Part shown: one piece after another, positions 1-62,248 of the stretch
Layout of the letters: every line of letters begins with the position of its first letter
How positions within the stretch are numbered: position 1 is the first letter of the stretch
From: a virus
Taxonomy: Duplodnaviria; Caudoviricetes
Reading direction: 5' to 3' (one strand)
Length of the DNA stretch: 62,248 nucleotides
IMG/VR virus record: IMGVR_UViG_3300028490_000008
Location: 1-62,248 of that record
Program-made: the position numbers and the translations under genes
The notes under the pieces: model-generated
Databases searched by the model: none
Seen by the model: the letters and a program-made list of their open reading frames with translations, nothing else
Told to the model about the DNA's origin: nothing

Positions 1-1
1 C

Positions 2-556
2 AAGAAGAGCGAGAGCTTAAAGGATATTGTTATCGCCAAACTCAATGAGGAGGGTAGAGATATTGTAAGTATAGACACAGAGGTTGTAGAGACTTTTGCT
101 GTACCTGGTGACGAAGTTGTGCATACAATTAAAGAGTGGACAGGAATGGACTTTAATCTTGAGACAAAAGAGTGGACATACACTGAACCCACAGAGATGC
201 TAGAGGGAGATACTTTTTGTTATCACTCTGGTATGCATAGAGACATGAGTTGGTCTATCTTGGGTACGTATTTCAATAGTCAGGACGGAGAGGTTAGCAC
301 AATAGAGTACGCTCCTCAAGGTGCATTGGATGGAGACGATGATATCTACCATGCACTAGGCGTGATGATAGAAGATATTCTATTCAGAGAAGTAAGAGAT
401 GAGTTGACAAAAGAGAAAATCACCATGCTTGTAAATAAAGAGATAGATTATTTGCTTGATAAAGATATGGTGGAAGAGATATGCACCATGCATAGAGTGG
501 GTTCTAAGAGTAGACCTAAACCAGAGGGAGTGCCTGATGGCGAGATCCCATTTTAA
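2..556 (+). CDS. Hypothetical acidic protein, 5'-partial, with SSB-like C-terminus (PDGEIPF)
   Basis: Frame is open from base 2 to TAA at 554-556, so the GTG at 119 is probably not the start. Confidence 0.75.
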   Translation, partial: KKSESLKDIVIAKLNEEGRDIVSIDTEVVETFAVPGDEVVHTIKEWTGMDFNLETKEWTYTEPTEMLEGDTFCYHSGMHRDMSWSILGTYFNSQDGEVSTIEYAPQGALDGDDDIYHALGVMIEDILFREVRDELTKEKITMLVNKEIDYLLDKDMVEEICTMHRVGSKSRPKPEGVPDGEIPF

Positions 557-565
557 GGAGAACGT

Positions 566-778
566 ATGAGTTTTAAGTCGTACAACATGGACAATATGAA
601 GGCTAGAGATGTACTAAATCTACAAGTAGCCATTGAGAGAATGGGCTTCACCCACAATGACTACAAGATTATGCACTTCGGTAGCCATAGTATTGAACTT
701 AAAGTCAAAAACAAAGAGTTGCACTGGCTTATCAAGTCTATTGCTAAACTAAACAGAAGCAAGAAGGGAAAGAAATGA
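566..778 (+). CDS. Hypothetical protein
   Basis: AAGGAG RBS; ATGA overlap with the next gene. Confidence 0.75.
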   Translation: MSFKSYNMDNMKARDVLNLQVAIERMGFTHNDYKIMHFGSHSIELKVKNKELHWLIKSIAKLNRSKKGKK

Positions 779-1626
779 AAGATACGTTACAGGCACTAAT
801 GCAAGGAAGACTTGTCATGATGCCACAGAATTTTTATGCAGAGGCATACAAGATAGGTCCAGATGAACACGGAGATGATTGTATCGTTACTCACCCAGGT
901 AATGAAAAACTTGAGGACTATGAGATGCTTGCAATGCTCATGGACAGTGATATTCTTAAGTGGGAAATTGACGAGAGCGAGTTTCCAGACAAGACTGTCG
1001 AGGCTTACTGTGAGTATTATGGAGACGATGAAGATGATGCCTATGATGGTCCACAAAAAACAGACTGTGTGTGTAAGCGGTGCGGCAATGAAACTGTAGT
1101 AAAAGAGGATGCCTCAGACTATCCATATTACTGCTACAGTTGTGACCAGAATATGTATAGTTTTGAGGTTGAAGGAGGTGAGCCTAAATCGGTGTGTGCA
1201 GAGTATATCGAAGATGCTTCGGACATGGACACTAGGTTTTATGAAGTGTCTTGCCCTGACGGTAGCAACACCAATCTTGAAATTGAAGTAGCTCTTCTTA
1301 CTAATGAAACAGAACTCGCATGGCTTGAAGTAACTGCTCATGCAGACGGAAAGAAGGTGTTTAACTCATCTCAATGTATAGGGGAGTGGCACGACAAACT
1401 TGGGTTAACTCACACTATTAGTGAGGAATACATAACAGTCCAAGTTGCCAACTGCGACAAGAGAGCAACGCTTCAGGTGAAGGTCCAGAAAGATGAGCCA
1501 GGCATCATCTTTGATTTATTCAAGTATGAGTCCACACCAACTACTGATGCTTTTTCTGAAAGAGAAGAGGAGATTGTAGAAGCTCTTGGATATCTAACCA
1601 TGGAAGACTGTCATGAAGATACTTAA
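775..1626 (+). CDS. Hypothetical acidic protein with central Zn-ribbon
   Basis: CKRC...CYSC; coupled to neighbours. Confidence 0.7.
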   Translation: MKDTLQALMQGRLVMMPQNFYAEAYKIGPDEHGDDCIVTHPGNEKLEDYEMLAMLMDSDILKWEIDESEFPDKTVEAYCEYYGDDEDDAYDGPQKTDCVCKRCGNETVVKEDASDYPYYCYSCDQNMYSFEVEGGEPKSVCAEYIEDASDMDTRFYEVSCPDGSNTNLEIEVALLTNETELAWLEVTAHADGKKVFNSSQCIGEWHDKLGLTHTISEEYITVQVANCDKRATLQVKVQKDEPGIIFDLFKYESTPTTDAFSEREEEIVEALGYLTMEDCHEDT

Positions 1627-2032
1627 TGATGAAGAGAAATATGAGAATGAGGCATACTATATATCGTCTATAGGAACAGAAGGGATGCTTCAGATGTTTT
1701 TAGACCATGGTCTTATTGATAATATTTCAGGAGATTATGGCAGAGATGTAAGCAAGCTGTGTCATAATGCTACATTGTATTACGTAAGCATGCTAAAGGC
1801 TATGTATGGGGATATGTTAATGGATTATGTATCTGTTCATATTGGATTGTTTGATGGAATGGATCATTCTTGGCTTCAGCTAGGAGATGCCTTTATAGAC
1901 CCTACACTGCAACAGTTTGTTGACGGAGTACCAGAGGTGGCCATAGTACCAAGTGACTGCACTAGGTACAGGTCTGACAATAAAATGACGCCATCAGAAT
2001 ATATGGCTTCATTAGAAGAACAACTTAAATAA
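1613..2032 (+). CDS. Putative transglutaminase/papain-like fold protein
   Basis: LCHN...DHSWL...IDPT..QF gives a Cys-His-Asp arrangement. Confidence 0.5.
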   Translation: MKILNDEEKYENEAYYISSIGTEGMLQMFLDHGLIDNISGDYGRDVSKLCHNATLYYVSMLKAMYGDMLMDYVSVHIGLFDGMDHSWLQLGDAFIDPTLQQFVDGVPEVAIVPSDCTRYRSDNKMTPSEYMASLEEQLK

Positions 2033-2045
2033 CAGGAGATAGAAT

Positions 2046-2618
2046 ATGTATAACAAGATAACACTGGTAGGTAACTTAACGAGAGATATAGAGCTTCGAT
2101 ATACGCAGGGCGGATCTGCAATCGGAAGCACAGGTATTGCTACAAATAGAAAATGGAAGTCTCAAACTGGTGAGCAAAAAGAAGAGGTTATGTTTGTAGA
2201 CATCACATTCTTTGGTCGTTCGGCTGAGATAGCAAACCAGTACCTTCGTAAAGGAAGCAAGATCTTGGTAGACGGAAGACTCAAATTAGAGCAGTGGAAC
2301 GCACAAGATGGGAGCAAGAGATCAAAGCATAGTGTTACTGTAGAGACAATGAAGATGCTTGATGGCAACCCTAATAATCAGGGTGGTGGCAATCAGGGTG
2401 GATACCAAAACAACAACAACCAAGCAGGTGGTCAAAATGGTGGGTACCAGAATAATGGCCATCAAAATAACGGGAACCAGAATAATGGGAACCAAAATAA
2501 CGGACACCAGAACAATGGGAACCAGAACAACAGGAACCAGAATAATGGTGGTCAAGGCAATGGTCAGCCTGATGGAATTCCTGAGATTGATATCAATGAG
2601 GATGAAATTCCATTTTAA
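2046..2618 (+). CDS. ssb: Single-stranded DNA-binding protein
   Basis: NKITLVGNLTRDIELRY OB-fold start, N/Q/G linker, acidic tail IDINEDEIPF; AGGAG RBS. Confidence 0.98.
   Translation: MYNKITLVGNLTRDIELRYTQGGSAIGSTGIATNRKWKSQTGEQKEEVMFVDITFFGRSAEIANQYLRKGSKILVDGRLKLEQWNAQDGSKRSKHSVTVETMKMLDGNPNNQGGGNQGGYQNNNNQAGGQNGGYQNNGHQNNGNQNNGNQNNGHQNNGNQNNRNQNNGGQGNGQPDGIPEIDINEDEIPF
2448..2552 (+). repeat. About 7 imperfect 15-bp tandem units encoding QNNG[HN] in the SSB linker
   Basis: cagaataatggccat caaaataacgggaac cagaataatgggaac caaaataacggacac ... Confidence 0.9.
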
Positions 2619-2676
2619 CGGGTAGGCAGGCACTCTGCCTGTCATTCACAAAATAAAAACACAAAGGAAAAATCGG

Positions 2677-3534
2677 ATGAGATTAGTACGGAAAGAAAAG
2701 AGTAGTGGGACATGGGGTATAACCTGTAGTTCGAGAGGTGATGATAATGAGAACTTCATACTGTTATGGTTAGGGTCTGTAGTCTATACATATTATTTTG
2801 ACTGGTTCTTCTTGAAACCATATACATATGAGTGGACATACAACGGAACAACGCACAAAGACATGATCGCAGCAAGAGAGCTAGGGTTCACTATTAGTCT
2901 TGGTGAATACGACGGATACATCAGCATTAGATATGGTGCGGACAAAGACTTCCTTATGACAAACAGGAAGGATAATAGCAACATTAAACATATCACCACG
3001 TTTAGAAGAATGTGGTCTATACCATGGATGCACTCAACATTTAGAGAGCATGCATTGCTTAATATGGACGGCACAGTATTTGTTGTCGTTGATAGAAAAT
3101 GCAACCTTGGGAACGTAGGCGAGAACCCTTGGGACTACACCGGTCATGAGAGAATGAAATTTACTTTCTATGACGGATATGATGGAGATGTAATCACTGC
3201 AACAATATATAGGGAGCGACGAACTTGGACAAAAGGTGAGAGCTGGATGAGTTGGCTTAGATATCTCACCAAGCCTATTGTGTCCGACTCTATTAGTCTT
3301 GACTATAACAAAGAGGTGGGGCGTGGCAAAGGCTCTTACAAGGGAGGCATTACGGGGCAAGGTACAGAGGTCAAAAAAGGGGAGTCCGTCTTGGGTACGT
3401 GTATGCGTTTCTGTAGTGAAGCAGGGCATACTTTTATTGACTTTGAAAAAGACCTTAGCGGACATCGTGTATACAAGAATGTACACATAGAGCGTAAACC
3501 TATAGAGGCCAAAGGTCAAGGGGGTGTGCTTTGA
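2677..3534 (+). CDS. Hypothetical protein
   Basis: 285-aa ORF with AAAGGA RBS; no motif recognised. Confidence 0.75.
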   Translation: MRLVRKEKSSGTWGITCSSRGDDNENFILLWLGSVVYTYYFDWFFLKPYTYEWTYNGTTHKDMIAARELGFTISLGEYDGYISIRYGADKDFLMTNRKDNSNIKHITTFRRMWSIPWMHSTFREHALLNMDGTVFVVVDRKCNLGNVGENPWDYTGHERMKFTFYDGYDGDVITATIYRERRTWTKGESWMSWLRYLTKPIVSDSISLDYNKEVGRGKGSYKGGITGQGTEVKKGESVLGTCMRFCSEAGHTFIDFEKDLSGHRVYKNVHIERKPIEAKGQGGVL

Positions 3535-4427
3535 AACACCCAATATATGAATATTCTTTAACATGGATACGGAACGCTGCTGATCTAATGGGTGAAGGAA
3601 AATATGAAGAAGCAGACAAGATCATATCTGCCAAAACAAAAGGAGAGGAAGCAGAAGAGACTCTATACCCTATGTATTCCATGATGGCTGCAAGTATTGC
3701 TGCCGTAAAAGAAGGCGGATATGTAAATATTGATGCCTCAAGTGACAACTGGTATACAGAAATGTCTAGGAAGGTAATCTCTGCTTTAGCTGTGAAAAAC
3801 TTCAAGATGCCATTCGGTTCTGGTGTTATTTCAATAGACACAGGGAAATATTTATTCTTCAGTGATGAGAAAGGCATTGCTATAACAATGCTGTGGGATA
3901 CTATTCTGTTTGGGCCAGACAAGAAGGAGATGTCAAGAAGAATAGAAACTATCGACATGGATGAGGTGGCAGGTCTTGTAGAGGACTCCGTTTCATTTGC
4001 ATTTGTGATAATGAAAAATGAAGATGGGACAATAGGTGAGTCTATGGAGCAACAATTCTTTGACGAAAATATAGAGGATCGTCAGAAGAAAACCGTGTAT
4101 GCAATCCTTTCGGCATTGATGTATGTGTCCATGTCGAACTCATCAGTAGAAGAGTTTTCTGATACAGTTAAGCGGAAAAAGGTTCTGCACAAAAAAAGAA
4201 AAGGTGTTCCAAAACATGTAATGAACGTGATAAATGTTAGGCAAAAGGTTCGCAAAAGTACAGGGGTAGCAATATCTGACAGTACACCTTCTGACAAGAT
4301 GTGGATTGTTAGGGGGCATTGGAGAAACCAGTGGTATGCAAAAGATGGTGTCCATAAACCAAAATGGATAGACCCTCACTTCAAAGGAAAAGGAAAAGAG
4401 TTTGCAGAGAAAATATACAAGGTGTGA
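3531..4427 (+). CDS. Hypothetical phage protein with C-terminal VRGHWRxQ...WIxP motif
   Basis: WIVRGHWRNQWY...KWIDPHFKG, a motif I recall from uncharacterised phage proteins; TTG start overlaps the upstream stop. Confidence 0.7.
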   Translation: MKHPIYEYSLTWIRNAADLMGEGKYEEADKIISAKTKGEEAEETLYPMYSMMAASIAAVKEGGYVNIDASSDNWYTEMSRKVISALAVKNFKMPFGSGVISIDTGKYLFFSDEKGIAITMLWDTILFGPDKKEMSRRIETIDMDEVAGLVEDSVSFAFVIMKNEDGTIGESMEQQFFDENIEDRQKKTVYAILSALMYVSMSNSSVEEFSDTVKRKKVLHKKRKGVPKHVMNVINVRQKVRKSTGVAISDSTPSDKMWIVRGHWRNQWYAKDGVHKPKWIDPHFKGKGKEFAEKIYKV

Positions 4428-4430
4428 TTT

Positions 4431-4667
4431 ATGTGTGTAGACTTACATGATATGTTTGGTATGTTTTTTGAGGAGTTCAAAATAAGACTATTCTCAATAA
4501 ACGTAGATGCAGAAGATGCAAGTGCTGTGCTAAAGGCACGGAAGAAGGCAAGGCATGTATCTCAATTACGTGTGCTTGAGGAAAGAATGTCAGAGCTTAC
4601 TCCGAAAGAGATACGCTTAGTGCGTCAAGCTCTGGACAGGACACCATTAAGGAGCAAAGATGGGTGA
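4431..4667 (+). CDS. Hypothetical protein
   Basis: Fills the gap in a coupled gene run. Confidence 0.6.
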   Translation: MCVDLHDMFGMFFEEFKIRLFSINVDAEDASAVLKARKKARHVSQLRVLEERMSELTPKEIRLVRQALDRTPLRSKDG

Positions 4668-4905
4668 AACATTACAGGAAATACTACAGTCCATAAATGA
4701 CAGCATAGGCGTAGTTATCTATATAGTAGGGCATGAGGGTGATATAGTAAGTCTATTCGCAGGAAATGGTGAAGGTATTGAGTATTTAATTATGGTCGGT
4801 GACAACAAAGAGGTATCTTTGTATTTGAAGGGTGTCCGTAGTGGCGTAAACACCATGATACAACAGAGAATGATTGAGAGAGAAGCGAACAAAGAAGGAG
4901 CTTGA
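4660..4905 (+). CDS. Hypothetical protein
   Basis: AAGGAG RBS, overlapping the previous gene. Confidence 0.7.
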   Translation: MGETLQEILQSINDSIGVVIYIVGHEGDIVSLFAGNGEGIEYLIMVGDNKEVSLYLKGVRSGVNTMIQQRMIEREANKEGA

Positions 4906-4906
4906 G

Positions 4907-5239
4907 ATGGAAAATAACGGGAAGAGAGTGAAGTGTTCTTGTGGCTCAACACTTGTGCATGTGGACACCGTTCATGAGTGTAGTACATGTAAACAGAATG
5001 GGTTTATTTTAAGCCCAGATACAGCAGAAGCCCTTGGTGTTGGAGAGAAGTATATGTATTATGATGAACGGCTAAGGATAGATGCTGGAACCATGTTAAA
5101 CAAGACTATATCACGTACAGAGTGTGAAGACAGTGGTGAGTGCGACATGGGTACTAATTGGAATGCAGGGTGTTCACTGTACATCTGTGCAGAATGTGAT
5201 AAGACAGTTGACTTTGTTGCATTTGTGGATGGTTGCTAA
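4907..5239 (+). CDS. Cys-rich putative Zn-binding protein
   Basis: ATG at 4907 after AAGGAG; CSC, CSTC and CAEC motifs. Confidence 0.7.
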   Translation: MENNGKRVKCSCGSTLVHVDTVHECSTCKQNGFILSPDTAEALGVGEKYMYYDERLRIDAGTMLNKTISRTECEDSGECDMGTNWNAGCSLYICAECDKTVDFVAFVDGC

Positions 5240-5240
5240 T

Positions 5241-5504
5241 ATGTATTTTTCTTGTAGCAATGAGCTTGCAGATAAGCTTACTCGACCAGGGATGATACTT
5301 ACTCATGCAGAGCTTGAGCCAGAGTATATGTTTTTTGATCCAGACATGCATAACCCATTTAGAGTAGGAGACTATACTGTTGGAGACAGACCAATAGATG
5401 AAGAGTGGCTATGTTTTAATGAGGAAACAGAGTGGTATCGTATTTACCTAAATGATGACAACACAAGAATAATAGGAGAGACTGATGAGCAAAGAGAAGA
5501 GTAA
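5241..5504 (+). CDS. Hypothetical protein
   Basis: ATG 1 nt after the upstream TAA (start revised from 5124). Confidence 0.65.
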   Translation: MYFSCSNELADKLTRPGMILTHAELEPEYMFFDPDMHNPFRVGDYTVGDRPIDEEWLCFNEETEWYRIYLNDDNTRIIGETDEQREE

Positions 5505-5703
5505 GAAAGCATTGCATGTGATGTACGGATTTGCAGATGCTTTTAGAACAGATGAAGAACCGTATGCAAAAAAGGGTGCGAAGCTTATTCAGTCATATGA
5601 AGATGCGAGCGAAGAGAAGAAAGATATCATGGACGACATGATGATAACACTGTGTGGGTATTCTGTGCACACACTAACAAAAGGGAGCGATGATGAGCTG
5701 TGA
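5485..5703 (+). CDS. Hypothetical protein
   Basis: AGGAG RBS; coupled. Confidence 0.7.
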   Translation: MSKEKSKKALHVMYGFADAFRTDEEPYAKKGAKLIQSYEDASEEKKDIMDDMMITLCGYSVHTLTKGSDDEL

Positions 5704-6490
5704 TATGGAATACAGAGGAAGCATAGAATTTACGGGGGCTATTAGTGATCTCGAAAAGGTGTATGCTATAGTCGATGGATTATCATCAACACGTAGAGTG
5801 AAGAGAGACATGTCTTTGGCACCAAAGCTTACAGAGGACACGAATGGGTTTGGTGTTGAGGGAGAGTTTTATTTTGGTGATGATAAGACAACGATTGTGA
5901 ATAACAACACTCCTCCGGGGGAACAACCTTCTTTGTATTGTGGGTGGATGCCTAATGCTCTAGGTGAGATATACTGGAACTATGAAGAGAGAGCAGATAC
6001 TGTTGATGGTTGGATATGCTATATAGTAGAACATGTAATCAAAGCGAATAACTGTGTTGCTAATTGTGATATAGAGTTTCGTGGTGCAGACTGGGATCTC
6101 TGGGGTACGGTTGTAATCAAGGATAATGTAGTGGAAGTATACGATGGTCCATATAAAGAGGAGATAGCATCTCCACTTGTAGCCATGACTGCTATCAGAT
6201 ATTTTAACCCCTCGCAACTAGATGACCCATCAATCGTTCGAGCTGTGTCGGATATGAGTTCTGATGATATGGGTAATTGGTATTGTCTCTTGTTCTACTC
6301 TACATTAAATGAGCTTGTAGAAGAAGGTGTTACTGAAGCTGTAAATCAGCACGACTTAGATATAATTACAGACTTAGTGTCCGAAGTTATCGGGCATGAA
6401 GACGATGAGGCAGGTACTCCAAAGTACCCGGAAATATATATGTTTAGCGACCATGTTGCAACAGAAGAAATAGGAGAAAGAAATGAGTAA
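5690..6490 (+). CDS. Hypothetical phage protein
   Basis: 266-aa ORF in a coupled run; GVEGEFY...PPGEQPSLYCGW segment, function unknown. Confidence 0.7.
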   Translation: MMSCDMEYRGSIEFTGAISDLEKVYAIVDGLSSTRRVKRDMSLAPKLTEDTNGFGVEGEFYFGDDKTTIVNNNTPPGEQPSLYCGWMPNALGEIYWNYEERADTVDGWICYIVEHVIKANNCVANCDIEFRGADWDLWGTVVIKDNVVEVYDGPYKEEIASPLVAMTAIRYFNPSQLDDPSIVRAVSDMSSDDMGNWYCLLFYSTLNELVEEGVTEAVNQHDLDIITDLVSEVIGHEDDEAGTPKYPEIYMFSDHVATEEIGERNE

Positions 6491-6809
6491 GATCGTAAAA
6501 GTTACAAAAGACAATAAAGATGAGGTTATCGGAAAAGGTATAGTGTTGCTAGACTTTTGGGCAGAGTGGTGTGGACCGTGTAGAATGATTGCACCGGTAC
6601 TAGAAGAGTTGTCTGAGGATAACGACGTTGCTGTTATTGCAAAAGTAAACACAGATGAAGAACAGGATATAGCAGTATCATATGGCATCCGTTCTATACC
6701 AACAGTTCTTTTGTTTGTAGATGGGGTTGAAGTAGACAGAACAGTTGGGGCAACATCGAAACGAGGCTATCAAGATATGATTGACAAACACACAGTGGAA
6801 GGTAAATAG
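6483..6809 (+). CDS. trxA: Thioredoxin
   Basis: DFWAEWCGPCRMIAP, KVNTDE, GIRSIPT. Confidence 0.97.
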   Translation: MSKIVKVTKDNKDEVIGKGIVLLDFWAEWCGPCRMIAPVLEELSEDNDVAVIAKVNTDEEQDIAVSYGIRSIPTVLLFVDGVEVDRTVGATSKRGYQDMIDKHTVEGK

Positions 6810-6810
6810 C

Positions 6811-8022
6811 ATGAACAAAATTACAGCAGTTGGACTATTGGCAAATGGAGAGTGTGATGCAATCATGCATGGCACTTCGGAGTTTATTCTTAATGGTGAG
6901 GATATCGTAAACAAGCGTAGTAAAAAAGCATTGGATATGAAGAAGATGTTTGAAGAGGGTTGGGACACAAAGCTTCTTCCTAGATGGGATGATGCAATGA
7001 GTGATGGGCAAGAGTCCCCAACGCTGTGTGTGTTAGAGAATGATGGTTCTGTAATCATTATCCTTAGCAAGACAGAAGATGGCGATTACATCACCTCTTA
7101 TGGGGAGATATATGACAAGGAAACCTATGGGCAACTACGTCCAGCAACAAGAGATGAAGCATTAGCTTTAGTGGCTGACATCAAGGATACTCCCCAACCA
7201 AGAGCGAAGCCAAAAGCCAAGCCTAAAGCAGAGGATGTTGCGAAGCCTGTCTCGGAGCCGGAAGTAGTAGAGACTATCCCAAAAGCAGTAAGCTCAGAAG
7301 ACTTTGTTCAAGAGATGTTACACGAAAAACATAAACCTGCCGTAATTAAAGGCGAGACTGATATTAGCCAGACCGGTGAAAAGTTTGGTATTGACCTCGG
7401 TGCCCCAGGTGGAGATACAGGTGTTACCATGGAGATAGATTTAGGAGAGGAGTTGCCTGCTACACAAGACCATCCAGATGCACACCCAGTTGCAGAGGGA
7501 ATTGATCTTGTTGATACAACAACACCTTTTGATATTGATCCGGAAGATACCATTCCATTTGAGGTGGAGACCCCAAAGCAACAGGAGGCATGTCCTCCTA
7601 CGAAATCAGAGAATACTGTATCGCCAAAGGAAGGGACTACTGACATCAAGCGAAAGTTTGTAAGTCTAGGACTAGACCCAAGTTTCTGGGATGATTTTAA
7701 AGGCAAGCAGGAAGCAGCAGGGGTAGATCTCAATACGGTAGTCCTTAAAGGTGATGGTGAGCTTGGCAGTATGGTAATTACATACTTAGAGCAGAGAGCA
7801 AAAGCAACACCGTCTGAGCCAGCGAATGCAGGACAACTAACTCCTGCTGAAATCATCGATAGACTTGAGCCTCTGCTTGACTTTGGGCTAGACGAAGAGG
7901 ATGCTGTAGAGTTCTACAACTTCTTTAAGCTAGACAAGTTCAGTCTGCAAGATGTAGTGAGTAATGCGACAGATGAAGAAGTGACCGACAAGGTTCAAGA
8001 ATTTTATGATGCGAGAGCATAA
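6811..8022 (+). CDS. Acidic hypothetical protein with long Pro/Glu-rich linker
   Basis: ATG 1 nt after the trxA stop; low-complexity middle region. Confidence 0.75.
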   Translation: MNKITAVGLLANGECDAIMHGTSEFILNGEDIVNKRSKKALDMKKMFEEGWDTKLLPRWDDAMSDGQESPTLCVLENDGSVIIILSKTEDGDYITSYGEIYDKETYGQLRPATRDEALALVADIKDTPQPRAKPKAKPKAEDVAKPVSEPEVVETIPKAVSSEDFVQEMLHEKHKPAVIKGETDISQTGEKFGIDLGAPGGDTGVTMEIDLGEELPATQDHPDAHPVAEGIDLVDTTTPFDIDPEDTIPFEVETPKQQEACPPTKSENTVSPKEGTTDIKRKFVSLGLDPSFWDDFKGKQEAAGVDLNTVVLKGDGELGSMVITYLEQRAKATPSEPANAGQLTPAEIIDRLEPLLDFGLDEEDAVEFYNFFKLDKFSLQDVVSNATDEEVTDKVQEFYDARA

Positions 8023-8031
8023 AGGATAAAC

Positions 8032-8355
8032 ATGGAAACACTACTACTTGAAAAAGAAAAGACGCTCATCGTATGGTGGGCACCGGATGCAGAGAACGAG
8101 AAAGTCTTTGTACTTCCTACTCCTACCGTAGAGATGGGAGTGCAGACAATACAGTTGTTATCGGCATACGATAGCTTCTTGGATGAGAATGATTTCAGAG
8201 TCAGACAGAACAGCAATGGAGCCCTTGGCTTCATGGGTGAAGATGGTGAGATTATTCCATGGTCCATCACAAGTATTGCACATGGGGGCAAGCAGTTTAC
8301 TGACCCCTTTGAGTACCTTGAGGCAAAGTATTCTAGCCAGCAGATCATAACATGA
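8032..8355 (+). CDS. P22 gp17-like protein (superinfection-exclusion-related family)
   Basis: LIVWWAP..F..PTVEMG..L.AYD.F..N..N....DGE..W matches the pattern I recall for P22 gp17 (LRVWHIPQ..SVEEG..LADYDAFQ..N). Confidence 0.6.
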   Translation: METLLLEKEKTLIVWWAPDAENEKVFVLPTPTVEMGVQTIQLLSAYDSFLDENDFRVRQNSNGALGFMGEDGEIIPWSITSIAHGGKQFTDPFEYLEAKYSSQQIIT

Positions 8356-8558
8356 GTGGCAAGGTAGCTATTAAAGTACATGCTATATCTGCAGAGTTTG
8401 CAGATGGAGCAGAGCTTGAGCAAAGACCTGTGTTTCTGAACGCTACAGATGCCCAAGCGTGTGCGGAAGCAATGGGCAAGGCGACAAACATAAAGATGTG
8501 CCAGAGCTGGCTTGCTACGATTACTGTAGACGAAGAGGAAGCAAAACTGTACAAGTAA
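8352..8558 (+). CDS. Hypothetical protein
   Basis: ATGA overlap with the upstream gene. Confidence 0.6.
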   Translation: MSGKVAIKVHAISAEFADGAELEQRPVFLNATDAQACAEAMGKATNIKMCQSWLATITVDEEEAKLYK

Positions 8559-8577
8559 ATATATGAAAGGAGAACCT

Positions 8578-8634
8578 ATGAAGAAGATTTATGCTGATGG
8601 CGGCGACTTGTTTAAAGAAGGCGGAGACGCCTAG
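8578..8634 (+). CDS. Putative 18-aa peptide MKKIYADGGDLFKEGGDA
   Basis: AAAGGAG RBS shortly before the ATG; lies directly before the terminator. Confidence 0.4.
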   Translation: MKKIYADGGDLFKEGGDA

Positions 8635-8642
8635 CCTTAATA

Positions 8643-8679
8643 CCCTCTCGAAAGAGAGGGCGTACCACTTGTTTTTTTT
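8643..8679 (+). terminator. Terminator hairpin between convergent blocks
   Basis: CCCTCTC-GAAA-GAGAGGG, with a T8 run about 11 nt downstream. Confidence 0.7.
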
Positions 8680-8688
8680 AGATTACGT

Positions 8689-9675
8689 TTATAATTGAAT
8701 TGAAGATTTAGATATACTCGTGAACTTTCGGAACAAATACTCTACTAACATCTTACTCTGATCCTCTGTCAAGTATGCGTCCTCTCCACCATAGATAAGA
8801 GCTGAGCCAGACAACTCTACGAATGCATCAACTTTTGCTTTAAGTTCAGCATCAGTAAAGACATCCTCCAAGTGTAGCTCTATCTCATCACCATACTTCT
8901 TGAAGTCTTGACGGTCTAACTTACGCAGTGTAAAGATATTGGTTAGCTCATCTACAGGCTCAGGAATGACGGCATTGCTATTGATGATGCCATCTTCACG
9001 TATCACATGCTTTAGTATCTCCTCTTTTCCCTCTAGTAGAGAAGTGAATGCTATATCACTAGAGAGCAGACCTCCATCTATTGTCACGTTCGTAAACTCA
9101 AACATAGAAGAGTCTTTCCTTTTTATAATCACACCATTAGTGAGGCTCATCTTGACATCCCATGTAGCGTCACCTACATCAATGGTGTCTCCTATTTTGT
9201 AGAACATCTGGTCAAATACAGATATAGGGAACACAGTGTTGTCATCATCAGTAGCACTATTGAAAACTAACCCACTGTCATACTTCATATGTTCTGCATG
9301 GATGCTTCCGTCTTTGGCTACTGACAGTTCCTCAAGTGCTTCTTTAGTTAAGAGAGAGTTGTCTGTGATAGATCCTATTGGAGAAAGTCTTACGATCCCT
9401 AGAATGTTTGTGTTTAGAGGATAGAAATAGTTTATCATTGAAGTCTCATCATACTCAAAGAATTGAGATGCTGTGTACCCCGATAACGCTATGCCATTTG
9501 CAGTAATTTTGGTATCTGCAGCCACGCTCATTCTCACTGACCCATAGTAGTCATACGATCTAAGGAAGTCAAATGCTAGGTCAGCACCAGAGTTAGCTGT
9601 GTTCACGAGTGTCTGTGAGTATTGCAGTGCTTTTATGAAACTGTCCATGTCCTCGATAGTTATTTGTTCTGCCAT
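8689..9675 (-). CDS. Hypothetical protein
   Basis: 328-aa acidic ORF with AAGGA RBS. Confidence 0.8.
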   Translation of the reverse strand: MAEQITIEDMDSFIKALQYSQTLVNTANSGADLAFDFLRSYDYYGSVRMSVAADTKITANGIALSGYTASQFFEYDETSMINYFYPLNTNILGIVRLSPIGSITDNSLLTKEALEELSVAKDGSIHAEHMKYDSGLVFNSATDDDNTVFPISVFDQMFYKIGDTIDVGDATWDVKMSLTNGVIIKRKDSSMFEFTNVTIDGGLLSSDIAFTSLLEGKEEILKHVIREDGIINSNAVIPEPVDELTNIFTLRKLDRQDFKKYGDEIELHLEDVFTDAELKAKVDAFVELSGSALIYGGEDAYLTEDQSKMLVEYLFRKFTSISKSSIQL

Positions 9676-9685
9676 AATATTGTCC

Positions 9686-10549
9686 TTATATCATCAATCC
9701 CGGCTCACCGAAGATCTCTTTCTTAATATGTTTTCTTGAACGCTTATAGTCGCTCACCTTTTTACGCTTGTCATTAATAAAGCTCTTCACACCAACGTAT
9801 CCTCCGCCGGCTAATATCCCAAGCCCTATAGCCTTGTTGGATATCATATGCTTTGAAGCGGCAGTCTTTTTCAACTCTTTGTCTTTAGACTTCTTTTTCA
9901 TGGTTTGGTTCATATACATGAGTGGCTCTATTGCTGATAGTCCCATCATACCTGCAGCCAGTAGCCCTGTACCATACTTGCGTGTCTTGAACATAGTTCC
10001 CATATTCTTAAACTCTCTACCTGTTGCATTCACTATCTTCTTTGGAGACACAATATTTTTAGCCATTTGTTTTGTGCCAAGCTTGCCTGCATTTCTCATT
10101 TGATCCATTGTATTCATGAATGCCCCAGTACCAAGAGTACCTGAGATTGCTGCAGGTGCGGCTATTGCTGCGAAGTGACCTGCATGGAATTGGTCATCGT
10201 TCTGATATTTCTCACTGGCTTTACCCACGAGGTATTCAGTAGGAAGAGTTACGGCAGTTCCTGCTAATGCACCAACTCCTAAGTTCTTCGCTACTCTCAT
10301 AGCCGACACACCTTTAGAGACTTTCTTCATATTGAGGAAACCTTTAGCTGTGTTCCTACCGTCGTATACAGGCTTGGCATTAAATGCAGCCGTTGCACCG
10401 GCAGACCATCCTGCTTGACTTAGTAGAGATGAGTCTGTGGGGTCGTTGTTTTTCTTCTTGATAACGTCAGGAACTCTACGGATAGCTTCTTCTGGAAGAC
10501 CATCGATTACTTGTCCTTGAACATGAGGGTTAGATAAAAGTCCAGCCAT
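9686..10549 (-). CDS. Lys/Gly/Ala-rich protein with hydrophobic Gly-rich segments and a KKTA motif (putative virion cargo)
   Basis: LGVGALAGTAV, GTGLLAAGMMGL, ELKKTAASK, IGLGILAGGG. Confidence 0.7.
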   Translation of the reverse strand: MAGLLSNPHVQGQVIDGLPEEAIRRVPDVIKKKNNDPTDSSLLSQAGWSAGATAAFNAKPVYDGRNTAKGFLNMKKVSKGVSAMRVAKNLGVGALAGTAVTLPTEYLVGKASEKYQNDDQFHAGHFAAIAAPAAISGTLGTGAFMNTMDQMRNAGKLGTKQMAKNIVSPKKIVNATGREFKNMGTMFKTRKYGTGLLAAGMMGLSAIEPLMYMNQTMKKKSKDKELKKTAASKHMISNKAIGLGILAGGGYVGVKSFINDKRKKVSDYKRSRKHIKKEIFGEPGLMI

Positions 10550-10558
10550 GATTACCTA

Positions 10559-11170
10559 CTAATAGTTTATTTTATCTATGATTATACCATATCTTTTAAG
10601 ACAAGACGAGGGGTCATCTTTACACTTGCCAAGAGTATGTAGCTTCCAATGTATAAAAGAGACAGAGAAAGCTAGACCCTTGTCCCCTTCTTTAGATGAT
10701 ACAAAAGCCCATCTATCGTAGAAGGAACACTCGTCTGTGATTGGGTTTTCTATGTGATGCCAGAGGGTGAGAGCCCCTGTTACATTTGTTGCTTTTATGA
10801 AGTCAAGACCTGGTAGTTTCTCAAGTCTTTTTAGTTCTGCTGCACACCAAGCTTTTTGGGCTAGGCTTAGTTTCATTTGTTTGTCGTTCAGTCGCCTGTT
10901 CATTACTGCCAAGAAGTCTTTGTCTTCTTTGCGTATTGATCCGAGCACGAGTATTCTTTCTACCCTATCAATATCAGACATGTCGAAACCATGGGTTCTT
11001 AACCACATCCTCTGTTCTAGGTTAGAAGAGATACTCCAGTTAGCAGGTCCGTACACTACGTCTGCCGAACCTTTATGCTTCACTCTGAAAGAGTATGCTG
11101 ATGAGTCTACTTTTCTTACACCGAAGAGAGCTGATGTGGCTGTACTGTATACGTTCTGGATGGAAAACAA
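10559..11170 (-). CDS. Hypothetical protein
   Basis: 203-aa ORF, TTG start with AAAGG upstream. Confidence 0.65.
   Translation of the reverse strand: MFSIQNVYSTATSALFGVRKVDSSAYSFRVKHKGSADVVYGPANWSISSNLEQRMWLRTHGFDMSDIDRVERILVLGSIRKEDKDFLAVMNRRLNDKQMKLSLAQKAWCAAELKRLEKLPGLDFIKATNVTGALTLWHHIENPITDECSFYDRWAFVSSKEGDKGLAFSVSFIHWKLHTLGKCKDDPSSCLKRYGIIIDKINY
10581..10589 (-). promoter_or_regulatory. Extended -10 promoter TGGTATAAT for the 9686-10549 gene
   Basis: Consensus match about 30 nt upstream of the ATG. Confidence 0.65.
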
Positions 11171-11288
11171 AGTGCAACCTTTACAAACTGGATATAAAAT
11201 AATACCTAAAGTTGCTTAATTAGGTTAGTGTTTATGTGTAAATATAGGAATTTGTGGTATAGGGAAGGGTGAAGAGAGACCTGAGCCT

Positions 11289-11573
11289 CTACTTCATTGT
11301 GTCTGGGAATACACCGAGTACGTTTTGTCCAAGAGCGAGGTCAAAAGTGAAGTCGTCAACCTCAACATTCTCTTCAACTGCCATGTTGTACATGATTAGG
11401 TCGCCCACTTTCATGTCAACGCTCATGTTCTCACCTAGTGCAACAACAATACCTCTTGCTGGATACTTCTGTTTGTTCGCAACCTCCACAATGATGCCAC
11501 TAGATCTAGCTTTCTCAACTACATGCTTGACAGCAACAATGTCTGGTCCTGGTTTAAATGGTAAATGTTCCAT
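11289..11573 (-). CDS. groES: GroES-like co-chaperonin
   Basis: FKPGPDIVAV...SSGII...GIVVALG...MKVGD.I...VLGV; ATG at 11573 with AAGGAG RBS (94 aa). Confidence 0.8.
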   Translation of the reverse strand: MEHLPFKPGPDIVAVKHVVEKARSSGIIVEVANKQKYPARGIVVALGENMSVDMKVGDLIMYNMAVEENVEVDDFTFDLALGQNVLGVFPDTMK

Positions 11574-11603
11574 CGTTATCTCCTTTTGGTTTTGATGAAA
11601 GGA

Positions 11604-11612
11604 AGTATACCA
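11604..11612 (-). promoter_or_regulatory. Extended -10 promoter TGGTATACT for the groES-like gene
   Basis: Consensus match 30 nt upstream of the ATG. Confidence 0.6.
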
Positions 11613-11622
11613 CAACTATCCC

Positions 11623-12045
11623 TTAACTTAGGTCATAGTAGTAATAGTCCACATCAATATCATTACCACTTGTTGTACCTACTAAGGTAAGAGTCTTGTT
11701 TGTGATGTTTACGTCTCTGTCTCCAGAACCGAAGAACTTATGCACGTATCCCTTACCGAACAATACTTGTCCTCCAAATGGAATATGACTGAGTGTAGCC
11801 ACCCCGTTGTTGAGGTTGATGTTCTCTTTCATATATTTTACCTTACTCATATCAAAAGTGGTGCTTGTTATTTGTTGAGTGTTCGTCCCAATCATATCGT
11901 GTAGTATCTTACCTTGCTTAGCCGACAATGCTTTGTTAGCATCTGTACTATTTAGGTGGTCTACAATGTGTGAAGGTGTGAGTTTAGATCCGAGTGTCGA
12001 GAATAGTTCTTTTACAAATGCCATTCTTCTTCTGTGTACTGCCAT
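11623..12045 (-). CDS. Putative virion beta-strand protein
   Basis: AAGGAG RBS, GCTATAAT at 12071-12078; TLSHIPFGG domain resembles the 34790 protein. Confidence 0.7.
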   Translation of the reverse strand: MAVHRRRMAFVKELFSTLGSKLTPSHIVDHLNSTDANKALSAKQGKILHDMIGTNTQQITSTTFDMSKVKYMKENINLNNGVATLSHIPFGGQVLFGKGYVHKFFGSGDRDVNITNKTLTLVGTTSGNDIDVDYYYYDLS

Positions 12046-12087
12046 AAATATCTCCTTGTTTGAATGAGAGATTATAGCTAAAATGGG

Positions 12088-12285
12088 TCAAGATAGTATA
12101 GAGTGATGGTTATGGATAGGAAACAGTATGTCTAAGAATGTGAGTATTGTAAGAGTAATAAATAGGATTGGCCACACTGTCACAATGAGAGTGAGTGTTG
12201 CTGAAGGGAATTCTTGTTGTGTTGCAATGTATATAAAGAAGAGGACTATGGCTACGACAACCCAGATACAAAACATCGAATTCAT
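12088..12285 (-). CDS. Small membrane protein (two hydrophobic segments)
   Basis: AGGAGG RBS; TGCTATAAT at 12311-12319. Confidence 0.7.
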   Translation of the reverse strand: MNSMFCIWVVVAIVLFFIYIATQQEFPSATLTLIVTVWPILFITLTILTFLDILFPIHNHHSILS

Positions 12286-12376
12286 ATAAGCCTCCTACTT
12301 TTCTTGAGGTATTATAGCATGAAATCACTAAAAAGCAATAAGCTTTATGTTAAGATATCGCCAAAGGAAGGTGTAG

Positions 12377-12613
12377 ATGACAGATTTTACAGTGTGCTTC
12401 GTAGCACTAGACGAGAAGCAAGAGTTTAAATATATAGCACATATCATGTATGGACAAAGGTTTCCTGTTCACAATCGTAAGGACATTGTAGATCTTTGTG
12501 CTGCAATGAACAAATTGTCAGAAGAACCAGTGACTTACGTAGATGTATTTCATGTGTTAGATGAGTATGGTAAGACAGTATGGATGGAGAGCGAAGTACA
12601 ACCTATTGACTAA
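12377..12613 (+). CDS. Hypothetical protein
   Basis: TGTTAAGAT at 12348-12356 and purine-rich RBS. Confidence 0.65.
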   Translation: MTDFTVCFVALDEKQEFKYIAHIMYGQRFPVHNRKDIVDLCAAMNKLSEEPVTYVDVFHVLDEYGKTVWMESEVQPID

Positions 12614-12635
12614 TTTATGAAAACTACGCTATGAT
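12606..12635 (+). promoter_or_regulatory. Sigma70-type promoter TTGACT-N18-TATGAT
   Basis: Followed by a hairpin series rather than an ORF. Confidence 0.55.
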
Positions 12636-12641
12636 TGCAGT

Positions 12642-12786
12642 GCGTGTAACCCACGCCACCAGAAATGGTGTTGACCTTGTGTCATGCAGACTGTGTTCTC
12701 CCCTCAGTTCATGGTCTGCACTCCTTATACAATTTATCCAAGAATTTTTGCAAACTTATAGGGGTGGGAAACTGCCTCTATATTTC
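12642..12786 (+). ncRNA. Candidate sRNA-1 (about 145 nt, five hairpins)
   Basis: Stems GCGTG/CACGC, CACCA-GAAA-TGGTG, TGAC/GTCA, TGCAGACTGTG/CATGGTCTGCA, TATAGGGGTGG-GAAA-CTGCCTCTATA; G-U pairs fit only the + strand. Confidence 0.55.
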
Positions 12787-13422
12787 CCCTTGTAGCTCAA
12801 TCAGCTCAGCCAACAACTCATCCACTTCTCTATGATGTTCAACTATCTTAAGCTCAAGAGTCATTGCTTTTATAATTACAGTGGGGTTTAGTATCTCTTC
12901 CGGAATAGGAATACTCTTGATAAAGTCAATGTCTCCTATGTCTGTATTGTTTACACCAAGCTCCCAGTTGATTGCATCAATTACTTTTGGCGATCTTAGC
13001 CACATAGATATACTTGTAGCTGTTGCGATATCCTTACACTTGAAGTATTTGTAGTTCGTACCTGTTAGTGTAGGCACATCATCAATAGGGATAAACCTAA
13101 ACGCTCCGATGAATGGAGATAGTGCAGGAAGCACAACACAGTTCTGGTCTATTGCTTTGTTAGCCATGTACTCAGGTGTGTATTCAAACTCTTCTACTTT
13201 GGCAGCAGACACATTCATGTATGTAGGAGTGAAACACTTATAGTCAAGCACTCTAAACATACCAACTCTCGTCACTCTTATACCTCTCTTCTTTCTTGAC
13301 AGTTCACGCAATACAACGTCGTACTTTTTCATGAACACACCAATGCTCATTAGAGATATACCCCTACTGTGAAACTCTCTCTTTAATTCAGCAAACGAGT
13401 TGCTTTCGGGTTGTCTATACAT
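12778..13422 (-). CDS. Type I R-M specificity subunit (HsdS)-like half protein, one TRD plus helix
   Basis: MWLRSPKV..I...G....I.DIDFIKSIPIP followed by a coiled-coil-like helix; ATG at 13422 with AAGGA RBS. Confidence 0.5.
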   Translation of the reverse strand: MYRQPESNSFAELKREFHSRGISLMSIGVFMKKYDVVLRELSRKKRGIRVTRVGMFRVLDYKCFTPTYMNVSAAKVEEFEYTPEYMANKAIDQNCVVLPALSPFIGAFRFIPIDDVPTLTGTNYKYFKCKDIATATSISMWLRSPKVIDAINWELGVNNTDIGDIDFIKSIPIPEEILNPTVIIKAMTLELKIVEHHREVDELLAELIELQGEI

Positions 13423-13442
13423 GCTTATTCCTTTTCTCTTGG

Positions 13443-13533
13443 GTGTACGATATGGTATCGCCATTGCTAAGTACAATATAGTATCGTACACTTTGGTTGC
13501 TTAATTTAGACTGTACGTGGTAGTATCGTACAG
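13443..13533. promoter_or_regulatory. Operator-like inverted and direct repeats upstream of the HsdS-like gene
   Basis: IR GTGTACGATA 13443-52 / TATCGTACAC 13482-91; DR TAGTATCGTACA at 13479 and 13521; IR CTGTACG/CGTACAG 13511-13533. Confidence 0.5.
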
Positions 13534-13949
13534 GTAACGGAGATACAGAAACCCTCGTATTCATATGGTCAAGTTCACAACAGTACAGTAGTAAAGACAC
13601 ACTATAGAGATACAACACCCAAGAGACAAGACATAAGTACAGAGATGAAAGTATAAACACGAAGTGGTATTGTAAAGGTTTCATGGATCGGTGATTGCAT
13701 AAAGTGAGAGAATAATGGATGTTAAGAGTGTTGAGGGTGAGAGTCCAACTCGTGAACAAACTCGTGAAAGTGGAGCCCTTACGTGTGGGCAGACGCACCG
13801 CTCAAGAGCAGGGCAGGCTCCTATGTCTAGTTAAACCGTTGTGGGCTATTAACCTTCCATGTTGGTATTGTAGCTTGTTTGTCTTATATATGCAAGTATA
13901 GTAATTGTATGTGTTGTGGTTACAGTGTGTATTGATACGAATGTTTTGG

Positions 13950-14092
13950 AGGGAAGTAAGTAGGCGGATGAGCACCTACTTACAAAAGGAGGTAAAGTGT
14001 TAAACTTTGGGTTTCGTACTTGAAGTGGAAAGAGACTTCGTATACTGGAGTGTAATAGTTATTACTACAACCCTGCGAGCTTTTTACTCGAC
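13950..14092 (-). ncRNA. Candidate sRNA-2 (about 140 nt) with anti-SD ACCUCCUUUU
   Basis: Starts about 7 nt after TGCTATACT; four short hairpins, anti-SD, then a 9-bp stem GTAAGTAGG/CCTACTTAC. Confidence 0.5.
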
Positions 14093-14098
14093 GGGAGA

Positions 14099-14107
14099 AG
14101 TATAGCA
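14099..14107 (-). promoter_or_regulatory. Extended -10 promoter TGCTATACT
   Basis: Same motif class as the other promoters; no ORF downstream. Confidence 0.55.
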
Positions 14108-14120
14108 ATGTGAAGCTTAA

Positions 14121-14180
14121 ACTTTGTTGTACTTTGATGAACTCTGCTGAACTTTGCTGGAACTTACTGGACTACAGTGG
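14121..14180. repeat. Six degenerate 10-bp tandem units (ACTTTGCTGR-like)
   Basis: actttgttgt actttgatga actctgctga actttgctgg aacttactgg actacagtgg. Confidence 0.75.
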
Positions 14181-14260
14181 TCTCTTGAAGATGCTCGTAA
14201 AAATAAGAGTGGCTAGTGTAGGGAGGTGAATGCGATTGTACCCCATAGTGGAATACAATG

Positions 14261-14431
14261 CTACTTGGAACAGAACGAAGAGAATGGTGGGATGATCTTT
14301 TTACTCAGTGCGAACATACATGCAACCTTTGCAAGCATGAGTAAGCATACGGTTAAGACTATGATGCCTCCTATAAGGACAACGAACATCATAACAGAAG
14401 ATGCTACTAAGAGCTGAGTAAAGTCAGACAT
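14261..14431 (-). CDS. Small hydrophobic membrane protein (56 aa; absent from the ORF track)
   Basis: MSDFTQLLVASSVMMFVVLIGGIIVLTVCLLMLAKV...; TAATG overlap with the upstream stop. Confidence 0.55.
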   Translation of the reverse strand: MSDFTQLLVASSVMMFVVLIGGIIVLTVCLLMLAKVACMFALSKKIIPPFSSFCSK

Positions 14432-14664
14432 TAGAACTTCTTCTTGCGTTGACCCTGCATACCGACTCTTGGTGCACGGTATGGTTTAGCGATAGCTTTA
14501 GTGAAACGAGCACTCTTGGATTGTGGCTTACGTTGGTACTCTGAGTAAGTCTTAGCCTCTTTGTCTACGTTGATGTTGTTACCTGGTTCAACCTCTATCT
14601 GGTCTCTACCATCTGGTTGAGTCTTTACATTCTTGCGACAAGACTTCTTTACACTCTTTTTCAT
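14431..14664 (-). CDS. Small basic protein
   Basis: K/R-rich; AAAGG RBS; TGTTATAAT at 14696-14704. Confidence 0.7.
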   Translation of the reverse strand: MKKSVKKSCRKNVKTQPDGRDQIEVEPGNNINVDKEAKTYSEYQRKPQSKSARFTKAIAKPYRAPRVGMQGQRKKKF

Positions 14665-14695
14665 AGCGTATACCTTTCTGTAATTGATTTCTTGT

Positions 14696-14743
14696 ATTAT
14701 AACAGACTAGGCTGTAAAAAGCTACAGCTAAAAATGGTATACT
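14696..14743. promoter_or_regulatory. Divergent promoter pair: TGTTATAAT (-) and TGGTATACT (+)
   Basis: 14696-14704 on minus and 14735-14743 on plus, each upstream of a gene start. Confidence 0.65.
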
Positions 14744-14770
14744 TACAAACAAAACAAGGAGGATGCACGT

Positions 14771-15880
14771 ATGATAGGCGAACCAAAGACACTTAGGCAC
14801 CTGATAGAGAATGCGAATGAAGGCTATGCAGTATCCGTAGTAGTAAGTACACGGTTTAGTGATGATGATATAGTCAAGAGGAAAGTGGGAGGGTTCAAGA
14901 AAGTGAACGACTACTTGTATCAGTGGTGGACAGGCAGTAAGTGGAAAGCTGTAGATGGATGTCTCCGTGATTTGTCTAAGTATTTTCAGGTAGACAACAA
15001 AGGGTACAAGATGCTCACCGGTGAATGGCCTTCTGATAAAGTGCAACGCAAGCTTGTGTTTAAGAATACAGCTCAAGGGTTTCATGATGTAGCTGTCTCA
15101 AGAGAGTGGACTCAAGGCAACAAGTCCGAAAAGAGAGTTGAGGTCAGAGTGTATCGAGACACAAAGAAGATGAACCATGCATCAGGAATATACATAGAGC
15201 TTGAGCAGATGCTTAAGGCTGAAGGTGTTGAGATGATTGTGCCAGAGTTTACAACCGCACCTCTTAAGAATATTGCAGACATGCTTATCGTTAAAGGTCA
15301 CAAGATTGAGGTGTTTGAGATAAAGAGCAAGGCTGACACATTTAAGAGGCTCGAAGCACAACTCACTGACTACAAGAGATATGCTGATAGAGTATGGGTG
15401 GTGATAGATGTTGCACTGACTAAGAAGTTTAATGCTTTTTGGGATAAGCATGCAGATCTTGTGTCTGGTGTTGGTGTATTGTTTTATGATGATGGGAAGC
15501 TCACTGTTGATACTATTGCTCAACTGAGTATGCCTACAATATCATTCCTTGACACACTTTGGGCAATAGAGAAAGAGAGCATACTGTTCGGACTAGGGTT
15601 GCCACACTCAAGTAGAACAAAAGATGGCAGTAGAGATGATCGTATTAAGAATGTGTGCCTCAATTCAGACAGTAGAGTAAATGAGATATCACGTATCGTA
15701 TTGATGTCAAGAATACAGAACTTTGCATCAGGTCTACACCCTACAAGAACAAGCACACCACTAGATAAATGTGCAGGGCAGATCAGTCTGTATAAACTAA
15801 ATCTCATAGTGTATGGACAAACACATGCAGAACAATACAAGCAAGAGCACATACAAGAACTTCCTAATTGCAATCTCTAG
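14771..15880 (+). CDS. PD-(D/E)XK nuclease-like protein (sce7726-like central domain)
   Basis: IADML...FEIKSKADTFKRLEAQLTDYKRYADRVWVV; AGGAGG RBS. Confidence 0.7.
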   Translation: MIGEPKTLRHLIENANEGYAVSVVVSTRFSDDDIVKRKVGGFKKVNDYLYQWWTGSKWKAVDGCLRDLSKYFQVDNKGYKMLTGEWPSDKVQRKLVFKNTAQGFHDVAVSREWTQGNKSEKRVEVRVYRDTKKMNHASGIYIELEQMLKAEGVEMIVPEFTTAPLKNIADMLIVKGHKIEVFEIKSKADTFKRLEAQLTDYKRYADRVWVVIDVALTKKFNAFWDKHADLVSGVGVLFYDDGKLTVDTIAQLSMPTISFLDTLWAIEKESILFGLGLPHSSRTKDGSRDDRIKNVCLNSDSRVNEISRIVLMSRIQNFASGLHPTRTSTPLDKCAGQISLYKLNLIVYGQTHAEQYKQEHIQELPNCNL

Positions 15881-15902
15881 TGTTAGATTTATGATTTAAT
15901 TT

Positions 15903-15911
15903 TGTTATAAT
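15903..15911 (+). promoter_or_regulatory. Extended -10 promoter TGTTATAAT for the putative head module
   Basis: Consensus match with T-rich upstream sequence. Confidence 0.65.
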
Positions 15912-15962
15912 AGCGGAACATGTATTGGCCAATACATCTACAAACACAACTGAAGGAATGAC

Positions 15963-17153
15963 ATGAAAGTCTCAAAACACGTAGATTTCGACAGTTTACT
16001 AAGTGGAACAGCATCGATTGAGAAGATAGCTGAAGCCCTAGATAACGGTGAACTGAACAAGCAAGCAGAACCAGACAATAAGAAGGGTAGTGGTGCATCT
16101 GATGCAGCCGAAACTCTAGCTACAGGAGCAGCCGTTGCCGGTGGTGCATCATACTTAAGTAACAAGAAGTCTACCAAGGCTGTTCGTAAGTTTCAGAAGC
16201 ATGAAGAGTCCAAGCTACACAATAGAGTAGGTAAGGCAATCGGTAAAGGATCTAAAACTGTAGGTAAGCTTGCTCGTAAAGCAGGTAGAAAGCTCACTCT
16301 CCGTGACCTTAAAGGCGAGAAGCTTTTAGAGAATGCACGTAATGCTAGTGACTCTGCAAAGAGAACTGGTAAACTTGGATTAGGTATGGCTGCAGGTGCA
16401 GTTGGGCTTAAGGCATACAGTGATTACCAGAAGGGTCAAGAGAAGACTGCAAGCGAAGAAAATATTCGTGGCGAGATTGCCAATGAGGTAACACGTGAGG
16501 CAACACCTGAAGGTGGAGCTAGAAAACGTGGTAAAGAGGGTGCCTTAGTTGGTGCTCTTGCAGGTTTCGCACATGGTGCAAGCAAGAAGGGTGGACTCAC
16601 ATCTCCTAAAGCAAGAATGCTTAAGGGTGCATGGCATGGTACAGCAGGAGCTGTATGGGGTGGTGGTGCTGCCGGTGCTGCTACTTATGCAAAGAAGAAA
16701 GTTATGCCTGATACTGCAGAAGATATGCAACGCTCATTTGAGAAGAAGCTAGAGAAGAGAGCAGGTCTTGCACACATTGGTGATGTAAGTCTTGTATCTG
16801 ATATGTCTGGTATATACGATAAAGAAGCAAACATCACTGCAGTAGCAAAAACTGTTGCCAGAAAGTCTGTTAAGAAGAAGAGTTTTATAGATAGACCCAT
16901 CGACATGACGACTAAGCCTGTTAAGGCAGCAAAGTCAACAGCAGATGACGCTACTGTGTTTCACTCAAGCTCAGGGAAGTCAACTAGCTTGAAAGATGCA
17001 GTCAAGGGTCATGACGTTGCAGTTGCAGGGATAAAGAACAACTCTAACTGGCAGAAGTCATACATAAACAATGGTGCCGCATTCACACGGTCTGCTAGAA
17101 AATTCGGTGCACCGTTCGGTAAAGACAGCTTCTTAAACAAGAAGGTGTTCTAA
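15963..17153 (+). CDS. Lys/Gly/Ala-rich putative virion polyprotein with repeated K-x-A motifs
   Basis: EKIA, NKQA, EKTA, EKRA, DKEA separate cationic Gly-zipper modules. Confidence 0.7.
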   Translation: MKVSKHVDFDSLLSGTASIEKIAEALDNGELNKQAEPDNKKGSGASDAAETLATGAAVAGGASYLSNKKSTKAVRKFQKHEESKLHNRVGKAIGKGSKTVGKLARKAGRKLTLRDLKGEKLLENARNASDSAKRTGKLGLGMAAGAVGLKAYSDYQKGQEKTASEENIRGEIANEVTREATPEGGARKRGKEGALVGALAGFAHGASKKGGLTSPKARMLKGAWHGTAGAVWGGGAAGAATYAKKKVMPDTAEDMQRSFEKKLEKRAGLAHIGDVSLVSDMSGIYDKEANITAVAKTVARKSVKKKSFIDRPIDMTTKPVKAAKSTADDATVFHSSSGKSTSLKDAVKGHDVAVAGIKNNSNWQKSYINNGAAFTRSARKFGAPFGKDSFLNKKVF

Positions 17154-17419
17154 TGGATAAGGTAGCACAACCCAAATGGGCAAAGGAAGCAGTGAAACAT
17201 GTAATGAATGGTCGGTTTGGTAAAGCAAACAAGATCGTCAAGAATGTACGTAAGGGTATGAGTGAAGGCTCTACTCTCAATGTAACAAATGTAATCGCAG
17301 CAAAGAAAACAGCCAAAGGTACAAACCTACCATCTAAGATGACTCTTGGTGATGAGCGTAGACGTATCGCTAAAAAGAAGAGCGTGAAGAAACTGTTCAT
17401 CTCTGATAAGGTTAGGTAG
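17153..17419 (+). CDS. Small highly basic protein (MDKVA start)
   Basis: TAATG coupling; Lys-rich. Confidence 0.75.
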   Translation: MDKVAQPKWAKEAVKHVMNGRFGKANKIVKNVRKGMSEGSTLNVTNVIAAKKTAKGTNLPSKMTLGDERRRIAKKKSVKKLFISDKVR

Positions 17420-17423
17420 CACA

Positions 17424-17858
17424 ATGATAACCAAGATAGCAGGCGTTAGTTCAGCAGTGCTACGAGGTGTCAAGCTTGGTAATGGTAGAACCGGCAAGCT
17501 TAACCCTAGAAGTAAGTATGTGAATGCCAGAGCTTTTGCAAAAGAAGACGGCAAGACATACGCAAAGCATACAGGCAAGGCAGTCAAAGAGAGTGCTAAG
17601 CCAACAGGCAAATTCACTAAGTTCGTAAACATGTTTGGAGGTAAGACAACTTCTCAAGCCTCTATACATGAGAGTAAGACTATTGCATCTAAAGCTATGC
17701 GTAGTGGTAAGGAAGCAAAACAAGCAGCAACAGACACTCTAGCTAAGATCAAGCCCAACAAGGGTGGGTTCAAGGCATTCAGCAAAAAGCAAGAAGCACT
17801 CAAGCCTCATACTGGTAAGATGACTCTTTCACAATACAAAAAGAATAAAGGACTATAA
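17424..17858 (+). CDS. Highly basic protein (MITKIA start)
   Basis: Lys-rich; in operon. Confidence 0.75.
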   Translation: MITKIAGVSSAVLRGVKLGNGRTGKLNPRSKYVNARAFAKEDGKTYAKHTGKAVKESAKPTGKFTKFVNMFGGKTTSQASIHESKTIASKAMRSGKEAKQAATDTLAKIKPNKGGFKAFSKKQEALKPHTGKMTLSQYKKNKGL

Positions 17859-17859
17859 C

Positions 17860-18285
17860 ATGGCACACGCATACATTAAGACAGCAAAAGAGGACTCTTC
17901 GGCAAAGAAAGCAGGAGCAGCAGTAACGGGATCAATGATCGGTGGACTACCAGGGGCTTATTCAGGGTACAAGGGTGCAAAAGATAAAGAAGAAGGCAAG
18001 AACAACATTGGTAAGCACTCTGCAGGACATGCCGCAGGAATGGCTACTATTGGTGGTGCAGTTGGTGCAGGTGTAGCAAAAGCAGAGAATGATATGGCTA
18101 AGGCAAGCAAGAAGTTTGGTAAGGTCAGTCTGAAGAATGTGAAGAAGGCAGGTGCTAAAGCTGCTCTCGGTGGTGCTGTTATTGGTGGGCTTAGTGGAGC
18201 TGCATCTTATGGTGTAGGTAGACTATGGTCTAAGGACAAAGAAGATAAGACATCGAAAACTCGTAAGCTTACAAAAAAAGACTAG
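17860..18285 (+). CDS. Basic glycine-zipper protein (YIKTA near N-terminus)
   Basis: GMATIGGAVGAGV, AALGGAVIGGLSGAASYGVG. Confidence 0.75.
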   Translation: MAHAYIKTAKEDSSAKKAGAAVTGSMIGGLPGAYSGYKGAKDKEEGKNNIGKHSAGHAAGMATIGGAVGAGVAKAENDMAKASKKFGKVSLKNVKKAGAKAALGGAVIGGLSGAASYGVGRLWSKDKEDKTSKTRKLTKKD

Positions 18286-18294
18286 GGGTAGCAC

Positions 18295-20718
18295 ATGAAA
18301 AGTTCAGTAACATCGAAATTAACACAACTCATCAATGATGAGGCAATGAAGCAGTTGGCGGAGAACTATCATGAGTTACTCCCTAAGCTAATCAAGGTAG
18401 ACGTTGACCATATTGAAGAGGACTTGACTTACGCAGTAGGTGCAGCATACTTCATGATTGGTGAGCGTATCATCTTTACACCTATCATATACCGTGAAGG
18501 TAAGGTTGACTCAATCTCTTACATTGGTGATACAGAGAATGAGACACTGTATGGATTGACTAAGAAGATGTACAAGCGTCTCATCAGTTCAACTAAGACA
18601 GAGTTTGGTAGAGCTATCTCAGAGAAAGAGCAAGAGCGTCTATTGATTGACAAGGGTATCATTGGTAGACTGTTTGCAACACCACAGACTATCTCACCTA
18701 AAGTTGCAAGTGATGATAACTATGAAGAGAATATGATTATTGACATGCTCAATAAGCCTGTGTTTGCAGCATCGTTTGAGAAGCTCGCATCAATGCCTGC
18801 ATACAAGAAGGTGCTTGACAAAGTGTACTCACAGAGAGTATTTGACAAGCTTGCATCTGTAAAGGCAATGACTAAGGTAGCAGAGATTGTAAGAGAGGAC
18901 GATGGTTCTATGATCTTCCATAAGATTGCAGACCTAGACTCATTACCAAGCAAGCACCGTGGTGAAGCTGCAATGGCTATTGCTAAGGAAGGGTTCTATA
19001 AGGTAGCATCTGACAATAGTGGTCCTAGTAAGGCAGCAATGCTTAAGGTTCCTACTATGGGTGAGATGTTATTCCGTGGTAAGAGTAGCCTTGAGATACT
19101 TACACAACCAGGTATCTACAATGCATTGACTCGTGACCTTAGTCTTGTACCTGTGCTTGTAGCTAGAGATGGCAGTAAGAACAGAAACTACTTGTACTAT
19201 GGAGATACTACATCTCTTGTACAGAATGGCTCACAAGATGCTAAGAGCAAGAAGTATTACCATGGTGTTGATGCAATGCCTGAATTCATTGGTATGACTG
19301 CAGGTTCACTTAACGGAGATCCACGAAGTCATATCGTTGGTGTGTTCGGACAAGAGAAGAAGCCTGCTGATGCACAGAAGATTGTTCTCGTATCTACATC
19401 TGACGACATTACAGTATATAGCCTAGACACAGTTACGAAAGTAGGCAACGAGCTTGTTGTTACAGTATGGTCTGGTGGCAATGTACGTACTATCGTAGTA
19501 GGTGAGAGTCACAACTATACAACAAGAGACGAAACTGTATATGTTCATCCTAACCATGTACTGTTTGTAGGCAAGAAAGACAGTGGTCTATCACACTCTA
19601 TGAGTAAGAACCAAACAAGAGCGTTGTCAACACTTATGACTGCAGACGATTTAGACTCTGCTTTCATCAAGACTGCATCATTCGATGTTACTTATTCAGC
19701 AGGTGCATACTTCTATGGTGACGAACGCCTAAACAAAGCAGAACTTACGCTTAATTTAAGAGAAGAAGGGTATGATAACGATAGTATTTCTACTGTTATT
19801 AAGACAGCCCAAGACGGGAACGGAGTGCCGGCAGAATTCAATGAGGTATCTCTTACGCTTAAGGCTATATTAGCAGAGCTTACGGAGTCTAAACATATGC
19901 TATCTGAACTTAAGTCAGTGATGATGGCCAACGAGCAAGGAGCTTTAAATGGCGAAACACAACCGCAACCGGACGGGGCACAGACCGGAGCAGATAATTC
20001 GGGACGACCTCAACCTCAACCTGTGGAAGGAGATCAAGGAGGGGCACAAGCTCAGCCTGTGGCAGGAGATCAAACTGGAGGCGACGCTACAACTCAGCGT
20101 ATTATGGAGTTGGCTTCTTCGGTGGGAGCAGATGGACAAGCGGTATTACAAGCTGGGCAACAACAAGGTTTGGATGCAGCACAAATAGTACAACAGCTCG
20201 AACAAGAGATTGCTCAAATGCAAGGTGGAGGTGAGCAACAGCCACAGCCACAACCACAAGGTGATGGTCAAGGTTCTCCAATGCAACAAGACATGGCTGC
20301 ACAAGGTGGTGCACCAATGGACCCGAACGCTCAACAAGACCCTAACGCTCAACAGCCAGGTGGTCAAGGGGCAGGAGAACAGACAGTCCAAGACTTGCAA
20401 CAACAGGGATACAACCCTAACATGACACCAGAGATGCTTGACCAGTTACAACAGATAGCAGACAAAGATGTACTTAACGCTTCAATCATTTCGTATCTCG
20501 TAGATACACCTGATGCAAAAGCAGTTACAGGGCAGTATATATCAGACATCACGAGTGGTGTAAATGGATTGGCAAGAACGCTACTACTTGTAGAGATACA
20601 ACGTACATCGTTCAATGACCAGATTGGGGACAAGCAGTTGAACACATTCTTATCAAGAGGTAAAACTCTACTTAACCGTATGACTGACTTCGTAATTGAT
20701 ATCTCAGTAATCGATTAA
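18295..20718 (+). CDS. Large putative head/scaffold-type protein with K-x-A cluster and Gln/Gly/Pro-rich region
   Basis: KVAS, KLAS x2, KVAE, KIAD, KVAS, KTAS, KTAQ; lies upstream of the portal-like gene. Confidence 0.6.
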   Translation: MKSSVTSKLTQLINDEAMKQLAENYHELLPKLIKVDVDHIEEDLTYAVGAAYFMIGERIIFTPIIYREGKVDSISYIGDTENETLYGLTKKMYKRLISSTKTEFGRAISEKEQERLLIDKGIIGRLFATPQTISPKVASDDNYEENMIIDMLNKPVFAASFEKLASMPAYKKVLDKVYSQRVFDKLASVKAMTKVAEIVREDDGSMIFHKIADLDSLPSKHRGEAAMAIAKEGFYKVASDNSGPSKAAMLKVPTMGEMLFRGKSSLEILTQPGIYNALTRDLSLVPVLVARDGSKNRNYLYYGDTTSLVQNGSQDAKSKKYYHGVDAMPEFIGMTAGSLNGDPRSHIVGVFGQEKKPADAQKIVLVSTSDDITVYSLDTVTKVGNELVVTVWSGGNVRTIVVGESHNYTTRDETVYVHPNHVLFVGKKDSGLSHSMSKNQTRALSTLMTADDLDSAFIKTASFDVTYSAGAYFYGDERLNKAELTLNLREEGYDNDSISTVIKTAQDGNGVPAEFNEVSLTLKAILAELTESKHMLSELKSVMMANEQGALNGETQPQPDGAQTGADNSGRPQPQPVEGDQGGAQAQPVAGDQTGGDATTQRIMELASSVGADGQAVLQAGQQQGLDAAQIVQQLEQEIAQMQGGGEQQPQPQPQGDGQGSPMQQDMAAQGGAPMDPNAQQDPNAQQPGGQGAGEQTVQDLQQQGYNPNMTPEMLDQLQQIADKDVLNASIISYLVDTPDAKAVTGQYISDITSGVNGLARTLLLVEIQRTSFNDQIGDKQLNTFLSRGKTLLNRMTDFVIDISVID

Positions 20719-20726
20719 GAGGGTAT

Positions 20727-21509
20727 ATGCAGAACTTAACGGTATTTGATGGGGAGTTCAACCTCATCGGAGAGCTAGAAGATGATAAACACTTCGACCT
20801 AGCTCTCGAAATCAGCAACAAACTACAAGGCAAGGTTGAAGGCGTATCTGATGAGGCAGAGGATCTCCTATGGATAGAGCAACACCAAATGAGATACACC
20901 TTCATTAAGCTAATGCTGTTTGTAGATGCTGAGATAAACATAATTGCAGATGCAATGGACATGAAAGAAGAGCTTGTTACTGCCTACAAGAAGCTTTTCT
21001 TTGATGTACATAAGATCCGTGGTGGTCACTTAGGTCGTACTCAATTCTACGAAGACATATTCGCCAAGTACAATGAAGGGTCACAGGAGTTTGCTTTTGG
21101 TATAATGCTACGAGAAGCAAACTTAGGTGGTGAAGACATCATACTTGCTCAGTTCGACATCAACATGAGAGATATGTCAGTAACAAGATACAAAGACTTA
21201 TTGCAAAAGAAAGCCATCTGGCGTGAGAACATAGTGGAGCGTAGTGATGAACAAGACTATGATGCATTACATGCTGAGATGAAGTCAAGAGAGTCGGTTC
21301 TCAACCTTGTTACTAAGGCAACATCCAAGGATGATAAGGCTAAGATTTCTGATCTTGGTGCACTTGTTAGAGTTCTTGAGAGTATGAATAAAATGGATCT
21401 TGGGCGAGGTCAACTACAACTTCGTACTTATGATACAAAAACAGAGGAAGTGTTTGAGGCTGAATTGCTCGAACCACCTAAACAAACAGACAAAGAGGAG
21501 ATTGAATAA
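20727..21509 (+). CDS. Hypothetical helical protein upstream of the portal-like gene
   Basis: 260-aa ORF, TAATG-coupled to the next gene. Confidence 0.75.
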   Translation: MQNLTVFDGEFNLIGELEDDKHFDLALEISNKLQGKVEGVSDEAEDLLWIEQHQMRYTFIKLMLFVDAEINIIADAMDMKEELVTAYKKLFFDVHKIRGGHLGRTQFYEDIFAKYNEGSQEFAFGIMLREANLGGEDIILAQFDINMRDMSVTRYKDLLQKKAIWRENIVERSDEQDYDALHAEMKSRESVLNLVTKATSKDDKAKISDLGALVRVLESMNKMDLGRGQLQLRTYDTKTEEVFEAELLEPPKQTDKEEIE

Positions 21510-23353
21510 TGGGTTCTACATTTAGCGGAAAATTATATGACAGAAGGTTTATGGGGAAGTACAACAACTTAAGTAGTATATATGCAGACATACTTCCTAA
21601 TGATATTAAAGAGGTTATACAGTGGTCGGAGTTTATCGTAGCCAATGTACCTCTTGTAGCATCAGCTCTGGACAAGATGTCGTCTGTTGCGATTACTTCA
21701 TTGCAGTATATGACTGATGACCTTAGTGAGATGACAACCAATGATGCTAAGTCTTGGAAAAGCATATTGGAAGAGAATATGGAAATAGAAGAGAAGTTGC
21801 AAGAGACTGGGTTCAACTACCTACTTAATGGTAATGTATTTTTGTCTGTATTCTTCCCTATACATAGAACAGTTACATGTATGAAGTGTAAGACAGAGTT
21901 GTCTCAAGACAGATTTACCTCTTCTAGTAGCCTGAAGCCTGAAATGGAAGAGATACTCATGCCTACCAATGGTAAGCGTGGGGGTAAGAAAGAAAAGGGC
22001 ACCAAGACCACAAAGAAGCAGAAAGTCTTAGTGTTCAAAGGTGGATGTCCTGCATGTGCCGCCAAGTCTATATTTACAATCAAAGATATCAAGGTCAAAG
22101 ATATGGGTGGTGTAAATATCGTAACATGGCCTATCAACAGTATAAACTTCGTAAGTGACAACATCACAGGTAGAAGTACATACTATTACCGAATGCCTAA
22201 TGCTAACCGTAAGATGATTACAGAGGGCTTCCTCGATATGATATTCCATCAACCATTGGACATGATAGAAGCAGCGGTGAAGAACACTACTGTCAAGTTT
22301 GACCAAGGTAAGGTGTTGCACCTACGAAGAAAGAAGATGTCTGGTACAAACACAGGATGGGGAATGCCTATCTTAACCTCATCGATACCAGAGATGATAT
22401 CACTACTCCTACTACGTAAGTCACAAGAGCGTATATTGTCAGACATGATCTTCCCTTTACGTGGACTATCACCTAAAGCAAGTGGCTCTGATGGTAATGC
22501 TGTATACAACTTTATGTCAGGTACAGACCTTAGTCAGAAAGTAGAGAACATGCTTAAGGGTCACAAGAATAACCCTACGAGTATCAAGTATTTCCCTATA
22601 CCACTAGACACAGTAACTGCATTTGGAGAGGGTAAGTCGCTGAACCTATCAGAGGAGATAGACCAAATCTCAACTATGATTATGACCTCTATTGGTGTAC
22701 CGATTGAATTCGTTAAGGGTGGACTGGGATACACCGCAGCCGGTGCGTCAATCCGTGTACTTGAAAATCAACTGATGGGTCTTACAAACTCAATGGAAAA
22801 GGTAGCCAATTTTGTTGCAAAGCAGATAGCAGTGTATACAGACAAGAAGCCTGTACATATTAAGATCGTACCATTCCGTATCATTGATGATATTGCAGAG
22901 AAGCAGATACTCATGAGCCTTTACCAAGGACAGAAGCTTTCAGATCATACTATGGCATCTATGTTCAAGTTGGATGCTACTACTGAGAATGAGCGTATGA
23001 GTGAAGAGATGAAGCAAGGTATACGTACGAGATCTGAACTTGAAGAGTATCAGCGTAACCTTGCACAGAACCTTGAGGAGAAAGCGAAGACTGAAGCAAT
23101 GCTCAGTACAAGCTCCACTCAACAGGTTAATCAGCAAGCTATTATGCAAGAGGCTGACCAGATGGCTGCACAACTCAATCAGATGGACTCTGGTATGAAG
23201 AAGTCAGAAATGGATCGTCTACAGAAAGAGAACTGGCTATTGTATGTTGCTACTAAGGAACGTATGGAGTTCAATGCTCAAAAGGACGCTACTTCCGCAG
23301 CTCATGACCAAAAAGCAGAAGAGATGGGCATGGCACCACAAGGACAACAGTAG
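21509..23353 (+). CDS. Putative portal protein with Zn-ribbon insertion
   Basis: 614 aa; PLVASALDK, NYLLNGNVF, VLHLR..SG..GWGMP, SIGVP.EF..GG fit the portal motif order; CMKC...CPAC insert. Confidence 0.65.
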   Translation: MGSTFSGKLYDRRFMGKYNNLSSIYADILPNDIKEVIQWSEFIVANVPLVASALDKMSSVAITSLQYMTDDLSEMTTNDAKSWKSILEENMEIEEKLQETGFNYLLNGNVFLSVFFPIHRTVTCMKCKTELSQDRFTSSSSLKPEMEEILMPTNGKRGGKKEKGTKTTKKQKVLVFKGGCPACAAKSIFTIKDIKVKDMGGVNIVTWPINSINFVSDNITGRSTYYYRMPNANRKMITEGFLDMIFHQPLDMIEAAVKNTTVKFDQGKVLHLRRKKMSGTNTGWGMPILTSSIPEMISLLLLRKSQERILSDMIFPLRGLSPKASGSDGNAVYNFMSGTDLSQKVENMLKGHKNNPTSIKYFPIPLDTVTAFGEGKSLNLSEEIDQISTMIMTSIGVPIEFVKGGLGYTAAGASIRVLENQLMGLTNSMEKVANFVAKQIAVYTDKKPVHIKIVPFRIIDDIAEKQILMSLYQGQKLSDHTMASMFKLDATTENERMSEEMKQGIRTRSELEEYQRNLAQNLEEKAKTEAMLSTSSTQQVNQQAIMQEADQMAAQLNQMDSGMKKSEMDRLQKENWLLYVATKERMEFNAQKDATSAAHDQKAEEMGMAPQGQQ

Positions 23354-23406
23354 TGTTTCCTTTTGGAAGCATTTACTGTATAATTGACAGACAAAAAGGA
23401 TAGCAA

Positions 23407-23862
23407 ATGACAAACAGTTTTATACATGCTGCATTAAAGAGTGGACTTCGTTTCTTGTCCAAGCATACGCTAGTGGATACATTCCATTGGGTTAACACGT
23501 TGGACTTCTGGAATACGTATGGCTCCATAAAGTTCTCTTTGACCGACGAGGTATGGAGAAGTGCCAATAGAGGATATGGATATTCAATAGGTGGAATACA
23601 GCAGACAGTTGATGGGTTCAAGGACATCAGTTTTGAGTATAAGACATCTACAGAGTCATGCTGTGACCACCTTAGAGTATATATCAATGGTCAGCGTATC
23701 TTGAACGCAGGAGGAGAGCATGGGTGGACAGCATTCACGTACACAGCTCCGGCATATATAGCAGACTGTCTTGTGCAGATCTATTACTACAAAGACGGAA
23801 GTGTCGCTAATGGTAGTGATGCTGTATGGGTTAGAAACCTAGAAATAAATAAGCACCAGTAA
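23407..23862 (+). CDS. Jelly-roll/carbohydrate-binding-like protein
   Basis: ISFEYKTSTESCCDHLRVYING...GEHGW...YYKDGS...GSDAVWV; TATAAT at 23379-23384. Confidence 0.6.
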   Translation: MTNSFIHAALKSGLRFLSKHTLVDTFHWVNTLDFWNTYGSIKFSLTDEVWRSANRGYGYSIGGIQQTVDGFKDISFEYKTSTESCCDHLRVYINGQRILNAGGEHGWTAFTYTAPAYIADCLVQIYYYKDGSVANGSDAVWVRNLEINKHQ

Positions 23863-23870
23863 GGATATCT

Positions 23871-24539
23871 ATGAAATTTACATCACCAGAGAACATCAAC
23901 TTCGCAGTAGAGTCTAACCTTAACTTTCCCAAAAAGAGCTATGCATACAAACAGATAATCCGTGAGATAGTATTGTTTGAAGACGACTTCACTAACGGTG
24001 CAGGAAAATGGTACAGTGGCACAGTAGTTGACGATGCCCGTACCGAGACAGGCAAGGCATTGAAGATAAGTGGTCAATATGGACATAACCTTTACGTAAA
24101 TCAGTTTATTGCACAAGATAGAACAAGCTATAGGATGGAGATTGATGTAGAGGTCAAGTACGAGTCCGGAAGATACTGTTACATCTATATGGGAATGCAG
24201 TCAGCTAGACCTAACTCAACAGCAAGTATTGCTAGACCAGGTGGAATTATCATGTTTGGATACTACTCTAGTCACTACAATCATGGAATATTCTCAATAG
24301 ATAACTGGGCAAGAATAGCTACAATCGGAAGCGGATATCAGAAGCTAGTCTATGAACAGGTTATGATAGGGCCAACTACTGCACGTATGAATACATATGT
24401 GAATGGCATGCTAATCGTATCAAGCACAAGATACAACATATCAACAGGTGGGCTAAGACCTACTTTCTACAAGCAAGGTAGTTATGACCACTTGAGAGTT
24501 GGTAGAGTAAAGGTAATACAGTTGCCTGACGAGTATTAA
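23871..24539 (+). CDS. Putative lectin-like beta-sandwich virion protein
   Basis: LFEDDF...TYVNG...RVGRVKV; aromatic and beta-rich. Confidence 0.55.
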   Translation: MKFTSPENINFAVESNLNFPKKSYAYKQIIREIVLFEDDFTNGAGKWYSGTVVDDARTETGKALKISGQYGHNLYVNQFIAQDRTSYRMEIDVEVKYESGRYCYIYMGMQSARPNSTASIARPGGIIMFGYYSSHYNHGIFSIDNWARIATIGSGYQKLVYEQVMIGPTTARMNTYVNGMLIVSSTRYNISTGGLRPTFYKQGSYDHLRVGRVKVIQLPDEY

Positions 24540-24540
24540 T

Positions 24541-24702
24541 ATGTCCAACAGCATAACCAATATGGCAAAGGGTGTATTTTACGGAGAGATACAAGACAAG
24601 AAGAAGACGAAAGTCGTGAACGAGCTTGTAAACCTAGTGTCTGGTTCGAGCAAAGCACCTAAGAAGATCAGCATAACAGACAGAATGAAGGGAATTAAAT
24701 GA
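24541..24702 (+). CDS. Small hypothetical protein (53 aa; absent from the ORF track)
   Basis: ATG 1 nt after the upstream TAA; its stop overlaps the next ATG (ATGA). Confidence 0.55.
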   Translation: MSNSITNMAKGVFYGEIQDKKKTKVVNELVNLVSGSSKAPKKISITDRMKGIK

Positions 24703-25433
24703 TACATCTAACATCAGAGGCAAACATGGATGCATTCGAGGCATCAAAACTCGCAGTTCGTGGTAAGCATGCATACTTTTATGTTGCACCACCACCCGTA
24801 ATAGAAGGAGAGGACAATCATAACTACTACTTTAATTATAACTTCGATGGGTCAAACCCTCTTGCCGGCGGAAACATAGTAGAGGATGCTAATGCCCTCA
24901 ATGGGTATGCTCTGTCTGTTACAGGAGGAGGAGCATTTGACATAGATGCGTATCTTATCAATGGAGATGACTTCAATATCGAAATGAGAATGCACGTTCC
25001 CCATAGGGACACAGGAACAATGTTCGGAGGATTGGTTCTTAACGAGATAGAGCCATCAGAACAATCCCTCATGCTTGCTATCATTGGAGCATACGAGCAA
25101 CTACCTCAACTTGGAGGGAAGCTCATATTGAGACAAGATGTTGAGCCTGACCAAGCAGAAGGTATCCCTTACGAAGATGGATACGTTGTGTTGTCTGCAG
25201 ACGTTAAGTTTGAGGATGGAGATATAACAACAGCTATATACATAAACGGGGAATTCCATAGAGAGAGCACATTTACCCCTGAGTCAGTGCCAGCCAGAAT
25301 TATACCGGGGCTTACTGTTTATGCAACCAATGGGAATATCCTGATTGATTACGTAAGAGCTTATGCATATGGTGATATCCCTGCTAACTACGGAGAGCCT
25401 GTGCAAACGCCTTCTCGTAGTGAAGGTAAATAA
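24699..25433 (+). CDS. Putative ConA-like beta-sandwich protein
   Basis: YNFDG...FNIEMRM...IYING...IDYVRAY. Confidence 0.55.
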   Translation: MIHLTSEANMDAFEASKLAVRGKHAYFYVAPPPVIEGEDNHNYYFNYNFDGSNPLAGGNIVEDANALNGYALSVTGGGAFDIDAYLINGDDFNIEMRMHVPHRDTGTMFGGLVLNEIEPSEQSLMLAIIGAYEQLPQLGGKLILRQDVEPDQAEGIPYEDGYVVLSADVKFEDGDITTAIYINGEFHRESTFTPESVPARIIPGLTVYATNGNILIDYVRAYAYGDIPANYGEPVQTPSRSEGK

Positions 25434-25434
25434 C

Positions 25435-25878
25435 ATGGCTGCTAGAACAGAGAGAAGAGAACCATTAGAGGCGGAGATACAAAAGGCTATAATGCAGTAT
25501 CTGGCAACGAGGAAAGATGTTGTGTTTTGGAGACAGAACTCAGGATCTTTTGTTGCACCGGTAATACGAGCTATTGCAGGTGTCCTTGAAAGATTTGGTC
25601 TTGGTCGTAGAAAGATAGCTATAATGGCAGCAGTCAAGAAGGCAGCAGGTCATTACAAGTGTACAAGTGTAAGTGGTATACCAGACATAACAGCAATTTA
25701 CCGTGGTGTATATGTGGGTCTTGAGGTTAAGACAAAGACTGGGCGACTTACTAAGGACCAAAAAGTCATGCACGAGCTTATGCACAAGCGAGGCGTGAAG
25801 GTTGTTATTGTAAGAAGTGTACAAGAGGTCATGAAAGTCTTAGCAGACGTAGATGAGCTTTTTGTGAAGGTTAAGTAG
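25435..25878 (+). CDS. VRR-NUC domain nuclease
   Basis: EAEIQKAI..YL...WRQNSG...GIPDI...LEVKT..GRLT.DQ...IVRS; start revised to ATG 25435. Confidence 0.85.
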   Translation: MAARTERREPLEAEIQKAIMQYLATRKDVVFWRQNSGSFVAPVIRAIAGVLERFGLGRRKIAIMAAVKKAAGHYKCTSVSGIPDITAIYRGVYVGLEVKTKTGRLTKDQKVMHELMHKRGVKVVIVRSVQEVMKVLADVDELFVKVK

Positions 25879-25884
25879 GACAAT

Positions 25885-26514
25885 ATGAATAAGCAACAAT
25901 ACTCAGCATGGTTACAACAGTTCTTCCCAAAGTCAGAGATGACTACTCTTGGTAAGTATATTGAGAAGTGTAACATGGTGGAGGTGTTGTTTATAAATGA
26001 AGCAGACGAGTCTTTTCAGCTCTTGGATACAAAAGCACTTGAGGCAAACATAGTGAAGTCAAGTGATGCCGTATTCTTCAGTCAGTATGACCACTTCAGT
26101 GTTGGCTCAAAGAGTATGCGACTACAAGACTTCGATGTTCTTATTGACTGGGGAGATAAGAGTTCTGTGGCTGTGTTCTACAATGACAATACAGTTGTTG
26201 ACAGCTACTCAGATATAGGCACTCTGGTTATCAGAACAGGTCAAGAGTCTATAGCATTATTCTTGTCTTGGTATCTGTCACTAGACGTTGTTGTATCAGA
26301 GATAGACCAGTCGTGCTCAGACTCATGGTCAAGGATAGAGTCATTGCCTATGCCATCTATGGATTATGTAGACAATGAATTACTAATGAAGGCACTGAAA
26401 GAAGTAGGTGTTGCAGAGAACAGAATAGCCCGTAATGCAAAAGAGATGATGGTTCGACTCCGAACTATGAGAGAGAGTATTGTTCACGACATACCTCTTG
26501 TGGATAGTCTATAA
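25885..26514 (+). CDS. Hypothetical protein
   Basis: 209-aa ORF with AGGA RBS. Confidence 0.7.
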   Translation: MNKQQYSAWLQQFFPKSEMTTLGKYIEKCNMVEVLFINEADESFQLLDTKALEANIVKSSDAVFFSQYDHFSVGSKSMRLQDFDVLIDWGDKSSVAVFYNDNTVVDSYSDIGTLVIRTGQESIALFLSWYLSLDVVVSEIDQSCSDSWSRIESLPMPSMDYVDNELLMKALKEVGVAENRIARNAKEMMVRLRTMRESIVHDIPLVDSL

Positions 26515-26572
26515 AAAACTCTCCATTTTAGATATACTTACACAATAAACAATTACCCTAAAGGAAAATGAA

Positions 26573-27622
26573 ATGCCTAAGAAACCAATCAACCTATACA
26601 AGAACCTACTTAGACCACTGTCTCACAGAGAGCTTGACGACAACTTCGTACAATTAGAGAGTCTATTAGAAGGCGATAGAAACAAGAATGTTATTGTTAT
26701 CCCTAACTCAGCAGAGAGAGGTGGGTACACATCATTACTCTCTCCAGTGTTCTTTGGTAACGGTATAGCTCCTGTGTCTATTGCGGACAACGGTAATGCT
26801 ACTGCTGGATTTGAGGAGTTTCAACGTGTATATTCCCTTTCGACAGGAGTGGATAAGTTGGTAGCTCATAAGTTTGAGCAGTCTCACATCTCACCAGATG
26901 GGGCGATGTATGCAGGGATGTATGAGAACAAGCTAGAGGTAGTAATAGTGGATGGGGGTCAGTCTACAACATTCAATCTTCCTCCTCAAAATGGAGATCC
27001 AGACAAGGGGTTACAGAAGGATATGTGGTGGATGTCGCCTACTGAGATTGTCGTTATAAGCTTTGAAGTACACGATGCAAGAATATACACCATAGATAAA
27101 GAGAATGTTGCAATCACAGAAAGAGATGTCTTTTCTAACATGATAGAGGACGATCACGAAGGATTTGTGAAAGGGAGACATTTGATAGCAAGTTCAGGGG
27201 ATACATCTAACGAGATAAGAATAGCAGACTTGTCTACAGGTGCATCATATACTGTCCCTAGTAAGCCTAATATGGGAACTGAGCAGTTCTATCAAATGAT
27301 GATGCTTGGCTTTGACGGAGATACACTATTGTCTTATGGTGTCATGGAAGATGCCAATGAGATTGCAGTACCTACAATAATGTCAGTTAATAGTAGTGGA
27401 GCGACCTTTATCAAGGCTGATAGCCCGAACCTTTTCTTAGGGGTTATAGGAGCTGATGCTATGCAGGAAAAAGCTACGATGAAAGAACTTATCATAGGCG
27501 GTAGGACATATTTTATCCTTGAGAAAGGGTATTTGGATGCAGTTCTTTTTGATGTAGAAGATAGAGTTATGTATACAGCCTCAGTGCTTGGTTCAAAGCT
27601 TGCTGTAAGAAACGAGGTGTAG
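26573..27622 (+). CDS. Putative virion appendage protein, possibly beta-propeller-like
   Basis: N-terminal RPLSHRELDDNF motif; beta-rich; TATACT at 26533-26538. Confidence 0.55.
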   Translation: MPKKPINLYKNLLRPLSHRELDDNFVQLESLLEGDRNKNVIVIPNSAERGGYTSLLSPVFFGNGIAPVSIADNGNATAGFEEFQRVYSLSTGVDKLVAHKFEQSHISPDGAMYAGMYENKLEVVIVDGGQSTTFNLPPQNGDPDKGLQKDMWWMSPTEIVVISFEVHDARIYTIDKENVAITERDVFSNMIEDDHEGFVKGRHLIASSGDTSNEIRIADLSTGASYTVPSKPNMGTEQFYQMMMLGFDGDTLLSYGVMEDANEIAVPTIMSVNSSGATFIKADSPNLFLGVIGADAMQEKATMKELIIGGRTYFILEKGYLDAVLFDVEDRVMYTASVLGSKLAVRNEV

Positions 27623-27623
27623 C

Positions 27624-28442
27624 ATGAATTGGGTAAGCACAGACGCAACGTCTAGTGGCTACGGAGTCCCTATTGTTGCCCCTACTGATGGACTAGAAAC
27701 AGATTGTGTCAAGAGAGAAGAAGTATCTACTGACATAAGCCCAGGTAGTACATGGACCAAAACTGTCGATGGGTATGATGAAGAAATCATAACTGAGGGC
27801 ACTGGCACTGGAACAGGGGAAACTTATTCTGCTCCGGGCTATGTGGAAAGTGGATATATAGAAGGTGGCTCTTGCCAACAAGAGGAACAATATGTCGCTG
27901 ATGGCTATGTAGCTTCTGGATACGTAGAAGGACAAGAAGCACCAGATGGTTACTACAAGAGTGGTTATGTCTCAGCAGGATATGCAGAGGGTGACACGCA
28001 GTCTGCTCCGAAGTATGTCGCTGACGGTTATGTCGCTGACGGTTATGTTGAAGGAAGCAGAACATCTGCACCTAAATATATGGCTGATGGTTACGTAGCT
28101 GATGGCTATGTAGAAGGAGGAGAGCCTGTTTGTACTATAGGAACTCCTGATGTGATAACTCACGTATGGCATCCTGCTGTATGGGAGAGATGGGTACTCG
28201 ATCCTGTTATAACACCATATGTACACAGTGCATATTTTGAGAGTGATGTTGTGTCTGTTGGTTGTCACCCATACAAGGAAGCAAAGCTAGATCCTTTTGA
28301 AGAGATGTACTTATTGTTCCCGTTCGGAGATACTGTTGCAGGCTTGCTAAAGAATAAGCAGTTGAGTTCAGAGTTTGGACTGAGAATGAGCATACAAGAC
28401 AGAGCTGACTTGGGCGAGAGAGTATTAGAGGGTGCAGTATGA
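27624..28442 (+). CDS. Protein with five YVxxGYVxxGYVEG repeat blocks
   Basis: YVADGYVADGYVEG-type repeats; exact 15-bp DNA duplication at 28014-28043. Confidence 0.75.
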   Translation: MNWVSTDATSSGYGVPIVAPTDGLETDCVKREEVSTDISPGSTWTKTVDGYDEEIITEGTGTGTGETYSAPGYVESGYIEGGSCQQEEQYVADGYVASGYVEGQEAPDGYYKSGYVSAGYAEGDTQSAPKYVADGYVADGYVEGSRTSAPKYMADGYVADGYVEGGEPVCTIGTPDVITHVWHPAVWERWVLDPVITPYVHSAYFESDVVSVGCHPYKEAKLDPFEEMYLLFPFGDTVAGLLKNKQLSSEFGLRMSIQDRADLGERVLEGAV

Positions 28443-28942
28443 GTTTCATGAGTGTATTCACAGACAAGAAAGATGTACAGATTAAAGACGTAGAGAAGCT
28501 CATCAGAGAACTGAAAGATGTTCAGATGAGTATCGTTGCCTTTACTAATGACTACACTATTGACTCAGACATATCTGAAATGATAGGCAAGTTGAAGGCT
28601 CAAAACCCTAACGAACTTAGTGGTGAAACCATTATTGAGTTTCTGGTTTATCTTAGTGATAAGACGAAGACTAAGGGAGATATGACACAATCACACTATA
28701 CTGACACCATGATGAAAGTTGTTCACGCCAAATTGGAACTACTTGTCATATACCATACAGGATTAGTAAGAGGGAGTGTATTGAGACAGATATTTTCTGT
28801 ATCTACAATACTTCCAATAATCGTAGTGATAATGTTTGCTCTTGTTGCATTAGTAACAGTGCATAAGTTTGACCCTATGCTGTTCTCTGATATGGGACTT
28901 ACCAACAAACAACATACACACACAAAAGGTGGTACGAAGTGA
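28439..28942 (+). CDS. Membrane protein with C-terminal TM helix
   Basis: ILPIIVVIMFALVALVTV; ATGA and GTGA overlaps. Confidence 0.75.
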   Translation: MSFMSVFTDKKDVQIKDVEKLIRELKDVQMSIVAFTNDYTIDSDISEMIGKLKAQNPNELSGETIIEFLVYLSDKTKTKGDMTQSHYTDTMMKVVHAKLELLVIYHTGLVRGSVLRQIFSVSTILPIIVVIMFALVALVTVHKFDPMLFSDMGLTNKQHTHTKGGTK

Positions 28943-29574
28943 TTTCATTTTTCAAAGACTTATTTAGCGGTACATCAGAAGATACAGATGTAGATGAGGA
29001 CAAGCTTGACTCTGTTAAGAACAAGATGACAATACGTCTATCTGATACAAAGACTCCTTCATTAGATTACCCAAGAGGGTTCGATGCGAACAAGCCAACG
29101 ATTGTAATCCTAGATGACAGTTCTGGAGCCACTTTGTTGTTTGATGACAATATTAAAGAGTTGCAAGCAGAAGGTGGTCTTGCAGCAGAACTACAGTTCC
29201 TCAAGGTGAGCACACCACAGGCTGTTTTTATGCTCCGAGGGGAATTGGATAAGGGAAGACTAAATAACATCGTAGGGGCTGTGCTAGACATCACTATAGG
29301 CGGATATGCTATCGTTGATGGACACACTGTGATACTTGACGGGATAGATGCACATAAAATCATAAGTGACAGATTTCCAAAGGCTGCTATGAGGTTCTTT
29401 ACATCTCACTCAATGAACGAGAAGAATGCAGAGATATATAGGTTCATGAAGAAGTATGAAGAGTATGCAGGCGAGAGCATTGTAGAGAAGACATACATGA
29501 AGAACCCTTTCACTACGAACCGTATAGATATGCTTAGGGATATTCTAGGGGAAATAAATGATGTTAAGAGTTAG
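28939..29574 (+). CDS. Stand-alone response-regulator receiver-like protein
   Basis: IVILDD, VLDI (candidate phospho-Asp), DG.D, FFTSH, MKNP; no output domain seen. Confidence 0.75.
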   Translation: MISFFKDLFSGTSEDTDVDEDKLDSVKNKMTIRLSDTKTPSLDYPRGFDANKPTIVILDDSSGATLLFDDNIKELQAEGGLAAELQFLKVSTPQAVFMLRGELDKGRLNNIVGAVLDITIGGYAIVDGHTVILDGIDAHKIISDRFPKAAMRFFTSHSMNEKNAEIYRFMKKYEEYAGESIVEKTYMKNPFTTNRIDMLRDILGEINDVKS

Positions 29575-30961
29575 AGCCTTTGCTGATCCGGAGAGTTTAT
29601 CGTTTGTTGCCAAGTTCTTCATTGTATTTGCTATTGCATATGCATTCGTCGTAACAGTTGCCTTCTACTTCATCCTTGGTGAGTGGAGGACATATGCACA
29701 AAGCACAGTGTCCACTGTGTCAATAGCGAACAACGGTTCTATAACTGAGACGTGTGAGATACTTAACTGTGCATATTTTGATGTAGACGGGGTTAGAGTA
29801 TATCACCAAAAGAACGGTGAGTATACAGAGCTTGCACATAAAAATGTAGGGTTTACAGATTTAATCGAAGACCTATTGGTGATACCAGTAGAAACAAAAG
29901 ACCACTCAGTTACACTTGGTCTATCTGTCAGAAGCCTGTGTACATTCTATACAAACACAATTCTCACCTTGTATGTTTTCCTTATGGTGCTGTCACTTAT
30001 CTTTCTTATGCGATATCTTATAAGCAGTAATATAAAGTCTCTCAAAGACGGGGCAAGCAACACTGCATCCCTGCATAATAAGAATATGTCAATGCTTGCA
30101 GAGCAGTTACATCACGAGCTGAACACTCCTCTGTCTGTAGTGAAAGAACTGTGCGACAAAGTGTTCTCTAATATGGAGGTAGCATCTACTTGTAATAGAG
30201 TTGACAAAGGCTCGTCGCCATGTACCTCTTGCACAATGCCTGAGAAGTTTGCAGAGATGTCAAACTTCAAGAGGATAATAGATAACAATATCAGACAGGC
30301 TTTCGTATTTATAGAGAGAATGGCTGATGTTAAACAGATACGATACTCAAATGGTAACAAGAGTATATACGACATAGCCAAAGCCACCTTTGACATAATG
30401 GGTGTATACAATAGGACAAACTATACATACGATATAGATGTGTCCCTACGTAATTACAGAATAGACCATGGGTCAGGGCTCAAAAACCATGAGCTTATGA
30501 ACATCTTGGTTAATCATATAAAGAACTCGCTAGAAGCAGGGTCTTGTCATATCGTTGTGTCTCTGAATAAAGTTGTACACTACAAGATGAATAGACTAGA
30601 CAGAAGCCTAGCAAAGGCTATTGATTTCCTAAGCACTCATGATTTAGGCGTAGGTACACCACTTGCAATAGTGATACTGTATAAGTTCATGTCAACAAAG
30701 GCGAGACACAACACTAAGCTTGCACGAGTTGCACTTATTGACAACGGAACAGGTATACCAGAGGAGTTCCAAAGTAAGATATTCAACTTGAATTCATCAA
30801 CCAAGAAGAAGAATGGTGTTATTCGTGGAGCAGGTCTATATCTCAACAGAGAGATACTTAGGGACTCAAGAGGTGATCTTTGGTTACATAAGACAAACAA
30901 GACTGGAACCACGTTTATACTAGATGTTCCCTGTGAGCAAGTCCCTAGCAGATTTGCATAA
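29558..30961 (+). CDS. Membrane sensor histidine kinase
   Basis: Two TM helices; H-box HHELNTPL, N-box NHIKNSLEA, G1 DNGTGIP, F-box KIF, G2 GAGLY. Confidence 0.92.
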   Translation: MMLRVRAFADPESLSFVAKFFIVFAIAYAFVVTVAFYFILGEWRTYAQSTVSTVSIANNGSITETCEILNCAYFDVDGVRVYHQKNGEYTELAHKNVGFTDLIEDLLVIPVETKDHSVTLGLSVRSLCTFYTNTILTLYVFLMVLSLIFLMRYLISSNIKSLKDGASNTASLHNKNMSMLAEQLHHELNTPLSVVKELCDKVFSNMEVASTCNRVDKGSSPCTSCTMPEKFAEMSNFKRIIDNNIRQAFVFIERMADVKQIRYSNGNKSIYDIAKATFDIMGVYNRTNYTYDIDVSLRNYRIDHGSGLKNHELMNILVNHIKNSLEAGSCHIVVSLNKVVHYKMNRLDRSLAKAIDFLSTHDLGVGTPLAIVILYKFMSTKARHNTKLARVALIDNGTGIPEEFQSKIFNLNSSTKKKNGVIRGAGLYLNREILRDSRGDLWLHKTNKTGTTFILDVPCEQVPSRFA

Positions 30962-31013
30962 AAAATAGTACAATAAGAACTGAGTTAAACTCAACCAATT
31001 TTAGGAGAAAAAT

Positions 31014-32351
31014 ATGCCAAACGCAGAAATGGTAGCCTTGCTACAACACTTAATGGCGATCTCTGGTGCCCATACAGGTACAGCGATCAAAAACGCTATA
31101 GACAATCTTGTCGGAACACATGATATTGATGTCGATGCTTTACAAGCGAAGATCCAGGTAATTCAAGACATTCTTGATGCTGACCCTTCGACACCGGAGT
31201 TTGACCAAGCTCAGAACATCATCACATCACTTAATGCAATCCTTGCTCGTCTTTCAGCAGTAGAAACAACTATTGCTCGCTTAGAGGGTGACGAAACAGT
31301 TGCAGGTTCAGTAGACTTTAAAGTAGCGGCTGAGAGAGCACGTGCAATGGCGGCTGAACAAGCTAACGCTGCATGTTGTTCAACTAACGGTACTGCACTT
31401 GCTGCACACATCGCTGCATACGACACATTCGTTACAGCAACAAATGCATCACTTACAACTCTTGCATCTGATGTTGCAGACAATACTCAAGCTATCACTG
31501 ATGAGGTTGCTCGTGCAACTGCTGCTGAAACAGCTATCAATGATGCTCTTGCAGCTATTCAGACTGCAACTGGTGCTTCTGATGCTGACCTTGCTGACCT
31601 TACTACTCTCGTTGGAGACATTGTAACTGGTACAGGGCTTAATGCTGATGGTTCGTTTACACCAGACACCGCAGCTTCAGATGCAACAAACCTATACGAG
31701 TACATTCATGATGTAACTGCTGAAGGTGCTGACCGTGCGAATACACTACGTAGAGCAATCAGACGTCTAGCACGTAAGTCTCGTCTTGCTGATAATGCAC
31801 TTGATGCACGTCTTGACATTCTTGAAGGTGACGCAACTGTCGCTGGTTCAATTATGCAAATCGTTACTGATGCAGTTGCTACTGAAGAGACTAGAGCACT
31901 AGCGGCTGAAGCTGTACTTGCTCAAGCTGTTGCAGATGAGGAAACTCGTGCTACTGCTGCTGAAGTTGCATTACAGGCTCAGATCGATAGTCTTTCTGGT
32001 GGTGGTTCTGGTTCTATCCAGGGTGTCCGTGATGAACTTGACGATACACAAGTAGGTGCAGGTCTTGAAGCTGATGGTTCATATGCACCAGATGCTACAA
32101 CTGAGTACCTTGGTTCAGCTACATCTTTAAAAGATGCTGACAAGAAACTTGACGTAGAGATTAAAGGTCTTGAAGATCGCAAGGCTGACCGTACAGAAGT
32201 TGTATTGTCTGCTGATATCGCATCTATCGACTTCTCTGCTCTAGGTACAATCTTCTTAGATGCACTTAACTGTGGACTTACAGGTGGGACAGATTGTGAC
32301 GTAGTTACAACTACTCCTGCAGGTGGTGGCGGTGACGGTGCAGTTCTATAA
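31014..32351 (+). CDS. Ala-rich coiled-coil virion fibre-like protein
   Basis: Repeated E..RA.AAE and LEGD.TVAGS units; AGGAG RBS; TACAAT at 30969-30974. Confidence 0.65.
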   Translation: MPNAEMVALLQHLMAISGAHTGTAIKNAIDNLVGTHDIDVDALQAKIQVIQDILDADPSTPEFDQAQNIITSLNAILARLSAVETTIARLEGDETVAGSVDFKVAAERARAMAAEQANAACCSTNGTALAAHIAAYDTFVTATNASLTTLASDVADNTQAITDEVARATAAETAINDALAAIQTATGASDADLADLTTLVGDIVTGTGLNADGSFTPDTAASDATNLYEYIHDVTAEGADRANTLRRAIRRLARKSRLADNALDARLDILEGDATVAGSIMQIVTDAVATEETRALAAEAVLAQAVADEETRATAAEVALQAQIDSLSGGGSGSIQGVRDELDDTQVGAGLEADGSYAPDATTEYLGSATSLKDADKKLDVEIKGLEDRKADRTEVVLSADIASIDFSALGTIFLDALNCGLTGGTDCDVVTTTPAGGGGDGAVL

Positions 32352-32366
32352 GGACTGTGCTTTATA

Positions 32367-32388
32367 GGAGACTCCTCACCGAGTCTCC
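32367..32388 (+). terminator. Hairpin after the 31014 gene (terminator or stabiliser)
   Basis: GGAGACTC-ctcacc-GAGTCTCC; weak U-tail. Confidence 0.5.
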
Positions 32389-32410
32389 GTTAAAATACAG
32401 GAGGTGTTAG

Positions 32411-32962
32411 ATGAAGAGAATGGTGCTTTTTTCTGGAGGCGTAGACTCAACAGCTCTGCTTTTACAAGAGCTTGAGAGTGGTAGTGATGTCCTGGTGGTT
32501 CATCTTATACTCAAGACAGAAACAAATAGATGGCAACTAGAGATGGTTGCTTGTGCAAGAGTGATAGCAGAACTACACGCACGAGGGTATGACTTTGAAT
32601 ATATGGATGTGACAGTAGATGCAACCGCAATGGGTGGAGGTAGAGACAGTTGGTATTATATCCAAACAGCAGCTAATATTGCCAGAAACAGAGAAGACAT
32701 TATTGCTGTAGCTGTAGGGTTTATAGATGACGAGGCAGAAGCTATAGCCTTCCCTCAAACCATAAACAACACCGAGCTTTTCAGAGGTTGCAAGGGGACA
32801 AGTTGTGCTGAACTTACATATCCTCTTGCAGGCAAAACAAAGAAAGAGCTTATCGCTAAAATGGGTAATCTCTTTGAATGCACGTTCTCTTGCAGGGTTC
32901 CCGTAGGCATAGAGCCATGTGGACAATGCAATACTTGCAAAGCCATTAAAGAAGCATTGTAG
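32411..32962 (+). CDS. queC: QueC-like PP-loop ATPase (7-cyano-7-deazaguanine synthase family)
   Basis: VLFSGGVDST PP-loop; PL...TK; TFSC...PCGQCNTC Zn site. Confidence 0.75.
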   Translation: MKRMVLFSGGVDSTALLLQELESGSDVLVVHLILKTETNRWQLEMVACARVIAELHARGYDFEYMDVTVDATAMGGGRDSWYYIQTAANIARNREDIIAVAVGFIDDEAEAIAFPQTINNTELFRGCKGTSCAELTYPLAGKTKKELIAKMGNLFECTFSCRVPVGIEPCGQCNTCKAIKEAL

Positions 32963-32976
32963 CATGAAATCTTTTC

Positions 32977-32985
32977 TGCTATAAT
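32977..32985 (+). promoter_or_regulatory. Extended -10 promoter TGCTATAAT
   Basis: Perfect consensus upstream of 33023. Confidence 0.7.
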
Positions 32986-33022
32986 TGTATGAAACAAAAA
33001 CAAAAACACTAAAGGAACACAC

Positions 33023-34108
33023 ATGCCATACCTAGCACCAACAGCAAGCGTAAATAACTTGTTAGTAAACGAAGTATCAAATGACGCAACATTCACAGCA
33101 CCAGAGACAGGAATATACCTAGTTTCTTCTTTAAAGATAGAAAGTGGGAGCACAGATGGATCTGGCAACCTTACAATGGAAGCAACTGCAGGTGGAACAT
33201 CTGTCCCTACTATGGACGGAGTAGCTCCAACTACAACTGGTGATGTTCTACTTTCTAAGTATCACTTCACTAAAGATACAGAATATACAATCATGGGGTC
33301 TGGTTCAAGACTTACGTGTATGATTGCTCACTCTGCATATTTTACAGACAGAACAGATAAAGGTTCAGAGCTTACATTTGATGAAATGGATGAGAACTTT
33401 ACTCTTGGTGCGATTGCTCTTGATAAGATTGAGAAGGAAATGGGCACAGCTCTATTAAAGCAAGCTAAGCCAGATGTTGTTATCGACTTATTCAATGGTA
33501 TCAGTGAAGAGCAACTCACAGTATCTACAGGGCACGACCTTATGCTTGGTGTAGATGACAACGGTGCTATCGGTTGGGGTAGAATTGTATCTTCTGAAGG
33601 TGACTACAACTTCTCTGTCACTAGAGAAATCAGTATTGACCTAGAAGAGGACTTGGATGCAATGCATGGCCCTATCACTCTTCACCACGATGGAGAGACG
33701 GGATACTTCCTTAAGTGTAACAAGAAGTATAATGATGGATATGGAAACATTGCGTGGAGTGGCTCGGCTACTATCTCTAATGGGGATCTTATTGCGAGAC
33801 TAATGGAAGAGTTGACGCTTGCTGAAGTAAACAAGCTTAACTACTCAAGACCATACTCTGTATGTGTTGCTAGAGTTAACGACCATACGAAGTCAGGACT
33901 AGGACTGTGTGTTGTTAATAACCTAGACACTGGCGTACCAACACCGGTAGTATTTGAGGCAAGAGAGACATCGGCTTATTTCAATAGAGTGCTTACAACT
34001 CTTGCATACGAAGTTAATAGCTACAACTACCCTATTAAAAGATGGTGTGCTCTTGGTCTTGATGAGTATGAGAATATTACTTTTGACCCAACTTCTCCGG
34101 CAGCCTAA
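33023..34108 (+). CDS. Putative tail/virion appendage protein
   Basis: FTAPETGIYLV beta motif; internal RTDKGSELTFDEMDENF motif. Confidence 0.6.
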   Translation: MPYLAPTASVNNLLVNEVSNDATFTAPETGIYLVSSLKIESGSTDGSGNLTMEATAGGTSVPTMDGVAPTTTGDVLLSKYHFTKDTEYTIMGSGSRLTCMIAHSAYFTDRTDKGSELTFDEMDENFTLGAIALDKIEKEMGTALLKQAKPDVVIDLFNGISEEQLTVSTGHDLMLGVDDNGAIGWGRIVSSEGDYNFSVTREISIDLEEDLDAMHGPITLHHDGETGYFLKCNKKYNDGYGNIAWSGSATISNGDLIARLMEELTLAEVNKLNYSRPYSVCVARVNDHTKSGLGLCVVNNLDTGVPTPVVFEARETSAYFNRVLTTLAYEVNSYNYPIKRWCALGLDEYENITFDPTSPAA

Positions 34109-34740
34109 TGAGGCACGATAACCTCACTGCGGTTATCCCTCACTACAACACCCCAAAGTCCCTCCTTGCGAGGGCAATAAAATCCCTTGACAAATATGGA
34201 ATAAAGTATATCATCGTAGATGATGGCAGCGACGAAAAGCATAAGGCTGGACTACTGCAATACAAAGATAGAGTTATATTCCTGAAAGAGAATAAGGGAC
34301 AGGGGTATGCTAATTATGTGGGATTTTATGCCGTAGAGACAAAGTGGGCAATGAGAATGGACAGTGATGATTACCTCACGACAGATCCATCTTATGATGA
34401 TGAGGCAGTTGTGCATACACAAGCATCTATATACCCACAGCCAAAATCAGCAAACGAGTTGTTTGCGAAGCCATATGCTTATTTAGCCGGTGCTGTTGCA
34501 AGATCATCTGTGTATGTAAAAGTGTACTCTGACATAGTGTCGGTTAGGATGATGGAAGATATAGAAGCCATGGGTAACATGTTTGGTAACAATATGACAA
34601 TGAAGCACCATGACACTATATGGTATGCATACGAGAGTAAAAGAGAAGGTAGTGTGACAGGAAGTAGAACTCCAGGTGAATGCAGTGCTATCAAAAAGAA
34701 GATAATCAAGGCTCACGCTTTAAAATTCAAGACTAGGTAA
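34108..34740 (+). CDS. Glycosyltransferase family 2
   Basis: VIPHYN, IVDDGS, ENKGQG.A, DSDD, ED. Confidence 0.9.
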   Translation: MRHDNLTAVIPHYNTPKSLLARAIKSLDKYGIKYIIVDDGSDEKHKAGLLQYKDRVIFLKENKGQGYANYVGFYAVETKWAMRMDSDDYLTTDPSYDDEAVVHTQASIYPQPKSANELFAKPYAYLAGAVARSSVYVKVYSDIVSVRMMEDIEAMGNMFGNNMTMKHHDTIWYAYESKREGSVTGSRTPGECSAIKKKIIKAHALKFKTR

Positions 34741-34789
34741 ACGTATGCATATTATGGCATAATTCGTAACTAGATATTAAGGAGACACA

Positions 34790-35389
34790 ATGGCAGGTGC
34801 GTTATGGAAAAAAGAGGTTGTAATAAGACAGAACTCAAGTATAGGGATTGTAGCAGCTCAGAACTGGACAAAGAATTGGCTTGCCTCTTTTCAAGACGAG
34901 CCTGACAATATAGACGGGAACGGAGAATATATAGACCACTTCTTCGGTGACTTGTTTGATGCTAGAACCGGGAACTTGTATCGTATCTTTTCTGATGCAG
35001 CAGGAATAAAGTACAGCATGACAGATGTGATCTTCGATGTGCTTATTACATCAAAGTTTGTTCCATGGGTTAAGGTGAGCGATAATCCAGACCTAGCAGT
35101 AGATAGTGATTTCCTTATCACTCGTGGTGGGGTTGCTGATGTTGTAGCAGACTTTATCAAGGAAGCCAAAGTGGTGAATGATGCAGGCATTATCGTGGGA
35201 AACAACTTGACTTTAGCTCACTCTCCTGTTGGTGGATTGATAGGTGGTAAGTGTAACATAAAGTTCGCTAGTGGTGTTCTTGAAGAGGTGGATTGTACAG
35301 TTAGTGGCAACGTGGCAACTGTTGTTCCTGATACTTCCGGGGAATACAATGGTCAGATATGTATGGTGAGTTACCTAATTAACATATAG
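34790..35389 (+). CDS. Putative virion protein
   Basis: AAGGAG RBS; C-terminal TLAHSPVGG domain shared with 11623-12045. Confidence 0.7.
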   Translation: MAGALWKKEVVIRQNSSIGIVAAQNWTKNWLASFQDEPDNIDGNGEYIDHFFGDLFDARTGNLYRIFSDAAGIKYSMTDVIFDVLITSKFVPWVKVSDNPDLAVDSDFLITRGGVADVVADFIKEAKVVNDAGIIVGNNLTLAHSPVGGLIGGKCNIKFASGVLEEVDCTVSGNVATVVPDTSGEYNGQICMVSYLINI

Positions 35390-35408
35390 TGCTTTTCTTA
35401 CAACACTA

Positions 35409-35417
35409 TGCTATAAT
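35409..35417 (+). promoter_or_regulatory. Extended -10 promoter TGCTATAAT
   Basis: Perfect consensus upstream of 35446. Confidence 0.7.
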
Positions 35418-35445
35418 GATATAAAAATTTATACGCAAGGGAACA

Positions 35446-36288
35446 GTGATGTTGAAATTGGCTATGGCAGGACTAGAATACGATAAAGAAGCCTTCTTAG
35501 GAGGGATGATTGCAAAGACAATAGGTAAAGGTCTTGCAAAGCATGGACCTACTAAGGGAATGAAAGCAAAAGGTATGGGGATGATGAATGCTCATGCCTC
35601 CAGAGTAAGTAAAGCAAATCCTATGGCTGCCAGACTTAAGAGTACCGGAGGAATGGGTATCAAGGGAACCATCGGTAATATGATGGCCAGAAACTCAACA
35701 GGCAAGATGGCTGCACGTGGTAGAGCCATGATGCAATCAAAAGCTAAATCCAACGTACAAGCAAGCAGAGTAAATAGACGTGTTACTAGAGCTACAAATG
35801 AAATGGCAGGGAAAAGCAGAACTGTATCAGGTGCTCCTGCAGGAAGTATGCAAGACAATATGGCTAGAGGTAAGATTAAGTGGTCTCCTAGTCAAACCAG
35901 TGCCGTTCAAGGTGCAAAAGGTAAGGTCACATCAACTCCTGTTAAAACTCCAACTCAACAAGCTACAATAATGAACCCTAGCAAGATGACTCCTGCCAAC
36001 AATGTTCCTAATCCTAACGTGCCGAATGTACCGAAAGGGACACCTTCAACTACACCTGCTCCTTCTGGGGTAGGAACGACTGCAAATACTACTGTTTCAA
36101 GTCCTGCGGCAGTACCTCCTAAAGTGCCGAAGAGTAAAGGCTTCCTCAAAGATGTACACAAGTCATATAAGCAGACAGGTATGTATAAAGACTTTGGTAA
36201 TAAGCCATTGTATGCTGCCGGTGGTGTATCTGCGTATGCTGCAGGTGGCGGTGGTGGTGGTGGTTCACCTGTAGTAGTTAACAACTAA
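35446..36288 (+). CDS. Basic Met/Gly/Lys-rich low-complexity protein with N-terminal KLA and DKEA motifs
   Basis: MMLKLAMAGLEYDKEAFLGGMIAKTIGKGLAK; Pro/Thr-rich middle. Confidence 0.7.
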   Translation: MMLKLAMAGLEYDKEAFLGGMIAKTIGKGLAKHGPTKGMKAKGMGMMNAHASRVSKANPMAARLKSTGGMGIKGTIGNMMARNSTGKMAARGRAMMQSKAKSNVQASRVNRRVTRATNEMAGKSRTVSGAPAGSMQDNMARGKIKWSPSQTSAVQGAKGKVTSTPVKTPTQQATIMNPSKMTPANNVPNPNVPNVPKGTPSTTPAPSGVGTTANTTVSSPAAVPPKVPKSKGFLKDVHKSYKQTGMYKDFGNKPLYAAGGVSAYAAGGGGGGGSPVVVNN

Positions 36289-36298
36289 GGAGACTGCA

Positions 36299-36745
36299 AT
36301 GCTAGATCCAGAAAAAGTAAAAGCGTATCTTAGAGACAGAAAAGAACTGAACTACTTGCTTAATGGCAAGGAGCAGTTTGATGATGACGAGATAGCTATG
36401 TTTGATGCTGACGTTAGAGAAGAGATTGTACTTACTATCCCATCACTTATTGCAAGAAAAGATAAGATGCCTGACCTGATTGTTCTACATGGTGTAATTG
36501 CTAAACTTATGGAGTCTGTAGCTCAACAAGAGAACAGGAACCAAATGACACTAGGCGATGACAACGTGGGGCAAATAGACTTCTCTAACAAGTCCGACAA
36601 GTATTTCTCTATTGCACAACAGTATCACAATAAGATGCTAATGCTTGCACAAAATATGGCAGCATCCTCTTTCTACCAAGATGCATGGGGTGAAGTCAGT
36701 ATGGGTTCAAGTGACTACGAATTCTATATTGGCGGATCTGAATGA
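36299..36745 (+). CDS. Putative head-completion/neck protein
   Basis: 148 aa, helical; YLRD..ELN.L...RNQ...D....SNK...Y pattern recalls head-tail adaptors (weak). Confidence 0.45.
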   Translation: MLDPEKVKAYLRDRKELNYLLNGKEQFDDDEIAMFDADVREEIVLTIPSLIARKDKMPDLIVLHGVIAKLMESVAQQENRNQMTLGDDNVGQIDFSNKSDKYFSIAQQYHNKMLMLAQNMAASSFYQDAWGEVSMGSSDYEFYIGGSE

Positions 36746-37266
36746 GTCTAATAATACGAGAGAGTATTAATGTTGACCCTATCACAACAGAGAGACTTGA
36801 TACAATGGGCAATATACACAGATATAATTTCGGATGGTTGAAAACCCATACTATAGTAGGCGATAGTCCTGAGCCTGATGGAGTGACACTAAACTCAGCT
36901 CAGACAGGGATATCTGGAATGGAAAGAACATTCACAGAAGTAACAGCACAGTCAATACTTCCTCCCTCATTAGAAACACCAGAGGTAACAGCTTCAACCT
37001 CAATGAACGACGGTATATCTGTAGGCAGTTTTTATAAGTCAGGTGTTAAGTTTAGAGCAATGATTAGAAGTAGAGCTATTGGTACGTCAGAGATAATCGT
37101 TATGGGACAGCAGACATATGGAATACAAGAGCGTAAACATTACGCTGATGCAATGGGCAGGACTGACGATAGTAGTATGCCTAATCCAGAAACAGAAACA
37201 GCAGAGGGTGGAGTCACAATCTCTATCGCTAACGGTATTAAAACAACAACAGAAATCAAAGGATAA
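36742..37266 (+). CDS. Hypothetical protein
   Basis: ATGA overlap; 174 aa. Confidence 0.7.
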   Translation: MSLIIRESINVDPITTERLDTMGNIHRYNFGWLKTHTIVGDSPEPDGVTLNSAQTGISGMERTFTEVTAQSILPPSLETPEVTASTSMNDGISVGSFYKSGVKFRAMIRSRAIGTSEIIVMGQQTYGIQERKHYADAMGRTDDSSMPNPETETAEGGVTISIANGIKTTTEIKG

Positions 37267-37268
37267 AC

Positions 37269-40091
37269 ATGTACTTTTCAGCAGGCGGAAACAAACAAGG
37301 TGAAGATGGCTATAAAGACTTTTTTGGAGACGGTAGTGAGAAGTTCTATTTTCCTATGCAAGGGTCTGGAAGTGAAATTCTGAACAGACAGAGAATTTAC
37401 ACAAACTACAACTATGATAGATACAATGTTGTTGATGGTAAGATGTGTTTAGAGTTTAGAGCTACGGACTCAAACAACAATTATGCATATACAAACAATA
37501 ACATACCAAGAAGCACGTGGGAAGCAACATCTATTACGGCAAGAGTTCGGATAGACGCTGCAAACGATGGGAGATGGGTCAATATATTTGGAATTGGGTA
37601 TTGGGACCTTAGAAATGGAAGCAGACAACCAGGACTATGGGTGTTCCCTGACGACAAGACAAAGCTCCACTGTAGGAATGATAGTGAAGACAAAGACAAT
37701 GATGGTGCAGACTCTGAGTCTGGTGCTATCCCTCATGAGGAGTGGTTTGATCTAACTGTATCTATAGAGCCTTTGCGTATGAGGGTATGGGTTGGCAGAG
37801 ACAAAATTATAGACTATGTTCCACTGAAGCCTTTCAGAAAGTACGATAGACAACTAATCCTTGGGGCAGGGTACTCTTATGGAGGAGTGTCTATGTTTGA
37901 TATCAGGATATTCAATAGAGGGATGACTCAGAAAGATGTGGATTTTATAGATAGAAAATTCAAGAAAGACTTTCTCCCTTTTGAAGCAGATAGCAGATAT
38001 GAAACTCTTGAGGATAATAGAACTCTTAGAGCCTACCCTTTCAAAGATAGTATACAAGATATGATTACAGGAGAGAATATAAATGCTGTAGGTGGGACCA
38101 ATCAGGCTCAACTGTACAGTGGACAACTTCATGTAGGTCACGATCAGTTCCAGATAGAAAACCTTCCTGTGGATGAAGACACAGAGGCGATCACTCTTAG
38201 TGGGATGCTTTACCCTACTGCATCTGGCATGATGTTTGGAATGTACAGCCACTCTATATATCAATACAATAGTGGGTTCGGTTTCAATACAGGAGCAAGT
38301 GACTGTTATGGTATTCCCTTGACTATTGTTCAACACCGATGGAGTCATATCTCCATAACATTCAAGAAGGGTAAGTACGGGGATATCTTCGTAAATGGAA
38401 TACGACAAACACTACAGCACTTCGCCACAGTCCCTGATGCTGTAGACCCTCAGTTGGTAGATAGAATAGCTTTCAGTGGATGGCTAGGTGATGCCAGCTA
38501 TAGATATGCAGGATGGTATAAGAAGCTAAAGGTTATCAAGGGAGAACTCACAGATGCAGAGGCTATGCTTTTGGCTACCGAAGAATGGCCTACTGACAGA
38601 TCTATAGACGGCTTCCCTAAAGGAGGAGGCTTGTTTGTTCATTGCGAAGATGAGCCAGAAGAAGCATGTATTGCAATGGCTACGAGAGTAGGAGCCACAT
38701 CCTTTAGACCAGAACATTTGATTGCTCCAGTGAAAGTCACACCATATTCAGCAGAAAAAGGCAAGCGTAGATTATGGGAGCGTATGGAGGCACTGAAGAA
38801 TGAAGCACAAGATGGTGCATTAAGATACAGTCTGGATATAGACAACCTTCCTTCTTCTCAGAAGGAAATGTATAATGGGGAGACAGCTCTAATTATGTCA
38901 GAGGCTAATGTAATAGATACTGGCGTTGAACAGGTAGATTTTAAGTCTGTACACATGAGAGCATATTATGATGGAGTGTCTATTGTAGGTGTTGGAAATA
39001 CCGTAAACAACCGGTTACATATCAGAACCAGAGGTGAGTCTATGTATATCCAATGGAGAGAGGGTGCAGGTGGAGTATGGAACTACTCATCTTATGCAAT
39101 ACCTACGGAACTGCTAAATACATGGGTAGATTTCATTGTGTCTGTAAACGCAAGAGGTATACAGTTTGACAGGGTTACGGCGAATGGAAAGAACCTGCCT
39201 CATTCACTAGAGACTGATAGCGATGGAACACTGAGTTCTAAGACTTTTGCAGGCACTGCCAAGATTGGTGCTTCTTTGTATAACAGCGAAGTAATATACA
39301 GTGATGGAAGATTGTCTAAGCTAGATATCTACTCATCGTATTTAGGGCAAAAGAATATAGACAATATTATTGCAGGCAAGACATACAATGATGGTCTCAA
39401 GAAGTATAGTAAAGAAGAGACAATTATCGAAAGAGTTGGACAAGACTTGTATGGTATATACAAAGGGGCTACAGTAATGGGAATGGATCATGAGAATGAT
39501 GATTTCTGGTTCCACAAGTCTATACCTGGGGTAATAGAAACGAGTCACATCTTTGTTGGTATACAGAAGCCTCGGTTTGAGGGGTTCATAAAGAGAGAAG
39601 TTGGATCTTCTTTTGGAGAGAACTCATACTACGCTAGAGCTACAAGCAATGATATTTTGGGCAGTTTTATGGATAGACTATCTCATCCTTACTGGCACGG
39701 AATATACAAGACGGTTGGAGGACTTCCTGTATCCGCAAAGGTCAGAGTTGTTGTGCATATGCTATGCGTGGACTCACTTGACCAAGCACAAAATGACAGA
39801 TTTATAGTTGAAGCAGGAAGCAAACAACTTAGAATATCACCATCCACAACGATGATAAATCAAGTGGCATCATTAGATGCACTGATTGCTGTTCAGCCAA
39901 CCATCATAAAGATGGAGGGAGTATGGCAGCATAGTGGACTAGGTGAGACCATGGCTAGTTTCATGTTTGATGTAGACACAAATGCTTCAGGGCAGGTATA
40001 CGTGCGTGTAAGAGGGTATACAAATCAGTCATACAACGATGAGTCTTTTGGGCTTGTTGCTGCTGATTTCTATGAGCTACCTCAAGAGTAA
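37269..40091 (+). CDS. Multi-LamG/ConA-like domain protein (putative receptor-binding fibre)
   Basis: About three units with W.[DH]...[ST]...[VF]NG and ending DIRIFNRGMT / KLKVIKGELT / KLDIYSSYL. Confidence 0.7.
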   Translation: MYFSAGGNKQGEDGYKDFFGDGSEKFYFPMQGSGSEILNRQRIYTNYNYDRYNVVDGKMCLEFRATDSNNNYAYTNNNIPRSTWEATSITARVRIDAANDGRWVNIFGIGYWDLRNGSRQPGLWVFPDDKTKLHCRNDSEDKDNDGADSESGAIPHEEWFDLTVSIEPLRMRVWVGRDKIIDYVPLKPFRKYDRQLILGAGYSYGGVSMFDIRIFNRGMTQKDVDFIDRKFKKDFLPFEADSRYETLEDNRTLRAYPFKDSIQDMITGENINAVGGTNQAQLYSGQLHVGHDQFQIENLPVDEDTEAITLSGMLYPTASGMMFGMYSHSIYQYNSGFGFNTGASDCYGIPLTIVQHRWSHISITFKKGKYGDIFVNGIRQTLQHFATVPDAVDPQLVDRIAFSGWLGDASYRYAGWYKKLKVIKGELTDAEAMLLATEEWPTDRSIDGFPKGGGLFVHCEDEPEEACIAMATRVGATSFRPEHLIAPVKVTPYSAEKGKRRLWERMEALKNEAQDGALRYSLDIDNLPSSQKEMYNGETALIMSEANVIDTGVEQVDFKSVHMRAYYDGVSIVGVGNTVNNRLHIRTRGESMYIQWREGAGGVWNYSSYAIPTELLNTWVDFIVSVNARGIQFDRVTANGKNLPHSLETDSDGTLSSKTFAGTAKIGASLYNSEVIYSDGRLSKLDIYSSYLGQKNIDNIIAGKTYNDGLKKYSKEETIIERVGQDLYGIYKGATVMGMDHENDDFWFHKSIPGVIETSHIFVGIQKPRFEGFIKREVGSSFGENSYYARATSNDILGSFMDRLSHPYWHGIYKTVGGLPVSAKVRVVVHMLCVDSLDQAQNDRFIVEAGSKQLRISPSTTMINQVASLDALIAVQPTIIKMEGVWQHSGLGETMASFMFDVDTNASGQVYVRVRGYTNQSYNDESFGLVAADFYELPQE

Positions 40092-40099
40092 TATTAAGA

Positions 40100-40108
40100 C
40101 GGTATAAT
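40100..40108 (+). promoter_or_regulatory. -10 promoter CGGTATAAT upstream of the RNAP gene
   Basis: TATAAT 23 nt before the ATG; AGGAG RBS. Confidence 0.65.
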
Positions 40109-40131
40109 GCAGAATACAAACAGGAGTAGAT

Positions 40132-43100
40132 ATGACAAGTTTAAATAGAGACCACAACGAGCTTAACTCAGCGATGAGAACAGAAGTTACAAAAGCTTTT
40201 GAGGGCAAGAAAGTTGAAGGTAAATACAAGTCTCTATTGTATTCCAATGTGACACCACAAAAAACAGACGAGTCTTTTAGAAAGTTGACATCGACTATTA
40301 ATAGTGGTGGAACAATGGCACAAAAATACAAGGCTGACATAACAATCCTAGACAACGAAACAGGAAAGGTTGTAGACCATAAAAAAGGTGTACATATTGG
40401 AGACGTACCTCTATATACCAAGAAAGGTGGTTTCGTAATTGATGGGAACACATATAACCTTCCTAACCAAATCAGACTTAAGCCAGGGGCGTACACTCTC
40501 AATAAAGCCAATGGTGATGTAGAGACCATGATGAACGTGAAGAATGGTACAGGAATGAAGCTAGTGTCTCCACAGGATAAGGATGATGTAAAGCTACAGA
40601 TTGGATCACGTCAATTTAACCCGTTGGATGTCGCTAAGATACTTGGTGCATCAGACAAAGAGATTGATGGGACGATAGGTAAGGATGTGGCTACCCATTT
40701 GCGAAAGAAGTCGAATGTTGAAGGTACAGCTCTGAAGCTTTCTCAGACTCTTGGTCTTACTGGTCCAGACATAACTCCTCCCCATAAAGAAATCATGGTT
40801 GGTCTTACTGACTACTTTAAAAAGACAGAGCTAGACCCTAGTGTAACAGAACATACACTCGGCAAGGCAACCACAACTGTAGATAAAAACACAATGTTGT
40901 TGAGTATCAAGCGAAACGTGGGAGTTAAGCGTGGCACAGAAGAAGAAGATGACAAAGAAAATCTCATGTTCAAACAAATCATCACTCCAGAGAAGCTACT
41001 TGTAGAAGGCGTAGCGAGGGACATTCGTAAGCCTGAAGCTAGAATGAAAGGGTTACTAAACAACCCGTTTCAAAAGGTTACTGTTGGTGAGATAATGAAA
41101 GAGCCTACACTCAAACATGCAGCCAAGACTTTCTTAACCACAAGTGCAATATCAAGAATGCCTGAAGAGTACAATCCATTGCAGACACTACAAGGTGGTA
41201 GCGATATTACTCCTATGGGTGAGGGTGGAATTACATCTACCGAAATGATTACTCCGTCTGTGCGTTCCTTGCATTTATCTCAGCTTGGGTTTATTGATCC
41301 TATTAAGTCACCAGAAGGTGCAAATACAGGTGTAACACTCAGCACAACACATGGAGCATTCGTTGATAGTAAAGGAAATGCTTCTTTGCGTGTAAAGAAC
41401 CTTAAGACAGGAAAGTCAGAGGTTAAAACTGTAGGCGAACTATGGAAGAAGAAGATAGCATTCCCAGACCCTAAAAAGAATGGTGAGGTAGGAATACGTC
41501 AGGGCTCAGATATGACGGTGGGTAACATCAAGCATGCTGACTATCAGATAGTTGACTCAGAGGACATCTACGGGCCAGCAATGAACGCTCTTGGCATAAT
41601 AAGCTCAAACGACCCAACAAGAAACCTAATGGCGTCCAAGCATGTGTTACAAGCCTTACCCTTAGTGGATGCTGATGCTAACCCTGTAAGTCTGAAGGGT
41701 AAAGATGGACAAAGTCTATTGAAGAGACTTGCCAATTCGCATTTACCTACATCTAAGTTTGATGGTAAAGTGAGTAGAGTAGATACAAGAGCCGGGAAAA
41801 TACACTATACTGACACGTCTGGCAAAGAGCATATGGAAGATTATGCCGTAGACCCAATGCAACTGAACACTAAGACATTCATAAGTCATAAGCCTATAGT
41901 GAAGGCAGGGGATAAGATATCAAAAGGACAAGCCCTCGCTGACTCTAACTTCTCAAAAAATGGAGAGCTTGCAATAGGCAAGAACCTTAGAACTGCATGG
42001 ATGATGTATCCAGGTACACGTAATGATGCGTTTGTTGTATCCGAGAGTGCAGCGAAGAAGCTTACATCCGTCCATTCATCTAAGTTTGATATAGATGGCA
42101 CAAAAGGTACAATCCTAGACAAAAAGAAGTTTGCTGCAATGTTCCCTGAAGTTGTAAAGAAGTTGGATCTATCTAAGTATGGTGACAATGGGGTTATGCT
42201 GAAGGGACAGTCTGTAGTCAAAGATGAACCTATCGTATTAGGCATGAAAAAGATGGACCCGTCAGAAGTTAGATTTGCAAACGACAAAGTGAAGAAACTG
42301 TTGTACGGAGGAATGGCACCAGTGATGCAGAAGTGGAAGGGTGACAATACAGGTGTTGTTACAAGTGTGTCAACCAAAGGCTCGCAGCATAGAGTCATCG
42401 CTGAATACAAAGCACCTCTTATCAAGGGTGACAAGATAGCAGGGCGTAGTGGGAATAAAGGTATTATATCAGCCGTAATTCCAGACAATGATATGCCTAG
42501 AGACGAGAAGGGAAATCCTATCGATGTAATACTCGGTGGTGCAGGTGTAAACTCAAGACAAAACCCAGCTCAGATTATCGAGGCTTCTTTGAGTGAGACG
42601 GCGAAAAAGACAGGAAAGCCGTATGTCCTTCCTCACTATACTCATAATGATCTTAGGAATTTTGCGAACGATGAAGCTAAGAAGAATGGGGTGAAGCTAT
42701 ATCACAAGGTATACGACCCATTAAGAAAGGTTACGCTGAAGCAACCTGTGTTTGTAGCAGACTATAACATCATGAAACTGTTCAAGCAAGGGGAAGGGAC
42801 ATACTCTGCAATAGGGCATGGACCAGTAGATGCTCTTAACCAACCTAAAAAGGGTGGGAAAGAGTCTGCAGCTTCTGTATCCAATATGGAAATAAATGCA
42901 CTTCTTGCACATGATGCACGAGATTTTCTTAGAGAAGTAGGGACAGTAAAGTCTCAGCGAAACCAAAAGTGGTTCTCTGCTTTTGAAGCCGGTGGTATTC
43001 CTCCTGCACCAGAGAGAAAGTCTGCGAGAGACAATTTCCATGGTCTTCTTAATCAGATGAATATACAAGTCAGAGAAGACGGAAACAGAAGACATATCTT

Positions 43101-44367
43101 GCCTCTATTGGATAAGGATGTAGTAAAGAGAAGTAGTGGTGTAGTAAATGAGCCTTTTGGTCTTAAACGAAACACTATGGACCCTGTAGCAGGCGGCTTT
43201 TATGATACGAGTATATTCGGTGGTCACGGTGAGAACTATGGGCATATTGATTTAGGTGTAAAAGTAATCAATCCACTGTATAAGAAACCTGTAGCTGCAC
43301 TCATGGGTGTAACAGAGAAGGGACTAGATAGTCATATTGCAGAACATGGAATTGACAGTGTGTATAAAAAGATAAGTGGGGCTAGAATAAAACCTACAAT
43401 TAAACACATGAAAGATATGATTAAGCGTACGAAAGACACAGCTAAGGCAGACAGAGCAATGAAAGCCATCAAGTCTTTAAAGAAGATAGATGGTCTAGGT
43501 GAGAACCCTGCAGACGTTATGTTTATGTCAAAAGTGTCAGTGCTTCCTGTTAAGATGAGACCTCCGTCAAAAATGCCAGACGGAAGTATTATTGAGCATG
43601 ATGTAAATAATCACTATTCAAATATTGCTAGATCTGCAAATCAGATAAAAAAACTAGATAAAGATGTACCTGCTTCTCTAAGGAACAGATTACACAGTGA
43701 ATTGCAGGCACACGTAGGGGCTATGTTTGGAACAAATGTATCTCCTGACCCAAAGATGATTAGAAAAGAGACAAAGAGTGTTATGGACATAGTGTCTGGA
43801 GCGAACCCTAAGACATCGTTTTGGCACCAGAAGATACTAAAGAATAAAGTCTTTGGTTCCGGTAGAGCTGTTATTGTTCCTCACACAAAGTCTTTAGGTA
43901 TGGACCAGGTAGAAATACCAAAGCATGTAGCTTGGAGTGCATTTCAGCCCCACGTTACTAGGAAGATGTCACAAATGGGTATCCCTAACGACAGAGCAAA
44001 AGAAATGATAGAGCAAAGAAACGAGACTGCCACAAATGTTCTTACTCAAGTAATGAAGGATGTACCTGTAGTTATTAACAGAGCACCTGCATTGCACAAG
44101 CATAATATGACAGGCCACTATGCTAAAATCTCAGGTGGAAATGTAATGCATATACCACCAGAGATAGAGAATGGACAGAACGCAGATTATGATGGCGACC
44201 AACTTGCAATACACGTTCCATTTGGACAAAAAGCAATCCATGATGTGAAGACAAAGCTTATGGCATCTAAGCAGTTGTTTACTGACTCGGCAAAAAAAGG
44301 TCTTACTATGGGTATAGATCTTGACCCTTTTATTGGGTTCTATGATGCAACAAAGAAAGGAAGATAG
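40132..44367 (+). CDS. rpoBC: Phage DNA-directed RNA polymerase: beta fused to N-terminal beta-prime
   Basis: Beta motifs FVIDG..NQIR..PG, SPEGAN.G, GELAIGKN, GDKIAGRSGNKG, SRQN.AQ, MEINAL; beta-prime motifs GHIDL, VLPVKMRP, SGRAVI, NRAPALH, NADYDGDQ.A.HVP. Confidence 0.95.
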   Translation: MTSLNRDHNELNSAMRTEVTKAFEGKKVEGKYKSLLYSNVTPQKTDESFRKLTSTINSGGTMAQKYKADITILDNETGKVVDHKKGVHIGDVPLYTKKGGFVIDGNTYNLPNQIRLKPGAYTLNKANGDVETMMNVKNGTGMKLVSPQDKDDVKLQIGSRQFNPLDVAKILGASDKEIDGTIGKDVATHLRKKSNVEGTALKLSQTLGLTGPDITPPHKEIMVGLTDYFKKTELDPSVTEHTLGKATTTVDKNTMLLSIKRNVGVKRGTEEEDDKENLMFKQIITPEKLLVEGVARDIRKPEARMKGLLNNPFQKVTVGEIMKEPTLKHAAKTFLTTSAISRMPEEYNPLQTLQGGSDITPMGEGGITSTEMITPSVRSLHLSQLGFIDPIKSPEGANTGVTLSTTHGAFVDSKGNASLRVKNLKTGKSEVKTVGELWKKKIAFPDPKKNGEVGIRQGSDMTVGNIKHADYQIVDSEDIYGPAMNALGIISSNDPTRNLMASKHVLQALPLVDADANPVSLKGKDGQSLLKRLANSHLPTSKFDGKVSRVDTRAGKIHYTDTSGKEHMEDYAVDPMQLNTKTFISHKPIVKAGDKISKGQALADSNFSKNGELAIGKNLRTAWMMYPGTRNDAFVVSESAAKKLTSVHSSKFDIDGTKGTILDKKKFAAMFPEVVKKLDLSKYGDNGVMLKGQSVVKDEPIVLGMKKMDPSEVRFANDKVKKLLYGGMAPVMQKWKGDNTGVVTSVSTKGSQHRVIAEYKAPLIKGDKIAGRSGNKGIISAVIPDNDMPRDEKGNPIDVILGGAGVNSRQNPAQIIEASLSETAKKTGKPYVLPHYTHNDLRNFANDEAKKNGVKLYHKVYDPLRKVTLKQPVFVADYNIMKLFKQGEGTYSAIGHGPVDALNQPKKGGKESAASVSNMEINALLAHDARDFLREVGTVKSQRNQKWFSAFEAGGIPPAPERKSARDNFHGLLNQMNIQVREDGNRRHILPLLDKDVVKRSSGVVNEPFGLKRNTMDPVAGGFYDTSIFGGHGENYGHIDLGVKVINPLYKKPVAALMGVTEKGLDSHIAEHGIDSVYKKISGARIKPTIKHMKDMIKRTKDTAKADRAMKAIKSLKKIDGLGENPADVMFMSKVSVLPVKMRPPSKMPDGSIIEHDVNNHYSNIARSANQIKKLDKDVPASLRNRLHSELQAHVGAMFGTNVSPDPKMIRKETKSVMDIVSGANPKTSFWHQKILKNKVFGSGRAVIVPHTKSLGMDQVEIPKHVAWSAFQPHVTRKMSQMGIPNDRAKEMIEQRNETATNVLTQVMKDVPVVINRAPALHKHNMTGHYAKISGGNVMHIPPEIENGQNADYDGDQLAIHVPFGQKAIHDVKTKLMASKQLFTDSAKKGLTMGIDLDPFIGFYDATKKGR

Positions 44368-44368
44368 T

Positions 44369-44677
44369 ATGGATAAATTAGCAACGAGTCTATTTAAGTC
44401 AAAACTCATCGCTTCGGCAAGAAGAGCGAAGACTGAGAAGACAAGAAAAGCAGTAGGAAAAGAGCTAGACAGCGGAGACTTTGAGAGAAGTAATTACCTC
44501 AAGGCTCAGAAAAATCATGCCATTAGCGTAGAGAAGCGTAACAAGACAGACAAGATGGTTGACGGCAAGCTGTCAAAGAAGTTTAGAGGTGTAGTTAAGA
44601 GCATTAAAAAGAAGCTGTCAGTAGGTGATTTCTTTAAGGGAAAAATGTCCCCAATGGCTCAGCCGGCTATGGCTTAA
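44369..44677 (+). CDS. Small basic protein (MDKLA start)
   Basis: ATG 1 nt after the RNAP stop; Lys-rich. Confidence 0.7.
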   Translation: MDKLATSLFKSKLIASARRAKTEKTRKAVGKELDSGDFERSNYLKAQKNHAISVEKRNKTDKMVDGKLSKKFRGVVKSIKKKLSVGDFFKGKMSPMAQPAMA

Positions 44678-44689
44678 TATAATCTTTTT

Positions 44690-44698
44690 TGGTACAAT
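44690..44698 (+). promoter_or_regulatory. Extended -10 promoter TGGTACAAT
   Basis: T-tract upstream; precedes 44730. Confidence 0.65.
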
Positions 44699-44729
44699 GT
44701 TAAATAAATAAATTTGTGGGAGCATAAAT

Positions 44730-46427
44730 ATGATTACACTTGTAGGTAAAATCCTTAAAGATAGTATGCCTGTTGCAGGAGGTTCTGTACAGATATATGT
44801 ATACGATCCTGCCAACAATATAGAGCAATGGTCGGACGTAGTAGTCGCTGACTCAAACGGAAGATATCAAGTTGCATTCTCAGATGTGAGAGAGCTTCAC
44901 CAGAACTTTTCAGACAAAGCAGAGATACTTGTTTCTGCATGGGAAGATGCGAGCGAGATCAGAACAGACACACATGCATATCTAGGGAGTTCTATCCTAC
45001 AATATGATGGAGAAGCTCTTTGTATCGTAGATGTTACAATACTAGAAGCAGGACAATGTTCATATGAGCTTGTTAACAACTCTATCTCTATCACCCAAAA
45101 TGAAAGAATTCCATACACACCACATTTCGAGTCCACTAACCAAGTAGGCTTTTTCCACGGAGTAAGAGTATTCCCTCAAAGTGTTGTGGCTGAAATACTA
45201 ATGAAAAACGGAACTGAGTTCATTGATCCATATGACCTTATTTTTGCAGAGGTTGGAGAGTTCACAGTAGACACTAGAGGAACAAGTGTATTCGGTGTAT
45301 CTTTTGTTGGCACACTGCATGTTACTACTATTGCAAGTACAGACAATGAACAATCATTGGTGTTTGATGATATCGATATCGACAGAGGGTTGGCATTCTT
45401 TGTTATAAAAGACAGAGGGATTAAAGACAACATTTTAAACCTTAGCATGTACACCTCACAGAGATACACTCTTTCCAATGTGAAATTCTTCGTAGATGAT
45501 TTGATGGTAAGAGAGATTACTGACTTCTCTACTCCTTTGGTGTCAATAGCCCTTGCAGGTATTGCTGGGTCAAGCAGAATGTTACGTATGGAAGCGACAG
45601 GGACTATTGAAGGTTCTACTGATGAAGTTTCATATGAATACGAGAGACAAGTAAAAGACTTCAGTACAATCACCGGAGACATATCTGTATCTTTAGATCC
45701 ACAAACAGGATTGCATACCGCAGCCCTTAGTACAACGAGTGGCTCTGAAGTGTCAGAGATACTGTGGCAAATAGTATACAAATCTACGATAGTAGAGAAG
45801 GTGTTAAAAGTCTCAAATGTAGAAGAGAAGGCTCTTATTAATATCTTATACCAAGAGTACACAGACCCATCTACAACAACGCTTGAGTTTGAAGCATTAC
45901 AGCCAGGGAACTATTCTATCGTGGCATACGTCATAAATTCATCTGGTGTGTATTTCAAGATAAGTGAAGACTTGTTTGTTCCGGGCGGTGGTGGAGAAGA
46001 GCAACCTATTAATGTGGGTGACTCTATTACTGTGGGCTGTCTAAGCAATCATGGTGAGGTTCCAATTATGTCAATCTACAGGCTGTCGAGAGATGGCTAC
46101 GAGTCAGAGATAAGTGTACCTATGCAGCATGCCTTTGAGAGAACATACTTCTACGACTATACGGTTGAAGATGATGACAGCTTCTATATCTTTAAGGCAG
46201 CAGACAGTGTTGTAGTTAAAAAGGTTGGTACTCCGAGAGGTTGTGCTATTGCATATTCAAAAAACAAAGAAGTTGGAAGAGATATTCCTTTTCAGCTTCA
46301 AGACTTCAACGGGAACACTATTGACAGTGGCATACTAGACGACTCTGGATTTGGTGTGTATTATAAAGTCATGTCAGAGAATGTACATGGTGTTCTAGTT
46401 GTAGGAAGTACATATAAGGTCGTGTAA
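44730..46427 (+). CDS. Putative structural protein with Ig-like beta domains
   Basis: ADSNGRYQV and QPGNYSI strands; acidic, beta-rich. Confidence 0.6.
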   Translation: MITLVGKILKDSMPVAGGSVQIYVYDPANNIEQWSDVVVADSNGRYQVAFSDVRELHQNFSDKAEILVSAWEDASEIRTDTHAYLGSSILQYDGEALCIVDVTILEAGQCSYELVNNSISITQNERIPYTPHFESTNQVGFFHGVRVFPQSVVAEILMKNGTEFIDPYDLIFAEVGEFTVDTRGTSVFGVSFVGTLHVTTIASTDNEQSLVFDDIDIDRGLAFFVIKDRGIKDNILNLSMYTSQRYTLSNVKFFVDDLMVREITDFSTPLVSIALAGIAGSSRMLRMEATGTIEGSTDEVSYEYERQVKDFSTITGDISVSLDPQTGLHTAALSTTSGSEVSEILWQIVYKSTIVEKVLKVSNVEEKALINILYQEYTDPSTTTLEFEALQPGNYSIVAYVINSSGVYFKISEDLFVPGGGGEEQPINVGDSITVGCLSNHGEVPIMSIYRLSRDGYESEISVPMQHAFERTYFYDYTVEDDDSFYIFKAADSVVVKKVGTPRGCAIAYSKNKEVGRDIPFQLQDFNGNTIDSGILDDSGFGVYYKVMSENVHGVLVVGSTYKVV

Positions 46428-47026
46428 TGAACGCAACGACAAGATCGTCGAGGGTCATAGTTGGGAATACGTTCTCTGTATTCTGCGACAATGACAGCTC
46501 GGTGGAAGTCTTTAGGTTTTCATCTGGTCAACTGTCTACTGTGTCTGTTACATATACTCAAAAAGAAAATGACTTCAAAGAGGCTGAGATAGCATCGTCG
46601 CAAGACGGATACTACTTTGTCAGGTCAGGAAGAAACGTACAATCTTTAAAGAAAGGAAATATACCTTATCAACTCTTTCTGTTTGATGGAAATCAAAATG
46701 AAGACCTTGAGCTTGAGCCTGAGTCTTTTGATATGGATGGACACAAGATAGGAGACAATACAGTTTCTCATATAGGATATGGGATATATGTAATAGACCC
46801 TATGGTGTTGAACCAATCTATCGTGAAGGTTAGAGGTAAGATTTTCCACAGTTTTCCAAATGCGGAGAACTCAGATTGTCCAGATGTAAACAGGGCTGCC
46901 ACAACAGTTACTTTGTCTCCTCAAGAAGAAGTAACAGTGATTAGTATCGGTGGAACTAAGACTGGTGTGTCCGTAGAGGACTCAAACGTAGGGCTCAGTG
47001 TAGAGCAAACAACTTTTAAGGTGTAG
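46427..47026 (+). CDS. Hypothetical beta-rich protein
   Basis: TAATG coupling; GYGIYV resembles GFGVYY in the upstream protein. Confidence 0.7.
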   Translation: MNATTRSSRVIVGNTFSVFCDNDSSVEVFRFSSGQLSTVSVTYTQKENDFKEAEIASSQDGYYFVRSGRNVQSLKKGNIPYQLFLFDGNQNEDLELEPESFDMDGHKIGDNTVSHIGYGIYVIDPMVLNQSIVKVRGKIFHSFPNAENSDCPDVNRAATTVTLSPQEEVTVISIGGTKTGVSVEDSNVGLSVEQTTFKV

Positions 47027-47028
47027 GC

Positions 47029-47169
47029 ATGAAGAGACAAACATTAAGATTAAGCGTACCGGCTAGTACAAAAGTCGGAATAAAAGCACAAAAAACAAAG
47101 AGTTCAGCAGTGGCTACAAATGCAACTGGTGGTACAATAACACTAAAAGGAACACGAAATGGCAATTAA
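47029..47169 (+). CDS. Possible small basic protein (46 aa; absent from the ORF track)
   Basis: ATG 2 nt after the upstream stop; the interval also holds TGGTACAAT at 47130-47138. Confidence 0.35.
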   Translation: MKRQTLRLSVPASTKVGIKAQKTKSSAVATNATGGTITLKGTRNGN

Positions 47170-48148
47170 TGAAGAAGAATTTGTAGCGTTACAAGGAAAA
47201 GTAGAGGCACTTGTAGACATATTATCTGGACGTCAGACCAGTTATGCAGACGGAGAGCAGCTAAAGCGTTTCATAGATAACTATGCAATCGTAGAGGCAC
47301 TAATTGAGAACGACTCAGTTGCTGACCTTATTGATAACGTAATCAAAGTAAAAGGTCGTTTTGAAGAAGTATCTAATAGGGTTGATGGTATCTTGGGTGC
47401 TGTTGAAGTAGAGTCTGCAAAGCTTGTATCAAACCTCGGAGAAGGATCTTCTGGTGTTGCTCTGAATGTTGCAGACATGGTATTGTTCCAAACCTCTGTG
47501 TCTGACTCATATAAGTCAATCCTTCAGCACCTTGGCGATATTGATATTAATGGTAAAGTAAATAGAATGGAGTCAGCTCTTAGAGAAGCTCTAGGACTTA
47601 TTGACTCTATGCGTTCACAGAAGGGTGAGATAGCAATTCTTCTTCAGAAGATTACAGACAATAAAGCACTTATTGACAATATGGAAGATGTGAACGAAAC
47701 ACAGACTCTACTTATTGACAATGCTGAGAACGTAATTGTTGAGATGGAAAAGCAAATAGAAAACTATGCATTCTACTCTGAGGAGTTTGATAAGGTATAT
47801 TCTACGGCAATCACGTTCGTATCCAAGTTCTCTGAATTGGTACATGAATTAGAAAGAGTGTCTGCTAGAGATGCTAAACTTGAGGAGATAATGGGTGCTG
47901 TTATTGACTTGACTGCCCAAGACTTCACTGATATGGAAGCGATCATAGGAAAAGTAACAACATCCCTTGACTCTCTTGCCTTAAATACAGCTCAAAAGCT
48001 TGATGACATGATGATGTTCGTTAACGAATATAATGCAGTAGGAATGGCAGTACACGCTGTTAGTGATAGATTGCAGGCTGTTACATCGGCTGTCGGAGAT
48101 GAATTGACTCTTCTTAATGAAGCAGAAATCGGCTATACTCAAATATAA
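47159..48148 (+). CDS. Acidic coiled-coil protein
   Basis: Heptad-like pattern throughout; AAAGGA RBS. Confidence 0.75.
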   Translation: MAINEEEFVALQGKVEALVDILSGRQTSYADGEQLKRFIDNYAIVEALIENDSVADLIDNVIKVKGRFEEVSNRVDGILGAVEVESAKLVSNLGEGSSGVALNVADMVLFQTSVSDSYKSILQHLGDIDINGKVNRMESALREALGLIDSMRSQKGEIAILLQKITDNKALIDNMEDVNETQTLLIDNAENVIVEMEKQIENYAFYSEEFDKVYSTAITFVSKFSELVHELERVSARDAKLEEIMGAVIDLTAQDFTDMEAIIGKVTTSLDSLALNTAQKLDDMMMFVNEYNAVGMAVHAVSDRLQAVTSAVGDELTLLNEAEIGYTQI

Positions 48149-48157
48149 GGGTCCCAC

Positions 48158-49312
48158 ATGAGACAGTTTAACTATACATATCGCTCTTTTATGAAGAATA
48201 GACATGGGTTTGTGAATATGGTTCCAGATGCAAAAATGCTTCACCCATACATCGGCTTTAGTGGGTATCATGGATATCCAACATTCCAGACAGGAGTAAG
48301 CCCTAATTACTCAAGTGATTTCTGTAGAATATTCACAGAGGAAGCCAGAGTGTTCACTCATAGCGTGAAGATGTTTTTCCCTGAAATAAAACATGGAGTT
48401 CTGTCTGTAGATAGCCTTCACTATTCAATAGATAAGAGTGATGAAGATGACGTAACTGTCACTTCCAGAGTAGTCCTAGATGGCAAATACGAAGAGTATG
48501 CTGTCATTAATGATTTCACGGCAGAGTTTGATGTTGAAATAACTGTATCTTTTGGCGAGAGAGGATCTCTTCTTCACCCTGCTGAAGTGTATTGTGACTT
48601 TATTGATGTGTATGTACATAACCAAAGAATATCATTAACCGTGCATGATAACAACCTTCTCTTTATTCCGTATGCAATGTCGTATCGTACAGAATTCCCA
48701 CCAGAAGTTGCAAGACTGGACTCCAAGTCTACAAACCTAGTAGCCAATACAGATCTTTCATATGGGTTTGTCTTAAATAAGACATCGATGGAGAAAATGA
48801 AGGAGAAAGGGTTTTCTTCTGCTAAACTAGACTCTATATTGTTGGATACAAAGAAGAAGGTTATGAATGTTACCAATAAACAAGTCGGTGGTGGTGATGG
48901 CTTTGGTTTGGGAATAGCAGATGTTATGGATGTCCATACAGGCGTTTCTGAAAAGTATGTACTGTTGTTGCCACAATCTATCTTCCCTGACAGAATGGAA
49001 CTTACAGGACTTCCTATTTTCAACTCAGAAAAAAACATGAAGTGTTGTGAATACAGAGAGGCAGGATGGTGTACTCCATATTTTGAAATATATGATGTAG
49101 AGAGTATATACCCAGAATGTCCTCCTGCTGAGTGTAGAAATGAAATATGTAAAGACACACCTCAGTATGAAGTAAGGAATAAAGTTATCGACGGATATCT
49201 TATTTTGGCAGACAAAACTTGGGAAGAATTAGACGATCTTGCAGGTGTATTAAACAAAGAGAAGAGGCTTAGAGATATAGCCAAACAAGACATTATAGTA
49301 GAGGAGGAATAG
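48158..49312 (+). CDS. Hypothetical protein with C-terminal Cys cluster
   Basis: KCC...WC...PECPPAEC...IC. Confidence 0.75.
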   Translation: MRQFNYTYRSFMKNRHGFVNMVPDAKMLHPYIGFSGYHGYPTFQTGVSPNYSSDFCRIFTEEARVFTHSVKMFFPEIKHGVLSVDSLHYSIDKSDEDDVTVTSRVVLDGKYEEYAVINDFTAEFDVEITVSFGERGSLLHPAEVYCDFIDVYVHNQRISLTVHDNNLLFIPYAMSYRTEFPPEVARLDSKSTNLVANTDLSYGFVLNKTSMEKMKEKGFSSAKLDSILLDTKKKVMNVTNKQVGGGDGFGLGIADVMDVHTGVSEKYVLLLPQSIFPDRMELTGLPIFNSEKNMKCCEYREAGWCTPYFEIYDVESIYPECPPAECRNEICKDTPQYEVRNKVIDGYLILADKTWEELDDLAGVLNKEKRLRDIAKQDIIVEEE

Positions 49313-49313
49313 C

Positions 49314-51584
49314 ATGATAGTTATTCAAGGTAAATCCGTATTAGAAAAAGGTGGAGGTGGTGCCGGTGGTGCCGGTGGAACTTTCACCATAACCCTCGAT
49401 AACGAGCACCCTACAATAGAGAGCACAGAAAATGAGGTGATGACCGATACCACAGTTGATAGAAACTCTAAAATGATAAAGTTTGATGGTAGCGATATAG
49501 ATAAGCAAATGGTTATAACTGTAGATGGAACCATAGAAGGTGTTGAGAACCCAATTCTATCTGAGGTAGTTGCAAAAGGAAGAGGGTACAAGATAAAGCC
49601 ACCTAGCATAGATATGGCAGGATTACCAAAAGAACAGTACCTGAAAGAGATGGTTGCCTTTCAAACAGCTCAGGTAGACTTAGTTCTTGGTACAGCTAAA
49701 TTCAACAGTGATTTCTTAGCTGTCACAATAACTTGCGACTGTGAGATTGCTGAAATAGAGCAAGACGTAAGTGATGCGGCAAAAATGAAAGTTACATCGC
49801 CTACAACTGTTCAATTTACATATGATGGAAACAAGATAATTCGTGCAGCCATGGGCAGTAACGACTTTATTATCATAGACTCCATTGAGGCAAAAGTGAC
49901 CGGGACACTTACTGAGACAGGTGAAGTTGCTGAAAGCTCATTGAATTATGAGAATGCAAATGGATACCCTATTGTAAATGCTGTTGCAGGGCTATCTTCT
50001 TCTGCTAAAAACTTTACTACTTTTGACTTAGGCATGCACATGTCGTCTGGGTGGTTGGATGGAATGGATATCCCTTATCAAATAAGATCACTTATATCTA
50101 CTGAGGCTACGATGTTCTACGCCTTGTTTAAATATCTGTATTTTGCTGCTGCGTCTCCTACGTACTTCAATAAGTCGGTTGATAAGATTGCCTTGTGTGG
50201 GACACAAGAGGGTGGATTGTATAAGATGCCTTACGTAGTAACCAACAATGCATCTTTCAATGGCACACCTATACAAGTCAGTGCGACAGCCAGGGGTCCA
50301 GAACTAGACGGGATGCCAACAGTATCAGCAAGTCAAGACACATTGTATTTTGATACATCTGGTGCCAGTACCGCAACAGGTAGAATACTTGTTGATGTGC
50401 TTGTTGCAGAGTCTCCTTTTTCTGTACACACCTTTGAAGCTCCTGCCGGTATTGGTAGTGGAGAGTTCGTTACTTCCGGAGTAGACTGTAAAGTATCACT
50501 TAATACTATTGACAATATGGGTAGTAGAGGTAGAGTTCAACAAGCATCAGCAGGAAACCTGCAAAGTTTCCACCATATGATAAATGGATTTGAGAATATG
50601 CTCGGAGTAGCTGACTTTGGAGCTATGATACTCATGATGGCACTAGCTATCATAACAAGAGGTATCGCTTGTGTTGGGTATTCAAATACACTAGCCTTTG
50701 TATTCTACCTTATGTACGAGAGAGAGAAGTTCATCTTGTCTGGAGCAGAGAGAAATATTATGCTAGGAGGGATTAAAGCTGTCCTGAACAGACATAATGT
50801 CAACATGGCAGGGGCTGGAACAAGCGTTCCGAAGAACCTTAGAAAAGAGATGAGTAAACAATACTTGGCTACGATACAGCAAGACATGTTCCGTTCTCAT
50901 CAGTCAGTATCAGGATACGGAGGATTTACTTGGATCTTTATGTGTATCCCTCTAAACTTTGTATTCCCTAGATACTTGCCATGGTTGCCGACAGCATCAG
51001 ATGTGGGTGTTCCTCTTGAAGTGAATATCCTAGAAAATGCAGACAAACCAAATGGTATTATCACTGATGACCATGTTGCTATGATGAAAAAGAACTTAGG
51101 TTTCTATATATTTGAGTCGAGAGTTGACTGGATACTTTCACCTATGTCTAAATCAGGAATAAAAGACAATGCTACATTCTGGATGCAGATGGGTAGTACG
51201 GTTGTTCTAAAACGTGACGGAAGACACCAAGAGATGTATGCAGTTGAAGATGATGGGTATAGAATTGGTGACTGGCAAGCAGGCGAACACAATGCTGACT
51301 ACGTATCAATCCCAGGAGAAATTGGGGACTTGTGGAACGAGTGGAAAGAGTCAGTATTGGCATCTACTACTAGATTTGCAAGACTCAACACCTTGAGTGG
51401 TCCTACGGGTGCGAGTGCACAAGCATGGGTAGAGGATACAACTAAGGATATCAGGTTTATGATGATTTGGAACGACTTCGAGGTTCTTGACATAGACAAC
51501 GAGACGCATATATCCAGAGGAAAGACTCAGAATGTTAAATTCTTGCGTCCAAACAAAGATGTAATTATTGCATTGAAAGCATAA
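49314..51584 (+). CDS. Large hypothetical protein with hydrophobic segments
   Basis: 756 aa; FGAMILMMALAII and FTWIFMCIPL segments. Confidence 0.75.
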   Translation: MIVIQGKSVLEKGGGGAGGAGGTFTITLDNEHPTIESTENEVMTDTTVDRNSKMIKFDGSDIDKQMVITVDGTIEGVENPILSEVVAKGRGYKIKPPSIDMAGLPKEQYLKEMVAFQTAQVDLVLGTAKFNSDFLAVTITCDCEIAEIEQDVSDAAKMKVTSPTTVQFTYDGNKIIRAAMGSNDFIIIDSIEAKVTGTLTETGEVAESSLNYENANGYPIVNAVAGLSSSAKNFTTFDLGMHMSSGWLDGMDIPYQIRSLISTEATMFYALFKYLYFAAASPTYFNKSVDKIALCGTQEGGLYKMPYVVTNNASFNGTPIQVSATARGPELDGMPTVSASQDTLYFDTSGASTATGRILVDVLVAESPFSVHTFEAPAGIGSGEFVTSGVDCKVSLNTIDNMGSRGRVQQASAGNLQSFHHMINGFENMLGVADFGAMILMMALAIITRGIACVGYSNTLAFVFYLMYEREKFILSGAERNIMLGGIKAVLNRHNVNMAGAGTSVPKNLRKEMSKQYLATIQQDMFRSHQSVSGYGGFTWIFMCIPLNFVFPRYLPWLPTASDVGVPLEVNILENADKPNGIITDDHVAMMKKNLGFYIFESRVDWILSPMSKSGIKDNATFWMQMGSTVVLKRDGRHQEMYAVEDDGYRIGDWQAGEHNADYVSIPGEIGDLWNEWKESVLASTTRFARLNTLSGPTGASAQAWVEDTTKDIRFMMIWNDFEVLDIDNETHISRGKTQNVKFLRPNKDVIIALKA

Positions 51585-51593
51585 GGATAAGAA

Positions 51594-52742
51594 ATGGCCA
51601 TAGTACAACAAATAAGTGATACAGAGTTTATAATATCTGTTACAGATGCATCAGTGAAAGGTGCATACAGAACAGAGATAGAAGATCCTCTTCCTCCAGT
51701 GGGAGAGGCTGCCACAAAATCGTTCACTGCAACAATCACCCTGAAGATCACAGATGACTTTGCTGCTTATGCTAGAACAGTTTGTGCGTCCAAACTCACA
51801 TTAGACATTGAGTCAGTATCTCAAGAGTCTATATCGGCAGTGTTAGATGGGGTTATTTCCTCTCCTATTCCTGTAGCTCCTATCTATGGAGACAGTGGTG
51901 TCCCTGAGCTGACAAAAGAAGACATAGGGAATATGTCATACAATCTTGAGTCCGTAAATACTACGAAAGAGATCACCTTTACTGCTAATATATCAAACAA
52001 TGCAAGATACACAATTATGTTTATGCCGGACGCAAAAGGTTTTGATATAAAACTCATTGACATGTCTGCCGGAGTATCAATGTATGAAGAGCACCCTTTT
52101 GTTTTGGTTACTCCTTTTATTATAGGAAACCTAGCTCCATCATTCCTACAAGATGGACCGGGTGTTGCAGAAGTTCCTGGGTCTATGAATGATGCTAGAA
52201 TATTTGTTCTTGAGAAAGAAGAGACTGTTCAGTTTGCAGAAACGCTAACGAATGAAATAATTAAGATGCGTGGTGTGGTGAGCAGGGGAGATATCTCAGA
52301 TGCGTATCCGAAACTTATTGCTGAGATGTTTTGGAGAGACGGGTCTATACCTGCAGAGGATGCTCCTTCGTCCCCTCATACGACACACATATATGGCGTA
52401 GGTGTATCTGGTAAGGCATTACAAGTCATAGAACTTACAGGGCTGAAGCAGAACCAGATGAGACCGGGTATTATCTCTATGTTCAGAGGTACTGCTACAA
52501 CGAGATATATCTATGGTGATATTAGATACCCAGGGAACCCAAGAATATCTGCTGCAAAGCCAAGATTTGATATCATTACAGATAGTGAAGAGTGGACATT
52601 GTATGGTCCATTGTCGCCAAAATATGTTGGTAGTGAAACGGCAGGAGATGAACCTACAGCCATTTTTTCTTGGGAAGGTAGAGCCTCTGCTTCACCGAAG
52701 AAAATACCTCAGATAGCAGCACAGCTTGAAAATTTTAACTAG
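51594..52742 (+). CDS. Hypothetical protein
   Basis: 382-aa ORF with AAGGA RBS. Confidence 0.75.
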   Translation: MAIVQQISDTEFIISVTDASVKGAYRTEIEDPLPPVGEAATKSFTATITLKITDDFAAYARTVCASKLTLDIESVSQESISAVLDGVISSPIPVAPIYGDSGVPELTKEDIGNMSYNLESVNTTKEITFTANISNNARYTIMFMPDAKGFDIKLIDMSAGVSMYEEHPFVLVTPFIIGNLAPSFLQDGPGVAEVPGSMNDARIFVLEKEETVQFAETLTNEIIKMRGVVSRGDISDAYPKLIAEMFWRDGSIPAEDAPSSPHTTHIYGVGVSGKALQVIELTGLKQNQMRPGIISMFRGTATTRYIYGDIRYPGNPRISAAKPRFDIITDSEEWTLYGPLSPKYVGSETAGDEPTAIFSWEGRASASPKKIPQIAAQLENFN

Positions 52743-52750
52743 GAATAAAT

Positions 52751-55700
52751 ATGAGTAATTTTATTGATGAACATGTGAATATGGACGTTATCGACAACAT
52801 TGGAAAAGTATACACACAAGAGCTTGGTAACATTAATGGGACCATTGGCGATACTGGAGTAAAGCTGTCATCGAACAGAACTCTACTACTAGACCTTGGA
52901 GTAGGTGTTTCTTTCCCCGTAGTTGGGGAGATTATTCCAAACATGAAGCCACCTACAGACTATCTTAGTTGTGACGTTTATACAATATCTGACTCAATGC
53001 GAACTCTAAGAGACGTATATGAGGGAGGTTTTGAGATAAATGAGCTTGGGTACAATGCCGACACATGGCCTGCTGCAACTCCAGAAGATAGATCTGCTGC
53101 CGTTTGTAGATTTCTAACTGTGCAAAGAATGAAGCAACGTCAGTCTTTAACACTGGATGTTGTGTCATACAACTCTCACGGACTTGTCCATTCAGGCAAA
53201 GCAAAAGAAATGCAATCTCCTGTTATGTTTGATCTAAACAAGAATAGCTTAGGACATATAGACAGACAACTAAGCACATTCAACTTAGCCAAACTATCAA
53301 GAGAGATTGTGTCGGTTATGTTCAATAAAGACGACAAGCTTTCTATTGCAATAAATTATGACGAGATAAACCCTGATTTCAGAGGAATGATTGAGTATGA
53401 GGTCCTAGACACTTCTCTCTCATCAGAGCATATTATTGAGAGAAAGCGAATGCTTATCACTCATAGTGTATCCGGTGTTGCGTATGTGCCTGTCACGGAA
53501 GGTCTGTTTATTGACCAGACGTATGAGTCAGACATAACCTCTGTGGTAGAAGTTATACAAAGCGAATGCAAGACAGCCGTTGCAATAGATGGAGAAAATA
53601 TAGTCTCAGGGGAATGGTTTGCTATAAACAAGACAAGTCAGAGTATGAGAGTTTCCTTGGACAATGGAGATGTTCTTGCTTTAGACCCGTATGGGATGAA
53701 AAAATGTGGAGCTGCACAGCCTGTGTTCGCTACAACATTTAAGTTTACATACACTAGACCTGCTTCTGTTTCAGGAAATATAGTAGATGGTCTTTTATAT
53801 AAGCAACGGTCACGATTTCATCATGGTAGCATCTCTGGTAAATTTGTAGACAAAATAAAATTTGCGATATACGACGTCACTGCAGCAGGAGCTAAATACA
53901 TATCTTCTGCTACAGGTGGTACGTACTTTGGTCCATACAAGGTAGACAAAGATATATCTACCTATGATGTTGTTCAATTCGGAGACAGTAATAACCCAAT
54001 ACAGGCTATTCGATCACAAGGTGTAGATATGTACTTTGAAGGTCAGAGCGTGTATGCGAAAGCTGTCGCTGATGTAAACTTTCAATTATTGTCACTATCT
54101 ACAGAGAGAGGAAATTCTGGAGAGTTTTCTATTGTAGTTGGAGGGATGAAATTTAGTTCTCTGTATGAAGTTCCAACAGGATCTGTACATAGAGACAGAG
54201 AGTTCATGTATGAGAGCAATTTCTTTATTACAACAAACGCTGTTGTAGGTGAAATTATCGGTAGAGTGTATCCAACAACATATTTTAGAATAAAAAGAGT
54301 ACATGAGGCAATCTGCGTGGGTGCGAGCGAGTTCCCTATGGAAGATGGTCATGTAAACGCAAGAAACTATTACAGTCCTGCTGAAGTCGCAGGAGTATAC
54401 TCAAGGTCAGAGGGATACATTTCTATCATAAACAACCATACAGTTGAAAATGACGACATAACATACTCGATAAAAGCAGTTGCCGGGAAAATAGGTGATG
54501 TACCTATGGTGGTTCAGTCTTTCGGCTATGTAACAAGAGCAACAATGATGGCTGCTCCATCAGAGCACTTCTTGTCTGCGAAGATGCGTGACTCGTACTC
54601 GTCCCGAACAAGAAAGCGTTACGCAGGGTCTATCGAAAGAGAAACAGCAAACTATAGGATTATGTGGATTAAATTGAAAGAGGTGGGAACTGATGAGACT
54701 ACTTTCATTTTCGACCATGAATATGATGATGAGCATGCTCCTCACCTTGGACACAGTAGTTACTTAAACCAGAGATCAGCTTGTCCTAAATCAGCACCAC
54801 ATCCTGTATCAAAACTTACATGGGTTACAAACATGCTTGAGTATACAGCACATTGGTCTAAGACGGGAGCATCTATCGTTCCTGGTGAAATAGAAGCAAG
54901 TGACTTAAAGCTAAACAAAAGTTGTCCTTCTTATGGTTTTGGTATTTATGGAAGTATAGAAACTAAATCTATTGACAAGATTGGCAACATAGCAGTAACA
55001 GCTTTGTCTGCACAGTCCTCATCCAATCTAACGGACAGCATTATTATTACTGAGCCAGAAGTTATACAATACAGCAACACACTATTTGAGGATGCTTCAG
55101 TTGTTGCATTCCCTGATCTTGGCTTCTTTTATATTTCAGAAGAGAACATAACTTTTGAAGATATATCAGTGTATACAGAGACTCAAATAAGAGAGCCTTT
55201 TAAAAGGGGTATCACGATTGAGTGGGCAGATTATATACTAGAAGCGTACCTTGAGTATGTAGAGGCAGAGACAAACGTGTTCTCTGTCTACAATCTCATT
55301 GACAAGAGTGATGCTGACAACAACATTTCAATATCTCAGCATTTTCCTGATGGGGCTATAAGCACATCTACTATGTACCAAGTAGATGAACTGTATACCC
55401 AAAGAAGAGAGACTGATGAACAAAAGTGTATCCCTATGTATTTAGCAAATGCTTTAATGCGTAAATATGGTCATGTTCAGAATATCCTTGGAGTATGGGA
55501 TGAGAGTAGTGGTGTTATTGTTAATGATGCAACTATTTCATTTCGTAAAGACACTATGTCTGCAGGATACAAAGTCTACCCTTTATGTGGAGGAGCAGAA
55601 CCTATCGATATAGTGGATCACTATGCAATGCTCTCTGTGTATAAGACAGGCAAGCCATATGATGTTTCCCCTGAAGTGCGTGTTGCTGTGAACAAGTTTG

Positions 55701-56722
55701 GTCGGATAGATGGATACGAGGCTACGGCAGAGGCAGAGGCAGAAATCTTGTATCTTGCCGGTGACGAGGTTGGTGCATCAAAAAGAGCACTAGACGGAAT
55801 ATCTAAAAACATATCTGGAGACTTGTATATGCAAGTATCTCCAATGCTATTTGGTATGCAGGGTCCATGGAAAAATCCTATAGACTATGTGACTCAAAAC
55901 GAAAAAATACTACTTTCAGGAGAATTGACATACAGCATTAAGCCGAAGTCGAGACTCATTATGGAATTCAGTGTAGGTCCAGAAAACGTACTACACCTAA
56001 ATGAAGAGGGTAGGCAGTTTGATGAAATGTATGACATCATCGATGGATATGTAGAGGAAGAAGTTATCTCCAATGACAAAAAGACTCCCTTGCAGCGTGG
56101 TGATACATCATACTCTTTGAAGTATACTAACCATGCAGGAGGAGGAATTCTCCTTGACAGATCTATAGTTGTAGACTTAGAAGCATATCCTGCTCGTTTA
56201 TCGTACCCTACGAACAACCTAACAAGAGAACTAATCTCTCCTATAAGAGAAGATGCTCACAGCAAGAAAATGGACGCAAGGGCTGTTTACGTTCGTTTTG
56301 ATACAAGGTATGTATCTGAAAGTATCCGTTCCTACTATGATAAGTTTATAGAGGCTCCTACAGCTCTGACTTGTGACTCTCTTCCTGAAGAGGCTGTATT
56401 AAGTAGAGACCATGAAAATAACCATTCTCTATACAAGAATTTGACTAACACTGTTTTTGGTAACAGTCTTATGTCTATAGGTGGTAGAATATTGTTGTCT
56501 TTTGATAATGACACTGACGAGACAAAAGAGTTGACTCCTGTTTACAACAACACATTCAAGTTGTTTTCTGCAGGACGTGGACGAGGTGTATCATCTTTCA
56601 AGCTAGACGATGTATATAGACTCATAAAATCTCACATCTTATTCAGAGGGGCATCAGAAGAAAGCCCACAAGGAAGAGATAAGAGAGATGGTAAATTTGT
56701 AAACACAGAGACAGGAGCATAG
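52751..56722 (+). CDS. Very large hypothetical protein (putative tail/baseplate)
   Basis: 1323-aa ORF; function inferred from context only. Confidence 0.7.
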   Translation: MSNFIDEHVNMDVIDNIGKVYTQELGNINGTIGDTGVKLSSNRTLLLDLGVGVSFPVVGEIIPNMKPPTDYLSCDVYTISDSMRTLRDVYEGGFEINELGYNADTWPAATPEDRSAAVCRFLTVQRMKQRQSLTLDVVSYNSHGLVHSGKAKEMQSPVMFDLNKNSLGHIDRQLSTFNLAKLSREIVSVMFNKDDKLSIAINYDEINPDFRGMIEYEVLDTSLSSEHIIERKRMLITHSVSGVAYVPVTEGLFIDQTYESDITSVVEVIQSECKTAVAIDGENIVSGEWFAINKTSQSMRVSLDNGDVLALDPYGMKKCGAAQPVFATTFKFTYTRPASVSGNIVDGLLYKQRSRFHHGSISGKFVDKIKFAIYDVTAAGAKYISSATGGTYFGPYKVDKDISTYDVVQFGDSNNPIQAIRSQGVDMYFEGQSVYAKAVADVNFQLLSLSTERGNSGEFSIVVGGMKFSSLYEVPTGSVHRDREFMYESNFFITTNAVVGEIIGRVYPTTYFRIKRVHEAICVGASEFPMEDGHVNARNYYSPAEVAGVYSRSEGYISIINNHTVENDDITYSIKAVAGKIGDVPMVVQSFGYVTRATMMAAPSEHFLSAKMRDSYSSRTRKRYAGSIERETANYRIMWIKLKEVGTDETTFIFDHEYDDEHAPHLGHSSYLNQRSACPKSAPHPVSKLTWVTNMLEYTAHWSKTGASIVPGEIEASDLKLNKSCPSYGFGIYGSIETKSIDKIGNIAVTALSAQSSSNLTDSIIITEPEVIQYSNTLFEDASVVAFPDLGFFYISEENITFEDISVYTETQIREPFKRGITIEWADYILEAYLEYVEAETNVFSVYNLIDKSDADNNISISQHFPDGAISTSTMYQVDELYTQRRETDEQKCIPMYLANALMRKYGHVQNILGVWDESSGVIVNDATISFRKDTMSAGYKVYPLCGGAEPIDIVDHYAMLSVYKTGKPYDVSPEVRVAVNKFGRIDGYEATAEAEAEILYLAGDEVGASKRALDGISKNISGDLYMQVSPMLFGMQGPWKNPIDYVTQNEKILLSGELTYSIKPKSRLIMEFSVGPENVLHLNEEGRQFDEMYDIIDGYVEEEVISNDKKTPLQRGDTSYSLKYTNHAGGGILLDRSIVVDLEAYPARLSYPTNNLTRELISPIREDAHSKKMDARAVYVRFDTRYVSESIRSYYDKFIEAPTALTCDSLPEEAVLSRDHENNHSLYKNLTNTVFGNSLMSIGGRILLSFDNDTDETKELTPVYNNTFKLFSAGRGRGVSSFKLDDVYRLIKSHILFRGASEESPQGRDKRDGKFVNTETGA

Positions 56723-56723
56723 T

Positions 56724-58457
56724 ATGATATGGATAAATGACGTAATTGTTGATTATGAAAAGGCAGTGAATGCCTTAAATTTTGATAAGCTTGGTCACGA
56801 GACAGGGCTTGGATCTTGGGGTGTAAAAATAAATATAGAAGATAGTTTTGACGATAACCTGTCTTTATATCTTGGGTTGAAGTTTGACGTATTGAGTATA
56901 ATCACAAACAGATACTTGACTACTTTTGTAAACATACCAAGAGCATACAAGGAGCAGATAAGCAAGCTTGAGAAAGATGCTCAACTGAACCATGCTGTAT
57001 CTTCTGTGTCTACATTTGTACCAGACATCAATGCAGATACTGTAATAGATTTTTATATCGATGTTCACAAGGTATCTATAGATATAGTTGAGTTTGCGAA
57101 CACTGTATATCAATATGTGGATACAACTGAAGCATACTCTGCAATCACACGAGATAAAGTATTCTTGTCTGGCAGCAAGAAGGCAGCAAGAGGCGTCTCT
57201 GCTAAAATGTTGAGAGTGTATGATGGAAACCTAGAAAACTTCGGCTTCATATTCACTCGTGACTCCATAGACTTTGTACTTAACGAAATGATTGTTAAAG
57301 ATGATTTGATCCATGACGAGATAAAATATACATACTGGCTGACTCCTCACGATAGAGAGGAATACAAGTTCTTCCATAACAACGGGAATGTCCCTGCTGA
57401 GCAAGGTAGTGATTTTATCACAGGTCTTGGTAATGAAAAAATAGGCGAGACAGAAACAGACAAGTTGTATCAATATGACAGACGTGGAATGAGAGCAGGG
57501 TATTATGATGTTACAGTAGAAGATCCTATTGTGAACCATGGCTTCTTCGATGGGAATATTGAGAGTTCTGACACTTTTCAATTTGCAAGAGACTCATCTC
57601 TTCGTTTTCATAAGCATGCTGCTCAAGTGTCAATAAACTCATCATACAGACAACACATCAGCCCATACCTTGCTACCTTGCTTGACTCTGCATTGGGAGG
57701 AGAGAGGACTTCTGTTGCAAGTCATACAGTCGTAGCCTTATCAAGAAGAGAAATGCATGCAATGTTTACTGTGTGTGATAGAGGTCCTTGTTACTTGAGA
57801 TATGATAGTGATATGGAGAACAGTCTTCTTGCCGACTTGTTACAGTCTATGCAAACGCTTATTCCTAATGAGCCAGTAGATGCAGTCGCACACATAAATG
57901 AGTTATCTAGTTCAACGGTGGTTATGCCTTTTGTTATCCAAAATAAGATACATGATTTCAGAGCATTACACCCTGACGAATTGAAAGAGTGTATCATTTT
58001 TATCTATCATCCAATCATTGACAAATTTGTATTCTATGAAATGGGAAGCAATGATGTAGCTGAGATTACTCAGCAGTCATTATTGTTTAATTCCGACGGA
58101 ACTCAGTACGGAATTGATATGAGAGGTCCATATCCTGTATTTGTATGGTCAAATTTCAAAAAAAGATTTAGAGACGTAAAAAGTAGATGGATGAACATGA
58201 AAGGTCAAGTAACTTCGATGGGTAGGTCTTTTGAAGCAGTACAAGACCCTGTTGAGAACCTATTTGTGCAGACGGATTGTAAAATTCCAGTATACGATGA
58301 CCTGACTTTCCAAGGTGATTGTGCTAAAATTATAGCAATAAACAAAGAGGACGTCCGTAATTTGCTTAGTAAAACAAGTGGAGTTGTGGATAGTGAATTT
58401 GTTTTCGGAATAAAAACCGGCGATATTGAAATCTCAAGGAGTGGACTATGGATGTAA
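56724..58457 (+). CDS. Hypothetical protein
   Basis: 577-aa coupled ORF. Confidence 0.75.
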   Translation: MIWINDVIVDYEKAVNALNFDKLGHETGLGSWGVKINIEDSFDDNLSLYLGLKFDVLSIITNRYLTTFVNIPRAYKEQISKLEKDAQLNHAVSSVSTFVPDINADTVIDFYIDVHKVSIDIVEFANTVYQYVDTTEAYSAITRDKVFLSGSKKAARGVSAKMLRVYDGNLENFGFIFTRDSIDFVLNEMIVKDDLIHDEIKYTYWLTPHDREEYKFFHNNGNVPAEQGSDFITGLGNEKIGETETDKLYQYDRRGMRAGYYDVTVEDPIVNHGFFDGNIESSDTFQFARDSSLRFHKHAAQVSINSSYRQHISPYLATLLDSALGGERTSVASHTVVALSRREMHAMFTVCDRGPCYLRYDSDMENSLLADLLQSMQTLIPNEPVDAVAHINELSSSTVVMPFVIQNKIHDFRALHPDELKECIIFIYHPIIDKFVFYEMGSNDVAEITQQSLLFNSDGTQYGIDMRGPYPVFVWSNFKKRFRDVKSRWMNMKGQVTSMGRSFEAVQDPVENLFVQTDCKIPVYDDLTFQGDCAKIIAINKEDVRNLLSKTSGVVDSEFVFGIKTGDIEISRSGLWM

Positions 58458-61400
58458 AAGCTAATCACACAGAGCAACTAGAAGCGGATGGCTTATGGAA
58501 AATAAAGCAGGATGCATTCTTTAGGATATCCGATCAAGTTGGAAACCTACATACGGACGAGCAGATACCTCCTATGATGAAAAATATATCTCTGTATCTT
58601 GAGCAGACACCAGGCAACTCATTTGTTCCTACAAAGTTTGAAGGGATTTATCGTGCGACTAGCTACAATATGGCTATCCGTGAGTATGTTAAGTTTGACA
58701 ACAATAACTGGGTTGTGTATATAAACATGTTCAATATGCCAACAGTGAAGGATGGAGCTGTAACAGATCTGAATATAGAAAATCCTTTTGCCTCTATTGA
58801 TAAGTTTACCGTGGGGTGTGTTGATGGGCAAATAATGATTGCTCCGAGCAAAGCAGAGAGAGTTATCTCCCTTGCTGACAACTTCGAGACGAAAAAGCTA
58901 CGTATAGACTTGCATGAACTCCGTGATTTTATGGGTACATTAGACCTTAGAAATGGGTACATAACAGATCAGTTTAAAGATGATGTGTATTTGATTGATG
59001 CCCCCTCTCCATTATTCGGTAAGGATACAGTTATGTATCGTGACTCCGATTATGTTGGAATGTGGATCTCTTTCGGCACACTTCTGAAGTTCGACCTTAG
59101 AAACTTGAATGTGTTTAATGTTGATGGAGTAAAGGTCGGAGCAATAGACTTGTCTGTCTCTACTAAAGAGATAAATACTCTCAAGCTACTAAGTAACTCG
59201 GCGTTTGGGTATGCCTCTATCTTGTTTGACAAGACTGCATTACTAGACCAGGTAATGAAATACTCAAAGAGATTTGTGTATGAGACGAACATGCAAGATG
59301 AGACCAGGATTTGTGTGGACAACCTATTTGAGACACTACAAGAGAAGGGTATCTTTGGTTTACTGTATGACGACTTTGAAGTGGTTGAAGAGTATCCTAT
59401 TATGGCATACGACGAGACTCGTGTGGAAGTTGTAAAGAAGCTTGGAACTGTTCTTAAATTTAAGTACAAAAACGAGTACATTTATATGCTTCTTGACATA
59501 CCTAACAACAAGATGTACTTTGCTTCATATGCAGGGCGTATCTCAGATTATGTCAACGAGAAGTATGACTACAATGTTAAGGTAATGAACGATATGTGGC
59601 TGACTAAGGCAAACGACATAAACCAAGAAGGGTTTATCTTGTTTACCGGGTTCCCTAACTTGCAGCACAATAAGGTAATCGACATCTATTTTGACAATAC
59701 AGCAGAGTCTTTTAGTAGTCTCGATAAGAACTTTACGATAGATGTTTCTGAGTTTGATGGGTTTTATCGTGACTCAGCAATGCATCCTACAGAGTATAGT
59801 TACGACAGAAACACGGACTTGCTCCACTCTTATGGAAACAATCCTTTTCCTTTGGTTACAGGGCTTGTGTCTTATGAATTCTGGAAGAGGGAAGAGAAGA
59901 TTGACTATTTCAAGTTGGACACTCATGCAGAGCCTATGATTTCAACCATGATAGACCCAGAGAAGAAAACGGCATACCTAATGGTTCCATCCATTAAGAC
60001 AAATGGTCTGCAAACAAAGAGCGTGTCTCCTGTGCGAGTAAACTCTTTCCTTACCAACTATATGGCTAGATGGTTTGACGATCCCTTTAGTGTGAATGAA
60101 TGGGTAGCAGAAGCAGAAGCAGGCTCCTATGCATATGCTGTAATGATGGCGTACTACAGTAACGGGTGGACAATTATTAAAACGAGTGAAGACACATATG
60201 AGACAGTTAAGTTGAACCCAACCAGACTGCAATACAGATACAACGGAGCCATTGAACATCTATGCATGAGCAAGATAGAAGGTCTTATTACTATGGCTAA
60301 TGGTATGATGGGCAACAATGTGTCTGTCTCTGAAACAAAAGCTGAAGTACGTGACAGAATTATGGAGATTTCATCGGAATTGAATTCACAGATATCTGCA
60401 CAGGTACAAGCTATCAATGTAACATTCACTCAAGAGATTATGGCAAAAAACAATCAGATTGTATCAGTTGTGGATGCAGACACTCCAAGATTTGAATTTA
60501 ATAGATTTTTAGACTCAGACAATATATATGTGAACAACGAACCTACCGGTCCAGTATTGAACCATGCACTTCTTTTTGAGGATACATTTCACAGTATGCA
60601 GCAGAAAATGAAAGCTGAGTATTTTGACAATATGGGTGCGGATCTCGCTCCTGCAGAAGTCTACTGTCCATATATCAGAGGCATGGAAATATTCAGAGAT
60701 GAAGGCAAGGTACACATGAAGGTGTCCGGAGACATATCTAACTCTATTGAGATATTAAGCAATGATACTATAGGTATCAATATCCTTGGAGATGTAATCT
60801 CTAGTGATGCTACTATCTCTGTAGCCGGCTCCGTGTTTGAAATAGAAGAGGCATACGAAAAAGCTATACAGCTCTCATATTTTGGAGTAAGAGAAGTCCA
60901 AGGTGAAGAGTTAAATATCTTCAAGCTTACTACCGTTACCCGTATGACTGACGCAGTAAGAGATGCTTACGCTGCTGAGTTTAAGTCTTATTCTTCAAAG
61001 GCAGGGGCAGAGAGTGGTCTTGACTATGATGGTGCTCGTGAAAGGGTTCTTGAAGAGCAAAATGTATCTTCAGGAACATCAGCCCTTGAGTCACCTGAGA
61101 TGCCTTCAGGTCAGCCATTGTATATTGCAAATAGAGAGAATAAACTCATGGTTTCTCTTGACGGTGTTGCTTTTATGGATGCTCCTCTTGGGTCAAATGG
61201 TGTTGAGTTGTCTGGACGAATAACGATAAGTGATCGTGTTAGGTTCTTGAGTATGTTAAGGAACACAGTTAATGCTGATGTAAACCACGTAGTATTTCCA
61301 CTAGCCTACACTGGGATACATTCAACAGATGATATCTATACTGTTGGAATAAGAGATATATGGATAGATCATTCAGATGTACTAGAAGTTGGGTACGTAA

Positions 61401-61771
61401 ATGTTATAGCCAAAATGTATGTAGATAACGGACAAATCGTACTTGCCGATGATGAAGATATCATATACAGTGCAGGAGATGAGTTTATTGTAGAAAAAAG
61501 AGTAGATATTGACGGGTTCATTTCAGAGGACAGTGATAGAATTAAGGTTCTTGTAAACATGTCCGTGGAATACTTCACTCAAATACCTGCAACAGCACAA
61601 CCGGTACAAACGGCTCAGGAGCTTATGCTGAAGGATAACACCTATCGTGTTACTCTTGGGTTGCCTATGTCTGTTTCTGTTGTTAGAGGTGGCTTTGTGT
61701 ATGTAGACAGAGACGAAGGTCGAGAGCATGGACTTTCTGGTTGGTTTAATTTTTCAAAAGTAGGAGTTTAA
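58448..61771 (+). CDS. Very large hypothetical protein (putative tail/baseplate)
   Basis: 1107-aa ORF; short coiled-coil stretch; no motif recognised. Confidence 0.7.
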   Translation: MDVKANHTEQLEADGLWKIKQDAFFRISDQVGNLHTDEQIPPMMKNISLYLEQTPGNSFVPTKFEGIYRATSYNMAIREYVKFDNNNWVVYINMFNMPTVKDGAVTDLNIENPFASIDKFTVGCVDGQIMIAPSKAERVISLADNFETKKLRIDLHELRDFMGTLDLRNGYITDQFKDDVYLIDAPSPLFGKDTVMYRDSDYVGMWISFGTLLKFDLRNLNVFNVDGVKVGAIDLSVSTKEINTLKLLSNSAFGYASILFDKTALLDQVMKYSKRFVYETNMQDETRICVDNLFETLQEKGIFGLLYDDFEVVEEYPIMAYDETRVEVVKKLGTVLKFKYKNEYIYMLLDIPNNKMYFASYAGRISDYVNEKYDYNVKVMNDMWLTKANDINQEGFILFTGFPNLQHNKVIDIYFDNTAESFSSLDKNFTIDVSEFDGFYRDSAMHPTEYSYDRNTDLLHSYGNNPFPLVTGLVSYEFWKREEKIDYFKLDTHAEPMISTMIDPEKKTAYLMVPSIKTNGLQTKSVSPVRVNSFLTNYMARWFDDPFSVNEWVAEAEAGSYAYAVMMAYYSNGWTIIKTSEDTYETVKLNPTRLQYRYNGAIEHLCMSKIEGLITMANGMMGNNVSVSETKAEVRDRIMEISSELNSQISAQVQAINVTFTQEIMAKNNQIVSVVDADTPRFEFNRFLDSDNIYVNNEPTGPVLNHALLFEDTFHSMQQKMKAEYFDNMGADLAPAEVYCPYIRGMEIFRDEGKVHMKVSGDISNSIEILSNDTIGINILGDVISSDATISVAGSVFEIEEAYEKAIQLSYFGVREVQGEELNIFKLTTVTRMTDAVRDAYAAEFKSYSSKAGAESGLDYDGARERVLEEQNVSSGTSALESPEMPSGQPLYIANRENKLMVSLDGVAFMDAPLGSNGVELSGRITISDRVRFLSMLRNTVNADVNHVVFPLAYTGIHSTDDIYTVGIRDIWIDHSDVLEVGYVNVIAKMYVDNGQIVLADDEDIIYSAGDEFIVEKRVDIDGFISEDSDRIKVLVNMSVEYFTQIPATAQPVQTAQELMLKDNTYRVTLGLPMSVSVVRGGFVYVDRDEGREHGLSGWFNFSKVGV

Positions 61772-62248
61772 ATGTATGACGAGACAAATGGGTTTAGAGC
61801 AGAATTAATAGACTGCTCTTCCGCAACAGAAACACTAGAAGGTCTAGGTGAAGTGACTGCCATAGTTAAGACCGGTGCTGATGCAGAGATAAATATATTT
61901 CATGCAGATACTCAAGGGAGTCTTGAAGATATTTTTTCTTCTCATGGAGATTACTTTATGATAGGATATTACGGTAGTTTTCCAGACATTTCCTATGGAT
62001 ATCATCTTGATGGCGAAGCAGTGGACGACATACTGTCCATTAGAAAAAGAGGTGATCTTTTTGCCGACTTCAAGTTCAACCCTAATGACGACTTGATTAC
62101 AGGTACAATATCAAACCCGATAGTCCTCGGTATTGTGACCGGAGAAAATCCAATTAAAACTTTTGAGGGAGCTACAGTAGAGAGATTAACAGTTGCTGTT
62201 ATTCAGCTACTAGAAGGCGAGAATGAGAGAGGGGATAAAGTATTCGAT
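61772..62248 (+). CDS. Hypothetical protein, 3'-partial
   Basis: ATG right after TAA with AGGAG RBS; open to the window end (MYDETNGFRAEL...). Confidence 0.7.
   Translation, partial: MYDETNGFRAELIDCSSATETLEGLGEVTAIVKTGADAEINIFHADTQGSLEDIFSSHGDYFMIGYYGSFPDISYGYHLDGEAVDDILSIRKRGDLFADFKFNPNDDLITGTISNPIVLGIVTGENPIKTFEGATVERLTVAVIQLLEGENERGDKVFD

What the first reader, a model, noticed from the sequence alone, without database searches (positions are those of the whole stretch)
28439..30961. Phage-encoded two-component system within a putative virion-gene operon
Seen: a membrane protein, a receiver protein and a complete 2-TM histidine kinase are chained by overlapping start/stop codons to the upstream YVADG-repeat and appendage genes, with no visible break or mobile-element scar. 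The receiver has no DNA-binding output and begins MISFFKDLFSG, which resembles the MinD amphipathic membrane-targeting helix. Complete kinase/receiver pairs are uncommon in phages. Inference: a late, membrane-localised phospho-switch acting by protein contact, for example on lysis timing or superinfection sensing through the 28439 membrane protein, or by cross-talk with host signalling.
Basis: partly seen in the sequence, partly recalled or inferred. Interest (0 to 1): 0.78.

Follow-up and report, generated by a model that had tools for sequence, protein, structure and literature searches.

The report
Jumbo-phage membrane-bound two-component signalling trio
A large uncultured phage carries its own sensor kinase, a very divergent CheY-like receiver with a membrane-seeking tip and a small tail-anchored membrane protein, a three-gene set that recurs in many big phage genomes but almost never in bacterial genomes, so it looks like a virus-owned sensing device whose output is still unknown.

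Summary
Three + strand genes are chained by overlapping start and stop codons: a 167-aa tail-anchored membrane protein (28439-28942), a 211-aa stand-alone receiver (28939-29574) and a 467-aa two-TM histidine kinase (29558-30961).

The kinase has an intact H-box (His186, codon 30113), N, G1 and G2 boxes and a histidine-kinase fold. The receiver misses Pfam. It is nevertheless a real receiver: (βα)5 model, top PDB folds Spo0F/CheY, and D59, D60, D117 and K188 invariant in 65 relatives.

The set is a phage module, not a host loan:
- The kinase family lies on 23 IMG/VR contigs, 10 of them over 100 kb.
- The receiver lies upstream of the kinase in 21 of the 22 contigs where upstream DNA exists.
- A relative of the membrane protein lies upstream of 18 of those 21 receivers.
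- Among 185,579 prokaryotic species genomes, only two short MAG contigs match.
- Four complete relatives each hold one pair and no canonical receiver.

A cationic amphipathic N-terminus is conserved family-wide.

Not shown: the "virion operon" label, late timing, a lysis role, and binding to the membrane protein.

Verdict: a new, phage-specific variant of a two-component system. Interest 0.62.

The parts
28439..28942 (+). 167-aa tail-anchored membrane protein. It has an N-terminal helical soluble part of about 112 residues with no signal peptide, one hydrophobic segment near residues 113-149, and a short C-terminal tail. It is the third, co-conserved component.
   Evidence: ORF and hydropathy. 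No Pfam or PHROG match. A jackhmmer search seeded with this protein alone finds a 140-217-aa relative directly upstream of the receiver in 17 related viral contigs, plus one weak hit. Three further contigs have an ORF of the same architecture. The alignment has no invariant residue.
28939..29574 (+). 211-aa stand-alone receiver (CheY-like) of a divergent, phage-borne family
   Evidence: AF2 model has pLDDT 86 and a (βα)5 fold. Foldseek PDB top hits are response regulators: 2qxy, Spo0F and RcsB, E 4e-5, TM by target 0.64-0.69. D59, D60, D117 and K188 are invariant and T155 nearly so in 65 relatives. The family profile hits CheY at E 9.7e-5. 24 of 65 members hit PF00072.
28939..28971 (+). N-terminal amphipathic segment of the receiver (MISFFKDLFSG); putative membrane-targeting helix
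   Evidence: Across 65 relatives the mean hydrophobic moment is 0.58 against 0.35 background. 69% exceed the background 90th percentile, and the net charge is mostly positive. pLDDT is below 50 in the model. Membrane binding was not tested.
29287..29289 (+). Codon of Asp117, the predicted phospho-acceptor of the receiver
   Evidence: Invariant in the family. It aligns with the DIT motif of Thermotoga CheY in the profile match. Codon position.
29299..29340 (+). β-hairpin insertion (residues 121-134) between the phospho-acceptor strand and helix 3; a family hallmark
   Evidence: Strands 121-126 and 129-134 in the model. It appears as a 10-residue gap against CheY in the profile alignment. The consensus DITLGG...DGVD is conserved.
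29558..30961 (+). 467-aa two-TM sensor histidine kinase. Order of parts: TM1, a periplasmic α/β domain of about 80 aa, TM2 running straight into the DHp helix (no HAMP), then the catalytic domain.
   Evidence: HATPase_c at E 1.5e-9. The family alignment has invariant H-box, N, G1 and G2 residues. The profile against PDB returns only histidine kinases, best 2.9e-12. AF2 model has pLDDT 80. Foldseek top hits include FixL chimeras, HK853, LvrB and YycG, from E 5.9e-10.
30113..30115 (+). Codon of His186, the predicted autophosphorylation site (H-box HHELNTPL)
   Evidence: CAC codon at 30113. Invariant H-E in 26 family members. It aligns with the FixL H-box.
29687..29935 (+). Periplasmic sensor domain of the kinase (about residues 44-126) with a nearly invariant Cys pair (Cys66 and Cys71 in window numbering)
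   Evidence: Cysteine columns conserved in 90% or more of 26 sequences. Cysteine positions. Small α/β domain in the model. The Atlas structure lead to sensor domains of bacterial kinases is weak.
27624..28442 (+). Upstream 272-aa YVADG-repeat protein, translationally coupled to the trio. It is shared only with the closest relative and is not part of the conserved module.
   Evidence: ORF and repeats. ATGA overlap. A gene of 264 aa sits in the same place in L002 only. No Pfam or PHROG match.

Best explanation
This is a self-contained three-gene signalling module owned by a lineage of large, mostly jumbo-sized, uncultured phages.

Proposed mechanism, with each step marked as shown or inferred:
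1. The two-TM histidine kinase reads a periplasmic or envelope cue through its small extracytoplasmic domain, which carries a conserved Cys pair. It autophosphorylates on His186. This is inferred from intact motifs and fold.
2. It passes the phosphoryl group to Asp117 of the adjacent stand-alone receiver. This is inferred from the intact acid pocket, strict adjacency, and one pair per genome.
3. The receiver has no DNA-binding domain. It carries a conserved cationic amphipathic N-terminus, so it probably sits on the inner face of the cytoplasmic membrane beside the kinase. It would then act by phosphorylation-dependent protein contact rather than by transcription. This is inferred.
4. The co-conserved tail-anchored membrane protein is the most likely partner, either as the receiver's target or as an accessory regulator of the kinase. 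This rests on inference from synteny alone.

My odds: about 0.85-0.9 that this is a real, phage-specific kinase/receiver pair; about 0.35-0.4 for membrane-localised output through the third protein.
For: Kinase:
- H-box, N, G1 and G2 residues are invariant in 26 family members.
- The profile hits only solved histidine kinases (38 at E<=1e-3, best 2.9e-12), and the H-box aligns with FixL.
- The fold matches FixL chimeras, HK853, LvrB and YycG.

Receiver:
- (βα)5 model at pLDDT 86.
- The best PDB folds are response regulators.
- D59, D60, D117 and K188 are invariant in 65 relatives at 18-62% identity.
- The family profile aligns D117 with the CheY phospho-Asp motif.
- 24 of 65 members hit PF00072.

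Pairing:
- The receiver lies upstream on the same strand in 21 of the 22 viral contigs where upstream DNA exists. In 20 of these it overlaps the kinase gene or lies within 160 nt.
- Each of four 97-100% complete genomes holds exactly one receiver of this family and one kinase, and no PF00072 match over the cut-off.

Phage ownership:
- 23 IMG/VR contigs of 10-273 kb carry the kinase family.
- The genome scans found no receiver relative, and kinase relatives on only 2 MAG contigs of 2.0 and 5.8 kb.

Third gene: a relative sits directly upstream of the receiver in 17 contigs plus 1 weak hit of 21, and the remaining 3 have the same architecture.

Membrane tip: hydrophobic-moment test, Mann-Whitney p 1.7e-26.

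Stand-alone form: the best 150 of 247 representative relatives are 133-308 aa.
Against: - There is no biochemical evidence of any kind, and no RNA data.
- The window's receiver itself has no Pfam match even at E 10, and neither it nor the close-family profile A1 hits a solved receiver. The receiver call rests on the fold, the deeper profile and the invariant residues.
- The membrane protein has no conserved residue and no recognisable fold, so its role is inferred from position only.
- One contig (L019, 14% complete) has the kinase without a receiver. In L006, 1 kb with two ORFs separates the pair.
- The genome scans use short peptide patterns, so only relatives that keep the family motifs can be found. 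'Absent from bacteria' therefore means this family, not kinases in general.
- The hosts are unknown.
Confidence: 0.6

Rival explanations
1. Interference with host signalling. The phage kinase phosphorylates or dephosphorylates host response regulators, or the phage receiver drains phosphoryl groups from host kinases. The module would then rewire host envelope or motility programmes rather than run a private circuit.
For: The receiver has no output domain, as phosphate sinks do. The complete phage genomes encode no canonical receiver or DNA-binding regulator of this kind, so any transcriptional effect would need host factors. The H-box is of the common HisKA type and aligns with FixL.
Against: Kinase and receiver are kept strictly as a pair, one of each per genome. 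Both have diverged far from cellular families: family-specific motifs in the kinase and a β-hairpin insertion beside the acceptor Asp. That pattern suggests insulation from host partners rather than mimicry.
Confidence: 0.15
2. One reading: a late-expressed switch that sets lysis timing or senses superinfection, with the 28439 protein acting as a holin- or antiholin-like membrane effector.
For: All three proteins are membrane-bound or probably membrane-associated. The kinase senses the periplasm. In 11 related loci a secreted protein of about 90 aa follows the kinase, and in 9 a signal-peptide protein of about 400 aa follows (L017 hits DUF3373, E 5e-10). Both point to envelope business.
Against: No endolysin, spanin or recognisable holin was found beside the trio in the window. 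The membrane protein has a large N-terminal soluble part and a C-terminal anchor, which is not a usual holin layout (this comparison is recalled, not tested). There are no timing data. Neighbours vary between phages.
Confidence: 0.12
3. A recently captured host two-component system (a moron) with no phage-specific role.
For: Two-component genes are occasionally annotated in phage genomes. BFVD lists response regulators in uncultured phages, and a preprint on phages of ammonia oxidisers mentions them (passage only; its Table S6 was not seen).
Against: There is no receiver relative, and only two short MAG contigs with the kinase, among 185,579 species genomes. The family spans phage contigs at 26-56% kinase identity with conserved gene order. 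GC content around the trio (0.405-0.424) matches the window overall.
Confidence: 0.04
4. A degenerate or non-phosphorylating pair: a pseudo-receiver or pseudo-kinase kept for a structural or scaffolding role, perhaps in the virion as the 'virion operon' label implies.
For: The receiver is too divergent for Pfam. The window's kinase clade carries an insertion of about 55 aa in the catalytic domain.
Against: Every catalytic residue of both proteins is invariant across the family, which is not expected of pseudo-enzymes. Two TM helices in the kinase make a virion location unlikely (inference).
Confidence: 0.05

Closest known systems
Classical bacterial two-component systems with a HisKA-type membrane kinase and a single-domain receiver (HK853-RR468 of Thermotoga, KinA/B-Spo0F, CheA-CheY)
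   Same: The H-box, N, G1 and G2 motifs are present, and the DHp plus catalytic-domain fold matches. The receiver has the (βα)5 fold with the DD, D, T and K pocket and no output domain, like Spo0F or CheY.
   Different: The pair is encoded by phages, and the family is practically absent from cellular genomes. The receiver is below Pfam detection. It has an N-terminal extension of about 50 aa with an amphipathic tip, and a β-hairpin of about 10 aa inserted after the acceptor Asp. The kinase has family-specific motifs such as RYSNGNK and no HAMP domain. A tail-anchored membrane protein always travels with the pair.
cREC, the divergent receiver domain of jumbo phages described by Iyer and co-workers (PMC7824862; passages read)
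   Same: It is a divergent receiver-fold domain found in jumbo phages with conserved catalytic aspartates.
   Different: The paper states that cREC is never found with histidine kinases and is linked to NAD+/ADP-ribose processing genes. The family here sits directly beside a histidine kinase in 21 of 22 contigs. No sequence comparison with cREC was possible, because no cREC sequence was on hand.
Small membrane accessory proteins of sensor kinases (MgrB, SafA, MzrA, LiaF, YycH/YycI; recalled, not tested)
   Same: It is a small membrane protein encoded in the same operon as a sensor kinase and conserved with it.
   Different: Here the soluble part is N-terminal and probably cytoplasmic, with a C-terminal anchor. 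There is no sequence or fold similarity to any named family. Whether it touches the kinase or the receiver is unknown.
Virus-encoded histidine kinases and receivers of giant eukaryotic viruses (Ectocarpus virus, Marseillevirus, Tupanvirus) and annotated response regulators of uncultured phages
   Same: They are viral genomes carrying two-component parts, and their receiver folds match the model at E 6e-5 to 1e-3 in BFVD.
   Different: Those of giant viruses are mostly hybrid kinases of 460-930 aa. None is a sequence relative: tblastn of 50,697 phage records gave no receiver match and one weak kinase match.
Amphipathic membrane-targeting helices of peripheral proteins (MinD, FtsA, MreB, SepF; recalled)
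   Same: It is a short cationic amphipathic segment at a protein terminus, with a high hydrophobic moment conserved across the family.
   Different: It is N-terminal here, whereas the MinD and FtsA helices are C-terminal (recalled). There is no homology, only a likeness of kind. Membrane binding is untested.

Membership tests
Class I (HisKA-type) sensor histidine kinase | H-box with phospho-acceptor His on the first DHp helix | tested here: met
   HHELNTPL, with His186 at codon 30113. H-E is invariant in 26 sequences. It aligns with the FixL H-box. Pfam HisKA itself did not hit the window protein.
Class I (HisKA-type) sensor histidine kinase | Bergerat-fold ATP-binding domain with N, G1 and G2 boxes | tested here: met
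   HATPase_c at E 1.5e-9, above the cut-off. Invariant N318/N322, D394-x-G396-x-G398 and G423-x-G425 in A2 numbering. Fold matches include FixL chimeras, HK853, LvrB and YycG.
Class I (HisKA-type) sensor histidine kinase | ATP-dependent autophosphorylation | not testable with these tools
   Needs a biochemical assay.
Receiver (CheY-like, PF00072) domain | (βα)5 fold | tested here: met
   AF2 elements β54-59, β86-91, β111-117, β150-155 and β185-187 alternate with helices. Foldseek top hits are response regulators, with TM by target 0.64-0.69.
Receiver (CheY-like, PF00072) domain | Conserved pocket: two Asp after β1, acceptor Asp after β3, Thr/Ser after β4, Lys after β5 | tested here: met
   D59, D60, D117 and K188 are invariant and T155 is present in 90% or more of 65 relatives. 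D117 aligns with the CheY acceptor motif.
Receiver (CheY-like, PF00072) domain | Match to the Pfam model at its gathering score | tested here: not met
   The window protein and its 17 close relatives have no PF00072 hit even at E 10. 24 of 65 wider relatives hit it, best E 3.2e-5. It is therefore a divergent subfamily linked through intermediates.
Receiver (CheY-like, PF00072) domain | Phosphorylation on the acceptor Asp by a cognate kinase | not testable with these tools
   Inferred from adjacency and intact residues only.
cREC of jumbo phages (PMC7824862) | Never associated with histidine kinases; linked to NAD+/ADP-ribose processing genes | tested here: not met
   Here the receiver gene overlaps a histidine kinase gene, and the pair is kept in 21 of 22 contigs. 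The definition is taken from passages of the paper.
Holin / antiholin (for the 28439 protein) | Small membrane protein encoded with an endolysin or spanin in a lysis cassette | tested here: not met
   No lysis enzyme family was found among the 10 ORFs of 25363-34108 scanned against Pfam and PHROGs. There are no holin family hits. The layout comparison is recalled.
Amphipathic membrane-targeting sequence | Terminal helix with a high hydrophobic moment and cationic face, conserved in the family | tested here: met
   Mean moment 0.58 against 0.35 background, and 69% of 65 members exceed the background 90th percentile. Actual membrane binding was not tested.

The most novel reading that the evidence does not exclude
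A lineage of jumbo phages has evolved its own insulated sensory organ. It consists of a periplasm-sensing kinase, a membrane-tethered receiver of a new subfamily (N-terminal amphipathic anchor plus a β-hairpin beside the acceptor Asp) and a tail-anchored partner. This would let the virus read the state of the infected cell's envelope or surroundings and adjust its infection programme post-translationally, without host regulators. In a large sub-clade the system is extended by a secreted protein of about 90 aa and a DUF3373-like envelope protein that may be its ligand-side parts.
Probability: 0.35. Interest if true: 0.8.

Novelty: new variant of a known kind. Interest (0 to 1): 0.62.

Why it matters
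Phages are mostly thought to sense their surroundings by borrowing host regulators or through small peptide or quorum signals. A complete kinase/receiver circuit that is conserved across many large phage genomes and lacking from cellular genomes would be a virus-owned environmental sensor.

It would give a defined handle for asking what a lytic jumbo phage needs to sense during infection: three genes, one His and one Asp. It also adds a receiver subfamily that current domain models miss. That means two-component parts in viromes are probably undercounted.

The receiver has no DNA-binding output and carries a membrane-seeking tip. It is therefore also a candidate example of purely post-translational, membrane-localised phospho-signalling.

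Tried and rejected
- **Complex prediction.** Receiver (A1) with residues 1-112 of the membrane protein (A4) gave no verdict: score 0.31, 0.00 against a mark of 0.32. I do not use it either way.
- **Sequencing runs.** No RNA holder is listed. Only two DNA runs hold the stretch, with small shares (0.19, 0.05), both labelled hydrothermal vent metagenome.
- **Deposited phages.** blastn (6 kb) and tblastn (receiver) found nothing. tblastn (kinase) found one weak match to sasA of Microcystis phage MaAM05 over 20% of the query.
- **Receiver against solved structures.** The single sequence and the close-family profile gave no receiver hit. Only the deeper 65-member profile did.
- **Neighbouring genes.** Three further PHROGs scans and one Pfam scan returned almost no named function, so the 'virion operon' label could not be tested. 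Phage_sheath_1 and Baseplate_J had no match in the window or in complete relative G001. Terminase_6N matched only in G001, at 126.6 kb.
- **Promoter and terminator scan.** Nothing above shuffles.
- **ESM Atlas.** Nothing usable for the membrane protein. For the kinase's periplasmic part there were only weak structural leads to sensor domains of bacterial kinases.
- **Literature.**
  - Six exact phrases for phage- or virus-encoded histidine kinases or two-component systems: 0 papers.
  - Searches combining jumbo or huge phages with histidine kinase listed nothing that describes such a module (search listings only).
  - PMC13037316 holds none of five signalling terms.
  - PMC7824862 was read as passages only.
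  - The preprint 10.64898/2026.05.02.722434 says two-component proteins are well represented in phages of ammonia oxidisers. Its Table S6 is a supplement that I could not see, and it may list relatives.
- **Considered and dropped.** A mirror-tree or covariation test of kinase against receiver: about 21 pairs that share phage phylogeny would not be informative.

Full report
**What the window is.** The window is a whole IMG/VR virus record of 62,248 bp that CheckV rates 33% complete. A protein cluster holding this kinase is also recorded on a 192,328-bp contig. The closest relative in IMG/VR is a 187,664-bp record, G001/L002. It has direct terminal repeats, is rated 100% complete and carries a Terminase_6N match. 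The window also encodes a 1,411-aa protein with RNA polymerase β and N-terminal β′ domains, a QueC-like protein and a VRR-NUC nuclease. A large phage is therefore a sound reading. GC content is even across the window, 0.39-0.45, and the trio region does not stand out.

**Checking the observation.**
- The 272-aa YVADG-repeat gene ends in an ATGA overlap with the 167-aa gene.
- The 167-aa gene ends in a GTGA overlap with the 211-aa gene, which starts at GTG behind an AAGGTGG stretch. Its relatives start MISF at ATG.
- The 211-aa gene overlaps the kinase gene by 17 nt.
- A 52-nt spacer follows the kinase.
- No promoter-like or terminator-like excess is seen.

**The kinase.**
- Pfam finds HATPase_c (E 1.5e-9) but not HisKA.
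- An alignment of 26 family members at 26-66% identity shows invariant H-E of the H-box, the N-box asparagines, D-x-G-x-G and G-x-G. It also shows a family-specific invariant Y-S-N-G..K block and a nearly invariant Cys pair in the extracytoplasmic loop.
- The profile returns only solved histidine kinases or CheA (38 at E<=1e-3, best 2.9e-12), and the H-box aligns with that of FixL.
- The AF2 model (pLDDT 80) shows TM1, a small α/β periplasmic domain (61-122), a single long helix from TM2 into the DHp with no HAMP, a Cys-bearing DHp loop, and a catalytic domain. In the window's clade the catalytic domain carries an extra helical insertion (345-383).
- Foldseek puts FixL chimeras, HK853, LvrB and YycG on top.

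**The receiver.**
- Neither Pfam nor PHROGs recognises it. Pfam scans of its 17 close relatives even at E 10 give no PF00072 hit, and sequence and close-profile searches of PDB give no receiver.
- Three lines still make it a receiver.
  - The AF2 model (pLDDT 86) is a (βα)5 sandwich from residue 52. Its best PDB neighbours are single-domain or N-terminal receivers: 2qxy, Spo0F, RcsB, FleR and CheY, with E 4e-5 to 1e-3 and TM by target 0.6-0.7.
  - An exhaustive profile search of 1.84 billion representatives found 247 relatives at E<=1e-3 and 84 at <=1e-10. The best 150 are all 133-308 aa. In an alignment of 65 of them the only invariant columns are D59, D60, D117 and K188, with T155 nearly invariant. 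That is the receiver acid pocket.
  - This deeper profile hits CheY and other receivers in PDB (best 9.7e-5). It places D117 on the acceptor DIT motif of Thermotoga CheY and shows a 10-residue insertion after it. 24 of the 65 members individually touch PF00072.
- The insertion is the β-hairpin at 121-134 in the model.
- There is no output domain. Residues 1-51 are a poorly modelled extension with one short helix.

**The N-terminal tip.** In the 65 relatives, the best 11-residue window within the first 14 residues has a mean hydrophobic moment of 0.58. Matched windows elsewhere in the same proteins average 0.35. 69% exceed the background 90th percentile, and the Mann-Whitney p is 1.7e-26. The net charge is mostly +1 to +5. 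The feature is conserved as a property rather than as a sequence, which is what membrane-binding amphipathic helices show. This is an in-silico result only.

**Is it a phage module or a host loan?**
- Peptide-pattern scans confirmed by tblastn found the kinase family on 23 distinct IMG/VR contigs of 10-273 kb, 10 of them over 100 kb.
- The same kind of scan over one genome from each of 185,579 prokaryotic species found no receiver relative. It found kinase relatives on two contigs only: MAG fragments of 2,032 and 5,790 bp that carry the same gene order. I read these as mis-binned phage pieces, which is an inference.
- HMM searches of all ORFs of the loci show the receiver upstream on the same strand in 21 of the 22 viral contigs with upstream DNA. 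L014 is cut at the kinase and L019 lacks the receiver. In 20 of the 21 the pair overlaps or lies within 160 nt, and in L006 1 kb intervenes.
- A jackhmmer search seeded with the window's 167-aa protein alone finds a relative directly upstream of the receiver in 17 viral contigs, plus a weak one in L021. L016, L023 and L024 have an ORF of 169-203 aa with a single C-terminal hydrophobic segment in that place.
- The genes outside the trio differ between contigs and are often on the other strand. The 349-, 272- and 445-aa neighbours of the window recur only in the closest relative, and the 445-aa one also in L008 and L011.
- In four 97-100% complete genomes of 188-273 kb there is exactly one receiver of this family. 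There is one kinase of this type, plus one unrelated HATPase_c match in three of the four. No canonical PF00072 receiver passes the cut-off.
- The trio is thus a self-contained, vertically kept phage module, and the adjacent receiver is the only available partner encoded by the phage.

**Extra context from relatives.** In 11 loci a protein of about 90 aa with a signal-peptide-like N-terminus follows the kinase. In 9 loci a protein of about 400 aa, also with a hydrophobic N-terminus, follows that, and one of these (L017) matches DUF3373 at E 5e-10. Neither has a relative in the window. This points to envelope-side business in part of the family but does not bear directly on the window's phage.

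**Mechanism.**
- Shown by computation: both enzymes keep all residues needed for His-to-Asp phosphotransfer, they are kept as a pair, the receiver is stand-alone, and its tip has membrane-binding character.
- Inferred: the kinase senses a periplasmic cue, the conserved Cys pair suggesting a disulphide-stabilised or redox-sensitive domain. It phosphorylates Asp117, and the receiver works at the membrane by protein contact.
- The tail-anchored protein is the obvious candidate partner because it is the only other constant gene. However, it has no conserved residue and no recognisable fold, and the complex prediction gave no verdict. It could equally be an accessory regulator of the kinase.
- Lysis timing, superinfection sensing and cross-talk with host systems all remain open. 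I rank a private membrane-localised circuit first and host interference second.

**Comparison with known systems.**
- It works like a classical two-component pair with a CheY/Spo0F-type receiver.
- It is not the cREC domain that Iyer and co-workers described in jumbo phages, which by their account never accompanies histidine kinases (passages only).
- Two-component parts are known in giant eukaryotic viruses and are sporadically annotated in uncultured phages.
- I found no paper describing a conserved phage-specific kinase/receiver/membrane-protein module. The search consisted of six exact phrases with 0 papers and four combined searches whose listings held nothing relevant. The library lacks most subscription journals, and supplements were closed, so this is not proof of absence.

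**Verdict.** The context claims (virion operon, late expression, lysis) are unsupported. I file it as a new variant of a known kind, with interest 0.62.

Noticed in passing
window 40132-44367 (+): A 1,411-aa ORF joins RNA polymerase β domains (Rpb2 domains 3 and 6) to N-terminal β′ domains (Rpb1 domains 1 and 2) in one polypeptide. This is a phage multisubunit RNA polymerase piece with an unusual β-β′N fusion.
   Followed up: partly
window 32411-32962 (+): A 183-aa QueC-like PP-loop protein (Pfam QueC 1.2e-7; phrog_1550 3.9e-16) lies two genes downstream of the kinase. It hints at 7-deazaguanine chemistry in this phage.
   Followed up: no
   Followed up: no
window 30191-30232 (+), kinase residues 212-225: The DHp hairpin loop of the window-clade kinases carries three cysteines (C212, C222, C225; pattern C-x9-C-x2-C). 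They are conserved among the close relatives but absent from the distant clade. This may be a cytoplasmic metal or redox site.
   Followed up: no
window about 30590-30720 (+), kinase residues about 345-383: The window clade has an insertion of about 55 aa, modelled as helices, between the N-box and the G1 box of the catalytic domain. The roughly 400-aa distant kinases lack it.
   Followed up: no
L004, L005, L007, L013, L015, L017, L019, L021, L022 (just downstream of the kinase, about 6.8-8.8 kb in each locus): A protein of about 90 aa and one of about 400 aa, both with signal-peptide-like N-termini, follow the kinase in 11 and 9 related loci. L017's large one matches DUF3373 at 5e-10. These look like envelope proteins travelling with the module.
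   Followed up: partly
L019 3948-5425: This is the one contig where the kinase has no receiver upstream. A 307-aa and a Pro/Thr/Gln-rich 185-aa ORF sit there instead. The contig is only 14% complete, so the receiver may lie elsewhere.
   Followed up: partly
window 31014-32351 (+): A 445-aa alanine-rich, coiled-coil-looking protein follows the kinase. It has relatives after the kinase in L002, L008 and L011 only, and L008's copy gives weak coiled-coil family hits.
   Followed up: partly
window 8000-14000: This is the only stretch with minus-strand genes (8689-13798). GC skew flips there from about +0.2 to about 0 or negative, so it may be a divergent transcription unit or a replication-related switch.
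   Followed up: no
window 1-62248: ARAGORN found no tRNA gene in the 62 kb. Most large ORFs (807, 614, 940, 565, 756, 1323 and 1107 aa) have no Pfam match, and apart from one match for the 940-aa ORF to a PHROG of unknown function, no PHROG match either.
   Followed up: no

What the first reader, a model, noticed from the sequence alone, without database searches (positions are those of the whole stretch)
40132..44367. Single-chain minimal RNA polymerase: beta fused to the catalytic N-terminal part of beta-prime
Seen: one uninterrupted 1411-aa ORF carries bacterial RpoB motifs in order (about aa 1-980, including GDKIAGRSGNKG at 42427-42462), a short linker near 43072-43090, then RpoC motifs up to NADYDGD (44179-44199). 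It stops just after the equivalent of QDxVLGLY. Both double-psi barrels are therefore on one chain, but the bridge helix, trigger loop and beta-prime C-terminus are missing. Established: phiKZ/AR9 RNAPs split these subunits further rather than fusing them; Helicobacter RpoBC is a full-length fusion about twice this size; cyanobacterial RpoC1/RpoC2 splits at a similar point; yeast linear plasmid pGKL2 uses a fused ORF6 plus a separate ORF7. Inference: a distinct two-piece phage RNAP whose RpoC2-like partner is encoded elsewhere. It may be virion-packaged, since it is coupled to a K-x-A basic protein gene.
Basis: partly seen in the sequence, partly recalled or inferred. Interest (0 to 1): 0.9.

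Follow-up and report, generated by a model that had tools for sequence, protein, structure and literature searches.

The report
Two-chain phage RNA polymerase, large subunit
This phage gene encodes a bacterial-type RNA polymerase chain in which the whole beta subunit is fused to the catalytic front part of beta-prime; the rest of beta-prime sits in a separate gene outside this fragment, a layout shared by many phages and barely described.

Summary
ORF 40132-44367 (+) is one open 1411-aa frame, and every motif sits at the stated coordinates. It holds a nearly full-length beta plus the beta-prime N-part with NADYDGD. It ends in a variable linker just after the barrel domain.

It is not a single-chain enzyme. 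The window is a 33%-complete fragment with no beta-prime C-part. All 3 related contigs examined encode a separate 580-596-aa bridge-helix and trigger-loop chain. In the complete 188-kb relative this gene lies about 70 kb away on the other strand.

Relatives hold one polymerase gene set, no alpha subunit, and a small sigma-like gene.

The closest isolate is Salmonella phage Arash (29% identity). Its gp206, gp216 and sigma gp10 were abundant in virion proteomics.

About 2000-aa full fusions also belong to the family.

My searches found no paper describing this partition.

This scan has already found the same layout on other genomes.

The verdict is a real enzyme subunit and a new variant of a known kind. 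Virion packaging is inferred, not shown.

The parts
40132..44367 (+). Gene for the large RNA polymerase subunit: beta fused to the N-terminal catalytic part of beta-prime (1411 aa, no cysteine)
40132..43083 (+). Beta module (about aa 1-984), nearly full-length bacterial-type beta
   Evidence: aa 60-955 align to 76-1026 of a 1100-aa beta; profile positions 18-982 align to 29-1054 of 1100, E 1e-135. Pfam Rpb2_3 and Rpb2_6.
42427..42462 (+). Beta active-site motif GDKIAGRSGNKG with the conserved lysines
   Evidence: for coordinates. D767, K768, K776 and G777 are invariant in 27 family members.
43069..43098 (+). Direct junction of the beta C-terminus and the beta-prime N-terminus, with no long linker. 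The beta-prime N-terminal region is shortened and has no zinc ribbon.
   Evidence: beta alignments end at profile position about 982-1005, and beta-prime homology resumes at 1063, matching beta-prime residue 151-173; 0 Cys in 1411 aa. The exact boundary is my reading of the alignments.
43084..44364 (+). Beta-prime N module (about aa 985-1411): clamp part, clamp helices and the catalytic double-psi barrel
   Evidence: Rpb1_1 and Rpb1_2; aa 1091-1389 align to E. coli beta-prime 199-497.
43588..43716 (+). Clamp helices (about aa 1153-1195), the predicted docking site for a sigma-like factor
   Evidence: interface residues 1153-1195 in the 79%-identical relative P0004; numbering is the same to within 1 residue. 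This is a model only.
44179..44199 (+). Catalytic Mg-binding motif NADYDGD
   Evidence: D1352, D1354, G1355 and D1356 are invariant in 27 members.
44311..44367 (+). Last conserved motif, 7-residue tail and TAG stop: the fission point within a variable inter-domain linker
40103..40126 (+). TATAAT-like hexamer (40103-40108) and AGGAG ribosome-binding site (40122-40126) ahead of the ATG. A possible promoter; which polymerase would use it is unknown.
   Evidence: Read from the sequence. The motif family is only weakly enriched: 26 found against 15.8 expected.
44369..44677 (+). Small basic ORF (102 aa) next to the stop. It is lineage-specific and not a conserved partner, so it is not part of the polymerase system.
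   Evidence: no homologue in L003, L004 or L005.
21509..23353 (+). Context: homologue of the Arash portal protein gp204, 17 kb upstream on the same strand
   Evidence: tblastn E 1.6e-57, 25% identity over 473 aa.

Best explanation
The ORF encodes the large subunit of a phage-encoded, bacterial-type (two-barrel) RNA polymerase with an unusual partition. A nearly complete beta is joined head-to-tail to the first part of beta-prime: a shortened clamp without the zinc ribbon, the clamp helices, and the catalytic barrel with NADYDGD.

Shown:
- The chain ends in a variable linker just after the barrel.
- The bridge helix, second zinc site and trigger loop are on a separate chain of about 580 aa. That gene lies far away in the genome (about 70 kb, opposite strand, in the complete 188-kb relative), outside this 33%-complete fragment.

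Inferred:
- The two chains assemble into a core of about 1990 residues with no alpha subunit. The covalent beta to beta-prime link does the job that the alpha dimer does in cells.
- A small sigma-like protein, homologous to Arash gp10 and present in 3 of 3 relatives, docks on the clamp helices and gives promoter specificity.
- Relatives have only one polymerase gene set, so the same enzyme probably serves throughout infection.
- By analogy with Salmonella phage Arash, it is probably carried in the virion and injected to start transcription without the host enzyme.
- The two-chain form arose by gene fission from a single-chain beta to beta-prime ancestor, once or possibly twice at the same linker.

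My odds are about 0.9 for the two-chain polymerase, about 0.6 for pairing with the sigma-like factor, and about 0.5 for virion packaging.
For: Domain content and order. Catalytic residues are invariant in 27 family members.

Fission point.

No beta-prime C-part in the window:
- Arash gp216 as query found nothing.
- PF04998 found nothing, with 14 of 14 control genomes positive.
- A family HMM against all six-frame ORFs of 40 aa or more gave a best non-self E of 0.54.

Partner chain:
- It is present in 3 of 3 related contigs as open frames of 581, 587 and 596 aa.
- The G001 ORF (580 aa) aligns to E. coli beta-prime 719-1007 and carries Rpb1_5.
- 39 close homologues of 536-592 aa are in the collection. 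One of them, P0126, is on a 192328-bp contig, the same length as P0001's contig.

Gene complement in relatives:
- One Rpb1_2 locus and one Rpb2_6 locus in each of G001, G002 and Arash.
- Alpha N-domain PF01193 in 0 of 4 records, with 14 of 14 controls positive.

Sigma-like factor:
- Arash gp10 (Sigma70_r3, E 9e-9) has homologues in G001, G002 and G003 (E 1.9e-7 to 1.2e-5).
- Pairwise E is 2e-10.
- The G001 ORF matches Sigma70_r3 at E 6e-5, 23.5 bits, just under the 25.3 cut-off.

Complex model of G001 beta-prime N part (aa 985-1415) with its sigma-like protein:
- Score 0.69; best of 3 controls 0.00.
- The mark was reached by 58 of 80 solved complexes and 2 of 110 mismatched pairs.
- The runs agree in at least 41% of contacts, and the partner's pLDDT is at least 67.
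- The interface is on the clamp helices.
- Sigma to beta-prime complexes are solved, so this pass may come from memory. It shows likeness, not binding.

Arash virion proteomics (passages read): gp206 had the most spectra (3516), gp216 had 1210, and gp10 had 100% coverage.

Tree: the full fusions form a basal grade, and the split forms sit in one clade with 99% SH-aLRT support.
Against: - Nothing here shows expression, assembly, activity or packaging for this phage.
- The partner and the sigma-like gene are not in the window.
- Arash is only 29% identical.
- The Arash particle proteome also contained ribonucleotide reductases, ligases, helicases and a primase. Its authors themselves allow carry-over of abundant infection proteins.
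- A TATAAT-like element precedes the gene, so host-polymerase expression of a non-packaged enzyme is possible.
- The sigma-like ORF is below Pfam's cut-off, and Sigma70_r2 and r4 were not found in this clade.
- The complex model used a relative's proteins and a 3-row alignment for the partner.
- The root of the tree is an assumption.
- One true full fusion, P0062, nests beside the window clade (97% support in the 24-row tree). The AU test on a single clade of split forms is borderline (p 0.057).
Confidence: 0.8

Rival explanations
1. The same two-chain polymerase, but never packaged. The host polymerase reads sigma-70-like promoters early, including the one ahead of this gene. The phage enzyme then takes over middle and late transcription, as T7 RNA polymerase does in kind.
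For: - A TATAAT-like hexamer lies 24 nt ahead of the ATG.
- The Arash particle proteome contains many enzymes that are unlikely to be structural, and its authors allow carry-over.
Against: - Arash gp206 gave the most spectra of all proteins in the particle preparation, and gp216 and sigma gp10 were also high.
- The gene lies on the same strand as, and 17 kb downstream of, a portal homologue, in a conserved block of large genes.
- The motif is only weakly enriched: 26 found against 15.8 +/- 4.3 expected, with 1 of 100 shuffles reaching 26.
- The phage's own sigma-like factor could read such elements.
Confidence: 0.35
2. The 1411-aa chain works alone as a minimal single-chain polymerase, without a bridge helix or trigger loop.
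For: Both catalytic barrels and all metal-binding and lysine residues are on this chain.
Against: - A beta-prime C gene of conserved length (580-596 aa) is kept in 3 of 3 relatives and in Arash and D69.
- In 20 of the 85 best family hits it is covalently attached.
- From established knowledge, not from a call: the bridge helix and trigger loop take part in nucleotide addition and translocation in all cellular-type enzymes.
Confidence: 0.03
3. The stop at 44365, or the beta to beta-prime junction, is an assembly or frameshift artefact of a longer or differently cut gene.
For: No read-level check was possible. Only one public run holds a small share of the stretch, and only as contigs.
Against: - 33 of 34 closest homologues from independent sources have the same length class, 1403-1433 aa.
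- The junction is collinear in 27 aligned members down to 26% identity.
- No beta-prime C coding sequence follows in any frame.
- The partner gene in the complete relative is 70 kb away on the other strand.
Confidence: 0.02
4. The two halves of beta-prime are rejoined after translation by a split intein.
For: Inteins or homing-endonuclease domains occur in several family members: PF14528 and PF14890 in P0052, P0065-P0067, P0072, P0076, P0078 and P0080.
Against: - The chain has only about 7 residues after its last conserved motif and contains no cysteine at all.
- The partner begins directly with sequence that aligns to the full fusions.
- There is therefore no room for intein halves. This is an inference from the alignment.
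Confidence: 0.01

Closest known systems
Salmonella phage Arash gp206 (1525 aa) + gp216 (606 aa) + sigma gp10 (OQ632216.1; PMC10585845), and Vibrio phages D69, D148, D181
   Same: - One ORF carries beta then the beta-prime N-part: 29% identity over 94% of the query, E 4e-165.
- A separate beta-prime C chain carries Rpb1_5.
- There is one polymerase gene set and no alpha subunit.
- A gp10-type sigma-like gene is shared with the window's clade, and so is a portal homologue.
   Different: - The Arash-type chain keeps about 33 more residues (a variable insert) after the last motif.
- In Arash the partner lies about 5 kb downstream on the same strand, and the portal gene is almost adjacent. Here the portal is 17 kb away, and the partner in the close relative is 70 kb away on the other strand.
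- Arash and D69 also have a second sigma with a clear region 2. It was not found in this clade.
- The paper calls gp206 simply 'subunit beta'.
Full-length single-chain beta to beta-prime fusions of the same phage family (metagenomic, 2005-2164 aa without inteins, e.g. P0042, P0046, P0053, P0069)
   Same: They are about 28-31% identical over 93-99% of the query and have the same junction of beta to beta-prime.
   Different: - They continue through the bridge helix, zinc site and trigger loop in the same polypeptide.
- None is in the isolate phage collection at 80% coverage or more. The only 4 such records are Arash and the 3 Vibrio phages.
phiKZ / AR9-type multisubunit RNA polymerases of jumbo phages
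   Same: They are phage-encoded relatives of cellular beta and beta-prime without alpha. Beta-prime is cut into N and C chains, and one enzyme is virion-packaged (passages of PMC7824862 and PMC7598289).
   Different: - Those enzymes split beta and beta-prime into four or five chains and come as two paralogous sets, and group 1 phages have no sigma.
- Here beta is whole and fused to beta-prime N, there is one set, and a sigma-like gene is present.
Yeast cytoplasmic linear plasmid (pGKL2) polymerase K2ORF6p + K2ORF7p (PMC6211774)
   Same: A large chain is described as a fusion of beta with a portion of beta-prime, and a small second chain carries C-terminal beta-prime regions (passages read).
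   Different: - That enzyme is far more reduced: a large chain numbered to residue 974, a 15.5-kDa (132-residue) small one, and most of the clamp missing.
- Its cut lies between regions a15 and a16 of beta-prime, as in some archaea, so after the bridge-helix half.
- I made no sequence comparison with it.
- That paper called the beta to beta-prime fusion unique among polymerases. The phage family shows it is not.
Cyanobacterial and plastid RpoC1 (gamma) / RpoC2 split, and Helicobacter-type RpoBC fusion
   Same: - The best-matching solved beta chains are cyanobacterial.
- Beta-prime is cut after the catalytic half.
- From recalled knowledge: natural beta to beta-prime fusion through the same termini exists in Helicobacter.
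   Different: - The 625-aa gamma chain aligns up to its residue 505 at query position 310 of 331, so gamma runs on about 100 residues beyond the phage cut.
- Cellular enzymes keep alpha, omega and the zinc ribbon.
- From recalled knowledge: the Helicobacter fusion is full length, about twice this size.

Membership tests
Cellular-type two-barrel RNA polymerase catalytic core (beta / beta-prime) | Beta double-psi barrel with the conserved lysine motif (Pfam Rpb2_6) | tested here: met
   E 6.7e-36. The motif is at aa 766-777. K768 and K776 are invariant in 27 members.
Cellular-type two-barrel RNA polymerase catalytic core (beta / beta-prime) | Beta-prime barrel with the NADFDGD-type metal-binding loop (Pfam Rpb1_2) | tested here: met
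   E 2.6e-17. NADYDGD is at aa 1350-1356. The three Asp are invariant.
Cellular-type two-barrel RNA polymerase catalytic core (beta / beta-prime) | Bridge helix, second zinc site and trigger loop (beta-prime C half, Rpb1_5) | tested here: not met
   Absent from this ORF and from the whole window. Present on a separate chain in 3 of 3 relatives.
Cellular-type two-barrel RNA polymerase catalytic core (beta / beta-prime) | Alpha dimer as assembly platform (PF01193) | tested here: not met
   0 of 4 records (window, G001, G002, Arash). 14 of 14 control genomes were positive. Omega was not tested.
Cellular-type two-barrel RNA polymerase catalytic core (beta / beta-prime) | Beta-prime N-terminal zinc ribbon (four Cys) | tested here: not met
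   0 Cys in 1411 aa. About 60 profile positions stand where bacterial beta-prime has about 150-170 residues.
Arash-type two-chain phage polymerase (beta::beta-prime-N + beta-prime-C) | One ORF with beta then beta-prime N, ending within about 125 aa after DxDGD | tested here: met
   The tail is 61 aa here. It is 59-123 aa in the non-partial family proteins that lack a beta-prime C hit and in which my motif pattern matched.
Arash-type two-chain phage polymerase (beta::beta-prime-N + beta-prime-C) | Separate beta-prime C gene of about 580-610 aa in the same genome | tested here: inconclusive
   It is not in the 33%-complete window. It is present in 3 of 3 relatives. P0126 is on a contig of the same length as P0001's.
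Arash-type two-chain phage polymerase (beta::beta-prime-N + beta-prime-C) | Both chains present in virions | not testable with these tools
   The only evidence is the Arash proteomics passages. There are no data for this phage.
phiKZ / AR9-type jumbo-phage polymerases | Beta and beta-prime each cut into two or more chains; two paralogous sets (virion and non-virion) | tested here: not met
   Beta is whole and fused. There is one Rpb2_6 locus and one Rpb1_2 locus per genome in G001, G002 and Arash. The definition is from passages.
mReC (multi-subunit RNAP-encoding Caudovirales, PMC7481178) | Contig encodes beta-like and beta-prime-like proteins of 800 aa or more with NADxDGD | tested here: inconclusive
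   The single 1411-aa protein carries both sets of Pfam domains and the motif. I could not run the COG models, and I could not see the paper's contig list because supplements are closed.
mReC (multi-subunit RNAP-encoding Caudovirales, PMC7481178) | Gp23-type major capsid protein (PF07068) and PF03237 large terminase | tested here: inconclusive
   PF07068 matched in 0 of 4 records, with no positive phage control. PF03237 matched in 3 of 4, the exception being the fragmentary window. The paper itself found capsid proteins in only 8 of its contigs.
Cyanobacterial-type RpoC1/RpoC2 split | Cut at the same position of beta-prime | tested here: not met
   Gamma (625 aa) extends about 100 residues past the phage cut.

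The most novel reading that the evidence does not exclude
This gene belongs to a large, essentially undescribed phage lineage. Its polymerases run from true single-chain beta to beta-prime enzymes of about 2000 aa to two-chain forms. They have no alpha or zinc ribbon, use a miniature sigma, and are injected with the DNA. They would be the simplest enzymes that still keep the full bacterial beta and beta-prime core. The single chain would be ancestral, and the inter-domain linker after the catalytic barrel would be a recurrent fission point, cut independently in the window's clade and in the Arash clade.
Probability: 0.3. Interest if true: 0.75.

Novelty: new variant of a known kind. Interest (0 to 1): 0.6.

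Why it matters
Cellular RNA polymerases need an alpha dimer to bring beta and beta-prime together. Here a covalent link seems to replace it, leaving a core of two chains, or one chain in sister lineages, that is still readily alignable to bacterial enzymes.

Such an enzyme would be a compact model for how the two-barrel core assembles and how a minimal sigma works. If it is injected, it is a third solution, beside the phiKZ and N4 or crAss types, to starting infection without the host polymerase. That would be relevant to rifampicin-independent phage growth.

The family also bears on the claim that the beta to beta-prime fusion of yeast linear plasmids is unique. It also bears on debates about whether split or fused forms are ancestral.

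A cultured member, Arash on a laboratory Salmonella strain, makes these questions testable.

Tried and rejected
- **Partner in the window.** Arash gp216, PF04998 and a family HMM over all six-frame ORFs found nothing.
- **Downstream 565-aa ORF (44730-46427) as the partner.** No similarity. No Pfam or PHROG hit.
- **Small basic ORF 44369-44677 as a conserved coupled gene.** No homologue in L003-L005.
- **Junction region alone against solved structures.** No meaningful hit. The family profile was used instead.
- **Read-level check of junction and stop.**
  - One run was listed, with a small share (0.08), kept as contigs. No RNA holder was listed.
  - When laid, 9 short pieces fitted, most under 90% alike. 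None bridged the junction or the stop. So this is no evidence either way.
- **AU test on the 59-row tree.** It did not finish in three calls. I replaced it with a 24-row LG+G4 tree and test.
- **Sigma search.** Sigma70_r2, Sigma70_r4 (one weak hit, E 0.011, in G002) and Arash gp196 found nothing convincing in this clade. Arash gp10 then did.
- **Gp23-type capsid.** None in 4 records.
- **Literature.**
  - Searches, and keyword finds in PMC7481178, PMC7824862, PMC7598289, PMC13282480 and PMC12153180, gave no description of a beta::beta-prime-N plus beta-prime-C phage polymerase.
  - Subscription journals and supplements were not searchable.
- **Structure prediction of the ORF.** Not run. 1411 aa exceeds the 1200-aa limit, and cut pieces could only have had a shallow alignment.

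Full report
**Observation.**

- The window holds one uninterrupted ORF at 40132-44367 (+), 1411 aa, ending in TAG.
GDKIAGRSGNKG is at 42427-42462, NADYDGD is at 44179-44199, and the junction is near 43069-43098.
- Pfam finds, in order, Rpb2 domain 3, Rpb2 domain 6, Rpb1 domain 1 and Rpb1 domain 2. It finds none of Rpb1 domains 3-5.
- Against solved structures, aa 60-955 align with residues 76-1026 of a 1100-aa cyanobacterial beta (E 3.3e-52). Aa 1072-1407 align with mycobacterial beta-prime 256-589 (E 1.3e-31).
- A profile of 27 family members (A1) raises these to E 1e-135 for beta (profile 18-982 against 29-1054 of 1100) and E 1.5e-93 for beta-prime (profile 1063-1443 against 173-563).
- So beta is nearly complete.
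- Only about 60 profile positions stand where bacterial beta-prime has its first 150-170 residues. The protein has no cysteine at all, so the N-terminal zinc ribbon is gone.
- The catalytic aspartates and the beta lysines are invariant across the 27 members.

**Where the chain ends.**

- I aligned the protein with 12 full-length fusions of the same family. It stops just after the conserved motif about 55 residues past NADYDGD, and the others run on for 543-653 residues.
- A closer alignment shows that the cut lies in a variable linker.
- Some full fusions have an insert of about 35-40 residues there, and P0046 and P0062 have none.
- The Arash and D69 chains keep that insert at their C-terminus. 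The window's clade lacks it.
- In all three split genomes examined, the partner chain starts at the next conserved block.
- On E. coli numbering, the chain ends at about residue 519 (query 309 = 497).
- The partner of the close relative aligns from residue 118 to E. coli 719, and through to 1007.
- The cyanobacterial gamma chain (625 aa) aligns only up to its residue 505 at query position 310 of 331. The cyanobacterial cut is therefore about 100 residues further on, not at the same point.

**The partner.**

- The window is the whole virus record: linear, with estimated completeness 33%.
- It contains no beta-prime C-part:
  - Arash gp216 finds nothing.
  - PF04998 finds nothing, while all 14 control genomes ring.
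  - An HMM of the C-parts of 12 full fusions plus Arash gp216 and D69_0264 gives no hit among all six-frame ORFs of 40 aa or more. The best non-self E is 0.54.
- Three related virus contigs were found (63, 60 and 79% identity). All three hold a PF04998 match over the cut-off, in open frames of 581, 587 and 596 aa.
- In G001 (187664 bp, terminal repeats, 100% complete) the fused gene is at about 90.6-94.8 kb on one strand. The partner is at about 163-165 kb on the other strand.
- Its 580-aa ORF shows a cysteine cluster and matches Rpb1_5.
- The protein collection holds 39 close homologues of 536-592 aa. One is P0126 (580 aa, 76% identical to G001's), on a 192328-bp contig. P0001 itself is on record on a contig of that same length.

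**What else the enzyme has.**

- G001, G002 and Arash each have one Rpb1_2 locus and one Rpb2_6 locus. There is one polymerase set, unlike phiKZ-type phages.
- The alpha N-domain is found in none of 4 records. All 14 controls were positive.
- Sigma70 regions 2 and 4 were not found in the window's clade, and neither was a homologue of Arash gp196.
- Arash gp10 carries Sigma70_r3 (E 9e-9). It has homologues in G001, G002 and G003 in open frames of 233, 213 and 208 aa (E 1.9e-7 to 1.2e-5).
- The G001 ORF (217 aa) is 26% identical to gp10 over 157 residues (E 2e-10). It matches Sigma70_r3 at E 6e-5, just below Pfam's cut-off.
- I modelled the complex of G001's beta-prime N part (aa 985-1415, 28-row alignment) with this protein (3-row alignment):
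  - The score was 0.69, against 0.00 for the best of 3 controls.
  - The mark was reached by 58 of 80 solved complexes and 2 of 110 mismatched pairs.
  - The runs agree in at least 41% of contacts, and the partner's pLDDT is at least 67.
  - The contacts fall on residues 1153-1195. These are the two helices after the conserved proline-rich motif. From established knowledge, that is where sigma region 2 binds bacterial beta-prime.
  - Such complexes are solved, so the pass may be from memory. It shows likeness and uses a relative's proteins.

**Relatives and evolution.**

- In the isolate phage collection, only 4 records cover 80% or more of the query: Salmonella phage Arash and Vibrio phages D69, D148 and D181.
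- Arash gp206 (1525 aa) aligns over nearly its whole length (29% identity, E 4e-165). Arash gp216 (606 aa) is the partner.
- In metagenomes the family is large. 187 proteins had E of 0.001 or less among 8000 scored candidates.
- Of the 85 best, 20 carry the beta-prime C-part in the same chain and 65 do not. Three of the 65 are partial.
- I built a 59-row tree. It used 9 of the 34 window-clade proteins, P0035-P0078, P0082-P0085, Arash and D69. I left out 25 near-duplicates of the window clade, which include the 992-aa partial P0018, and also P0079-P0081. The beta-prime C columns were excluded, and the tree was rooted on P0082-P0085.
  - The full fusions form a basal grade.
  - One clade (99% SH-aLRT) holds 38 split forms plus P0062 and P0076.
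  - P0076 has no beta-prime C HMM hit and carries an intein-type domain, so my length-based label for it was wrong.
  - P0062 is a true full fusion on a long branch.
- In a 24-row LG+G4 tree, P0062 is sister to the window clade (97%). Holding all split forms together costs 26 log-likelihood units (AU p 0.057).
- The split is therefore derived if the root is right. It arose once, with a re-fusion or a misplaced long branch, or twice at the same linker.

**Virion packaging.**

- The Arash paper (passages read) reports gp206 as the protein with most spectra (3516). Gp216 had 1210, and sigma gp10 had 100% coverage.
- It also lists reductases, ligases, helicases and a primase. Its authors allow that abundant infection proteins may be carried over.
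- In the window, the gene lies in a conserved same-strand block of large unknown genes. It is 17 kb downstream of a homologue of the Arash portal (E 1.6e-57).
The small basic ORF has no homologue in 3 of 3 related loci.
- Packaging is thus an inference by distant homology.

**Comparison with the literature.**

- phiKZ/AR9 enzymes split beta and beta-prime further and come in two sets (passages).
- The mReC paper (parts 1-2 and keyword finds) speaks of beta and beta-prime subunits. It mentions fusion only for crAss-like phages. Whether its contigs include this family I cannot tell without its supplements.
  - The PF03237 terminase is present in 3 of 4 records.
  - The Gp23-type capsid is present in 0 of 4.
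- The yeast linear-plasmid polymerase is a fusion of beta with part of beta-prime plus a small second chain. Its authors called the fusion unique (passages). It is much more reduced and is cut at a different place.
- My five literature searches found no paper describing the present partition.

**Earlier notes of this scan.**

- The same layout was reported before on other genomes, with the same closest relative and the same literature blank.
- I reached the main points independently before reading them.
- Their mention of Arash gp10 led me to the sigma-like gene.

**Verdict.**

- This is a real, conserved, catalytically intact large subunit of a two-chain phage RNA polymerase.
- The partner and the sigma-like factor lie outside this fragment.
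- The architecture is a little-described variant of phage multisubunit-type polymerases. It is not a stand-alone single-chain enzyme, and it is not unique to this contig.

Noticed in passing
window 40132-44367: The 1411-aa protein contains no cysteine at all. Close relatives P0002, P0004, P0017, P0019 and P0044 also have none. The cysteines of the full fusions may lie in their beta-prime C-part.
   Followed up: partly
window, whole: The contig is almost entirely 'dark'. Of 28 ORFs scanned against PHROGs, only 5 had any hit at E of 0.001 or less. Pfam hits are few: a histidine-kinase-type ATPase domain at 29558-30961, a family 2 glycosyltransferase at 34108-34740, and a QueC/PP-loop domain at 32411-32962.
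   Followed up: no
window 37269-40091: The 940-aa ORF just upstream evolves far faster than its neighbours. It is 26% identical to its counterpart in L005, while the polymerase is 79% identical. It is absent from L003 and L004, where the 174-aa ORF homologue abuts the polymerase gene. It may be a host-range or injected protein.
   Followed up: no
L002-type records (Vibrio phages D181 and D148) and collection proteins P0052, P0065-P0067, P0072, P0076, P0078, P0080: In D181 and D148 the fused polymerase gene is matched in two pieces with a homing endonuclease annotated under the match. Several metagenomic members carry intein or LAGLIDADG domains. The gene is a frequent target of selfish elements.
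   Followed up: no
window 43447-43612: One 166-nt contig of a public run labelled hydrothermal vent metagenome is identical to this stretch. Other pieces of that run are only 80-90% alike. This is too little to name a habitat.
   Followed up: partly
G001 126625-132490 (L023) and Arash 1-12596 (L022): In both the 188-kb relative and Arash, the sigma-like gene lies within 6-12 kb downstream of the large terminase gene on the same strand. This is a conserved neighbourhood despite very low sequence identity.
   Followed up: partly
L011 (Rhizobium phage RHph_Y65): Kleczkowskaviridae phages carry a separate 1127-aa beta-prime gene that matches only aa 1037-1401 of the query. This is a different, unfused phage polymerase layout.
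   Followed up: no
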